Of a stretch of 64,000 nucleotides of DNA, positions 1 through 64,000 are shown piece after piece. The stretch lies in assembly GCF_048593235.1 (NCBI RefSeq), contig NC_133622.1:251228055-251292054 (forward strand). The letters run 5' to 3'. The position numbers and the translations under genes were made by a program. Positions within the stretch are counted from its first letter, which is position 1. Every line of letters begins with the position of its first letter. The notes under the pieces are model-generated. The model was not told the origin of the DNA. It saw only the letters and a program-made list of their open reading frames with translations, and searched no databases. Source of the stretch: Sminthopsis crassicaudata (lineage: Eukaryota).

Positions 1-3000
1 GAGGCTGGGGCTATCTCAGGGGCTGGGATGCTCTCAGAGGCCAGGACATTCTCAGAGGCTGGGGCTATCTCAGAGGCTGGGGCGTTCTCGGAGGCTGAGA
101 CGTATTCAAAGGCTGGGACAATCTCAGAGGCTGGGACATTCTCAGAGGCTGGGATGCTTCCATTGGCTGGGACCTTCTCAGAGGCCGGGACACTCTCAGA
201 GGCCGGGACGTTCTCAGAGGCTGGGTCTATCTCAGGGGCTGGGATGCTCTCAGAGGCTGGAACATTCTCAGAGGCTGGGGTGTTTTAAGAGGCTGGGGTG
301 TTCTCAGAGGTGCAAGTCAGCTCAGATGCCAGGTTTGAGAACTCTCTCAGAGTCTGGAGTCTTCTCAGAGGCTGGGGTGTTCTGAGAGGCTGGGACTTTC
401 TCAGAGGCTGAGTTGCTCCCATTGGCTGGGACGCACTCAGAGGCCGAGACGTTCTCAGAGGCTGGGACATTCTCAGAGGCAGAAGCCGGGACGTTCTCAG
501 AGGCTGGGACACTCTCAGAGGCTGGGACGCTCTCAGAGATTGGGGTGCTCCAAGAGGCTGGAACATTCTTAGAGGCTGGGGCATTCTCAGAGGCTGGGGT
601 GCTCCCATCGGCTGGGACCTTCTTAGTGGCAGGGACGTTCTCAGAGGCTGGGGTGCTTTCAGAGGCTGGGGTGCTCTCAGAAACTGTGTTGCTCCCATTG
701 GCTGGGACCTTCTCAGAGGCTGGGACGCTCTAAGAGGCTGGGGTTATCTCAGAGGCCAGGACCTTTTCAGAGGCTGTAACGTTCTCAGAGGCTGGGGCTC
801 TCTCAGAGGCCGGGAGGTTCTCAGAGGCAGGGATGCTCTCAGAGGCTGGGACTCTCTCAGAGGCCGGGACACTCTCAGAGTCCGAGACGCTCTTAGAGGC
901 TGGGGCTATCTCAGAGGCTGGGACATTCTCAGAGGCTGGGGCTATCTCAGAGGCCGGGACGTTCTCAGAGGCTGGGGCTATCTCAGAGGCCGGGACGTTC
1001 TCAGAGGCTGGGAGTTTCTCAGAGGCAGGGACGCTCTCAAAGGCTGGGATTTTCTCAGAGGCTGGCATGTTCTCAGAGGCCGGGTTGCTGCCATTGGCTG
1101 GGACCTTCTCAGAGGCTGGGGCTATCTCTGAGGCTGGGACGCTCTCAGAGGCTGGGGCGTTCTCGGAGGCTGAGACGTATTCAAAGGCTGGGACATTCTC
1201 AGAGGCTGGGACATTCTCAGAGGCTGGGATGCTTCCATTGGCTGGGACCTTCTCAGAGGCCGGGACACTCTCAGAGTCTGAGACGCTCTTAGAGGCTGGG
1301 GCTATCTCAGAGGCTGGGGTGCTCTCAGAGGCTGGGGTGCTCTCAGAGGCTGGGGTGTTTTCAGAGGTTGGGGTGTTCTCAGAGGTGCAAGTCAGCTCAG
1401 ATGCCAGGTTTGAGAACTCTCTCAAGAGTCTGGGGTCTTCTCAGAGGCTGGGGTGTTCTGAGAGGCTGGGACGCTCTCAGAGGCTGGGACGTTCTCAGAG
1501 GCTGGGACATTCTCAGAGGCAGAAGCCAGGACGTTCTCAGAGGCTGGGACGCTCTCAGAGATTGGGGTGGTCCAAGAGGCTGGAACATTCTTAGAGGCTG
1601 GGGCATTCTCAGAGGCTGGGGTGCTCCCATCGGCTGGGACCTTCTTAGTTGCAGGGACGCTCTCAGAGGCTGGGGCTATCTCAGAGGCTGGGGTGCTCTC
1701 AGAGACTGTGTTACTCCCATTGGCTGGGATGTTCTCAGAGGCAGGGGCTATCTCAGAGGCCGGGATCTTCTCAGAGGCTGGGACGCTCTAAGAGGCTGGG
1801 GTTATCTCAGAGGCTGGGACGCTCTAAGAGGCTGGGGTTATCTCAGAGGCTGGGGTGCTCTCAGAAACTGTGTTGCTCCCATTGGCTAGGACCTTCTCAG
1901 AGGCTGGGACGCTCTAAGAGGCTGGGGTTATCTCAGAGGCCAGGACCTTTTCAGAGGCTGTAACGTTCTCAGAGGCCAGGAGGTTCTCAGAGGCAGGGAT
2001 GTTCTCAGAGACTGGGGCTATCTCAGAGGCCGGGAGGTTCTCAGAGGCTGGGGCTCTCTCAGAGGCCGGGAGGTTCTCAGAGGCAGGGATGCTCTCAGAG
2101 GCTGGGACTCTCTCAGAGGCCGGGACACTCTCAGAGTCCGAGACGCTCTTAGAGGCTGGGGCTATCTCAGAGGCTGGGGTGCTCTCAGAGGCTGGGGTGT
2201 TTTCAGAGGCCGGGACTTTCTCAGAGGCAGGGACATTCTCAGAGGCTGGGGCTATCTCAGAGGCCGGGACGTTCTCAGAGGCAGGGGCTATCTCAGAGGC
2301 CGGGACGTTCTCAGAGATTGGGGTGCTCCAAGAGGCTGGGATGCTCTCAGAGGCTGGGGTGCTCCCATCGGCTGGGACCTTCTTAGTGGCAGGGACGCAC
2401 TCAGAGGCCGAGACGTTCTCAGAGGCTGGGACATTCTCAGAGGCAGAAGCCGGGACGTTCTCAGAGGCTGGGGTGTTCTGAGAGGCTGGGACGCTCTCAG
2501 AGGCTGGAACATTCTTAGAGGCTGGGGTATTCTCAGAGGCTGGGGTGCTCCCATCAGCTGGGACCTTGTTAGTGGCAGGGATGCTCTCAGAGGCTGGGGT
2601 GCTCTCAGAGACTGTGTTGCTCCCATTGGCTGGGATGTTCTCAGAGTCTGGGGTCTTCTCAGAGGCTGGGGTGTTCCGAGAGGCTGGGGTGCTCTCAGAG
2701 GCTGGGGTGCTCTCAGAGACTGTGTTGCTCCCATTGGCTGGGACCTTCTCAGAGGCTGGGACGCTCTAAGAGGCTGGGGTTATCTCAGAGGCCAGGACAT
2801 TCTCAGTGGCTGGGACAATCTCAGAGGCTGGGGCGTTCTCGGAGGCTGAGACATTCTCAGAGGCTGGGATGCTTCAATTGGCTGGGACCTTCTCAGAGGC
2901 CGGGACACTCTCAGAGGCCGGGACGTTCTTAGAGGCTGGGGCTATCTCAGGGGCTGGGATGCTCTCAGAGGCTGGAACATTCTCAGAGGCTGGGGTGTTT

Positions 3001-6000
3001 TAAGAGGCTGGGGTGTTCTCAGAGGTGCAAGTCAGCTCAGATGCCAGGTTTGAGAACTCTATCAGAGTCTGGAGTCTTCTCAGAGGCTGGGGTGTTCTGA
3101 GAGGCTGGGACTTTCTCAGAGGCTGAGTTGCTCCCATTGGCTGGGACGCACTCAGAGGCCGAGACGTTCTCAGAGGCTGGGACATTCTCAGAGGCAGAAG
3201 CCAGGACGTTCTCAGAGGCTGGGACCTTCTCAGAGGCTGGGACGCTCTAAGAAGCTGGGGTTATCTCAGAGGCCAGGACCTTTTCAGAGGCTGTAACGTT
3301 CTCAGAGGCTGGGGCTCTCTCAGAGGCCGGGAGGTTCTCAGAGGCAGGGATGTTCTCAGAGACTGGGGCTATCTCAGAGGCCGGGAGGTTCTCAGAGGCT
3401 GGGGCTCTCTCAGAGGCCGGGAGGTTCTCAGAGGCAGGGATGCTCTCAGAGGCTGGGACTCTCTCAGAGGCCGGGACACTCTCAGAGTCCGAGACGCTCT
3501 TAGAGGCTGGGGCTATCACAGAGGCTGGGGTGCTCTCAGAGGCTGGGACATTCTCAGAGGCTGGGCTGCTCTCAGAGGCCGCGACGTTCTCAGAGGTTGG
3601 GGCTATCTCAGAGGCCGAGAAGTTCTCAGAGGTTGGGACATTCTCAGAGGCTGGGTTGCACCCATTGGCTGGGACCATGTCAGAGGCAGGGGTGCACTCA
3701 GAGGCTGGGGCTATCTCAGAGGCTGGGGTGTTTTCAGAGGCTGGGGTGCTCTCAGAGGCTGGGGTGTTTTCAGAAGCTGGGGTGTTCTCAGAGGTGCAAG
3801 TCAGCTCAGATGCCACGTTTGAGAACTCTCTCAGAGTCTGGGGTGTTCTGAGAGGCTGGGATGCTCTCAGAGTCTGGGGTGTTCTCAGAGGCTGGGACGT
3901 TCTCAGAGGCTGGGACGTTCTCAGAGGCCGGGACTTTGTCAGAGGCTGGGACGTTTTCAGAGGCTGGGACGTTCTCAGAGGCCGGGACTTTGTCAGAGGC
4001 TGGGACGTTCTCAGAGGCCGGGACACTCTCAGAGTCTGAGATGCTCTTAGAGGCTGGGGCTATCTCAGAGGCTGGGGTGTTTTCAGAGGCTGGGACGTTC
4101 TCAGAGGCCGGGACACTCTCAGAGTCTGAGATGCTCTTAGAGGCTGGGGCTATCTCAGAGGCTGGGGTGTTTTCAGAGGCTGGGGTGCTCTCAGAGGCTG
4201 GGGTGTTTTCAGAGGCTGCGGTGTTCTCAGAGGCTGGGGTGTTCTCAGAGGTGCAAGTCAGCTCAGATGCCACGTTTGAGAACTCTCTCAGAGTCTGGGG
4301 TCTTCTCAGAGGCTGGGGTGTTCTGAGAAGCTGGGACGCTCTCAGAGGCTGGGGTATTCTCAGAGGCTGGGGTGCTTCTATCGGCTGGGACCTTCTTAGT
4401 GGCAGGGACGTTCTCAGAGGCTGGGGTGCTCTCAGAGACTGTGTTGCTCCCATTGGCTGGGACCTTCTCAGAGGCTGGGACGCTCTAAGAGGCTGGGGTT
4501 ATCTCAGAGGCCAGGACATTCTCAGTGGCTGGGGCTATCTCAGAGGCTGGGGCGTTCTCGGAGGCTGAGACGTATTCAAAGGCTGGGACAATCTCAGAGG
4601 CTGGGACATTCTCAGAGGCTGGGACATTCTCAGAGGCTGGGATGCTTCCATTGGCTGGGACCTTCTCAGAGGCCGGGACACTCTCAGAGGCCGGGACGTT
4701 CTCAGAGGCTGGGGCTATCTCAGGGGCTGGGATGCTCTCAGAGGCCAGGACATTCTCAGAGGCTGGGGCTATCTCAGAGGCTGGGGCGTTCTCGGAGGCT
4801 GAGACGTATTCAAAGGCTGGGACAATCTCAGAGGCTGGGACATTCTCAGAGGCTGGGATGCTTCCATTGGCTGGGACCTTCTCAGAGGCCGGGACACTCT
4901 CAGAGGCCGGGACGTTCTCAGAGGCTGGGTCTATCTCAGGGCAGGCTGGGATGCTCTCAGAGGCTGGAACATTCTCAGAGGCTGGGGTGTTTTAAGAGGC
5001 TGGGGTGTTCTCAGAGGTGCAAGTCAGCTCAGATGCCAGGTTTGAGAACTCTCTCAGAGTCTGGAGTCTTCTCAGAGGCTGGGGTGTTCTGAGAGGCTGG
5101 GACTTTCTCAGAGGCTGAGTTGCTCCCATTGGCTGGGACGCACTCAGAGGCCGAGACGTTCTCAGAGGCTGGGACATTCTCAGAGGCAGAAGCCGGGACG
5201 TTCTCAGAGGCTGGGACACTCTCAGAGGCTGGGACGCTCTCAGAGATTGGGGTGCTCCAAGAGGCTGGAACATTCTTAGAGGCTGGGGCATTCTCAGAGG
5301 CTGGGGTGCTCCCATCGGCTGGGACCTTCTTAGTGGCAGGGACGTTCTCAGAGGCTGGGGTGTTTTCAGAGGCTGGGACGTTCTCAGAGGCCGGGACACT
5401 CTCAGAGTCTGAGATGCTCTTAGAGGCTGGGGCTATCTCAGAGGCTGGGGTGTTTTCAGAGGCTGGGGTGCTCTCAGAGGCTGGGGTGTTTTCAGAGGCT
5501 GCGGTGTTCTCAGAGGCTGGGGTGTTCTCAGAGGTGCAAGTCAGCTCAGATGCCACGTTTGAGAACTCTCTCAGAGTCTGGGGTCTTCTCAGAGGCTGGG
5601 GTGTTCTGAGAGGCTGGGATGCTCTCAGAGTCTGGGGTGTTCTCAGAGGCTGGGACGTTCTCAGAGGCTGGGACGTTCTCAGAGGCCGGGACTTTGTCAG
5701 AGGCTGGGACGTTTTCAGAGGCTGGGACGTTCTCAGAGGCCGGGACTTTGTCAGAGGCTGGGACGTTCTCAGAGGCCGGGACACTCTCAGAGTCTGAGAT
5801 GCTCTTAGAGGCTGGGGCTATCTCAGAGGCTGGGGTGTTTTCAGAGGCTGGGACGTTCTCAGAGGCCGGGACACTCTCAGAGTCTGAGATGCTCTTAGAG
5901 GCTGGGGCTATCTCAGAGGCTGGGGTGTTTTCAGAGGCTGGGGTGCTCTCAGAGGCTGGGGTGTTTTCAGAGGCTGCGGTGTTCTCAGAGGCTGGGGTGT

Positions 6001-9000
6001 TCTCAGAGGTGCAAGTCAGCTCAGATGCCACGTTTGAGAACTCTCTCAGAGTCTGGGGTCTTCTCAGAGGCTGGGGTGTTCTGAGAAGCTGGGACGCTCT
6101 CAGAGGCTGGGGTATTCTCAGAGGCTGGGGTGCTTCTATCGGCTGGGACCTTCTTAGTGGCAGGGACGTTCTCAGAGGCTGGGGTGCTCTCAGAGACTGT
6201 GTTGCTCCCATTGGCTGGGACCTTCTCAGAGGCTGGGACGCTCTAAGAGGCTGGGGTTATCTCAGAGGCCAGGACATTCTCAGTGGCTGGGGCTATCTCA
6301 GAGGCTGGGGCGTTCTCGGAGGCTGAGACGTATTCAAAGGCTGGGACAATCTCAGAGGCTGGGACATTCTCAGAGGCTGGGACATTCTCAGAGGCTGGGA
6401 TGCTTCCATTGGCTGGGACCTTCTCAGAGGCCGGGACACTCTCAGAGGCCGGGACGTTCTCAGAGGCTGGGGCTATCTCAGGGGCTGGGATGCTCTCAGA
6501 GGCCAGGACATTCTCAGAGGCTGGGGCTATCTCAGAGGCTGGGGCGTTCTCGGAGGCTGAGACGTATTCAAAGGCTGGGACAATCTCAGAGGCTGGGACA
6601 TTCTCAGAGGCTGGGATGCTTCCATTGGCTGGGACCTTCTCAGAGGCCGGGACACTCTCAGAGGCCGGGACGTTCTCAGAGGCTGGGTCTATCTCAGGGC
6701 AGGCTGGGATGCTCTCAGAGGCTGGAACATTCTCAGAGGCTGGGGTGTTTTAAGAGGCTGGGGTGTTCTCAGAGGTGCAAGTCAGCTCAGATGCCAGGTT
6801 TGAGAACTCTCTCAGAGTCTGGAGTCTTCTCAGAGGCTGGGGTGTTCTGAGAGGCTGGGACTTTCTCAGAGGCTGAGTTGCTCCCATTGGCTGGGACGCA
6901 CTCAGAGGCCGAGACGTTCTCAGAGGCTGGGACATTCTCAGAGGCAGAAGCCGGGACGTTCTCAGAGGCTGGGACACTCTCAGAGGCTGGGACGCTCTCA
7001 GAGATTGGGGTGCTCCAAGAGGCTGGAACATTCTTAGAGGCTGGGGCATTCTCAGAGGCTGGGGTGCTCCCATCGGCTGGGACCTTCTTAGTGGCAGGGA
7101 CGTTCTCAGAGGCTGGGGTGTTTTCAGAGGCTGGGACGTTCTCAGAGGCCGGGACACTCTCAGAGTCTGAGATGCTCTTAGAGGCTGGGGCTATCTCAGA
7201 GGCTGGGGTGTTTTCAGAGGCTGGGGTGCTCTCAGAGGCTGGGGTGTTTTCAGAGGCTGCGGTGTTCTCAGAGGCTGGGGTGTTCTCAGAGGTGCAAGTC
7301 AGCTCAGATGCCACGTTTGAGAACTCTCTCAGAGTCTGGGGTCTTCTCAGAGGCTGGGGTGTTCTGAGAAGCTGGGACGCTCTCAGAGGCTGGGGTATTC
7401 TCAGAGGCTGGGGTGCTTCTATCGGCTGGGACCTTCTTAGTGGCAGGGACGTTCTCAGAGGCTGGGGTGCTCTCAGAGACTGTGTTGCTCCCATTGGCTG
7501 GGACCTTCTCAGAGGCTGGGACGCTCTAAGAGGCTGGGGTTATCTCAGAGGCCAGGACATTCTCAGTGGCTGGGGCTATCTCAGAGGCTGGGGCGTTCTC
7601 GGAGGCTGAGACGTATTCAAAGGCTGGGACAATCTCAGAGGCTGGGACATTCTCAGAGGCTGGGACATTCTCAGAGGCTGGGATGCTTCCATTGGCTGGG
7701 ACCTTCTCAGAGGCCGGGACACTCTCAGAGGCCGGGACGTTCTCAGAGGCTGGGGCTATCTCAGGGGCTGGGATGCTCTCAGAGGCCAGGACATTCTCAG
7801 AGGCTGGGGCTATCTCAGAGGCTGGGGCGTTCTCGGAGGCTGAGACGTATTCAAAGGCTGGGACAATCTCAGAGGCTGGGACATTCTCAGAGGCTGGGAT
7901 GCTTCCATTGGCTGGGACCTTCTCAGAGGCCGGGACACTCTCAGAGGCCGGGACGTTCTCAGAGGCTGGGTCTATCTCAGGGGCTGGGATGCTCTCAGAG
8001 GCTGGAACATTCTCAGAGGCTGGGGTGTTTTAAGAGGCTGGGGTGTTCTCAGAGGTGCAAGTCAGCTCAGATGCCAGGTTTGAGAACTCTCTCAGAGTCT
8101 GGAGTCTTCTCAGAGGCTGGGGTGTTCTGAGAGGCTGGGACTTTCTCAGAGGCTGAGTTGCTCCCATTGGCTGGGACGCACTCAGAGGCCGAGACGTTCT
8201 CAGAGGCTGGGACATTCTCAGAGGCAGAAGCCGGGACGTTCTCAGAGGCTGGGACACTCTCAGAGGCTGGGACGCTCTCAGAGATTGGGGTGCTCCAAGA
8301 GGCTGGAACATTCTTAGAGGCTGGGGCATTCTCAGAGGCTGGGGTGCTCCCATCGGCTGGGACCTTCTTAGTGGCAGGGACGTTCTCAGAGGCTGGGGTG
8401 CTTTCAGAGGCTGGGGTGCTCTCAGAAACTGTGTTGCTCCCATTGGCTGGGACCTTCTCAGAGGCTGGGACGCTCTAAGAGGCTGGGGTTATCTCAGAGG
8501 CCAGGACCTTTTCAGAGGCTGTAACGTTCTCAGAGGCTGGGGCTCTCTCAGAGGCCGGGAGGTTCTCAGAGGCAGGGATGCTCTCAGAGGCTGGGACTCT
8601 CTCAGAGGCCGGGACACTCTCAGAGTCCGAGACGCTCTTAGAGGCTGGGGCTATCTCAGAGGCTGGGACATTCTCAGAGGCTGGGGCTATCTCAGAGGCC
8701 GGGACGTTCTCAGAGGCTGGGGCTATCTCAGAGGCCGGGACGTTCTCAGAGGCTGGGAGTTTCTCAGAGGCAGGGACGCTCTCAAAGGCTGGGATTTTCT
8801 CAGAGGCTGGCATGTTCTCAGAGGCCGGGTTGCTGCCATTGGCTGGGACCTTCTCAGAGGCTGGGGCTATCTCTGAGGCTGGGACGCTCTCAGAGGCTGG
8901 GGCGTTCTCGGAGGCTGAGACGTATTCAAAGGCTGGGACATTCTCAGAGGCTGGGACATTCTCAGAGGCTGGGATGCTTCCATTGGCTGGGACCTTCTCA

Positions 9001-12000
9001 GAGGCCGGGACACTCTCAGAGTCTGAGACGCTCTTAGAGGCTGGGGCTATCTCAGAGGCTGGGGTGCTCTCAGAGGCTGGGGTGCTCTCAGAGGCTGGGG
9101 TGTTTTCAGAGGTTGGGGTGTTCTCAGAGGTGCAAGTCAGCTCAGATGCCAGGTTTGAGAACTCTCTCAAGAGTCTGGGGTCTTCTCAGAGGCTGGGGTG
9201 TTCTGAGAGGCTGGGACGCTCTCAGAGGCTGGGACGTTCTCAGAGGCTGGGACATTCTCAGAGGCAGAAGCCAGGACGTTCTCAGAGGCTGGGACGCTCT
9301 CAGAGATTGGGGTGGTCCAAGAGGCTGGAACATTCTTAGAGGCTGGGGCATTCTCAGAGGCTGGGGTGCTCCCATCGGCTGGGACCTTCTTAGTTGCAGG
9401 GACGCTCTCAGAGGCTGGGGCTATCTCAGAGGCTGGGGTGCTCTCAGAGACTGTGTTACTCCCATTGGCTGGGATGTTCTCAGAGGCAGGGGCTATCTCA
9501 GAGGCCGGGATCTTCTCAGAGGCTGGGACGCTCTAAGAGGCTGGGGTTATCTCAGAGGCTGGGGTGCTCTCAGAAACTGTGTTGCTCCCATTGGCTAGGA
9601 CCTTCTCAGAGGCTGGGACGCTCTAAGAGGCTGGGGTTATCTCAGAGGCCAGGACCTTTTCAGAGGCTGTAACGTTCTCAGAGGCCAGGAGGTTCTCAGA
9701 GGCAGGGATGTTCTCAGAGACTGGGGCTATCTCAGAGGCCGGGAGGTTCTCAGAGGCTGGGGCTCTCTCAGAGGCCGGGAGGTTCTCAGAGGCAGGGATG
9801 CTCTCAGAGGCTGGGACTCTCTCAGAGGCCGGGACACTCTCAGAGTCCGAGACGCTCTTAGAGGCTGGGGCTATCTCAGAGGCTGGGGTGCTCTCAGAGG
9901 CTGGGGTGTTTTCAGAGGCCGGGACTTTCTCAGAGGCAGGGACATTCTCAGAGGCTGGGGCTATCTCAGAGGCCGGGACGTTCTCAGAGGCAGGGGCTAT
10001 CTCAGAGGCCGGGACGTTCTCAGAGATTGGGGTGCTCCAAGAGGCTGGGATGCTCTCAGAGGCTGGGGTGCTCCCATCGGCTGGGACCTTCTTAGTGGCA
10101 GGGACGCACTCAGAGGCCGAGACGTTCTCAGAGGCTGGGACATTCTCAGAGGCAGAAGCCGGGACGTTCTCAGAGGCTGGGGTGTTCTGAGAGGCTGGGA
10201 CGCTCTCAGAGGCTGGAACATTCTTAGAGGCTGGGGTATTCTCAGAGGCTGGGGTGCTCCCATCAGCTGGGACCTTGTTAGTGGCAGGGATGCTCTCAGA
10301 GGCTGGGGTGCTCTCAGAGACTGTGTTGCTCCCATTGGCTGGGATGTTCTCAGAGTCTGGGGTCTTCTCAGAGGCTGGGGTGTTCCGAGAGGCTGGGGTG
10401 CTCTCAGAGGCTGGGGTGCTCTCAGAGACTGTGTTGCTCCCATTGGCTGGGACCTTCTCAGAGGCTGGGACGCTCTAAGAGGCTGGGGTTATCTCAGAGG
10501 CCAGGACATTCTCAGTGGCTGGGACAATCTCAGAGGCTGGGGCGTTCTCGGAGGCTGAGACATTCTCAGAGGCTGGGATGCTTCAATTGGCTGGGACCTT
10601 CTCAGAGGCCGGGACACTCTCAGAGGCCGGGACGTTCTTAGAGGCTGGGGCTATCTCAGGGGCTGGGATGCTCTCAGAGGCTGGAACATTCTCAGAGGCT
10701 GGGGTGTTTTAAGAGGCTGGGGTGTTCTCAGAGGTGCAAGTCAGCTCAGATGCCAGGTTTGAGAACTCTATCAGAGTCTGGAGTCTTCTCAGAGGCTGGG
10801 GTGTTCTGAGAGGCTGGGACTTTCTCAGAGGCTGAGTTGCTCCCATTGGCTGGGACGCACTCAGAGGCCGAGACGTTCTCAGAGGCTGGGACATTCTCAG
10901 AGGCAGAAGCCAGGACGTTCTCAGAGGCTGGGACCTTCTCAGAGGCTGGGACGCTCTAAGAAGCTGGGGTTATCTCAGAGGCCAGGACCTTTTCAGAGGC
11001 TGTAACGTTCTCAGAGGCTGGGGCTCTCTCAGAGGCCGGGAGGTTCTCAGAGGCAGGGATGTTCTCAGAGACTGGGGCTATCTCAGAGGCCGGGAGGTTC
11101 TCAGAGGCTGGGGCTCTCTCAGAGGCCGGGAGGTTCTCAGAGGCAGGGATGCTCTCAGAGGCTGGGACTCTCTCAGAGGCCGGGACACTCTCAGAGTCCG
11201 AGACGCTCTTAGAGGCTGGGGCTATCACAGAGGCTGGGGTGCTCTCAGAGGCTGGGACATTCTCAGAGGCTGGGCTGCTCTCAGAGGCCGCGACGTTCTC
11301 AGAGGTTGGGGCTATCTCAGAGGTCGAGAAGTTCTCAGAGGTTGGGACATTCTCAGAGGCTGGGTTGCACCCATTGGCTGGGACCATGTCAGAGGCAGGG
11401 GTGCACTCAGAGGCTGGGGCTATCTCAGAGCCCAAGAGGTTCTCAGAGGCTGGGGCTTTCTCAGAGGCTGGGATGTTCTCAGAGGCTGGGATTTTGTCAG
11501 CGGCTGGGGTGCTCCCATTGGCTGGGACTTGTTAGTGGCAGGGACGCTCTGAGAGGCTGGGGCTATCTCAGAGGCCGAGACGTTCTCAAAGGCTGAAATG
11601 TTCTCAGAGGCTGGGGCTATCTTAGAGGCTGCGACTTTCTCAGAGGTTGGGACGTTCTTAGAGTCTGGGTTGCACCCATTGGCTGGGACCATGTCAGAGG
11701 CAGGGATGCACTCAGAGGCTGGGGTTATCTCAGAGGCCGAGTGGTTCTCAGAGGCCGGGAGGTTCTCAGAGGCAGGGACGCTCTCAGAGGCTCGGACTAT
11801 CCCAGAGGCTGGGACTTTTTCAGAGGCTGGAACGTTCTCAGAGGCTTGAGTGTTCTCAGAGGCTGGGTTGCTCCCATTGGCTGGGACCTTCTCAGAGGCT
11901 GGAATGTTCTCAGAGGCTGGGACGCTCTCAGAGGCTGGGGCTAGCTCAGAGGCTGGGACATTCTCAGAGGCTGAGATGTTCTCAGAAGCTGGGGCTATCT

Positions 12001-12990
12001 CAGAGCCCAGGATGTTCTCAGAGGCTGGGACGTTCTCAGAGGCTGGGGCTATCCCAGAGGCTGGGACTTTCTCAGAGGCTGGGGTGTTCTGAGAGGCTGG
12101 GGTGCTCTCAGAGGCTGTGTTGCTCCCAGAGTCTTGGTTGCTCCTATTGGCTGGAACATTCTCAGAGGCTGGGGTGCTCTCAAAGACTGAGGTGCTCCAA
12201 GAGGCTGGCACATTCTTAGAGGCTGGGTTGTTCTCAGAAGTTGGGTTGCTCCCATTGCCTGGGACCTTCTCAGAGGCTGGCACATTCTTAGAAGCTGCGG
12301 TTATCTCCAAGGCCAGGACATTCTCAGAGGCTATAATGTTCTCAGAGGCTGGGGCTATCTCAGAAGCTGGGGCGTTCTCAGAGGCTGGTACATTCTCAGA
12401 AGTGGAAGTTATCTCAGATGCCAGATTTGAGAACTCTGTCAGAGCCTGGGGTGTTCTCAGAGGCTGTGACGTTCTCAGAGGCTATGACGTTCTCAGAGAC
12501 TGTGGTGCTCTCAGAGGCTGGGGTGTTCTCAGACTCTGGGTTGTTCCTAGAGCCTAGAACATTCTCAGAGGCTGGGATGTTCTTAGAGGCTGGGGTGTTC
12601 AGCCTCTAAGTAAGCTCAGATGCCAAATTTGAGAACTCTCTCAGAGGCTGGGGCGTTCTCAGAGGCTGTGATGTTCTCAGAGGCTGGGATGTTCTCAGAG
12701 GCTGGGGTGCTCTCAGAGGCTGGGGTGTTCTCAGATGCTGGGTTGCTCCCAGAGGCTGGAACATTCTCAGAGGCTGGGGCGTTCTTAGAGGCTGGGATGT
12801 TCTTAGAGGCTGGGGTGCTCTCAGAGGCTGGGTTGTTCTCAGAAGCTGGGGTGCTCTCAGAGGCTGGGGTGTTCTCAGAGGCTGGGGCATTCTCAGAGTC
12901 TGGGCATTCTGAGAGGTGATCATTCTCTCAGAAGTGGGGGTGCTCTGGGAAGCTGGGGAGCTTTCAGAGGCCAGGTTGCCATGCCTTCTC
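1..12990. repeat. Large 18-bp-unit minisatellite array (consensus about GAGGCTGGGACGTTCTCA), continuing beyond the left edge of the window
   Basis: The unit is visible continuously from base 1. Variant units include GAGGCTGGGGCTATCTCA, GAGGCTGGGGTGTTCTCA and TTGGCTGGGACCTTCTCA. Units become increasingly diverged after about 11,430 and fade by about 12,990. The repeated SEAGTF / SENVPA / LRTSQP ORFs come from this unit. Confidence 0.97.
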
Positions 12991-13054
12991 AGAGGCCTGC
13001 TGGTCTCCATGGAGATAGATCAGGATCTGTCTGATAGAAGTTCTGAAAGGGGGG

Positions 13055-21401
<8,347 letters not shown>

Positions 21402-24399
21402 ACAGAGCTGCAAGCTGCCCGAAGTCATCAAGCCGAGTACGGGAGGGGGGTTACCCAGGGCCCAGGGTTAAATGGGAAAGAGGGAGAGAGGGAAAAATGA
21501 AATTATTGTATTTAAGCCCAGCGTCTGCTTTCCTGCCCAGCCAGAGTCCTTGGGAGCTTGGGGTCTATAGGGGGAAGTGAGCAGAAATGACAGGTACTTG
21601 ATGGTGAGGGCTTGCCAAATTCAGAGGGAGGCCTGGGTTCTTTGTCAGAGCCAGTGGCAAGGACAATCTCGATGCTCCTTAGCCCTCTGGCCTGGCCCCC
21701 GTTCCTGTGGAATCCAGAACTCCCTCGCCCCAACTTAGAGATCTCTCGGGCTTCAAATCCTATATGGAAGGAGAAGCTCCTCTATGGTTTACAAAAGAAG
21801 AAACTGAGGTACATGGAGGCAGAGAGATCTTGTACTGCATCACAGGAAAGTAAGGAGATGGTTCCATAAAAAGGCATTTAGGAAAAAAAGACAACATAGC
21901 GGGATAGTGAACTTCATCGAACCATACGAATTCATGTATTAACTTCCAGTGGGTGTGGTACCAAGGAGACAGCAAATAAAGTCCTTGCTTTACTAATGGA
22001 GGGTTACAAAGGAACCACACAGAACTGACAACACGCTCAGGGCATCCCAGGCATATAAAAATGGGAGTCAGGAAGGCCTGGGTTCCCTTCTCACTTGAGA
22101 CTAATTCTGTGAGTTTGGGTAAATCTGTTAAAGCAGAGGATTGGTCCCCTTCTGGCTCCAAATTAATGATCTGAAGTGAAGATCCAGCCAGCAGGATCAG
22201 GAAAGACTTTTTGAGGGAGGGGGGAATTTAATTTGGGCTTAAAAGGTCAGGATTCTCCCTGATCCTTTAAAGGTGAAAGGTAGGGCAGGCTGGTGTTCAG
22301 CAAAGGAACATGCAGACATAAAAAAGTGGAAAGGACTGTATGGTGGTGAGATCTTGCAGGCCCAAAGGATTATTTATACAATACGTAGAATCCTAGCTCG
22401 CCACTGAAACACTCCAGAGGAGAAAGTGAGACTGGCGGCTTTGCCCAGCCCTGCCTCGCTTCAATTCAATCCACTTGTATGTCACAGTACCACCTCCCGG
22501 GGTCATAGTCCCCTTTAAGAACAAAGAACAAATCACAAAATCTCTTCAGAGGCCGCCTCATCTAACATTCTGAGGGGGGAATGAGATCAAGTGATTTGCC
22601 AAAAGACCCCAACAAGTAACATTAAGACAACTGGAGATGGCCCTGGAGACGGTGGGAGTTTGGGACGGACACCCATTAAGAAATAAAAAAAAAATGTCCT
22701 TTATACATATGAAATCCTGCAAAACATCCACATTAGTCACTCCCAACGCATTGGTGATGTTGCTGATAGTATCAACCCTCACATCTTCCTCCAGTGTCTA
22801 CATCTGGGGAGGAGGTAACCAGGGCTCAGTTGGCAAAGCTCATTGTGGTGGGGCAGAGATTTTGACCTCGGCAGCTATCGGGAACTACAGAATTTCATTA
22901 AATGATTGGTTAAAACAAGATTACAGATGGGGAATGGCTCCAATCCTCCCTGAACTGAGGGCAGGCTTCATGAAGCTGGTATTAGCATTGCCTCCCCTGG
23001 CCAGTTCTGCTGGGCTGGGAAGTATCCAACGTCATTGATACTTGAAACAATATTGATTCAATACAATCTGATAGCAGACTTCATTGCTGGAGCAAGGGGC
23101 AGTCCCAGAAGGTTCTGAGAGGAAGTGAGATCTTGGGCCATAGGATTCGGAACCACCTTCCTGGACTCCAGAAGAGCCAAACTTCCAGGACTTCACAGTC
23201 ATAACTCTTACCATCCCTCAGAGGAGAGTCTTATGAGGATTTAGGGAAAAGTTCGTGCTGGGGACGTCCAAATGTTCTTTGGTTGGTTGGTCTCTTCAAT
23301 AATGAAGTGGCCTTTGCATCCTGGGCCCCTTCCGTTCAGGTCCTCCCAAGGTTCACAAGAGGCCCGCCTGGATGTTGAAAGCCTCCATCCCCCGAAAGGC
23401 GTTCACCCATCTCCGTCACACAAGTCTCCAATGATGCCCTTTGGGGCAGTTTGGGCTCTTTAGCTGCCACAGTCCGATCACACCCGCCCCTTCTGAGATC
23501 CCTGTGGTGATGCTGCTCTTTAGGTCTTCAGAGGCAATGTCTTCTCACACAGACCGGTGGGGGCTGAAGAAATCGGTCCTTTGCTGTCATGGGAAACAAG
23601 GTCGGTAAAAGCCATTTCCCAGAAACAACTTTCAGATCTGGATCTGGATCCAGAAGGTGGCTGTGCCGTCTCCCTCAGATACATATTGTTGGGCAGGTTC
23701 TGTAGGTCCTGTGGACACCGCCAGCCTTTAACGATCTGATTTTTTCCCCCTTGGATAGTCTCTTCCAGGAGATGCAACGGTGGGGTTGACTCAACGTGTC
23801 ACCCTCAAGCAGGGACATCAAAAAGACTTAACCATTCACAAGGGGATCCTTCCTGAAGGCCCCGGGGCGGGTCAGAAAGGCGAATGTTGGTGGCAAGAAC
23901 ACAGCTGCCTATTTTTTGTCTCTGGGTGTTTCTGATCAGAAGGGGCTGAATTAATCTCAGATCTAAGAATTCTTGAATGAGGTTCACCTAATGAAGTGGC
24001 AGGAGTGAAGGGGTGGGGCTCTATTTCAGTGGAATGCTCTAAAATCCACAACAATGAAATCTTTTTTCACAACTTTCAGTCAATTGCTGACAGAGGCTTA
24101 TTCCCTTTTAAAGCCCACAGGTGCAGATGAGTGCGGGCAGACCGCTAGAGAGGAGCCTGATTCCATGTTTTGTTCCAGACCTTTGGTATCCCTCCTTGCT
24201 CCATAAATAATTCCTAATTGAGTCCTTCCGTTCAAAAATGAAAAGGACGGAGGGAACTCTCCTCCGCACAAATCTAACTCAACATTTCCTGGGCAAGGCC
24301 ACAAAAAGGCCCGGGCGTCCTCATTACGGAGCCCCTTGTGTGCAATCGGAAGGGTAGGGCCCCCCACAAGGGCCCGCGGCATGAAGGCTGCGGGAGGGA

Positions 24400-24866
24400 G
24401 CACGGTGGCTGCCAAGGGGCAAAGCTGCTAAAGGGGCGTCCACAGAGGCCGCAGAACGTTTCCCGGGCCGCACATGCGCACCCGCCGCACTCCAGGCGAC
24501 ATCTTTCGAGCACACAAAGGGTCTCGGCTGAAGCCACCAGAGACCTTAAGCAGTCCCAGGTGCCTGGTGACGCATGCGTATTTCGGTCCGGATGCGGAGT
24601 GGAGTGGAGTGGGGGAGGGGGGAGGAGCTAGGCTCAGCCCGGGAAGAGAGGCACGACGGAGAAAGCGCAGTGACGAGTTTACGCCGGAAGCTTCAGGCCT
24701 AACTTCCTGTCGGGCGTTGGACCAGAGGACCAGAGCACAACGGAAACGGCGCCCATAGGTTTCCGGCAACAGCCGCCGAGGGGCGGCCTGTAACCCGGAA
24801 GCGCTCCCATTCTGCGTCTGGGCCCGGCGGTGACGGCGGCCGGGGTTCGGTGGGAGCGGAGCCGCC
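24400..24866 (+). promoter_or_regulatory. SART1 CpG-island promoter / 5' UTR
   Basis: CpG-rich region with NRF1-like CACATGCGCA (24471) and palindromic CGCATGCG (24571). Several ETS/GABP-type CCGGAAG / ACTTCC motifs lie at about 24684-24800. Kozak context GCCGCCATGG at the start codon. Confidence 0.75.
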
Positions 24867-27800
24867 ATGGGCTCCTCGAAAAAGCACCGCGGGGAGAAGG
24901 AGGCGGCGGCGGGGACCGGAGCGGGGACAGCGGGGAGCTCGGGCACAGGCACAGCGGAGCAGGCACCGCGGCACCGCGAGCATAAGAAGCACAAACACCG
25001 CAGCGGGGGCGGCGGCAGCGGGAGCGGCGGGGGCGGGGCCGGCGAGCGGCGCAAGCGCAGCCGGGAGCGCGGGGCCGAGAGGGGGAGCAGCCGGCGAGGG
25101 GGCGAGGCCGAGGCCCGCAACGGGAGCGCGCACGGGCGCGAGCGTAGCCAGGCTGAGCCTGCGGAGCGAAGAGTGAAGCGAGAGAAGCGCGATGACGGCT
25201 ACGAAGCTGGTGAGCGCGAGGCTCGAGGGGCCCAAGGGGCGGGTCTGGGCCTGGGAAGGGCCAATGGGGAGGCGGGGCCGAGGAGGCCGGAGTGAGGCGG
25301 GGCCAATGAACGGCAGGGGGTTGAGCCTGTCCGCCCCAATGGGCCTGTAAGAAAGCTCCTCGAAGCTGGGGGAGGGGGGTTGTCTGCTCTATCCCAGACA
25401 TTTTCCTACTCGAATTACTTCAAATCCACAAATGTTAGTTCCCTTCTCCTGCGTTTGACGCTTGGGGAAACTGAGGATCTGAGAGGGGAAGTGAATGTCA
25501 AAGGCCAGGGGAAGGGAGGACGTGCCTGAGAAAGGCCTAGAGCGGGCCTGGCGCTGTACAGAAAAAGCAGCCCCTGCCCTCCTGGGTTTACAGACAAAGA
25601 GGCTCCAGGCAGAATAACTGGGAAACGAGGGAAGGAGGCTTCCTGGGGGGGGGATTTAATCGGGACTTAAAGGAAGCTGGGCGCCTCAGTAGGAGGAAGG
25701 AGAGCCTGCCTGGTCTGGTACAGCCAGAGAAGGTCCACGATTAGGAGCGGCAGCCAGGAGGCAAAAGGAGGGGGAGGGGAGGGGAGAGAAGACTTTGGTT
25801 CCCAGGCAGAGGACTTGGTGTTCCACCCGGTGCAGTGGGTGCCCCTGGAGCTGGTGGAGTAGTGGGGGGCATGCATGACCTGGGGGGAGGCGGGCACAGT
25901 ATGAGGGAGAAAGGGGACTGTTTGGGAGGTGTTGTTGCAGAGGTGACATTGACAGGCCTTGGATTTTGTGTTTGCCCCTGGAGGTGAGGGATTTCAGTTA
26001 GATGGAGTGAAAGATCCCTCCCGGCTCTCAAGTGAGGAAGTCGTGTCATGTGACCCCAAATCTGGATCTGTCTCTACTCCTGGACCCAGTTCCACAAAGC
26101 TCCTTCAGCTGTGACTGGGCTTGGCCAAAACTTGGCTCTTGCCTTCACTTCATCCCCGTGAAACCTTAGATAAATTTGATAAATGCAGTAAATGTAAACC
26201 GGACGAAGGGTCAGAGAGGAAAGATTGTCAATGAGCAGAAAAGCGTTCTCAGAGAACTAGGACACGTAAGTTTGACTTTAAAGGATGAGAAGGAATGCAG
26301 GAAGGGAGAGGCCTGGAAGCTGCAGGTAGACCGGGATGATGGATAGTTGTTTGGTGGAGAACAGTGTGAGGAAAGACAAAAAATGGGCCATTAGGAGCTG
26401 TCCGAGCAGAAAGAACTCTACACGTGCTTCACGGTCTGTGAGGAATGATTGGAGGGTTTTGACTCGAACGATAACTTGCTTTTATCTAAAATGCCACAGA
26501 GTCACAAAATGTTTTCCTTAGCAACAACTCTGTGAGAGAGGGAGCATCTTAGCACCATTTTACATGTGGAGAAGTTAGAGCTCAGAAAGGTGAGATTGGC
26601 TTGCCAGAGGTCATGGGGGCACTGGGGGTGGCAGCCGTCGACAGGACTGCTGGTCTTCAGTGGGACTCTTGCTTAGTTAGAGACAGGACTGGAGATCCCT
26701 TTCAAGTGAGAGCAGTCTGTCCCCCGTCCGAACTCTTTTATGCGTTGGTAATGAAACATTTCTCGCCTCCAACTCTTAATTCATTCTCTGCCGGGACCTT
26801 GGGGAAGGTGCCTTGATGCCAGGAAGAGAAAAGCTGGGTTGGGGAGCTAAAGAAGTTTTTGCCCATTTCCTAAGTGGGCTGGAAAGCAAGATGTAATGAG
26901 CAGGAAGTGAACGTAGCCTTCTTGCCTGTGTTAGGGGCTGTCCTGACTTTGGGGCCTCCAGCTCTCCGAGGAGCCTCTTCTTTGAACCCTGGTCAGGATG
27001 CCCTCGAAGCAGCACAGGTCCGGAGAGCGCTCCTCAACCTTTGACTTTTATCGTCCTTCTTGTTCCAGCCTCCAGCTCCAAGGCCAGCTCTGGAGATGCC
27101 TCATCTCTCAGCATTGAGGAGACCAAGTGAGTGCCTGCCTGGGATGATCAGGCTCAGCCCTGCCTTCCTCTGACCTTTTCCAGCGCAGCGTTGTGCTGAT
27201 GGACCCAAGGAGGCCCAATTCTTGGTGCTTCCAAATTAGTGCAGAGCAGCCTCTCCCCAATCTCTTTTCTTCTTGGGCAGCTGCAGAATTTGGCTGCCTC
27301 ATAACCATGGCTATCTCTTGTTTTCAGTAAACTCCGAGCCAAGTTGGGACTCAAACCTTTGGAGGTTAATGCTGTTAAGAAGGGTGAGTGATGGGAGACA
27401 GGCTGACTACTGAGGGAGGGCCTTGGGGTCTGGAAGCAGCACAGAGCAAAGGCCAGAACGGGTGAACTGAGGGCGTTGTCCTGCGGGAGACAGGGTCAAG
27501 GCTGCAAAATGAGTAGGTGCAGACTCGGGTTTCTGGAGAGATCAGAGCTGTGGGTGAGCCAGCCCTGGGGGTGGGAATGATTCACCAAGCTGGAACGGGG
27601 GGGGGGGCCAGGGGTCACCATCCCCGGGCCTTTCCTTCCAGAAGCGGCGGGCACCAAGGAGGAGCCAGTGCTGGCCGACGTGATCAACCCCTTGGCCTTG
27701 CGGCAGCGTGAGGAGCTGCGTGAGAAGCTGGCGGCGGCCAAGGAGAAGCGTCTCCTCAACCAGAAGCTGGGGTGAGTGGAGAAAGCCTCTGGGGGTGGGT

Positions 27801-28135
27801 GGGCACATGGACAGCAGCACATGCAGATAGGAGCAGAACTGGGCCTGAAAGTAGATGTTTAGCAGCAGGAGGGGATTCATCCAATGGGCTTTTCCTCCCA
27901 TGTTCTTTTAGAAAGATCAAGTCCCTGGGGGATGATGATCCCTGGCTGGATGACACAGTCGCGTGGATCGAGAAGAGCCGTCGCCTGCAGAAAGAGAAGG
28001 ATTTGGCTGAGAAGAGGGTGAGAACCTGACCCGGGCAGGTTAGGGAGAGGGGCTCTGGAGGCCGGAGTCTGTGGGGCAGGTGGGCTTTGTGGGGAGCTGG
28101 GGAGCAGCTTCCGAGATATGTCTACCTCTGTCCAG

Positions 28136-28195
<60 letters not shown>

Positions 28196-31100
28196 ATGTC
28201 CGTCAGTGATTGCCTTTTTTCCCTTCTAAATGCTATCTTATTACACTGAATTGCTGGGATCCCATACACCTCCCACTCATCCCACTCCGCAGGCCAAGTT
28301 GTTGGAAGAGATGGACCAAGAGTTTGGAGTGAGCACCCTGGTGGAAGAGGAGTTTGGACAGAGACGGAAGGTGAGGCGTCGTTGTGAGGAGAACTTCGGG
28401 GGGGTGCAGCAGGTCCAGGGGGTGGGGGGTTATGCAGATGGGTCCTTGGGGTCACCAGCAGGTCCTGAGTTAGACAGGGCCACTGAGGCTGCTTTTGTGT
28501 CTGCTCTAGGATCAGTACAGTGCCCGAGACCTGCAGGGGCTGACTGTGGAGCATGCTGTTGACTCCTTCCGGGAGGGAGAAACCATGATTCTTACCCTCA
28601 AGGACAAAGGTATAGCCAGGAAGGGGGGTGTCTGGTCAGAGCCTCCGAGCTGAAGGACTGCGGGGGAGAAAGGGAGTAGAGCGCCAAGCTATGAGTCGGG
28701 GGCATGGGTGACCCCGGCTGCTGCTCCTCTAGGCGTGCTGCAGGAGGAGGAGGACGTGTTAGTCAACGTGAACCTCCTTGACAAAGAGCGGGCCGAAAAG
28801 AACGTGGAACTTCGGAAAAAGAAGCCGGACTACCGACCTTATGCTGAAGATGAGAGCGTGGATGACATGGCCGTGGTTTGTAGGGAGCAATCAGGGGAGG
28901 GGGGCAGGGGCCCAGAGAACTGGTCCAGTGGACTGTGGCTAGCATGGGAAAGGAGGAACGGACTCAGAGGAGGGGAAGTGGGGCTGAATCAGCCAATCTC
29001 CACAGTTTAAGCCCCGGTCCATCCTGGCCAAGTACGATGAGGAGCTGGAAGGAGAGCGACCCCATTCGTTCCGACTTGATCGTAGTGGGGCGGCCGACGG
29101 AGCCCGGGAGCGGGAGCTGGAGGAAATCCGGGCCAACCTGCGGCAGCAGGCGCAATCCCTGACGATGACTGGACCCCGGCTCGCCTCCGAGTACCTCACC
29201 CCCCAGGAAATGGTCAGTCTAGCAGGGGTAAATGGAGGCAGGTGCCCCGAGAAACCTCAGGTGGGGCTGCTATGTATGACCTCACCCTGATCATGGCACT
29301 CCATGCACTTTATGGGAGGAGCCACTGGGCGGGACCCTGAGAGGAGCCCCAGCCGGAGCACCCCAGGAGAGTGGGAGAAGGGGGCGAGTGGTGGGAAGGG
29401 CTTGGAAGTTCTGAGCCAGGCCAGAGTGGTCACGAGGAAGGCCTGCTCCAAGGTGGGGAAGCTGCATCTGCCGACCAGCAAGTCAGGACCGGGTAGTGGG
29501 TCTGTGATCTTGTTGGCAGAGGGAGCTCCAAAGGGAGCCAGTCCTAGAGAAGTGCTTGAGCAGGTGTTGGCACTGGTGGTACCAGGCTGCCAGCAGTGGG
29601 AGGGCAGATGGGACGAGGAGGAAGAAAGGGTAAGGGTGGAAAAACAGGAGGGCAAGTTGGTGAAGAATAAAGGGCCAAATCAACAGGGCGGCAGGTGGAC
29701 TGGAGACTCCAGCGGGAGGGCCTGCTGCTCAGCCTGGCGGCCAGGGGGAGGGGCTATAGCTCCAAATTCAGTGGATTGTTGGGTTGTTGCTGGGTCCCGG
29801 AGCTTGGGGATGGGGGTGGGGGTGGAGGGGCTAATGAGATTTGAAAGGAAGGAGCTGTAATGGAGGGCTGTGAAAATGAGAGGGTTTTTTATATCATCCT
29901 GGAGGGGAGGGGCCCAAGTGTGTGTCACATGTGGTCAGACTTGCAGCTCCTTAAAAGTGGTCTTCCTAGATTGGGGAAAGGTGCAGCAATGGGGGCAGAC
30001 GTGCCACGCTAACCTTCCCCTTTTTTGCGAGCGTTTCTAAAGTGGTGGGTTAGGAATGCGGTAAGGAGTTTACCGGGCCTTTACTTGCCTAGTCTTGTGG
30101 AAAAGGGGAAGAGGAATGAGTGGGACCCCAGGCAAGGGCTCACAAACAGTTTGAAATCAAGTAGGGTGCCAGCCGAGTGCCTGGGCCAGACCAGAGGAAG
30201 GATTAAGGAAATGTCTGATGGAGGTCTCACTGGACAAGCTTTGGCTCACGGGTTCAGTGAGCCAAGGGGAGTAAAGCTCCAAGCAGAGTTGGAGGAAGCC
30301 ACAGCAGGAGAGGGTCTGGCACAGCCGGCAGCTCTGGGCACCACACGTCAGGGAGGACATCGCTGAGCTAGAGAATGTGCAAAAGAAAGCAGAAAGGACA
30401 ATGAGGAAGGGAGACTAAGCTTGGGGAGGACTGATTGACACTCATCTGGAGGTGGTGGCAAAGGACCGTGGGTGGGCTTGGCATCAGCCCTCCAGAATGC
30501 TGCAGGGGCCTGAAGGGAAGAGAACCTGTCCAAGGCCCTTTCAGAGCTGAAAAATGGGATAGGGAGGGGCAGAGGGACCGAAGGTTTAGGAGTCTGGGGG
30601 CGCTGATGAGGTCTCAGGGTCACCTCTGAGGCTCATCTCTGCCTTTCTGTTCCCCCGCAGGTGACCTTCAAAAAGACGAAACGGAGAGTGAGGAAAATCC
30701 GAAAGAAGGAGAAGGAGGTTGTGGTTCGGGCCGATGATCTGCTTCCTCTTGGTAATGAGACCAGTGAAGGAGACTTTGGCTCCAGGTAATTGGGGCTGCC
30801 TGGATAGGGGAGGAGGAGGGCTGGGAGGGGGGGTGAGAGGTGCTGCAGGGGCTCAGTGGTCTACCCCTCCCACAGGTTGCGGGGGAGGGGCCGTCGCCGA
30901 GTCCCCGAGGCTGAGGACGAAGTCTCTGGAGATCCTGAGAAGGAAGCCCCTTCTCAGCCCCCCCAGTCTGATGACACCAGAGTGGAAAACATGGACATCA
31001 GTGATGATGGTGAGGGGAGGGGCTGGCTGGAGGGAGGGGGAGAGCACAAGAGGCAAGGCTACCATTGGGCCCGTGTCTGTCTCCCAGAGGAGGGGGCCCA

Positions 31101-34100
31101 GGTGACAGGCTCCCCCGAGATCCTGGAGGAGGATGAAGTGGAGGCCGAGCTACAGAAGCAGCTGGAGAAGGGTCGGAAGCTGAGGCAGCTGCAGCAGCTC
31201 AGAGACAGTGGGGAGAAGGTGAGAGTCATGGGAGCCTCTGGGCACGGGAGGGGTGAGAAGGGCCTGTGGGCATCTCATCAACAGGGCTGCCCAAAGCCTG
31301 GCACTGTGCAGCCACCATCCAGCCCCTTCTGTGGGAATGTCTGCCTCCCACCCCCATTGTAGCCTCTGAGCCCAAGCAGGGAAGACTGACTTAGCCGTCC
31401 TTCCACTTTTCCAAGACAACTATCACGTCTCCCCTAAATCTTCTCTTCTCTAGGCTAAACATCCCCATCTCCCCATAGGTGATTGAGATTGTGAAGAAAC
31501 TTGAAATGCAGCGAAACCGGGAGGAGGAGGAGGATCCGGAGCGGAAAGGGGCCATCGTGTTCAACGCCACCTCGGAGTTCTGCCGGACCTTGGGGGAGAT
31601 CCCTACCTATGGGCTGGCTGGCAACCGGGAGGACCAAGAGGAGCTCATGGTAGGTCCTCTTAGGACGGGCTGGGCTGGTGATGAATGAGCAGGCCCAGGG
31701 CACGAGGAACCTGTGTGGCATCTGTTAGCATCATTCTGGTTCCCTGGTTCCCCCTCCCCCCCCAGGACTTTGAGCGAGATGAAGAAAGGTCTGCCAATGG
31801 AGGCTCAGAGTCTGATGGGGAAGAGAACATCGGCTGGAGCACCGTCAACCTGGACGAGGAGAAGCAGCAGCAGGACGTGAGGAGGGGCCCATAGAGTAGG
31901 CAGGGTGGGGCGGGGGGCCTGCACACCCACCATTGGCTTAGGTTCCTTCCTCTCTTCCACCAGTTCTCTGCTGCGTCCACCACCATTCTAGATGAGGAGC
32001 CCATCGTGAACAGGGGCCTGGCCGCCGCCCTGCTCTTGTGTCAGAACAAAGGTAACGGGGAAGCTCCGGTGGGGGTGCACAGTCTGGGGAGGGCCTGGGG
32101 GGGAGGTTCTAAGGACTCTCTTCCTCAGGGCTGCTGGAGACAACGGTGCAGAAGGTAGCGCGGGTCAAGGCCCCCAACAAGTCTCTGCCCTCTGCTGTGT
32201 ACTGCATCGAGGATAAGATGTGAGTGCGGTAGGGAGCCCCTGACCCTTGGAGCTGGGGGGCTGGGAGGGGTTCGACTTCTGAAGGGCCTTTGTGTCGTCC
32301 GCCACAGGGCCATCGATGACAAATACAGCCGACGGGAGGAGTACCGAGGCTTCACACAGGATTTCAAGGAGAAAGATGGCTACAAGCCGGATGTCAAGAT
32401 CGAGTATGTGGATGAGACTGGGAGAAAGCTGACACCCAAGGAGGTAGGAAAGCACAACGCCCTGGTCAGTCCTACTTCTGCCTTTGGGATGCCTCACTGG
32501 CAGCTTTCTTTTTCTTTTTCCTAAAACTGCCTTTTAGTTCCACCTCGAGCCCAGGGCAACAGGTGGAACAACACTCTTCTTCAAGAGGTGGGAATTCCTA
32601 AGATATTCTGGGGGTCAACTTGCCTCATATTTACAGCAGTCCTCGCATGGGTCTGGTTTCTAATTCCCTTGCCATTGGGTTTACCTCATGGATCTATCCT
32701 AATAATGCATTGTAATTTTTATTAAGGTGTTTGTCCTTTCCTTGAAACCCAGGCTTCTTGGTGCGGCCCAGAAAGGCATTCACTTTTCTGGCTGCCAGCC
32801 CACGTGCCAGTTGGGTCCTGTGTACTGTGGGGAGGGCAAGAGAAGGCAGGGCAACATCTGGGTTATTTACCTACTCTGCTTCTTCCCATAACCATCCATA
32901 TGATCTCATCTGTGTCTGGTCCTGTTTCATCAGTAAAATGAATAGGCCTTCCAGGCCTTCTTTCTGAGCTCAGATGTTCGGACTTGGCCAGCTTGGCCTC
33001 CCCTAGGTCCCAATAGGGCTTGGGAAGTGAACTGTCAGAGGAACGAGGGCCTGGGCCACAGCCTGTTGCTGTCCATTTTATCTTTTGTCTCATCTGCCTT
33101 TGGGTGAACAAGCCCTCTGTGCCCGCATTGAACCAGTTTTGAAGTAGCCAGCCTCCAGTGTTTTGTAGCCCATGAGGAAACCTTGAGAGATTTTGCAGAG
33201 TGCCTGTGTCTGATGCCTGATCAGATAAGGCAAGTCCCATTTTGGCTATTGGCAACCATCGCATTTGTTTCAGATCCCTCACAAACCAACCATCCCTTGA
33301 ATCCCATCTGCCAGTCTTGCCAAGCCTCAGTCACACTCACCAGCCTGTCCTGGCATTTGCTACTCCTGTTGAAAATGGGGACATCAGCTTTTTCTTGGTC
33401 CCGCTGCTTGTCTCCTTCTCTGTGAAGATCATATGGGTCAGCCGTCCTCTCAGCTATTATAGGACAGTGAGGGGGGCAGTTCTCTTGAGCTAGGTGACAA
33501 ACTGTTCTGTTCCTCCTAGTCCAAATAGTCTTCCTGAGAAGAAAAAAGCAGATGAAATACTGCGTCGTTTTTCTTTTTTCCAGATTTTCACTCCCAGCCA
33601 ATCTTCTCTGAGCTGTGTTCTTCTCCCTCCTTTATCTTGCTCCTGATCTAACCCCCAAAGCCTCCCCCAGGTTCAAGCCTGTGCACCTCTTCTTTTGGTT
33701 CTTACTCCCCTGGGCTGCTGTCTTCTCAGCATCTTGGGAAAGTTGGTGGCTTATCTGAGGTCTGTGTAGTGGGCCGCCTTGGGTTTTTCTGCTTGACTCT
33801 TATGTGGTTCTTGGGAATTCACCTGCCTTTCCCAAAGTTATCTCAGATGTCCTTTGTTCAGCCATGTCCTCTGTTTGAAGACAATAGTATTAAAGCAGGC
33901 CGCAGACATGTTAGGACGGTCACTCCCTGGCCGATCCTTTTCTGACCTTGGCCCAGATCTCTCTTCTGCATCAGATTGGATTCCTTCACCAGTCCTTTCT
34001 GTGCAGTTGAACCAACCTCCTGGTGGTAGGCCTGAGCAGACTCGCACACTTGTGTGTAATGTGCCCGAGGCCATGCTCTGCTGTGGGTCTGTTTTCTTGT

Positions 34101-35138
34101 GGCCAGCACTGGCCAGGAGCCCTGTTTTGAGCCAGCTTCCACAAGTACACATTGTGTCCTCCAAGCCTTGAAGTCAGTCACAGTAATGCCAAAGCTGGCA
34201 AGGATTCCCATCCTGTAGCCCCTCAGGGTTGGCTGTAGGCTTTGCCAGTGACTTCTTTTGAGCCCCATCTTAGCCAAACATCCAAGGCCGCCTGTCCTTC
34301 CTCTGGGCTCCGAATAGACTCCCGTCCTGTGGACTGCCTCCAGACTCCCTCTCCCTCAGTCTCCTCACCTGTGGCACCCAGTAATGTCATCATCTGGCTT
34401 GTAGCATCCTCTTTCCCTTTTCTTCCCCTTCCATCCCCAAAACTACCAGCTGAGTTCATGGGGATGAAGATCCCCTTCTAATTACTGAGGCTCAAAGGTA
34501 CTTCATGGCTTTCCCACATTTCTTCCCCTCAGAATAGGGGCTTGTGATATAAAATTTGATGCTTTTTCTAGTCTGCTTCTGTGCCTCCAGTTTTATTTCC
34601 CCAAAGCAGAACTAGCTGTCCTTGTGGATTCTCTAGTGCAGAACCTGTTGCCCCAAGCTCTCACTGACTGATCTTTCTGTTCAGGCTTTCCGGCAGCTGT
34701 CCCACCGATTCCATGGCAAGGGCTCAGGCAAAATGAAGACCGAACGACGGATGAAGAAGCTCGATGAGGAAGCTGTGAGTGGCTAATCAAGCCCAGGGTG
34801 GGGTGGGACATCTTTCAAGGGTTTGCAGAGTATGGCTGCTTAGCCAGAGAAAGGGGGCTGAGTATGAGCTGTCCCCTTGTTACAGCTCTTGAAGAAGATG
34901 AGCTCCAGTGACACCCCCCTGGGCACAGTGGCCTTGCTCCAGGAGAAACAGAAGGCCCAGAAGACCCCTTACATTGTGCTTAGTGGCAGTGGCAAGAGCA
35001 TGAACGCGTGAGCAGGGGATGGGGTCTTTCTTTGGCTGGGGAGCGGGGGAGGAGGGGAGGTTGCCTACATTTGCTTCTTTTGCCATCTCTTCCTCATCTC
35101 CCACCTCTTCTTTCCACAGGAACACCATCACAAAGTGA
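24867..35138 (+). CDS. SART1: U4/U6.U5 tri-snRNP-associated protein 1 (Snu66 homologue), 20 exons, 812 aa
   Basis: Exons: 24867-25209, 27069-27126, 27328-27383, 27642-27771, 27912-28017, 28293-28370, 28510-28609, 28733-28875, 29006-29212, 30661-30785, 30876-31009, 31088-31218, 31479-31649, 31766-31876, 31964-32051, 32129-32219, 32308-32443, 34685-34774, 34886-35007, 35120-35138 (2439 nt, all GT-AG). Peptides: [17 protein letters not shown] motif [42 protein letters not shown]-terminus NTITK-stop. AATAAA at 35171. Confidence 0.97.
28137..28192. repeat. (TG)28 microsatellite in SART1 intron 5
   Basis: Perfect TG run read directly from the sequence. Confidence 0.95.
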
Positions 35139-35594
35139 AGACGTCCCATTTCCCCAGTCCTTTAATATTAAATAAATATCCCTACTTATTTTTTCCTCCC
35201 TCGTTTAAGTTATGATTCCATTTTTCCCTGCTTTGAGCTAAAGAGTGGGGCGGGCACAAAAATAAGTATTGCCCTCTGCCCAGGCCCATTCTGAATTGCC
35301 CCTGGTGGCCGGGGAACACCAGCAAACCCCACCCACCCATTCTTTTGGTCTCCTTTTCACTGGAGTGAGACATCAAAGTCGGAATCGCTTTACTAGGCAC
35401 ACTGGTACACGTCAATGCACGGCTCTCTCTCAACCCACCAGGGGTTTAATCTCTTACAGAGAAGAGCAGGAGTTCAGGTGGGAGCCCGGCCTCATCCCCA
35501 TCCAGGGGGTGGGCACACAGAGCAAGCCCATTTATGTCCGTGGAGGTGGGGTCGGGGGCAGACTCGGCTTCCAGCTGGCAGGGAGGCTGGAGCC

Positions 35595-36590
35595 TCAGGC
35601 CTCCTCCTCGCTCTCCTCCTCCTCACTCTCCTGGTACTGGACCCGATTGGTGTTGACGAAGAGGTCGGAATCATCTTCGGAACTGTCGTCTTCAGAAGAC
35701 TGGGTTTCTCCTGGAAGTTCTGGCTGAGGCGGTCTGCAGGGAGGAGGCAGACGGGAGTGAGAGGGGTTCCTTGGGCCTTTCCAGACCTCGTGGTGAGGAG
35801 TCGGACTTGGACAGAGGCCTCCTGCTGCCTGAGAACCCGAGGGCCGGGCTGGACACAGCCCATCTCTGAGCTCGGAGGGGCCGGGGCTTCCTCACCTGTT
35901 CCTGCTGTTGCTCTGCTTCTCGGCTACCTCAGAGAAGGCTTCCGGCCTAAATAAAGAGGATGATGAGTTGGGGTGGGGACGAGCTGGACCACACAAGCCC
36001 TTCCCCCAGGACCAGGCAGCCCCTACCAGAGCCCCTCCTTCTGCAGGGAGCGCACGTGGTCCTTGCAGAGCACAAAGGAGATCTCGGCCTTCACCTTCTC
36101 CCCTTCCTCAATGGGGTCCACGATGAGAAAGTCACCTGTGGGAGAGGTGCCCGCTGAGGCTTCGGGGCTGCCCAAAAGGCTGGGGTTTCCCGGCCGCCCC
36201 GGCCCCCGACCCACCCCTCACCTCTCTTGATCCAGATGTTCTTGCGGTACTTGGAGGGCATGCTGACCAGAAAGCGCTGCCCCTGGGCAGTCTCTACTTC
36301 GTGCAGGTTGTTGCCAGGGGTCCCTAAAACCTGCCCCGTGATGGAAGAGAGCCAGGGATGGGGGAGTGAAGGGGGGAGGGGCAGTGGTCCTGTGGGGAAG
36401 GGCAGTGAATCCTGGAGGGGGAAGTGAAGCAACTGTGGCCTGGTGCACCCCCCTCCCCAACGATCCAGCAGCAGGGATGGGCGAGGACACTGGGGGAGCT
36501 CACCCTGACGATCTGTTGCTGGTCCGAGGGCACCATGTGCTCCCCGAGAACCTCCTGTACCACGTGCTTCCTCTTGGTAGCCTGAGACAT
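35595..36590 (-). CDS. EIF1AD: Probable RNA-binding protein EIF1AD, 5 coding exons, 164 aa
   Basis: Minus-strand exons: 36590-36504, 36330-36222, 36135-36027, 35946-35896, 35733-35595. Translation: [109 protein letters not shown]...[11 protein letters not shown]...EEEA. A splice acceptor at 36604-36605 implies upstream non-coding exon(s). Confidence 0.96.
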
Positions 36591-36759
36591 GCTGGGTCTG
36601 AGGCTGTAAATAACAGGACGGAACCCCCGCCCCCCCGCAGAGGGGTCAGTGGCCTGCTGGGGGATTCTGTCACACCCACACACCCAACTCTGGGGCCCGA
36701 ACCCAACCCTCGTCTTGCAAATGAGTAAAGTGAGACATGCGATGCAAGGACGGAGGGGG

Positions 36760-37700
36760 GGGGGTCGCAGGGGGCCGCCCCAGTTTCGAGAATCTCAATG
36801 TCTGGGTGCGCGCCGGGCTCGGGCGGCCACCACTGAATGAGGCGAAGGGGAGGCCTGGGTCGTGGGGCGGGGTCTCGGAGCCCGAGCCCCGAATCACCGC
36901 CTGCACGAAGCCCTCCCGGACAGCGCCACCGGCCCTCTTCCCGCTTACCTTCCTCCGGCCACCGCCGCCGCCGCTGCTTCCGACAGACCTCGCCAGCCGG
37001 AGCCAGGGACTTCCGGAGACCACACTTCCGGTGCGCAGGCCCAAGGGCTCCCCTCCGGGGCCTCGGAGTCCCCGCCTAACTCTTCCCCCTGGGAGGCAGC
37101 GCAGACCCCGGCGCTTCAGTTCCGCTGCCGCCGCCGGCCCCCAGGTGGACTGAGTGGAGAGCCTCCGGAGGCGCCGCGAGTGTGCAGAGCGCCCTTCGCT
37201 GCACCGGGAAGAGCGCGGCCGGAGGTCTGGCCATAGAGAAGGGAGGGCAGAGCGCACGCCATCTCCGTGGTAACCTTCCGGAAGCTCGCTTCCGCCGCAG
37301 GAGGGCGTGCGCCGTCTCTATGGTCACTTACTCGGACAGAACCCGCCCAGTAGAACGTTCAGCTCTCGCCTCCCAGACGTCCCAGCCACAGTCTGGCCCC
37401 GCCCCTTTCCCGCCTTCATTCAAATCGCCCATGCCCCGGAAACGCCCTCGACAACCTGGAAGCGGAAGCCGGCACTCGCCGTGCGGGATTGAGGCTGAGG
37501 CGGGAGAGGCCAGTTGCTGGGATTGTGACCGTTACGGGAGCCGGAGCCGGAGCCGGTGGGCGCGCGCGCGGCTTGCGGGCGCCGGGGTCTCGGGCACGGG
37601 TGGGGCGGGAAAGCAAAGAGGGGACGGGGGAGGGTCGGCCGGGTGTTGTGGCCCCCTCGCTCCCTCCCGCTGAGGAACGTGGGGGGCTGGCTTGGGGAGG
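36760..37700. promoter_or_regulatory. EIF1AD/BANF1 head-to-head bidirectional CpG-island promoter
   Basis: CpG-rich segment between divergently oriented genes. Clustered ETS/GABP motifs: CACTTCCGG at about 37023, CTTCCGGAAG at about 37275, CGGAAG at about 37462. Confidence 0.75.
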
Positions 37701-38039
37701 AGGGGGCGGGGTCAGGGAAGGGGCGGGACCACGTGAATCCTGCAGGCGGGAGAGGCAGGCCTGCACGTGTGGGCGGGGCGGGCCGTGTGGGATATTTTCC
37801 TCTTCCCTACACCGAATTGAGGGAGGGGGGGAGAAAGGGCGGGGCCACGTGGACCAAGCTGTCAAACCAGAGCGGGCTGCATCTGGTGGGATGGGGGGAG
37901 GAAGAAGGGGGGCGAGCGGGCCACGGGGAGGCAGGTCGGGAGCTGCGAGGGGCGGGATGGGTGCAGTGACTCCCCCTCTGGCTCCCCCTCCGGAGCCTCC
38001 TTCCCCCCCAGGGGTAGTGGCCAGCAGGTCCGAGAAGCC

Positions 38040-38760
38040 ATGACGACCTCCCAGAAGCACCGGGACTTCGTGGCGGAGCCCATGGGGGACAAGGCCGTGT
38101 GCTGCCTGGCGGGCATCGGAGAAGTGCTGGGCAAGAAGCTTGAGGACAAGGGTTTCGACAAGGTCCGGGCCCTGTGGACACAAGGGGAAGCTGAGGGCGG
38201 GGAGGGGCCGTCCCCAGGGCCTGCGGTTTGCAGACCCAAGGGTGCACGTGGCGTGCAGACTGCAAGCCCCAAATGATTTTCCCAGCGTGGATTCTTGGGG
38301 AGGGGCCTCAGGAAGGAGGCACGTGGCGGAGGCTGCTGTCAGGCCACACCTTTGTTTGATACCTGTCCCCCCACCCCATTTCTCAGCCAAGCAGGAGAGC
38401 AGAACGGGGGTAGGGCAGTTTCTGAGGGAGGGGAAGGGTCAGGCCTCTGGGAGGTGGTCCTCGGACACTCAGATTTCAGTTGGAAGGGAAGAGAGCGGGA
38501 CCCGGAGACTGAGCCAGAGCAGGCTGGCACGGGCGCTGACCATCCCCTCCCTCCCATCTCAGCCCGGTGTTCCGCGAGCAGAGCCCAGACCCTTTATTCT
38601 CTGTCTCTTCCAGGCCTACGTGGTTCTAGGCCAGTTCCTGGTGCTGAAAAAAGACGAAGACCTCTTCCGGGAGTGGCTCAAAGACACCTGCGGGGCAAAT
38701 GCCAAGCAGTCTCGGGATTGCTTTTGCTGCCTCCGAGAGTGGTGTGATGCCTTCTTGTGA
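38040..38760 (+). CDS. BANF1: Barrier-to-autointegration factor, 2 coding exons, 89 aa
   Basis: Exons 38040-38162 and 38614-38760. Translation: [89 protein letters not shown]. Acceptor at 38010-38011; AATAAA at 39118. Confidence 0.97.
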
Positions 38761-41679
38761 GCCCTGTGCCTGGGGGCCGGCCCCCCGTTACCCCTCAGAT
38801 GGGGCTTCACAGTTAGCACCCCCAAGTGGGAAATCCCTCCTCCCCTCCCCACTCCCAAGAAAAGGAAAGATTTTTGCTGCCGCCCCTCCTTGGGACACCT
38901 CCCCCTCTCCACTATCGTTTTGACTCGAGTCTCCCTGCCCTCACCTCAGCATGTGTCCTGTCCCGTAAATTCCAGTGGCGATAGTTATTAACTTTCCTGG
39001 GTGGGTCTCTGGAGTGACTTCCCCACTCCCTAAACCCCACTTCTTGTTTCTTTTATGCCATTTGGATAGTTTTGGCAAAAGAACATTCACTGCCATTGTA
39101 AAGAGTTTTTTAAAACCAATAAAAGTCAGCAGCCTTGACATCTGGTCTTAATGTGTGCAATAGGAAGTGGGGAGGGAGGTGCAAGAGCGGGGGAGGGGGC
39201 GTCTTCAGAAACAGGACTTTTATCAACCACCAAGTCAAACTGGAAAGCTGGTCACCTTCGGGCCGTTGGAGTCAGTGTCTCCGGGCACGGACCGACATGT
39301 TGGTGTCCCAACTCCTTCGTTAAGGGGGGTGGGAAGTTTCTTCCTAGGGCGGAGGTTTCAGGTGTGTCCAAGTAGGTGGTAACGGCAGAGTGGTCTGGCG
39401 GTCGGTGGTGGGCAGCCCAGGATGTGGGTCATCGATCACCTGCTGAGACGGGCCGGCTGCCAAGCTCAGGGCATGACTGATCGGAGTTTCCTGTATTAGA
39501 TCAGGTGGGGGTGGGAACCCAGCTGTTCACCTTCAGAATGACTGAGGGAGGAAGGTGCCATTGCTTTGTTAACCACAACATTCCAGGTGTAAGAAAACAC
39601 CTGAGGATTTGGGATGGAGAGCCAGGTGCCAAGGAGGAATTAAAGCTCAAAGGAACATTTCAGTTCCTTGAGAAGAAAAACTGCTTGATGTGAAAAATCA
39701 TTCACCATCCCTGATCTGCCCAAAGAACCCGCACATTTTCTGTCGAGAGAGAAGTTTATGAACATCCCCCCTGACATTCTGTTACCACATGGCTTGGAAG
39801 CCAAGGCCCTGGCTTTAAAATATTCCCCTGTTGTGACCAGTATAACGAAGCAAATCCCTCTCTGGACTCCGACTTCCTCATCTTTTACAAGTTAGAGTGT
39901 TTACTGCCAGCTCTAGACCTTGGATCCTGTGAGACTGATAGCAAGAGGAAAGCGGAGGCTGGATTTCTATGTTCTGTGTGGAGAAGGAATGTCCCTGGGG
40001 CTAAGTTGGGTAACTCAGACTCCCACTGCCTCCAGGAAGCCTTCCCGGACTCCAGCCCACACTGACTTCTCCCCCTTCTGTTACCTTCCCAGGCTTTCTG
40101 TTGGTCAGACACTGAAATATTGTCCTGTTTGGGGACTCTTGGGAGGCACTGAGTCTGCCTCGAGGTTGCAAGCGCAGGGAGCCAAGCGTGTGGCGGGGGC
40201 TCAGGAAGCCGGCGGTCCCCATTCTGCAGGTTCTCGGCCCAAGTTAGGCTGATGGGAGATGGGGAGAGTGACGTCAGCTGGTCCCTGCCTTCTGCTGGTG
40301 GGGGGAGAACGGCCCGAGGTCTGTGGCCACTCGTGATGTTAGCACTTGGGATCATGGCTTTGGAAAGTGTGACAGTGGCCAGAGGACCACAAGACAAAGG
40401 GCTTCTGTTGGGTTGGACAGGCTGGGTGAGCCAGCAACTTGCTGTTCCCTGCCCAAGGGGGTGTTATCTGATCTTAGGCCCACAGGAATCCCAGGCTGGG
40501 TGTGCTCACCAGGAGCAGAGGACGGGGCTGGGCTTCACTATAGGCAAATATTGACTGAGCGCCCACTCCGCTCCCCAGCCTTGCCCAGCCTGACCTTTTC
40601 AATGCCCTCCACCCCCACCCTGCTAGCAGTTGCTGGTCTAGGTTTGATTGGAACGATCTGGAACTCTAGAGCTGGGGCGAGGGCCCTTCTTTGGAATCTG
40701 AGGAAGTTCAATGGAGCCCACCAACCCCCCCCATATCCTCATAGACATATAGGGTCCTTCCTTGGGGTCCCGCAGACTGAATGGGGGCTAAGCCAGTGAA
40801 AGACAGGGTTCAGCCCTGCTGATTCTGAGCCCCGGATTCCCACCATACGAGTCATTCAGATGCAAACATCTCCAGAACCCAAGGAAATATGCTAAACGCA
40901 GTTGAGCTTCGCTGGACATACAGACTGGCTAAGGGAAAAGGTCAGGAAACGTCTGGAGCCTGGGTTTGCAAACAGCTGGATGGCCAGAGGTGGAGCATCA
41001 GCCCCCAAGCTAACTTCCTGTGCAGAAGAGAGAGCGGCGGGAACAGAGCTGCTCTGGGACCAGAGGCCTAGCAGGTGTCTGGTACCAGGTCATGTGACTA
41101 CCAGGTCATCAGCTACTTTGTGGAGGATGGAAGAGAAGGGGAAATGGCATAGGACTGAAGGATATGAAGTGAGCACTGGAGAGAACAGGACAGGGACGCA
41201 AAGGAGGACACATGGGCCACTTTTCAGAAAAAAACTGTACACGGACTTCCTGGCAACTCGCTGGACCCTGTTATCTAAGGAATGATGAACCAAGCTTCAG
41301 AAACAGAACGGTCAGCAGGGCTTCCTCCTTCCCAAGAAGGCCACACCAGACTTGGTCCCATTTCCTTTCCTGACAGGGTGACATCACGGGCCAATCAAAG
41401 GAATAGAACGTTACACAGCAAAGTCGCCAACAAAACACACCAAAACGCTAAAAGAACCCATTGCTAACCCGGATGCTAAACTTGTCTGCAGTGGATGGGC
41501 CGCAGGGAGAAGGCAGAGCATCCCACCTGCGTCTGACCCCGGCTGGGAGGGTCGGGTTGGCCACGCAGACTTGGAGCCGCCCTGATCTGATCCCCCAGTG
41601 AAGATGCCTGAGGGCTGATTTGGGAGTCACCACTCTTACAGCCCGATGTTTCTGACTAGCAGAAGCCAGCTGCCCACTA

Positions 41680-41880
41680 TCGCCATTACTGTTGGGTATT
41701 GTGTTAGAAATGTCAGCTTTAGCAATGAGAAGAAAAAGAAATGAAAGGAATTCAAGTGGGCAAGGAGGAAATACCATTATCACTGCAGGTGATTTGACAG
41801 TAAATCGAGAATCAACTACAAAGTTCCTACAAACAAGTAACAAGTTTAGTCAAGTTGCAGGATTCAAACTAAATCTACTC
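41680..41880 (+). mobile_element. Decayed LINE-1 ORF2 reverse-transcriptase fragment
   Basis: With frameshifts it translates to VLEMSALAMRRK / EMKGIQVGKEEIPLSL / AGDLTV / NKFSQVAGFKLN. This matches the L1 RT region [35 protein letters not shown]...NEFSKVAGYKIN (recalled). Confidence 0.8.
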
Positions 41881-42390
41881 TCTTTCCCACTCTACCAGCC
41901 TCCTCTTGGAATAAAGAAGAAAGGAGCAAACTGCAATTCAGCAAAACGAGGCGAGGCGTGACCCAAGTGTGACACATTCAGCGTTCCACACCCATAGGCC
42001 TTCACCTCTGCAGAGAAGGGGGGAGCTCCATCCTCAGCTCTCTTTAGCAGCAGGATTTCTCAGCCATCATTTTTGGCTCTTTAATTGCTATTGTTCTCTC
42101 CTATACAATGACTTCATTGTTGGATCGGTTACCTTCCTGATTCTGCTTGTTTTGCTTTGCACTTGTTCATATAAATTTTCCCATGCTTCCATTTTCAATG
42201 TTCTTACGACATCGTAATAGGCTATTATACTCAGGAACCAAAGGGGGCAGCTCGGGGGTCTGGTGCTGGAGTCAAGGGGACTTGAATTCAAATCTAGCCT
42301 CAACCACTTTTTGACACCTATTAGTATGGGTAAGTCACCCAATACTAAAATGCTGGGCAAGAACCCTAAGCAGACCCAATTGCCATACAT

Positions 42391-42400
42391 GCACACACAC

Positions 42401-42432
<32 letters not shown>
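42391..42432. repeat. Imperfect (CA)n microsatellite
   Basis: CA run with a single interruption. Confidence 0.9.
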
Positions 42433-42435
<3 letters not shown>

Positions 42436-42588
42436 GCAAATCACGTCACCTTTGCTCAGCTATTCTCCAAGTAACGGACATCTACACCTCCCCTTTCTCC
42501 AGTTCTTTTCTACACAGAAATGGGTGCAATAAACATTTTGGCATCTGGAACCTTTCTTTTTATCACGAACCCTTGGAAAATACTCCTC

Positions 42589-42742
42589 AGGGGCAGCTAG
42601 GTGGCGCAGTGGATAGAGCACCAGCCTTGATTCAGGAGGACCAGAGTTCAAATCTGGTCTCAGACACTTAACACTTCCTAGCTGTGTGACCCTGGGCAAG
42701 TCACTTAACCCAGCCTCAGGGGGAAAAAAAAAAAAAAAGAAA
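42589..42742 (+). mobile_element. Young marsupial tRNA-derived core SINE (WSINE1-like) with A-tail and 13-bp target-site duplication
   Basis: GGGGCAGCTAGGTGGCGCAGTGGATAGAGCACC (A box)...GAGTTCAAATC (B box)...GCTGTGTGACCCTGGGCAAGTCACTTAACC, then a poly(A) tail. TSD GAAAATACTCCTC at 42576-42588 and 42743-42755. Confidence 0.9.
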
Positions 42743-42984
42743 GAAAATACTCCTCGGAGCGGCATCTCTTGCCCAATTTCATGGAACTCCAAATTGCTTT
42801 CCAAAATGGTTGGACTCAATTTGCAACTCCTTCAACAGTGTATCAGTGTGCTTTATTTTTCAAATTGTTTAATTTCCATTTCTCTTATTACTAATGATTT
42901 GGAGCAATCTTTCATATGGTGTCAGCAATTTGCAATAGAAGGTGAAATTTCTAGCCAGCCCTCTTAGAATATAAGCTATGTGAG

Positions 42985-43115
42985 GCAGCTGGGTGGTGGA
43001 GTGGATAGAGCACCAGTCCTGAAGTCAGGAGGGCCTGAGTTCAAATGTGACCTCTGACACTTAACACTTGCTAGTTTGTGAGACCCTGGGCAAGTCACTT
43101 AACCCTGATTGCTTC
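42985..43115 (+). mobile_element. Older core SINE inserted into an L2 tail
   Basis: Same A-box/B-box/core motifs as the young copy. It interrupts TAGAATATAAGCT...GGCAGAGACC...CTGGCACACAGTAAGCA (L2 3' end). Confidence 0.8.
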
Positions 43116-43289
43116 AGTACAAATATATATGCTGCACTTGGGCAGAGACCATCTTGCTTGTATTTGTAACTGAATGCAGTGTCTGGCACACAGTAAGCAT
43201 TTCCTAAATGTTTCCTGTGTGTCAATTAATTTAAACATTAATTTAAACATTAAACAATCTCAAGGGGGTCCATGGATGCCAAAATGTTT

Positions 43290-43940
43290 AAAGCACCTCT
43301 TTTTTTTTTACAGCTTTTTATTTACCAAACATATGCACAGGTAATTTTTCAGCATTGACCTTTGCAAAACCTTCTATTCCAACTTTTCCCTCCTTCCCTC
43401 CACCCCCTCCTCCAGATGGCAGGCAGTCCCATACATGTTAAATATGTTAAAGTCTATGTTAAATACAGCAGCTCTTTTAGTGATAGCAAAGAATGGGAAA
43501 TAAAGTGGATGTCCATCATTTGGGAAATGGCTCCACAGATACAAAGGTGTATTACTGCGCTATAAGAAACCATCCAAACCGAGAAGCATACAACTGATGC
43601 AGAGAAGAGTCAGCAGAACCGCGAAGAGTGTACACAACAATTGTGAGACCGGGGAAAACCATGAAACACTCGAAATGGTGTGGAATAAAGCTCAGGGGTG
43701 GTTGACCCCTAAGACGAGAAGACTTCGCTCCTATTCCTTTGCAGAGGGGCAGCTGGGTCAAGGGTTTGGAACGCTGTAGATAAGGTCATAATTTTTTTCC
43801 GTGTCTTGACTGTTTTTGCTGAATTTCTTTCTCTTCCTCTTATAGAAAATTATTAATTATTAGAGATGGTTCTCTGGGACCGAGAAAGGGAACACTGGGT
43901 GGGGGAATTCTAGGAGATGCAAAACCACTAAAAAAAAAAG
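43290..43940. mobile_element. LINE-1 3' fragments (antisense 3' UTR followed by a sense ORF2-end fragment)
   Basis: A poly(T)-led segment CATATGCACAGGTAATTTTTCAGCATTGACC...CCAGATGGCAGG is an inverted L1 3' end. It is followed by GCAGCTCTTTTAGTGATAGCAAAGAATGGGAA...TGTCCATCATTTGGGAAATGGCT, an L1 ORF2 C-terminal region. Confidence 0.65.
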
Positions 43941-44189
43941 GTCTATTTTGAAGGTATGCTTTATTCATTGTGATCCCGCCCCAAAATATTAGTGTGCCTG
44001 CCTCCCTCTAAGCCCTCTAACACCGACGTCCCATTTTTTGCCATCTCTGGTGGTTCGGCGAAACTTTCTAATTGTTTAATTTCCATTTCTCTTATTACTA
44101 ATGATTTGGGGCAGTCTTTCATATGGTGTCAACGATTTGTAATAGAAGGTGAAATTTCTAGCCAGCCCCGTTAGCATATAAGCTACATG

Positions 44190-44325
44190 GGGCATCTGGG
44201 TGGTGCAGTGGGTAGCGCACCAGCCCTGAAGTCAGGAGGACCTGAGTTCAAATGTGACCTCAGACACTAAATAGTTCCTGGCTGTGTGACCCTGGACAAG
44301 TCACTTAACCCTGATTGCTTCAGTG
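44190..44325 (+). mobile_element. Core SINE (paralogue of the 42985 copy within a local duplication)
   Basis: GGGGCATCTGGGTGGTGCAGTGGGTAGCGCACC...GAGTTCAAATGTGACCTCAGACAC...CAAGTCACTTAACC. Confidence 0.8.
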
Positions 44326-45700
44326 CAATGGGCATAGACCATCTTGCTTGTATTTGTAACCTGATGCAGTGTCTGGTACATAGTAAGCATTTCCTAAATG
44401 TTTTCTGTGAGTCAATGGATTTAAACATTAATTTATTATTACATGACTCCATTTTATCCAACAAATATTTATTAGGTTCACGAGTATTAGAGGCTTGTGG
44501 AGCGAGTAAAACGAAAAACCCAAATAAAACCTGGCTGGCCCTGGTCCCAAGGGCTTCCGGTCTCCCAGGAAGTACAGTCAATACGGAGCAGGAGCAAGAT
44601 CTCACCAAGGATGGAAGGGCCGTCAGGGAGGGAGCCAAAGCCAGAGGGAGGAGGGGAGGGCCAGCGGACACCACCTGAAGGATGCTCCCGGGAAGCCAAG
44701 AATTCCAGGGGAAGGGAGCTGAAAAGGGAGTGCTCCCGATGTGGGCGTAGGGGGGTGGAACTGGCAGCGGCCATGGGACTGGAATGGAGGGCAGTCTCCA
44801 GAAGTCAGAGATCAGGGAGAAGGGGGGAGGTGGCGGGAGGCTCAGGGGGACAGCGCATCCCACATCAAGGTGGGATGGCCTAAGGGTTAGTAGGAGGGAG
44901 GATGGCGCCCAGGTAGCAGGTGGAAAGCAGCTGGGCCAGAGCCTCCAGGGAGGGAATTGCTGCCCAAGCAAACAGCTGGGGATCCTGCGCCCACGGGGAC
45001 AGGGGGGCCTCCACGGCATCACTCTTTCCATGTTTGGTGATTAATAGGCAGCTGGGCCTTTTCTACCTCTAGGAGTGTGGAGAAGGACGTTTGGGGAATC
45101 GGGGACCCTGTTTCTGTGTGGATTCCCCCCAAGTCCCAGAGTGGGATCGCTGGGTCACATGCTGAGGATGGAGGATTAAGGGCCCTTTCCTTGAACTGAA
45201 ATCTCAGTCAGACGGGTCAGGAAACAGAGGCTGGGAAGGGCACCGCCCTCCCCTGTGACCCTTGTCCCAGGCAAATCATGGCCCTTTGTGGGGCATCATC
45301 CACAAGTTGGGGCTCGGAGCTCCCTCCTTCCCTCGGTGTTTCTTCATTCCTGTCTCCCCACTGTCATTGCTGCTCACTTGGCTCCTGCTCTCATGACCCT
45401 CCTTGGGTTTTTCTTGCCAAAGATACTGGGGTCCACCACTTCCCTCTGCCGCCCGTTTTACAGATTATGGAATGGGGATGGGCAGGGAGAAGAGACTTGC
45501 CAGGACCACACAGCTAATGAGTGTCTGAGGCCGGATTCGACTCAGGAAGAGGAGTCTCCAGGCCGGGTGCTCTGTGCCCCGTGGCACCCCCCCCGGGCTC
45601 CTCGCTCTCCCACTACTGCCCGCTGCCATTTTCTAACTGTTCCAAAGTGTGAGAGCCAACCGGAGCCCCAGAGGTGCATCAAGAAGCACAGTTCAGACAC

Positions 45701-45993
45701 NNNNNNNNNNNNNNNNNNNNNNNNNNNNNNNNNNNNNNNNNNNNNNNNNNNNNNNNNNNNNNNNNNNNNNNNNNNNNNNNNNNNNNNNNNNNNNNNNNNN
45801 NNNNNNNNNNNNNNNNNNNNNNNNNNNNNNNNNNNNNNNNNNNNNNNNNNNNNNNNNNNNNNNNNNNNNNNNNNNNNNNNNNNNNNNNNNNNNNNNNNNN
45901 NNNNNNNNNNNNNNNNNNNNNNNNNNNNNNNNNNNNNNNNNNNNNNNNNNNNNNNNNNNNNNNNNNNNNNNNNNNNNNNNNNNNNNNNNNNNN
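45701..45993. other. Assembly gap (293 N)
   Basis: Run of N. Confidence 1.
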
Positions 45994-48588
45994 NGGGAGG
46001 TAGGAGGAAGAGAAAATAAATGCTTGTTAATTGCAAAAACAACTTTTTCCAAAAAGAATGATCTTTCTGTAATAAAACCCAGCTTCACTCATGTCCGACT
46101 TTTTGTGACCCATTTGGACTTTTCTTGCCATTTCCTCCTTCTTTTCATTTTACAGATAAGTAAACTGAGGCAAGCAGGGTGAAGTGACTTGTCCAGGCTC
46201 GCCCGGCCAGGAGGTGCCCGTGGCCACTCGCAGAGACCCAGCGGCTCATTTCAGCAGATTCAGCCCCTGGCGAGAAGGGGGAGAGTCCCCGGCCCGTTCT
46301 GCTGAGCTTTGGGCGATGAGAGTGGCTGCTTGAGACTGTGTCTTTTGGTCCCTTATTAAGGAGGAAAGGGCTCTGGGTTTGACTGTCGGGGCGGGAAGCT
46401 CAGGGCCCCCCTTCCCTGGAAGGCTTCCTCCTCCCTCTGCAGTCTCCCCTCTCCTGACTGGCCTCGGGACCCAAAGTGTTTCTGGGACCAGGCTGGGCCA
46501 GGTCGTCCTCTTTCTTTCCCCACTGGAAGAGCAAGCTGAGGTCCCAGCCCAGAAAACTCCTGGACTGCCAGCTGTTTCCGGGGTGCAAGTGGGAGAAAAC
46601 CCCTGCTCTTTGGGGGGCCGAGGCCGTGGCTGCCCTCTGTCCTGATTTGGGCTCTTTGAGCCACAAGGGACACATTCTTCCTTGGCAGATGGGGAACCGG
46701 AGGCCCGCGAGGAGTCAGGAGGGAAGCTCGGCCTTGGGTGCTAGGCTGCTCCCGTTCTCCCGTGTCTCGTCCTCCATCTTTGTAAGCCCCCCTCAGATGT
46801 CCATCCTGTGAGTCTCCTCAGGCCCCGCCCTCGCAGACAGTAATCACAGGGTCACTGGGGCCTGAATCCTGCCAGGCTCCTGGCGCCTGCGAGTGGGAAC
46901 CACCCCTTTAGGAGGAAGGGGATTCGTGACCCGGGGAGTGGATGGGGGATAAAATAGAACAACAACAAAGAAAACAAGGGCCTGGGCCCCCCAGCCTGCA
47001 AAGGGCCTTCCTCATGTGAGGATGGAGAAGACCCTTACCCAAGATGACTACTCAGAGATCACTCAGTAGAAGGCAGAAGTTTATTGAAAATCTCCGGAGG
47101 ATGAGCCCTCCGCTTTCCTGGGATCCTCTTCTGCCCTTTGGGTTTCCCAAGCCCCGTTGGGGCTCTGAGAGAGAAGGTGGAAGACTTGGATTTCTCTCCA
47201 GATTACTGAAGGGAAGAAGCCAGCTTGGGGGTCGGCAGCCCCCCCACATCCCTCTCCCTGGCTTGCTCTCTCTTGGAGATCCGGGGCTTTCCCGTGAGGA
47301 GCAAGCTCATTGGGCCCCCGGGGGCTTTGGGCTGGGGCTGCAATGGCTTCAGAGCAGTGAAGACCACGGCATCTCCTGCCGGACACGTGGACATCACGGG
47401 GAACGTCACTCAGCACAAGACCTGGGAATCGGGGCCGAATCAATGCACCAAGGCTATAAGCCTTGCTGTGGGACATGGGAAGTCAGGGCACCTGGCGGCG
47501 AAGGAGGCTGCCCGGCCCTCCCGGAGGAAAGCTCGGCTCCCCAAAAGCAGCTTCGGTAGCGGGAGGCAGGTTGGAGTCAGGGACCCTGGATTCGAATCGT
47601 CAACTGCCAGTGGCAGCTTTATGTCTCCGAGCATGTCCCTGGACCAAACCTGTCCTCAGTTTACCTCTTTGGGGGCTTTGCCAAAACCATCTCTCAGTTC
47701 CCTTTGGGCTCTAAATTCTAGGAGCAGCCCCTCCCCCCTGGCAGAGCCATCGAGCTTGGGCCCAAAGAACGGGCACCCCCGGGGGCGCAGGAAGCGCCCA
47801 ATGGAGGCTGGCTCCTTGGCGTCTCCCAGGGTTCCACCTGTCCCCCTCCTCCATCGTAGGGGCCAAAGGTCAGTTCTGAGAGGACCAGGGCCGGGGTGGG
47901 GGCCCTCATCCCAAACCTGGCCGCTCTCCCCCTGCGTCTGGGGGATCAGGCAGCCAGCATTGAGTGATCACCGTGTGCCCTGAGGATGCTCAGGCTCCCA
48001 GGCTCCTCCTCCTGGAACGGGGCATGGGAGAATATTCCTGGGCTCTGCTGCTTGGAGTCAGAATCTGGGCGACGTCACCAGGTTGCTTATTAGGGGTCTG
48101 TATCAGTAAACCTGAGGCTGCTGCTTCTCCTGGGTGATAAGTCCCACAATGTCTGCCTGTGTGGGTGACTGGGATATTAGCTGCACACTCCCCAGTTTCC
48201 CACATCCGTGTATGGATGGACACTGTTTTGTAAGTGCTCTCAGGAGGTGGAATGGTCACCCCTACAGTGCCTGGAGGCAAGGGATCCATAGGCTGGAGAG
48301 GAGCAGATTTCACCCCTGAAAGGGGGAGCCCCCTCCCGCTCCGGGGGCTCTGGGAGGGGGGGCCGAGGGCCCAGGGTGCTGCGTTCCAGGAGGAGGGAGA
48401 CAGGAACAGTAGTTTCCATCCAGCCCGAGGCTGGGGAGGGAGGCGGCCCAGGACCTGTCGGGCAGCTCCTAGGGGTGGAGAAGGAGGGGGAGGGGACTCC
48501 CCGGCGCCCGGGGGTGGGGCTCCCAGAGCAGGTAAAAGGCTCTGGCCGGCCTGCTCCCCTGAGCTCCCAAGGCCTGCCCATAGCCGAG

Positions 48589-50267
48589 ATGCTGGTGCCG
48601 CTGCTGGTGCTGTGTGTCGCCTCCCTGAGCCTGCCCGTGGCCCACGGGGACCAGGGGAGCAGCGACGGGCCCCGGCCGGGGAACCTGCTGGGCGCCCGCA
48701 TCCCCGTGTCCACCAGCAGCCCCGAGGTGAAGGAGTACGCCCAGCTGGCCGTGGAGACCTTCAACACCGGCAGCAACAGCATGTACTACTTCAGGGACAC
48801 CAAAGTCCTCAAGGCCGAGAAGCAGGTGAGGGGCCCCGGCCGGCGGGGGTGGGGCAGGCGGGTCTGGGGGCTCAGGGGCCAGACCCTCGTCCTGGCGGCC
48901 CCTGGGAGGGTCAGGTGGGTGAGGGGCTCAGAGGGCCAGGAGCCCCAGCTGGGTTTGGGGATCTCCCTCGGGGCCGTGAGTCAGTCTGTCTGGGGGATTC
49001 CCAGGAAAGGGCCCGACCCTCAGGCTGGACTCTCCACTGAGGCAGCGTGGTTAGAGTGGGGAGGAAGGGGAACTTGAGGCTCCGTCGAAGACAAATTTTC
49101 AGTCCTTAGAAGGGACCAAAGCACTGCCCGGGAAGGTAGTGAGCTCCCCAGCCCCAGAGGTCTGCAAGGCGGCTCGCAGAGTACCTGGGGGACGCGGCAG
49201 GGGCTCAGGGCCCCGGTGGGTGGCTTCGGGGTCCCTTCCAGCAGGCTTGGCGGGGTGGCCGGCCCCCCGCCTGATCCAGGGACTGCTGTGTCTAGCTTGT
49301 GTCTGGCATCAAATACTTCCTGACCATGGAGATTAGGAACACCGAGTGCCGGAAGGGCGCCGATACGGGCGAGGGAGTGAACTTGACCCAGTGCCCATTC
49401 TCCGCAGAGCAGCAGGTAAGAGCCGCAAAGGGGCCTGGGTCCTCCCAAGCCACCCTGACTCCAGAGCAAAGCCTGGGGGGGAGGGCTCAACAGTCCTGCA
49501 AGCAGGGGTCTCCTGAGACCCCAGGATCCACCTCAGAGAGGCTACATCCAGCTGGGGACAATGTCAGAGTGTGAGCACATATGGCTGTGGGTGGGAGCTC
49601 ATGTGACTGAGAAGAATCAGGGACCAGATGCCTTTGTCAGACTAGGGCGCCCCTGCCTTCTTCCCCCAGCCCCCTGGACAGTGGAGGAGGGGCTGAGGGG
49701 TTGGGGAGGGGGGCCGCTGATTCAGATCCTGATGCTGCCATCTCCTATCTGGGAGACTGAGCCATTCCCCCCCCATTCAGCCTCAGTTTCCCCTCCTGTA
49801 AGCTGGCCTCTCAGGTCCCTTCCAGCCCTAAGCCCATGGTCCTGACTGGTCCTGGGGCAGCTGGGCCCAGGCGGAGGCTGACGGCTCCCCGAGGAGGCTC
49901 TCAGCATCCCTTCACCCCGTTCTAGGGGAGGTCCCAGGCCGTGGCCTCCTCCTTCCCCAGAACCTTCTGGGCCGAGCCCGGATGAGCACACAATCAAAGG
50001 GCTTCCTGCTCTCGCCCCTGCCCCGGGTTTCCCCTTCCAGCCTCTGGCGCAGCTGCCCTCTGCCCATCCCCAGCCGGCCGGGCGGCCTCTGCAGGGACTC
50101 CCTGAGACAAAGGGGGCGAGGATCTGGGGGGCCTGAGAGGGAGGGGGACGCTCTCCATTCTTCGGCTCTGTCTGTTCCCCCAGAATTTCCGCTGTGACTT
50201 TGAGATCCTGCAGGTTCCCTGGAAAAACCAGACCACGGTCGAGAAGTTCTCCTGTCTGCCCGCCTAA
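48589..50267 (+). CDS. CST6: Cystatin E/M (type 2 cystatin), 3 exons, 146 aa
   Basis: Exons 48589-48825, 49296-49415, 50184-50267. Features: signal peptide [20 protein letters not shown], conserved N-terminal Gly (LLG), [15 protein letters not shown] (QxVxG), VPW loop, four Cys. TAAAAG TATA-like element at about 48533; AATAAA at 50379. Synteny between BANF1 and CATSPER1 supports the call. Confidence 0.93.
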
Positions 50268-52817
50268 GCCCTGGCCCAGCATGGGGGGAGGGGGGCGCCT
50301 GCAGAGGAAGATGGGACAGGCGGGGAGGGGGGGGGATCTTCCAGGCCCTGGAGATTGAACAGCAGCCTTGGCTGTCTGAATAAACGGATAAACCCATTGC
50401 CTTCTCTGCTCACTGCGAGCCCCCAAGTGAGGACCAGGGGGAGGGGGGCAGGAACATCCCAGGACGGTCACGAGCCTTTAGGGCTAATGCTGCGCCCGGT
50501 GCTGGGCGTGAAAACGGGTGAACCCCAGCTTCTCTCAACCCTATTTTTCCAATTCCACAAAAAGAGAGATTTCAGATTCATTTTTGTAAGATTTTGGGTT
50601 CCCAAGGTTTCCTCCCCCTCCCCTCTTGGCTCCCCCCCAGCCCGCTTATCAGGGAGTGGAGTTCTGCTGGAAGAAGGGCCCAGGAGGCCAGGCCCAGGAG
50701 CCCTGCAGGGCCAGACTGGGCTGCCCCGAGCTCTGCTTTAAGGGGGCTTAATGGGGGGAGGGCTTGTTAGGACTTCATGGGGGGGGGTTCCCTGGTCCTT
50801 TTTCCCAGAATCCAGCTGCCTGCAGAGCTGCACACACACGCACACACACACAAAGGTTCCTGGGAAGACCGCCACTAGCCCTCTGGCGGCCAAAGTGGAG
50901 CTAGGAAACGGGCACTGGGCGGGGGGGCCTCTGCCTGTGACTGCCCTGGCCAGGTGCCCCTGCCCTCCAGCAGAGATTCCCTGCTGCCCAAAGCTTAAAC
51001 CCCTGCAGGCTCCTGGGAGGCTCCCCGTGGGCCCCTCCAGCTCCCTCCCTTGGGCCCTCCCTGGTGGTTCACCATTAGCCTCCGGGAACAGGGCTCGCAC
51101 TGGGGGCAGGGGGTGGGGGGAGGCAGACCTGGCTGGCCCAGGAGATGTCTCAGAGCCTTCTAGGCCCAACAGCAGGCAGGGGAGGAAGGCTCAGGATGGG
51201 GGGGGACCCCGAACAGGACGTCTGACAGGGGAAAGAGGGCTGTGATGGGTCCTGGCTAGGTTCCCGTACTTCCTCCTCAGGGCCGCCCACCGTCTTCTTC
51301 CTTTCCAATTTCCGCTGGCATCCTCCCTTTCCTCCCTTTCCTCCCTCTCGCTTCCTCTCTCCTCCTTTGTCCCTCCTGGTGCCCTCAAGCCGTCATTTGT
51401 CACCTAGGGCAGAGCCGGTCCCACCCTGAGATTCAAAGCTGAAAGGGCCCCTAGCTAATTGCAGGGCCCAGCATACAGCAGGTACTTAATAAGTACTCAC
51501 TGAATTGGATCCAACTGAAGCCATTCTGAGCTCCAGGCTCATCGGCCTAGGTCCCCAGCAGCGAGGTTCAGGCCCCTCATGGGGCGGGATGGAGGGGGGA
51601 AACAAGGTCCTATGGCAATGGCGGGACGTCCAAGTGGATGCTCCAGCCCCTTTATTCACCCATCCCGGACCCGGCAGCCCTGGTCCGCTGCGGCCTTCAG
51701 GCCCCTCCCGAGCACCCGCCGTGCCGGTGCCTGGCCCTGAGTGGCCATCCCTGGCCATTTGCACACCTGGCTGTGGGCGGGGCCCCTGCCCGGCCCATGT
51801 CATCACTGGCTCCCTGGGCATTGGGCACAATACTCTGGCCTGGTGACAAGTGACTCAGGCCCAGCTGACGCCTGGCCCGTGGCCATCACTCTGAGTAACA
51901 GGGTTCTCCCTGGCTCCGGGGCCTAGGAGAGCTGGGGCTCATCACCCCGGAGTGGGGGGGAGTCCTTCCCGCATGGTAGGTTTGGGGCACACTGACCACA
52001 CGGGGAGGTCTGCCCCGCTCTGAGTCTTGGGCCTTCCTTAGCCCCAGCCCTGCCCTTCTGGGGCCAGGTGTCAATGAGCATCCCTCAGCTTGAGGCAGCA
52101 GGGATGGTCTGTCCCAGGCCGAGCGGGGGCCTCCAGCCTCCCGCGAGACCTCCTGGGAGGCAGCTCCCTCCCGCCCGCCCACAGCGGCTCATTTTACCTG
52201 GGATATTCCTGCCGTTTACCAGCAGCTGGCCGTGGGTACAGTGGGAAGGGGGCAAGCCCTGGAGGCAGGCAAAATGGAGTTCAAAGCTGGCCTCAGACTT
52301 ACTAGCTGGATCACTTTACCTGTCTGCCTCAGTTTCCTCATCTATAAAATGGGGCTCTTGTTTCCCAGGATTGATGGGAGGCTTAAATGAGAAAACAGTC
52401 ACAGAACTTCAAGTCTCCTAAGAGTTAGCTTTCGTACCTGCTGCTCTTCTCCCCCTCCCCAACCCAGGGCGTCCCCCAGCTGCTCTTGTCTCTGCCCTCT
52501 GGAGTCTGGGACTCCTGGGCCACAGGCTGACCGCTCTATGGACTGCCCACGCCACAGGCTGCAATGAGGCTCTGATGGGGAAGCCGCACAAGCCGGGCTC
52601 CCTTGGCCGGAAAACCGGGGGGAGGGCGGCTGTGGGGGGGGCGGGGGTCTCTCCTACAAGCCCACTGATTTGCAGCCAGGAAGGAGACAAGAGCTTAGAA
52701 AGAGACTTCAGGACTCTATTGGAATGCGGCTTCCGGGCAGTCCCAGGCCTGCGGCCGGCCCCAAGGCCACAAAGGGCGGAAGTGGATCCACTTCCGGTCA
52801 CTCAGCGACTTCTCCAT

Positions 52818-55800
52818 TCACTTCTTGTAATCTTCTTCTCCGGCCTGAGAGGAAGGAGGGGGGGGGTCAGGGCTGAGCCAGAGGAACCCGCCACCCCCAG
52901 GGTCCCCAGCTCACCTCGAAAACCCTGTCGATGATCTCATCGATGACGGCCGCCTGCGAGCGGAACACCTGCTGGTGGTGCTCCACGGCCGCCATCAGCT
53001 GCAGGTAGTGGAACAATTGGTTCTGCTGTCTGGGAGACAGAGGCACAGGGGGCCCTCAGCTGGGGGGGCAGCTCCCCAGAACGGGGACCCCCGGGCTTTC
53101 CTCTGGCAGCTTGTGCGAGGATTATTGCTCCCCGGTTACGGACCAGGAAACTGAGGGCCACAGAGGAGAGCGGGCTTGCTCCAATGGCAGAGGACCAGAG
53201 CTGCCAGAGCTGGGGGACATGCAGGGGCACACAGGGCGTGTCTAGAGGGGCAGCAGCAGGGGGTCTCCTCGGCTGTCCCACCCCCACAGCCTTCTCCGAC
53301 ACTGGTGGGGCCCAAGAGCCGTGGGCCCAGGCTCCCAGCCTCGCTGAGCGGCTGCTCCAGAATGAGGCTGCGCGCCAGGTGACTGGGCTCTGAGGTCCCC
53401 TCCCAGCTCGCACTCTGTTCTCTGATTTTCCATGTTCTAAGGCCCCCCCCCGCTCTGACATCGTCTGCTCTCTAAGGGGCCCCCAGCTTTGATAGGCCCC
53501 TTCCAATTCTACCATTTCTGGTTCCAAGCCCTCCCCATGCCGAGGTTCTTTGTTCTCTGTTTTCGAGTCTCCCAGGCCCAAAGTTTGACTGTTCTACAAA
53601 CCATTAAGGTTGGGCTGGAAAACCCTTCTGCCCCCCAAGCCAGACAAGCTGGGGGCCGGGCAGAGACCTCTCTGTCTCAGAAGGGGGCCCAGGAGTGGGG
53701 CACGGCGCAGGCTGCCGCCTTTAGACCCAGGACCCTTCCTTGCAGCCTTTTAGGCTCCCCCCTCAAGGGAAGCTCAGCCCCTGGGGATGGGGAGGGCTCA
53801 GAGCATGAAGGAGCCTTCAGATTTTAGGAGAAAGTGGGAACACTGTTCCCACAATACTCTCCCCCACTAACTATCCTAGCCCCAGGGATAGCCGGCATCC
53901 TGGATCCCAGACGCCTGTGCCTTAGGGGATGCAGTTCAGAGCACTGAGAAGCCTTGAGGTCGAAGGGTTGATTCGACTCCTGATCCTGAGCCTTTTCCCC
54001 ATTTCTGACCCAAGGCAAGCTCCTTTCCCATTCTGGGCCTCAGTTTACCCTTTATAAAATGAGGGCCCCATCTCCCCAGTGACTCAAGTTCCTAAGGGCC
54101 AAAGCCATTTCTTTTCCCTTAGCCCAGAGCCTCAGGCCCCCAGGTCCTTCCCCCAGTGGCTCCTGCCTCCTTTCCCCTCTTGGTCCACTGACCCCCCTGA
54201 CCCTGGTCTTCCTGACGGCTCCCCAAGCGCCCAGCCCCCGGAGCTTCTCCTTACGATTCTGTCAGGTCCCCATATTTTTTCTCAATTATCTTCATTTGTA
54301 GAGAAGTTCCGCTCAAATTCTCCTCCGGTTCTGTGAAGAGAGGTGGCCAGAAAATGGGGGAGAGGCCAGGGTCCAGGCTGATGGGAGGGGGTTCCAGCAG
54401 GGCCTCTGGGCCTGGAAATGCCCCTCTCCGGCACCGGCTGCCTCCGGGAGTCTAGGAGGCTCAAGAAAGGGGGGGACGTAGCCAGCGGGTTCCGAGGCGT
54501 CGATACCTTTCTCGAGGATGGTCAGCGACTCGTCCAGAAGGCGCTCGTGCATCCGGGCCACTTTCTGGGGAGCCAATTGGAGGAGAGGAGTCACTTCTTC
54601 CCTCCCCGGAGAGAGTCCTAGGGGAAGGAGGTGGTCTCCCTGGCAGGGGTGGAGGCCCTGGGGGGGGGGGTGGCTTGCATCCTTGGCTAAATGCCTGTCT
54701 GGCTGTTTCTGTCCTGGAGGGCGCTCAGGGGAGGTTGGGATGAAAACAAGAGGAAAACACGGGCTTTCGTCAGAGGGACTGCAATGGAGGGTGTGGGCTG
54801 CGCAACCTGGGATGTGGGCGTCCATGGGACTTGGTGGGGACCCTCAGCCCTTGACCCCTCGCTGGGACGGGGGCTGCAGCCTGGGAGCCTTCCCTCCCCC
54901 AGCCCAGGACTAGGCCGGCAGAGAAATGACACAGGGCAGGTGGAGCTCCTGGCTGCGGAGGCCATCTTTCTGGCCGGGGCCCCTAGTAAAGCTGGCGTCC
55001 CCCTCAGCTCCATGGCTGGCACATAGTGGGTATTGCCACCCCCGTACCTTCTGCTTCTCCTTTTCCAGTCCCTTGAGTAAGGCCATCTGGAAGTTGTCCA
55101 CCAGCACCGCGATCACCAGGCTACAAGACACGGGATGAGGTCTGAGGCCCCGGGAGCAGGGGCAGGGCCACACAGGGAGGGCATGGGGGGCAGGGGCTCC
55201 CCGGCGGACTCCTAGGCAGAACTGGGGCTGAGCTGGGGCTTGTCTGAGGAGAGGGGCACGGGCCTGAGGCCCAGAAGAGGAGGTTGGGAAGGCCCTGGGG
55301 GGGAGGGGGGCAGCCAGGGACTGGGGAGCCAGGGTGGGGAGGGGAGAGGGGGCTTGGTTTCTCACTTGAGGAAAATGAAGTATTGTATAATAATGTAGAT
55401 CATGAGGATGGGAACGATGTACCAGGCACCTGGGGGAGGAAATTTTGTACTCAGAGACTGAGGCAAGTCATGGGAAGGATGCCCATAGCTGGAGAGGAGC
55501 AAGAGGGGGGTGGGAAGTGGGGGACTACCCCCTGAGAGTTTATCATCTTAATTTTTCTTTCTAATTGGATGCTGTCACTTTTCTGGATCAGCCCTCTTTG
55601 AATTTTTTTTTATTAATTTTATAATTATAACATTTTTTTGACAGTACATATGCATAGGTAATTTTTTTTTTTACAACATTATCCCTTGTACTCCTTTCTG
55701 TTCCAAATTTTTCCCCTCCTTCCCTCCACCCCCTCCCCTAGATGGCAGGCATTCCCATACGTATTAAATATCTTATAGTATATCCCAGGTACAATATATA

Positions 55801-58800
55801 TGTGCAGAACCGGATTTTGTTGTTGTTGTTGTTGTTGTTGCAAAGGAAGAATTGTATTCGGAAGCCCCCTTTGAATTTTGCATTCTGGGCCACAGTCCCC
55901 ATTGTCTCACCCTAGTTACCACTCCTGCTCCGAAGCTCCCAAGACCGGTGCAACTTCCCACCTTGCTGGACCCCAACCCCCCTCCAAGGCCCCTTCCCGC
56001 TACCTTTCGCTCGGCTGGACAAGTAGATGAGGGACCAGTCATCCAGCGTGAGCATAGTAAAAAGTGTGAAGATGGTGGTGAAGATGTTCTGGAAGCGCTT
56101 GGGGTCCGATTGGTTGAAGAGGGATCGGAATATCACTGAGAAGAAGACTGGGGAGGCTAAGGCGGCCCCAAGGCCCTTGCAGTGTTGGCCAGCCCTCCAC
56201 CTCTGCCCAGCCTCAGATGCCGCCCCCCCAGCCTCCCACCTCCTGTGGCCCTGCCATCCCCCTCCCTCCCCAGCTCCCTCCTGGGCAGATACAGAGGCAG
56301 GTGAACATCAGGACAAGGATGGCCCCGATGGATGGCAGCGACCTGGCCAGTGTCCCCGTCACCTCCTGGAGGTTGTTGAGGAAGCTGAAAGCAGGAGGAG
56401 ACGAGGCGGTCAGAGGGCCTGGCCAGGCTCCCCGGGGGCTTCAGAGAACCTTGGAATTAGGGAGGGTCTGAGGCCAAAGGCAAGGGGTCAGGGCAGGGAG
56501 ACCCCCTTAGAGCCCAGGGTGGAGAACGGCTGACCTAGGAGAAGAGGAGAAAAAGCTGGGAGGAACCTTGGAGCTGAGGACCTAGAACCCAGAAAACCCT
56601 AGATTTCCAGGGAGAAGCTGCCTAGCGGGCTTGTAACCCAATCCTTCCATTTTATAGATGGGGAAACTGAGGAATGTGGCTATTCATTCAGGAATAAGGT
56701 CATAGATTCGCATCTAGAAGAGTCATTTAGAATCATCTGTTAATTCAGTGGCTCTCAGACTTTGGTTCTTGGCGTCTTTTTGTGATTAAAAATTATTGAG
56801 GATCGTCCAAAGAGCTTTTGATTTTGTGGGTTCTTTTTGTGGGATCCAAGAGCCCAGCTGGCCCTCACCTGAGCCTGCGGAGCACCATGACGGCCCTCAG
56901 TGCTCGGAGGCTTTTGAAGATCTTGAGGATGCCGAAGACGGTCTTGCTGTGGGCCATTCTTGTGACAGACGAGAAGTAGATCTGCTTGAGTATGAAGTCC
57001 ACCATGGCCATGACCATGATGAAGAAATCTGAGGGGGCAGGGGCACAGCGCCCATCTCAAGAGCCCGCCCTGCAAAGCTCCAGCCCCTCATGGTGCAGGT
57101 GACCTGCCTCCCTTAGGCTGGGGAAGCACCCACCCCTCTTCTAGCGCTTGAACCTCCCCAGTCACCCTGGGAGAGAGTTACCTCAGGCGTTATATGCATG
57201 AGGAAGCTGGGATTTAAGAAAAATGAGCTGTCTGGGGGTTGCATGGTTGGTCAGTGCTGAAGGTGGAATTTGCACCCAGGTCTTCTGGGCTCTAGGATTC
57301 AGTGTTCTGACCACTAGCCAGGGGGTCTCCATCAGAAAAGCAAGCTCCTGGGCAAGGTGGCGGAACCTCTTTTCCCTAAATCTGGAGCCCCTATTGGTAC
57401 TCCCCCTCTATTCCATCCAGCCCCTTTCCCCAGCTGGAAGACCATTCCCTGCAGGACCTGCCAATTCATTACTACCGCCACTCCATGGCGGGTTCCTCCC
57501 CTGCTTGTTCCTAACCTCCTCCAACCCTCCTCCCATCCAAGCCCTCCCCACCTCACCCACCTAGGCTGTTCCAAGAATCAAAGTAGCCTATTCCCATGAC
57601 TATGATCTTTAGGAAAGCCTCCATGAAGTAGATGCAGAGGAAGATCGAGTCAAAAGCTGTGAAGTACCATTCTGTGGGGAGGGGGGGGGGAGATCCTCCA
57701 TGTCAGTGCAGGTCTCAGCCCCCACACACACTTCCTCCCTCTGCCCTGACCCAACCACCTCCTGGCTCTCCTCAGGCAGGATTCCCAGTAACCCCGAGGA
57801 ATCGTCTTTCTAGGACAAATAGTCTTCTGACAGTTATATCTCCCTCTTAGATATTAAATCCCAAATGACATGTTCCGGATTGACTTAACAGTCGCTTTAT
57901 TTTTCTTTCAAGATATAAGTGGGCTGAAATTCCCCCATTCTCTTCCCCTTTCCCTTTATTCTCATCTTCCTCCCCCGCTCTTTTTCCTCCTCTTCCTCCT
58001 CCTCCAGGAAGCTGGAGACGGAGCAGCTAGTCCTAATGGGCTCCCTGGTCACTTCTAGCGGCCCCCCGAGTTTCAGAACCAGACCGGATCAGGTAGCGTC
58101 TCTCTCAGCCCCTGCCAAGGATGCTCACCTCCCCAGATCTCCACCTCAGCAAAGGTCTGGACCACCAGGATGATGGTGTTTAAACAGACCACGATGAAGA
58201 TGAAGATTTCAAAGCCGAGGCTCTCCACCAGGACGGCCAGCATGGACTGGATGTGGAGAAAGACTTCAAAGATCTTCCAGCAGCACTTGTGGAGGAGCTC
58301 GTTGGTGGCCATCTGCTTCTTGTGGGTCCGCTGCATCCTCACTACAAGGTGGGAGTTTGGGACAGAAGGAGGTCAGGCCCTGGGCACTGACTGTGCCGAG
58401 CCTCATTCTGCTCGGTGGGCGCCCCGACGGGGGCTCGGAGATCATCAGTAACCGAGCGGGCGGCAGCTCTGGCACCGTCCCCGTCAGAGAGGCAGACGGG
58501 CATGCGGCCCCTGGCTCCCTCTCAGACTCACCTACTTAAATCTGGAAGAGACCGACCCCTTCACTGTACACAGAGAATATGAGCCGTGATGTGAAGGAGC
58601 CTCTGCCTGCCGGGCCCCAGCCTGGCTTTTAAAGTGTAACACAAGACAATGGGAGGGCAGCCCCAAAGACACTTGGGGGAGGGCTTAGGCCATATTAATG
58701 CTGGGCACAAGGGCACCAAGCCAAACACTGGGCAGCGATGCTTTTCTGTCTTGAGATCAGGAACAGCCGTGCCCTTCACAGCACCCTAATATTCCCTTGA

Positions 58801-59216
58801 CTCTGACTGAGATAGAGGTTGGGGAGCCGTGACACACTTCCACTGGCTCCATCAGAGTGCCCGAAGGGCTCCAGGGAGCAGGATCCAGAAGCGGGTACTC
58901 CTGGGTGGAAGGGAGGGGCCGAGCCGGGGTTCCCAGGCCTAGGGATCGATAGGCGGATTGTCTTACTTCTCCTCATCTTTAGGCGGTGATCTTGTTCCCA
59001 GTTTTGCCCCATGGAGCTGTACGATGGCTGAATTCGGCTGCTACTTCGAGAGGGCTTGCTCTTTAGGCTCCAGGATCGGGGAGTGTGCTTCATATGCACA
59101 GTTCTGCTATGTGACACACCAGAGGCAATGGAAGAGGGTGCTGGAAGAGTAGCAGCCTGGGACTCTGGGGTCTCGACCTCCCTCCGGATCTCCTCTGGAA
59201 CCGTTAAGTAATTCAT
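52818..59216 (-). CDS. CATSPER1: Cation channel sperm-associated protein 1, 12 coding exons, about 460 aa
   Basis: Minus-strand exons: 59216-58967, 58341-58129, 57671-57561, 57028-56869, 56384-56293, 56147-56004, 55429-55366, 55120-55048, 54564-54507, 54330-54255, 53029-52915, 52844-52818 (1383 nt, GT-AG, phases consistent). Peptides: S1 FEIFIFIVVCLNT, S4 LKIFKSLRALRA, pore FTMLTLDDWSLIY, S6 IIIQYFIFLNLVIAVLVDNF, C-terminus AGEEDYKK-stop. The start codon and first exon are less certain than exons 2-12. Confidence 0.92.
55605..55860 (-). mobile_element. LINE-1 3' UTR fragment with (TTG)n, in CATSPER1 intron 6
   Basis: Poly(T)-led CATATGCATAGGTAATT...CCCCTAGATGGCAGG is closely similar to the 43290 element and to the reverse complement of 61700-61920. 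Confidence 0.7.
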
Positions 59217-59610
59217 CTTGAAAAGGAACTCTGGAACTGACACGAGAGTGACAGATGATTGGCCTGGGTACCTCCAGACCCGGTTCTTCTCGCCCTCCCC
59301 AACCTCTCATCCGCAACTCTCCTTACCTCAGTTCATTCAATGGACTTGTGGGGTCTCACATTCTGTGGAGGGACCTGGTTGTTTCCAGGGAGACGGTTCT
59401 GTGATGTAAGGCCTGGCTCCTTCCACTAGAGTGCCTTTCACAGAATCCTAGAATCTCAGAGAACATCAAAGGTCACCAGAACCTGGCAAATCGTCATCTA
59501 TAATCTTGCTGACCTCTAGGAAAGGGAGCGCAATGATAATGCACTCAGGAAGGTCTGAGTTCAAATTTGGCCTCACATTCGCTGTGCCCCCCAGTGCATC
59601 AGTAGGAATA

Positions 59611-60740
59611 ACACTGGTAATAGTAGCAGCAGCAGGAATAATAGTGGTAATAGTAGCAGCAGCAGGAATAATAGTAGTAATAGCAGCAGCAGCAGGAATA
59701 ATAGTGGTAATAGTAGCAGCAGCAGGAATAATAGTAGTAATAGCAGCAGCAGCAGGAATAATAGTGGTAATAGCAGCAGCAGCAGGAATAATAGTAGTAA
59801 TAGTAACAGCATCAGGAATAATAGTGGTAATAGTAGCAGCATCAGGGATAACAGTGGTAATAGCAGCAGCAGCAGGAATAATAGTAGTAATAGCAGCAGC
59901 AGCAGGAATAATAGTGGTAATAGTAGCAGCAGCAGGAATAATAGTGGTAATAGCAGCAGCAGCAGGAATAATAGTAGTAATAGTAACAGCATCAGGAATA
60001 ATAGTGGTAATAGTAGCAGCATCAGGGATAACAGTGGTAATAGCAGCAGCAGCAGGAATAATAGTAGTAATAGTAACAGCATCAGGAATAATAGTGGTAA
60101 TAGTAGCAGCAGCAGGAATAATAGTGGTAATGGTAACAGCATCAAGAATAATAGTAGTAATAGTAACAGCATCAGGAATAATAGTGGTAATAGTAGCAGC
60201 AGCAGGAATAATAGTAGTAATAGTAACAGCATCAGGAATAATAGTGGTAATAGTAACAGCATCAGGAATAATAGTGGTAATGGTAACAGCATCAAGAATA
60301 ATAATGGTAATAGCAGCAGCAGCAGGAATAATAGTAGTAATAGTAACAGCATCAGGAATAATAGTGGTAATAGTAGCAGCATCAGGGATAACAGTGATAA
60401 TAGCAGCAGCAGCAGGAATAATAGTAGTAATAGTAACAGCATCAGGAATAATAGTGGTAATAGTAGCAGCATCAGGGATAACAGTGGTAATAGCAGCAGC
60501 AGCAGGAATAATAGTAGTAATAGTAACAGCATCAGGAATAATAGTGGTAATGGTAACAGCATCAAGAATAATAATGGTAATAGCAGCAGCAGCAGGAATA
60601 ATAGTAGTAATAGTAACAGCATCAGGAATAATAGTGGTAATAGTAGCAGCATCAGGAATAATAGTGGTAATGGTAACAGCATCAAGAATAATAGTAGTAA
60701 TAGTAGCAGCATCAGGGATAACAGTGGTAATAGCAGCAGC
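59611..60740. repeat. 30-bp-unit tandem array (about 37.5 units; ATAGTGGTAATAGTAGCAGCAGCAGGAATA and variants)
   Basis: A strict 30-bp register with no indels holds from 59641 to 60720. Units are built from AAT/AGT/AGC/GGT triplets. Confidence 0.97.
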
Positions 60741-61699
60741 TATTATAATCTAGGCTACCCCCCCATTTTCTTGACAATCCCTCTCCCAGCCTCTTCCTAC
60801 TCATCCAGGCTAGACCTGGGGTCCTAGAGCCAAGTATAATCCTTAGAAATGAAAGTCTGGTCCTTTCCTGGCAGGATCAAGTCTAAAACACCCAGGAAAA
60901 AGGGGAGCCTCCAATCCCTGAAAGGAGCAGGGATGGGGAAATAATTCCCACATTCCCCCAGAGAACTTGCAGGGCTCTAAGCACAGAGGAGATGGCAAAG
61001 ATCCATGACATCACTGAAGGAAGGTCTCTTCTCTCTTTGAAGGTCATGAGGTTGAGGAACCTTACCCCTCCCCTTTTTTTGACCAAGGCCGACACACTTT
61101 GAATCCAAACCAACTACCACTGGGCCCTGTAGATGTAGGAGCTTCCATTCTCTTCATGTACACAAGTGTGTACAAGACAGATTTGATAAACCAAAGGCTT
61201 TTTTTTTTTTTTTTTTGAAAGGAGGTACTCATTTCTGTTTTGAGCATGCAGTTTAGGAGAGATCTCCTGAGCTGAGTTTTGAAGAAACTGAATAGTTCCA
61301 AAAGGCAGAGATTAAGAGGGAATGAATTCCAGGCATGGGGAGCAAACTGTACAGAAGCATGGCACCCTTAGATGGTGTCTTATGGGAAGAACAGTGAGAA
61401 TAACAGTTTGGTTGGGTCAGTGAATATGAGAAGGAGACTGATGTCCAATAATGTTTAGAAACATTATTTGGGGGTCAAGGAATGAAGAGCTTTCAATGGC
61501 AAACAGAGGAGTTTGTATCTGAACCTAAAAGATAAAGAAAAACACAGGATTTTCTGAGGAGAGGAGGACCATAGTTTGACCTAGTTTTAGGAATATTGTT
61601 TTGGCAGCTGGGTGGACAATGAATTTGGAAGAAGAGTCAGTGGTCAAGAAACTATATGCCATTTTTGACTTCCTTCACAGGTTAATTATACACTATTTC

Positions 61700-61920
61700 A
61701 AAGTCCAATTCTTTTTGTTCAGCAAAACAACTGTTTGGATATTATACATATATTGTATTTAACATATACTTTAACATATTGAACATGTATTGGTCAACCT
61801 GCCATCTGGGGGAGGGGATGGGGGGAAGGAAGGGAAAAGTTGGAGCAAAAGGTTTGGCAATTGTCAATGCTGGAAATCACCCATGTATACATCTTGTAAA
61901 TGAAAAGCTATAATAAAAAA
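61700..61920 (+). mobile_element. LINE-1 3' UTR end with A-tail
   Basis: CTGCCATCTGGGGGGAGGGG...GTCAATGCTGGAAATCACCCATGTATACATCTTG...AATAAAAAA. Confidence 0.7.
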
Positions 61921-61973
61921 GCCAACTATGATGTAAAAAAAAAAGAAACTATACGCCAAATTTCTATAATCGT

Positions 61974-62965
61974 GTTGGATGATATAACGGGATGAAAATG
62001 TTGGATGAAAATAATATCAAATCTGCATAAGCTAATTTAAAGAGCATATCTGATAGTATATATATAGAAAGACAAAGGTATACTAGTTATATATTAAGTT
62101 AAAAGATCCTTTGACTTTTCAATGTTATGAGGATAATTAACTGTCTGTTCTGTGTTAAGGAATACATGTCTAGTAGGAGATGTTCAGACAAAGGTTATAT
62201 ATTAAGTTAAAAGATCCTTTGACTTTTCAATGCTATGAGGATAATTAACTGTCTGTTCTGTGTTAAGGAATACATGTTTAGTAAGAGATGTCCAGATGTG
62301 TGTGCATTTGAACAGAGCTACAAGTTAAATGGTTTTATTGTGAATCTCATATGCATTATTTTAAACTTTAAACTGGGATTACTTAAAATTGTTATTCACT
62401 GTGTTTATGTATCCATCCCAGAATCTTTTGTTAACTTTAGATAAATCTGGCAACTTTAGAAGAATTTGTTTATATATTGGAGTACATCTTATTATTCTGG
62501 CTTCTGATTTCTGTTTGTAGACATAGAGCGGTGTACAGGTGATGGATATTGGTGATAAGTAAAATTGTGAATTCCCTGGTCTAGAAAGATTCCATAAAGT
62601 TAGAGTTAACTTTCATGTCCTTACCTGTTGAGTAGCAAAGTAAATTGGAAGGTTCTTTTGAGATCAGTTTTGTAGGAAACTTCTACACTTGGCCTGAGCT
62701 GAAGAACAGACCAGAGCCACAGGACTGCAGGAGAAGTATCTAGAGGAAGAAGTAGACATCTACTTTTTCCTTTTCATCTTTTATCTATAAGATCCAATTA
62801 TCAAAGGGGTTTGCCCCCTTTATTTTTGTCAAGCCATTTTTGTCTGCCATTTTTTCATTTTTTCCTCTCATGTTGTCTCCCCTCACAAGTCCCAAGAAAC
62901 CCTTGATAAAATATTTGTCTTTGATCTAAAAGAAAATGGCCAAACGACCATTCTTTTTAATAACC
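61974..62965. mobile_element. AT-rich LTR-like segment containing a 107-bp tandem duplication
   Basis: Begins TGTTGG and can be closed at ...AATAACCA; about 1 kb long. Internal direct repeat at 62087 and 62194. No internal retroviral ORF is visible and the family was not recognised. Confidence 0.3.
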
Positions 62966-62992
62966 AGTTGGCCTTGTTAATAAAATGATTAA

Positions 62993-63130
62993 GGAGCAGC
63001 TAGGTGGGGCAGTGGATAGAGCACCAGCCTTGAATTCAGGAGGACCTGAGTTCAAATCTGATCTCAGATACTTAACACTTCCTTCCTAGCTGTGTGACCC
63101 TGGGCAAGTCACTTAACCCCAGCCTGGGGG
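62993..63130 (+). mobile_element. Young core SINE (WSINE1-like) running into the gap
   Basis: Nearly the same sequence as 42589-42720. Confidence 0.88.
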
Positions 63131-63313
63131 NNNNNNNNNNNNNNNNNNNNNNNNNNNNNNNNNNNNNNNNNNNNNNNNNNNNNNNNNNNNNNNNNNNNNN
63201 NNNNNNNNNNNNNNNNNNNNNNNNNNNNNNNNNNNNNNNNNNNNNNNNNNNNNNNNNNNNNNNNNNNNNNNNNNNNNNNNNNNNNNNNNNNNNNNNNNNN
63301 NNNNNNNNNNNNN
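63131..63313. other. Assembly gap (183 N)
   Basis: Run of N. Confidence 1.
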
Positions 63314-64000
63314 AAACCCTGGGTTAAATGCTGGAAATACAAATACTATGAGCAAAAAAAAACCACAAAACCGGACCTCAAGGAGTCTTCAATCTAATGG
63401 GGAAAGACAAGACCTACAAAGAAACTGGAGGGAGGAGGTATCTAGCTAGGGTAGGGGGGAGAAGCTTGGATTACATCCTGGGGAGAAATGAAGTGATGAC
63501 CAGTCCAAGATCCTTCAGAGGAGGGTCTGGGAGAATCCTCCACCCTCCAATCACAGGGAGAGGGCCCAAGGGTAGAGGGTACTTCTGAGGTATGAATTAC
63601 AGGGCTGAGCTGGCAAGGTGAAGAGATTTCTGGGGCCTGATGGAGAATCCCGGAGTATACTTTTGTGAGAAATGAATGAGAAGAGAGGCTAGAGGAAATG
63701 AAATCAGGAAAAAAAAAATGAATGAATTGATGAAATTTAGATTAAGTACTGTATTGAATTAATGAATGAATGAGTGAAAAAAAGTATGCATTAAGCATTG
63801 ACTATGTGTAAAGCACTGTGCTAAAGGGTGGAGATAAAAGAGACCAGGCAAATACTTCCTCCCCTCAAGTAAGAACTTCCAATGGGAGAAAGGTCTCAGC
63901 TGCCATTTGGATGGAGGAGTCCTGTGGTCCTTAGCCAAGCAGAAGGTCAGGGCTATTCTCTCCTGATGTTGAACCACCGGACAGGGCCCAAGACTTTGGG

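Follow-up and report, generated by a model that had tools for sequence, protein, structure and literature searches.

Hypervariable GC-rich minisatellites are well known from human (MS1/D1S7, MS32 and CEB1) and mouse (Ms6-hm and Hm-2), and promoter-proximal VNTRs that affect expression include the INS VNTR, the CSTB dodecamer and the MAOA uVNTR. Published descriptions of the CEB1/CEB25 minisatellites (PMC3486850), the BORIS/CTCFL promoter minisatellite (PMC4973313) and a genome-wide survey of VNTRs (PMC8096271) served as points of comparison for the array described here, which lies upstream of TSGA10IP in the dunnart Sminthopsis crassicaudata. Like the hypervariable minisatellites, the dunnart array has a short GC-rich unit, strand asymmetry, hundreds of head-to-tail copies and interspersed variants; arrays of that class reach tens of kb, and turnover by unequal exchange or conversion is a likeness that we infer for this locus. 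Unlike them, it shows a three-level higher-order structure, a punctuation element and exact copies of several kb. Such an order is met with more often among satellite higher-order repeats. With alpha satellite and macrosatellites the array shares nested periods, near-identical interior copies and diverged edges, whereas its unit is only 18 bp and it occupies a single intergenic locus rather than a centromeric or heterochromatic block. With promoter VNTRs it shares a place directly upstream of a gene start; in contrast to them, it is longer by one to two orders of magnitude, and the part that adjoins the gene is an old, stable edge.

The window that we analysed is a stretch of 64,000 nucleotides. 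Tandem Repeats Finder, run on this 64-kb window, reported an array of period 18 at 1-12916 (708 copies, 71% matches, 3% indels, score 7295-9138), with a size and regularity far above chance expectation. An earlier note on this DNA had described such an array, of at least 13 kb, upstream of TSGA10IP, and it is indeed present, open at its left end. The strict register, delimited by Tandem Repeats Finder, spacing and phase analysis and per-position variation, covers 1-12895 and continues past the left end of the window. The distance between successive anchors was exactly 18 bp in 499 of 600 spacings. With this period and 708 head-to-tail copies, the array falls among minisatellites, whose units measure 10-100 bp. 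The unit has the consensus GAGGCTGGGACGTTCTCA and a conserved core, TCTCAGAGGCTGGG, and its centre is a hypervariable 4-nt stretch. We counted 105 distinct 18-mers among the 499 units of exact length, the variation being concentrated at positions 10-13, and the interspersion of variant repeat units that is characteristic of minisatellites is thus seen. Two scans of metagenome contigs for exact runs of two or three consecutive units, meant to pick up host DNA of other marsupials, gave no match. GC content was 0.58-0.60 and GC skew +0.22 to +0.26 along the full length, with 550 G-runs as against 41 C-runs, and the G skew runs in the direction of TSGA10IP transcription.

The first coding exon of TSGA10IP lies on the plus strand at 13055-13222 (168 nt, 56 codons, phase 0), followed by the donor GTAAGA at 13223. 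The peptide that it encodes showed 100% identity to residues 1-56 of XP_074130117.1 (P0005), TSGA10IP isoform X2 of Sminthopsis crassicaudata, 89% to Antechinus and, in beaver, 40% to the N-terminus (E 1e-5). Conservation of this N-terminus extends to Antechinus, devil and beaver, and the same ATG starts the protein in the public models of three dasyurids, an agreement with no bearing on UTR exons. Each exon was searched or compared by itself, and the public protein was in turn placed on the window. With P0005 and P0001 as queries, local tblastn against the window minus 16580-16618 gave coding exons spanning 13596-21398, all on the plus strand. Exons 2 (13596-13723) and 3 (13806-14226) were delimited with splice sites read, and the remaining coding exons, at 14614-14829, 15459-15587, 17981-18154, 19133-19243, 20428-20556 and 21324-21398, have approximate ends. 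Exon 3 matched Antechinus TSGA10IP in a HMMER search (E 7e-76), and found no match in a word-index protein search in which the candidates were only proteins of similar length. The identity of the exon to the RefSeq dunnart protein, together with the HMMER and tblastn matches, upholds the assignment of the gene to TSGA10IP. The ORF starting at 24867 we take to be SART1-like, from its recognised sequence and the expected gene order. Our literature search returned no paper connecting TSGA10IP with a minisatellite.

Between the strict register and the gene, sequence reading, a consensus scan and local alignments revealed six decayed terminal units of 17-25 bp at 12896-13011, one of which, a 25-bp unit at 12967-12991, resembles the 25-bp portion of the punctuation element described below. 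The degenerate units that the earlier note had placed at about 12962 and about 12985 are recognisable, and such units reach to about 13011. The same note had let the array end about 60 bp before the ATG, which agrees to within about 15 bp with the measured gap of 43 bases (roughly 45). Its further statement, that no unique promoter sequence separates array and gene, nearly stands, the exception being 13012-13054 on the plus strand. When aligned to the array units, these 43 bases had no copy in the array (best local alignment 22/43), and they are the sole unique sequence before the ATG, presumably the leader or core-promoter region of TSGA10IP.

The context of the ATG itself is strong, with G at both -3 and +4, and an in-frame stop, TAG, lies upstream at 13016. 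Two further plus-strand ATGs occur within the last degenerate units, at 12981 (a 17-codon ORF ending at 13034) and at 13009 (an ORF of 38 codons that runs across the main ATG in a different frame). The in-frame stop and these upstream ATGs argue for a short leader, since the two ATGs would be expected to burden any longer one. A gap of only 43 unique bases before a conserved start codon likewise points to transcription starting at the array edge. Should no exon precede exon 1, the core promoter would have to lie on the decayed units at the end of the array. Four small runs, the nature of which is guessed, contained 0.52-0.57 of the sampled words of 12917-14950, where the coding exons alone would give about 0.40 by arithmetic from the tblastn coordinates; more than the coding exons may therefore be transcribed.

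We compared internal copies by ungapped window scans and exact-run searches, which found exact duplications with lengths of 3578, 1774 and 879 bp. The largest involves a multi-kb block present at 1-3614 (copy A, which may continue beyond the left edge) and again at 7746-11323 (copy A'). Global alignment of the two gave 3578 matched bases and no substitutions, window-wise identity being 1.00 and the first mismatch falling at 3615/11324. Their only difference is a 36-bp, two-unit indel at 1769-1804, and they are kept apart by 4.1 kb of differing structure. Within the interior, a higher-order repeat with a period of 1758 bp is present in 2.0 exact copies at 3838-7369 (3838-5611 equals 5596-7369), with a third, partial exact copy (4063-4941 equals 7104-7982). 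Copies offset by 1758 bp and by 7745/7709 bp were 100% identical, as against 71% between units, so that the long periodicities are far more identical than neighbouring basic units, as in higher-order-repeat satellites. Phase analysis and sequence reading also revealed a punctuation element of about 43 bp in 15 copies, one at 319-366 and others near 1397, 3037, 3806, 4263, 5029, 5546, 6021, 6787, 7304, 8067, 9142, 10746, 12414 and 12616. Within it lie a unit of 25 bp and a short fragment of a unit in inverted orientation (GTTCTCA ... TGAGAAC), and it moves the 18-bp phase by +7. At the gene-proximal side, 11324-12916 forms an old, unhomogenised edge whose best internal match is 0.75-0.79. Exact copies of several kb that differ by a two-unit indel are, in themselves, an indirect sign of very recent turnover.

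The CpG observed/expected ratio was 0.24-0.29 in the array interior, 0.10 at the edge (12001-13000) and 0.37-0.40 at the 5' end of TSGA10IP (13001-14000); the SART1 CpG island, included as a positive control, gave 0.92-0.94. By a criterion of about 0.6 observed/expected with high GC, no CpG island is present in the array or in 13001-14000. The CpG content of the array is at the level of the bulk genome, which would suggest that it is methylated in the germline and is not an active regulatory region, and the decay at the edge suggests that this part is methylated and inactive in the germline.

How the array should be read depends on several alternatives. Its period of 18 corresponds to six codons, the consensus lacks stops in all three plus-strand and two minus-strand frames, and a 134-aa minus-strand ORF begins at 13010, features that would suit a present or recent coding hexapeptide repeat, either of a minus-strand gene (ATG at about 13010) or as an N-terminal extension of TSGA10IP. 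We give this reading almost no credence. No frame of either strand stays open for more than 353 aa, the array shifts phase 18 times, about three types of length-changing event are in frame (24, 33 and 39 bp) as against four out of frame (25, 44, 53 and 71 bp), and the in-frame TAG at 13016 stands between the array and the TSGA10IP ORF. Stops of the TGA-bearing minus-strand frame are spread evenly over the three frames (204, 290 and 228). The ORFs of the array had no Pfam, Rfam or protein relatives, and an Rfam scan of 1-16500 found no known RNA families. A coding tandem repeat of the mucin-like or hexapeptide kind was rejected, there being no maintained frame, no bias towards in-frame indels and no protein relatives or domains. 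The size and internal order of a real array could, on the other hand, be partly artefactual. Assembly is known to go wrong at tandem repeats, and the presence of a 3.58-kb block twice without substitutions points either to very recent turnover of the array or to an assembly that is wrong in part. In the latter case the identical 3.58-kb and 1.77-kb copies would be false duplications, either haplotypes placed in tandem or loops of a repeat graph, and the absence of substitutions across 3578 bp, against a difference of about 29% between neighbouring 18-bp units, is what such errors would produce. We nevertheless consider this improbable, as a clean two-unit indel distinguishes the large copies, which have 4.1 kb of different structure between them, the periods of one unit, 1758 bp and about 7.7 kb are nested in the manner of homogenised higher-order arrays, and the old edge and its junction to unique sequence are unambiguous.

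The remaining alternatives concern the relation of the array to the gene. Every unit resembles a 3' splice acceptor (TTCTCAG followed by AG or G), which leaves room for an upstream non-coding exon; transcription would start there, the array would be intronic, and the exon at 13055 would be entered through an acceptor in the last units. The last acceptor-like site, at about 12985-12993, is 60 bp before the ATG, and the edge has neither a TATA-like element nor a CpG island. A first intron made entirely of acceptor-like units would, however, be expected to mis-splice, and the three dasyurid models begin the protein at the 13055 ATG, although they are silent on UTR exons; we regard an intronic array as improbable, to the same degree as the assembly artefact. 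Slightly less doubtful, though still unlikely, is that the array forms part of the TSGA10IP promoter and that testis expression is tuned by its length or by its chromatin or R-loop state, an effect that promoter VNTRs have at other loci. About 45 bp lie between the end of the array and a conserved ATG, the 14-nt unit core is strongly conserved over about 700 repeats, and the GC skew of +0.22 to +0.26 lies in the sense of transcription. The human survey describes an enrichment of common VNTRs at transcription start sites and a correlation of VNTR genotype with the expression of 187 genes (PMC8096271), which favours such a role. Against it, copy number is stable in the promoter-proximal 1.6 kb and recent changes all lie at least 1.6 kb upstream, the CpG values suggest a methylated, inactive germline state, and simple counts showed no enrichment of known motifs (8 perfect GAS sites, 2 CRE half-sites), nothing convincing emerging for GAS, CRE or GATA. 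The 14-nt core could nonetheless be conserved because a factor binds it, and not through homogenisation alone, and the strong G skew along transcription also resembles that of R-loop-forming or pause elements. We think it very unlikely that, in the dunnart lineage, an actively turning-over, G-skewed minisatellite has taken the place of the whole DRAP1-TSGA10IP interval and has work to do in the male germline. In that event the array could terminate DRAP1 transcription and shield TSGA10IP as an R-loop or pause zone or, alternatively, be a repeat-built promoter or enhancer in which the 14-nt core recruits a factor and length acts as a heritable dial on a sperm gene.

We consider it probable, instead, that this giant, non-coding, GC-rich and G-skewed minisatellite of the DRAP1-TSGA10IP intergenic interval turns over out of register, with a frozen edge beside TSGA10IP and a largely neutral bulk. 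It would lengthen and shorten through out-of-register exchange on three nested levels, by unequal crossing-over, gene conversion or replication slippage. These levels are the single unit, as in the 36-bp indel; the 1758-bp higher-order repeat, bounded by the 43-bp punctuation element; and the block of about 7.7 kb. The interior would be undergoing homogenisation, and the 1.6 kb adjoining the gene would be an old, frozen and CpG-decayed edge. If exon 1 is the first exon, TSGA10IP, a CpG-poor testis gene, would initiate at the last degenerate units or immediately beyond them, from a proximal promoter of very small extent. Most of the array would, in all likelihood, be a neutral consequence of repeat dynamics that serves at most as a spacer between DRAP1 and TSGA10IP and does not set the level of expression.

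The present value of the locus is descriptive, as an unusually large and cleanly layered minisatellite set hard against a conserved start codon. Its layers look dated, a frozen, CpG-decayed edge contrasting with interior copies of several kb without a substitution, and it is a useful test locus for assembly accuracy. If the promoter does lie in an array of varying length, the dunnart would offer a natural system for the study of how a gene functions beneath a mutable upstream repeat of tens of kb, and for the question of whether the activity of a sperm gene is tuned by repeat length.

Tandem Repeats Finder reported one array at positions 1-12916, with a period of 18 bp, 708 copies, 71% matches and 3% indels (score 7295-9138). 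The array continues past the window's left boundary, with 13 kb of it visible. Units were anchored via a conserved octamer and the anchor-to-anchor spacings were counted (n=600); 499 of the 600 spacings were exactly 18 bp, and the remainder were mostly 36 or 54 bp. Each unit combines a 14-nt core that is conserved (TCTCAGAGGCTGGG) with a 4-nt centre that is hypervariable and includes the CpG, and 105 distinct 18-mers were present among 499 units. Composition was even throughout, with a GC content of 0.58-0.60 and a plus-strand GC skew of +0.22 to +0.26. The strict 18-bp register stops at 12895, and six degenerate units of 17-25 bp each continue beyond this point to ~13011. The two degenerate units that the earlier note had quoted as preceding the TSGA10IP ATG were found among these six. 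The following 43 bases (13012-13054) are without counterpart in the array, the best alignment matching at 22/43. Comparison of 1-16500 with Rfam gave no family match, and consecutive array units sought in metagenome contigs gave none either. A solitary 18-mer at 17405-17422, in an intron of TSGA10IP, matches the array consensus at 15/18 positions and the last units of the array at 17/18. The scan covered 50 kb on both strands, for which our own binomial estimate predicts ~0.03 such chance matches; the 18-mer may be either a remnant or a seed of an array unit.

An 18-bp period corresponds to six codons, and five of the six frames of the consensus lack stops, so we took seriously the reading of the array as a coding repeat. 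This reading was rejected, with tests of frame, phase, indels and relatives all standing against it. No open frame in the array exceeds 353 codons, 722 minus-strand stops are distributed near-evenly across the three frames, and the register shows 18 phase changes. When length changes were counted as independent types and not as copies, ~3 were in frame (24, 33 and 39 bp) compared to 4 out of frame (25, 44, 53 and 71 bp). A minus-strand ORF of 134 aa that begins at 13010 had neither relatives nor domains, and between the array and the TSGA10IP reading frame lies an in-frame TAG at 13016. The array is under no coding constraint.

The 18-bp register is broken by an insert of ~43 bp, here called the punctuation element, which includes a 25-bp unit as well as a short unit fragment in inverted orientation. 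Its 15 copies split the array into blocks of ~0.2-1.6 kb. Larger copies were also detected: an exact higher-order repeat with a period of 1758 bp and 2.0 copies (3838-5611 equals 5596-7369), an exact partial copy (4063-4941 equals 7104-7982), and a multi-kb duplication in which 1-3614 corresponds to 7746-11323 with 0 substitutions across the 3578 bases aligned and a single clean indel of two units (36 bp). Since there are zero differences over 3.6 kb, and if a textbook-order rate of ~1e-8 substitutions per base per generation is assumed, the large duplication would be at most a few tens of thousands of generations old, provided that the assembly is right. The gene-proximal 1.6 kb of the array (11324-12916, the edge) finds its best match elsewhere in the array at only 0.75-0.79 identity, and its CpG observed/expected ratio is 0.10, compared to 0.24-0.29 in the interior. 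Tandem arrays classically show this combination of a homogenised middle and a frozen edge.

Family scans and a word-index protein search did not provide a name for the exons beside the array. A full HMMER search with exon 3 returned as its best match the 'testis-specific protein 10-interacting protein' of Antechinus flavipes (E 7e-76, 92% identity), whose cluster includes a Tasmanian devil protein and XP_074130117.1, the RefSeq isoform X2 of TSGA10IP from Sminthopsis crassicaudata. The first coding exon spans 13055-13222, with the ATG at 13055 and its GT donor at 13223. Its translation shows 100% identity to XP_074130117.1 over residues 1-56, 89% identity to Antechinus and 40% identity to the beaver N-terminus (E 1e-5). 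Since the exon matches the dunnart, Antechinus and beaver N-termini, these alignments identify ATG 13055 as the annotated TSGA10IP start codon, and as an old one. Mapping of public proteins onto the window, in which 16580-16618 was left out, placed nine coding exons within 13055-21398. Exon 3 carries a short 18/24-bp tandem repeat at 14097-14152, encoding an acidic Q/E/G/D-rich stretch whose length varies among the dunnart, Antechinus and devil proteins. Isoform X2 of the dunnart (434 aa) has a different tail and ends soon after the exon at 19133-19243. The C-terminal exons of the Antechinus and devil proteins are present in the dunnart at 20428-20556 and 21324-21398, and a full-length dunnart isoform is expected because they look intact. 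An older devil model from MetaClust (P0006, 588 aa) diverges from the RefSeq model after residue ~455 into a 3' read-through tail, which is probably a mis-prediction. A search of the literature gave no paper linking TSGA10IP to a minisatellite.

Further downstream, an ORF opens at ATG 24867 inside a clear CpG island (24001-25500; observed/expected 0.59-0.94, GC up to 0.68). We take this ORF to be the first exon of SART1, named by sequence recognition and expected gene order and not by search, and the locus is thus the expected DRAP1-TSGA10IP-SART1 neighbourhood. The window also contains a second minisatellite at 59604-60740, in which an AT-rich 30-bp unit is repeated 37.9 times with 88% matches and without indels, and two runs of N, at 45701-45994 (294 bases) and 63131-63313 (183 bases).

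With the SART1 island as internal positive control, the CpG analysis showed no CpG island at the 5' end of TSGA10IP (observed/expected 0.37-0.40, compared to 0.92-0.94 at SART1). Lack of an island is in keeping with a testis-restricted gene, and very short promoters are common among genes of this type. With low probability, transcription begins at an upstream non-coding exon and the array is an intron of TSGA10IP, since every array unit is acceptor-like (TTCTCAG then AG). Only 43 bases of unique sequence precede the ATG, whose context is strong. The last degenerate units contain two upstream ATGs, at 12981 and 13009, the latter overlapping the main ATG out of frame, and a leader extending further into the array would for this reason be penalised. 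The simplest reading of the short unique sequence and the upstream-ATG penalty would start transcription between ~12950 and 13054 and put the core promoter onto the terminal decayed array units. The proposal in the earlier note that the start site and core promoter lie in or at the repeat is plausible for the array edge. Four small runs, contig-only and of guessed type, contained a fraction of 0.52-0.57 of the words sampled from 12917-14950, and by our arithmetic from the exon coordinates the coding exons alone would account for ~0.40. The excess is a hint, and no proof, that more than the coding exons is transcribed.

The further suggestion that array length tunes TSGA10IP expression is weakened by the anatomy of the locus. 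All recent change is confined to sequence 1.6 kb or more upstream of the ATG, past the stable old edge. CpG depletion of the array matches the bulk genome, which is what germline-methylated DNA, rather than an active element, would be expected to show.

The array has the unit size, the tandem order and the variant units of a minisatellite, and it is also organised as a higher-order-repeat array; it tested negative both as a coding repeat and as a CpG-island promoter. VNTRs near transcription start sites form a known class, and some of them correlate with expression (PMC8096271, PMC4973313). The dunnart array is notable for its scale (13 kb seen), its clean nesting and its placement directly next to a start codon that is conserved. 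It is an unusually large example of an already known kind, the minisatellite.

What the first reader, a model, noticed from the sequence alone, without database searches (positions are those of the whole stretch)
58967..59330. CATSPER1 appears to lack the His-rich N-terminal domain (83-aa first exon, 4 His)
Seen: exon 2 needs a phase-1 donor. AAGATGAGGAGAA|GTAAG at 58967 supplies it and closes an ORF starting at ATG 59216 (A at -3): MNYLTVPEEIRREVETPESQ...DHRLKMRR. An in-frame TGA lies upstream in the unspliced sequence. A plausible 90-bp intron (59326-59237) joins an upstream exon that also ends in an in-frame TGA, so both readings make 59216 the start. No CAC/CAT-rich exon is visible up to 64000. 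Predicted protein: 460 aa, versus about 780 aa in human. Established: the human/mouse exon 1 encodes a long His-rich, rapidly evolving domain proposed for pH/Zn sensing. Inference: that domain is a eutherian elaboration or was lost here, implying different pH gating of sperm Ca2+ entry. Together with the S4 changes this is the best candidate for new biology in the window.
Basis: partly seen in the sequence, partly recalled or inferred. Interest (0 to 1): 0.8.

Follow-up and report, generated by a model that had tools for sequence, protein, structure and literature searches.

The report
Dunnart CATSPER1 has short, His-poor N-terminus
The sperm calcium-channel gene CATSPER1 of the fat-tailed dunnart really does start with a short 83-residue first exon that lacks the histidine-rich domain of placental mammals, but this is the ancestral state shared by all marsupials, monotremes and reptiles, and it is already annotated and published.

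Summary
The window is 100% identical to the Sminthopsis crassicaudata assembly. The NCBI protein for its CATSPER1 (460 aa) is reproduced exactly by 12 GT-AG exons on the minus strand. Exon 1 runs from ATG 59216 to the phase-1 donor at 58967 (83 codons plus 1 nt, 4 His). In-frame TGAs lie upstream in both the unspliced and the 90-bp-spliced reading, and no His-rich ORF exists up to 64000.

Mouse Catsper1 has the same 12 exons and phases. Only exon 1 differs (934 nt, 311 aa, 55 His), so the His-rich domain is an expansion inside exon 1, not a separate exon.

Ten marsupials, platypus, echidna and a skink all start M[N/D]YLTVP and have 81-96 residues with 0-6 His before exon 2. The domain is therefore a eutherian gain, not a loss here.

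This is already known. The protein is annotated, and a 2026 PLoS Biology paper tabulates short His-poor N-termini for five marsupials and platypus.

The inference of different pH gating is weak, because sea urchin CatSper is alkalinisation-gated without the domain and EFCAB9-CatSperζ accounts for pH dependence in mouse.

The parts
58967..59216 (-). CATSPER1 coding exon 1: 250 nt, 83 codons plus 1 nt, with a phase-1 donor GTAAGA. It encodes a basic (pI 10.6), Ser-rich (19%) N-terminus with 4 His.
   Evidence: tblastn of 10 marsupial orthologues starts at 59216
59307..59309 (-). In-frame TGA 31 codons upstream of the ATG in the unspliced sequence; it closes the reading frame.
   Evidence: read from the sequence; the ORF table lists the frame as open only from 59243
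59237..59326 (-). The signals are present but its use is unverified. The upstream exon would end in an in-frame TGA at 59330-59328.
   Evidence: sequence; no RNA evidence obtained
58342..58966 (-). Intron 1 (625 nt).
   Evidence: Runs X6, X7, X9 and X10 hold 0.20-0.32 of the words of 58000-59450 but less than 0.05 of the words of this intron.
58129..58341 (-). Exon 2 (213 nt): pre-S1 helix and S1. It matches mouse CatSper1 residues 313-380.
   Evidence: (E 4e-14 to PDB 7eeb_A)
52818..57671 (-). Exons 3-12: 57671-57561, 57028-56869, 56384-56293, 56147-56004, 55429-55366, 55120-55048, 54564-54507, 54330-54255, 53029-52915, 52844-52818 (including the stop). All are GT-AG, with the same phases as mouse.
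   Evidence: Pfam Ion_trans at residues 127-357, E 3.5e-34
59604..60740 (.). 30-bp minisatellite (38 copies) about 390 bp upstream of the ATG. It is not coding here.
   Evidence: orthologous arrays in Antechinus (41 copies) and Sarcophilus (6 copies)

Best explanation
This is the intact, orthologous CATSPER1 gene of the fat-tailed dunnart (Sminthopsis crassicaudata), and its short first exon is the true 5' coding exon. The N-terminal cytoplasmic region is about 110 residues. Residues 1-69 are a basic, Ser-rich, predicted-disordered stretch. Residues 70-109 form a long pre-S1 helix that spans the exon 1/2 junction. This is the ancestral amniote architecture. In the eutherian stem lineage the middle of exon 1 expanded by about 200-450 residues of His-rich low-complexity sequence, between the conserved start (M-D/N-x-x-x-V/x-P-E) and the conserved end (D-H-x-x-K-x-R-K/R). 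The dunnart keeps both flanks, including the RR pair (R11, R12 = mouse R6, R7) and H90 (= mouse H317), but has no His-rich spacer. Shown: the gene model, exon homology, phylogenetic distribution and predicted disorder. Inferred: alkalinisation gating of the dunnart channel relies on the conserved EFCAB9(-CatSperζ) module and the channel core. Any function specific to the His-rich spacer (Zn2+ or pH buffering, temperature-dependent coupling between channel complexes, capacitation-linked N-terminal cleavage) is absent or reduced.
For: The window is 100% identical to GCA_048593235.1 CM109186.1. NCBI protein P0025 (460 aa) is rebuilt exactly from 12 GT-AG exons, with exon 1 at 59216-58967. Mouse has the same 12 exons and phases, with exon lengths 207/114/154/92/144/64/73/61/76/115/27 against 213/111/160/92/144/64/73/58/76/115/27. 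Only exon 1 differs, at 934 nt with 55 His. Exon 1 is 253, 259, 268 and 286 nt in Antechinus, Sarcophilus, Dromiciops and platypus, always 1 mod 3. Each has an in-frame stop upstream and no His-rich ORF in the 10 kb upstream. In ten marsupials, two monotremes and the skink Lerista, models starting M[N/D]YLTVP (MNFLSVP in Monodelphis) have 81-96 residues and 0-6 His before exon 2. Eutherian models starting MDQ typically have 200-450 residues and up to 27% His. Synteny is conserved: CST6-like cystatin lies downstream, and GAL3ST3 ends 3 kb upstream in platypus. AF2 predicts residues 1-69 at low confidence and 70-109 as a helix with pLDDT 83-94. Literature.
Against: Whether the NCBI model rests on RNA-seq is unknown to me. 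Exon 1 evolves fast: dN/dS is 0.33-0.79 against 0.22-0.33 for the rest, and its nucleotide identity among dasyurids (0.81-0.82) is below that of intron 1 (0.87-0.88). Conservation alone is therefore weak support for the middle of the exon. A Sarcophilus UniProt model of 491 aa uses a later donor, so minor isoforms are possible. The functional part is inference only.
Confidence: 0.9

Rival explanations
1. A His-rich coding exon lies further upstream (in the 63131-63313 gap or beyond the window) and is spliced into the acceptor at 59236, so the real protein is long.
For: The frame from acceptor 59236 to the ATG is open (sequence). There is no read-level RNA evidence. 183 bases are N.
Against: In mouse the His-rich part lies inside exon 1, downstream of the homologous start, not in a separate exon. 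The start MNYLTVPEE is conserved in 9 marsupials, and MDYLTVP in monotremes and a skink. No His-rich ORF occurs in 59216-64000 or in the 10 kb upstream in four other species. Platypus GAL3ST3 ends only 3 kb upstream. All annotation pipelines give 460-472 aa.
Confidence: 0.03
2. The therian ancestor had the His-rich domain and marsupials (or dasyurids) lost it secondarily.
For: Exon 1 is indel-prone and fast-evolving in both clades. Some eutherian database models are short.
Against: Platypus, echidna and the skink are short and His-poor. So are turtle, alligator, lizards and fish in PMC13674862 Table 1. A loss scenario needs at least three independent losses against one gain. Short eutherian models mostly lack the canonical start or are frame-shifted.
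Confidence: 0.04
3. Exon 1 is longer in a proportion of transcripts: read-through of the 58967 donor to a later donor, as in the 491-aa Sarcophilus model, giving an N-terminus about 30 residues longer.
For: The frame stays open to 58776. P0029 aligns to 58932-58861 at 83%.
Against: NCBI models of 9 marsupials use the 58967-equivalent donor. Runs that appear to hold only exons hold less than 5% of intron 1 words. This isoform would not add a His-rich domain in any case (6 His in 119 residues).
Confidence: 0.1

Closest known systems
Annotated CATSPER1 of Sminthopsis crassicaudata (NCBI, 460 aa; P0025)
   Same: Identical. The window encodes exactly this protein with the same start and the same 12 exons.
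   Different: Nothing.
Mouse CatSper1 (686 aa; PDB 7eeb chain A; P0089)
   Same: The same 12 coding exons and intron phases, and the same pore motif TLDDW. Exons 2-12 are 53-81% identical in tblastn pieces. The start and end of exon 1 are homologous, and H317 and R6/R7 have equivalents.
   Different: Mouse exon 1 is 934 nt (311 aa, 55 His, pI 7.1) against 250 nt (83 aa, 4 His, pI 10.6) in the dunnart. The dunnart lacks equivalents of H15 and H321 and has R-to-G and R-to-M changes in S4.
Short-N-terminus CatSper1 of other marsupials, platypus and reptiles, as tabulated in PMC13674862 Table 1 (opossum 107 aa/4 His, devil 141/7, koala 113/7, wombat 74/3, wallaby 113/8, platypus 112/4)
   Same: The same architecture and His content. 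The dunnart has 110 residues to S1, with 6 His and pI 10.3.
   Different: The dunnart is not in that table. The paper attributes N-terminal length to fertilisation temperature, not to clade.
Sea urchin CatSper (Seifert et al. 2015, as cited in bioRxiv 10.1101/459487)
   Same: It lacks a His-enriched N-terminus yet is opened by intracellular alkalinisation. It is a functional precedent for a His-poor CatSper1.
   Different: It is a distant orthologue from an external fertiliser. It was not examined here.

Membership tests
CATSPER1 (pore-forming alpha subunit 1 of the sperm CatSper channel) | Single six-transmembrane Ion_trans repeat | tested here: met
   Pfam PF00520 at residues 127-357, E 3.5e-34, 118.5 bits against a cutoff of 25
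CATSPER1 (pore-forming alpha subunit 1 of the sperm CatSper channel) | Ca2+-selectivity pore motif T-x-D-x-W | tested here: met
   FTMLTLDDWSLIY in P0025, encoded by exon 6 at 56147-56004
CATSPER1 (pore-forming alpha subunit 1 of the sperm CatSper channel) | Best sequence match is CatSper1 rather than CatSper2-4 or Cav | tested here: met
   The only PDB hits of exon 2 are CatSper1 chains 7eeb_A and 9ubw_A. All named hits of the marsupial orthologue are 'cation channel sperm-associated protein 1'.
CATSPER1 (pore-forming alpha subunit 1 of the sperm CatSper channel) | Orthologous gene structure and synteny | tested here: met
   12 exons with the same phases as mouse. A cystatin gene lies downstream in dunnart, devil, Antechinus, Dromiciops and platypus, and GAL3ST3 lies upstream in platypus.
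CATSPER1 (pore-forming alpha subunit 1 of the sperm CatSper channel) | Testis- or sperm-specific expression and assembly with CatSper2-4 | not testable with these tools
Opossum testis expression is reported in PMC8147001.
Eutherian-type CATSPER1 with His-rich N-terminal domain | Exon 1 of roughly 600-1400 nt encoding more than 10% His | tested here: not met
   Exon 1 is 250 nt with 4 His in 83 residues (4.8%). Mouse control: 934 nt, 17.7% His.
Eutherian-type CATSPER1 with His-rich N-terminal domain | Conserved flanks of the N-terminal domain (N-terminal RR, pre-S1 helix with the H317 equivalent) | tested here: met
   R11/R12 and H90 are present. The helix at 70-109 is predicted with pLDDT 83-94. 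The interface residues are named in PMC13674862.

The most novel reading that the evidence does not exclude
The His-rich N-terminal domain is a eutherian synapomorphy, and the published correlation of its length with fertilisation temperature is a clade effect. In the paper's own Table 1, r = -0.08 within 24 eutherians, while the pooled r = 0.51 reproduces the paper's value. Marsupials such as the dunnart would then be natural 'His-domain-less' CatSper animals. Their sperm channel should lack the His-mediated temperature/pH coupling and the capacitation-linked N-terminal cleavage proposed for mouse, and so should be gated measurably differently.
Probability: 0.3. Interest if true: 0.5.

Novelty: already known. 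Interest (0 to 1): 0.22.

Why it matters
As a finding it only re-derives an existing annotation and a published pattern, so it matters little in itself. Its use is comparative. A laboratory marsupial with a CatSper1 that keeps both conserved flanks of the N-terminal domain but has no His-rich spacer is a natural deletion mutant, and the channel cannot be expressed heterologously. Patch-clamp recordings from dunnart or opossum sperm could test whether the His-rich domain contributes to pH, Zn2+ or temperature gating. The stratified re-analysis also suggests that the published link between temperature and N-terminal length needs a phylogenetic correction.

Tried and rejected
I therefore saw no splice junctions or transcript ends.
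2. A PDB sequence search with the exon 1 read-through ORF found nothing at E up to 10. The N-terminus is too divergent from mouse for phmmer.
3. The search for homologous proteins with P0025:1-130, meant to catch short transcript-derived fragments spanning the exon 1/2 junction, found nothing.
4. The look-up of encoding contigs for P0025 gave only the genome record and no transcript contig.
5. The search of earlier findings by words gave nothing relevant.
6. I considered and rejected an upstream His-rich exon, secondary loss in marsupials, and the 30-bp minisatellite as hidden coding sequence. The minisatellite is separated from the ATG by in-frame stops in the dunnart.
7. L001 is the same genome and contains letters where the window has N (L001 1904-2086).

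Full report
WHAT IS THERE. The stretch lies at the 5' end of a minus-strand gene. Exon 2 (58130-58339) matches mouse CatSper1 residues 313-380 in PDB 7eeb_A (E 4e-14), and no other kind of protein in the PDB.

The window is 100% identical over 16.3 kb and 0.7 kb to GCA_048593235.1 CM109186.1, the Sminthopsis crassicaudata assembly. The NCBI protein 'cation channel sperm-associated protein 1 [Sminthopsis crassicaudata]' (P0025, 460 aa) is reproduced residue for residue by 12 exons of the window, all GT-AG. Exon 1 is 59216-58967 and exon 2 is 58341-58129.

THE OBSERVATION.
- The 83-codon ORF from ATG 59216 has four His, at residues 36, 41, 44 and 77.
- The donor is AAGATGAGGAGAA|GTAAGA, in phase 1.
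- The unspliced frame is closed by TGA at 59309-59307.
- The proposed 90-bp intron has a GTAAGG donor at 59326 and an AG acceptor at 59238-59237. It would join an exon that ends in TGA at 59330-59328 in frame (sequence).
- No frame on either strand of 59216-64000 reaches 9 His in 60 residues.

IS THE SHORT EXON THE REAL FIRST CODING EXON? Four lines of evidence say yes.

1. Mouse Catsper1, rebuilt the same way from its genome locus, has the same 12 coding exons with identical phases and near-identical lengths. The exception is exon 1, which is 934 nt (311 aa, 55 His). The His-rich domain is therefore not a separate exon that could have been missed upstream. It sits inside exon 1, between a homologous start (mouse MDQSSRRDE, dunnart MNYLTVPEEIRRE) and a homologous end (mouse ..EDHVQKRK|, dunnart ..QDHRLKMRR|).

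2. Exon 1 is 253, 259, 268 and 286 nt in Antechinus, Sarcophilus, Dromiciops and platypus. The length is always 1 mod 3. Each has an in-frame stop 14-79 codons upstream, and none has a His-rich ORF in the 10 kb upstream. In platypus the GAL3ST3 gene ends only 3 kb upstream.

3. Nine marsupial models begin MNYLTVPE (Monodelphis begins MNFLSVPE). Platypus, echidna and the skink Lerista edwardsae begin MDYLTVP.

4. Four runs from three studies (X6, X7, X9, X10) hold 0.20-0.32 of the sampled words of 58000-59450. That is what exons 1 and 2 with a short 5'UTR would give. The same runs hold less than 0.05 of the words of intron 1 alone. This is indirect evidence, because the kind of these runs is not on record.

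I could not get direct read evidence.

EVOLUTION. I measured the residues before the exon 2 anchor across all fetched orthologues.
- Marsupials, monotremes and the skink with the canonical start have 81-96 residues and 0-6 His.
- Eutherian models with the canonical MDQ start mostly have 200-450 residues and up to 27% His.

With sauropsids and monotremes as outgroups, one gain on the eutherian stem explains the pattern. A loss in marsupials would need several parallel losses.

The marsupial exon 1 is itself fast-evolving. Its dN/dS is 0.33-0.79, against 0.22-0.33 for exons 2-12. Its nucleotide identity among dasyurids is 0.81-0.82, lower than intron 1 at 0.87-0.88. The 300 bp upstream of the ATG is 0.91-0.92 identical. 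The first 14 residues and the last 25 or so are the conserved parts.

STRUCTURE AND LIKELY MECHANISM. AlphaFold2 on the marsupial/monotreme alignment predicts residues 1-69 at low confidence (about 50-60) with no secondary structure. Residues 70-109 form one helix with pLDDT 83-94, crossing the exon 1/2 junction into S1. The N-terminal region is basic (pI 10.3-10.6) and Ser-rich.

PMC13674862 models an inter-channel interface in mouse built from the two ends of the N-terminal domain (R6, R7, H15, H317, H321). The dunnart has R11/R12 and H90 (= H317) but no H321 or H15 equivalent. So the dunnart protein looks like the two conserved flanks joined by a short Ser-rich linker.

Two published results bear on pH gating. 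Alkalinisation opens sea urchin CatSper, which has no His-enriched N-terminus. Loss of EFCAB9-CatSperζ largely removes pH dependence in mouse. In opossum, Ca2+ influx sensitive to NNC 55-0396 is needed for hyperactivation, and the EFCAB9-CatSperζ interaction is conserved.

From these I infer that dunnart CatSper is still alkalinisation-gated through the conserved module. What it lacks is whatever the His-rich spacer adds in eutherians. This functional step is inference and was not tested.

WHAT IS KNOWN. The protein is annotated. Table 1 of PMC13674862 (October 2026) lists N-terminal length and His count for opossum (107 aa, 4 His), wombat (74, 3), devil (141, 7), koala (113, 7), tammar (113, 8) and platypus (112, 4), beside eutherians with 192-556 aa. 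The pattern is therefore published, although the text does not mention marsupials and ascribes the length to fertilisation temperature.

I re-analysed that table by clade.
- The pooled amniote correlation is r = 0.51, n = 34, P = 0.002, the same as the paper reports.
- Within the 24 eutherians it is r = -0.08.
- In the shared 34-36.5 C band, eutherian lengths (192-556 aa) and non-eutherian lengths (74-141 aa) do not overlap (Mann-Whitney P = 0.003).

Clade, not temperature, carries the signal in these numbers. A proper phylogenetic regression remains to be done.

VERDICT. The 'eutherian elaboration' interpretation is right, 'lost here' is wrong, and 'different pH gating' is unsupported. It is an already known, ordinary feature of non-eutherian CATSPER1. 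Its value is comparative: marsupial sperm are a natural test of what the His-rich domain does.

Noticed in passing
window 59604-60740; L004 8406-9619; L003 9448-9619: A 30-bp minisatellite sits about 380-390 bp upstream of the CATSPER1 ATG. It is orthologously conserved in dasyurids with very different copy numbers: 38 in Sminthopsis, 41 in Antechinus and 6 in Sarcophilus. The Trichosurus NCBI model (P0026, 516 aa) starts 50 residues upstream of the conserved MNYLTVP start, and about the first 40 of those residues (CCCCYYYRCYYYHRHYYHR...) look like a translation of such a repeat. That extension is probably an annotation artefact.
   Followed up: partly
The R-to-M change (AIRVL to A[I/V]MVL) is shared by all Australidelphia including Dromiciops. 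The didelphids (Monodelphis, Gracilinanus), echidna and eutherians keep R, and platypus has W.
   Followed up: partly
proteins P0071 (Ursus arctos), P0010, P0052, P0060 (baleen whales), P0043 (Equus przewalskii isoform), P0011, P0065, P0136: Many eutherian CATSPER1 database models have an N-terminus rich in Thr, Ile, Met and Pro (PTTM/GPTT repeats, 18-23% Thr, 0-5% His). P0071 (brown bear) switches mid-exon from a His-rich stretch into such repeats. This is the signature of the His-codon repeat read in another frame. Low His values for such species in comparative tables (for example brown bear at 5.5% in PMC13674862) may be model or assembly frameshifts rather than biology.
   Followed up: partly
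window 58967-59216 against L003, L004: Exon 1 is less conserved at the nucleotide level among dasyurids (0.81-0.82) than intron 1 (0.87-0.88) or the 300 bp upstream of the ATG (0.91-0.92). Its dS is about twice that of the rest of the gene. The short marsupial exon 1 is thus a local hot spot of change, as eutherian exon 1 is.
   Followed up: no
runs X1-X4 (study P1): Four small runs (650-850 million letters), guessed to be RNA, hold 82-98% of the words of intron 1 as well as the exons. That is far more than low-coverage DNA would give. They could be total or nascent RNA, intron retention, or an enrichment library.
   Followed up: no
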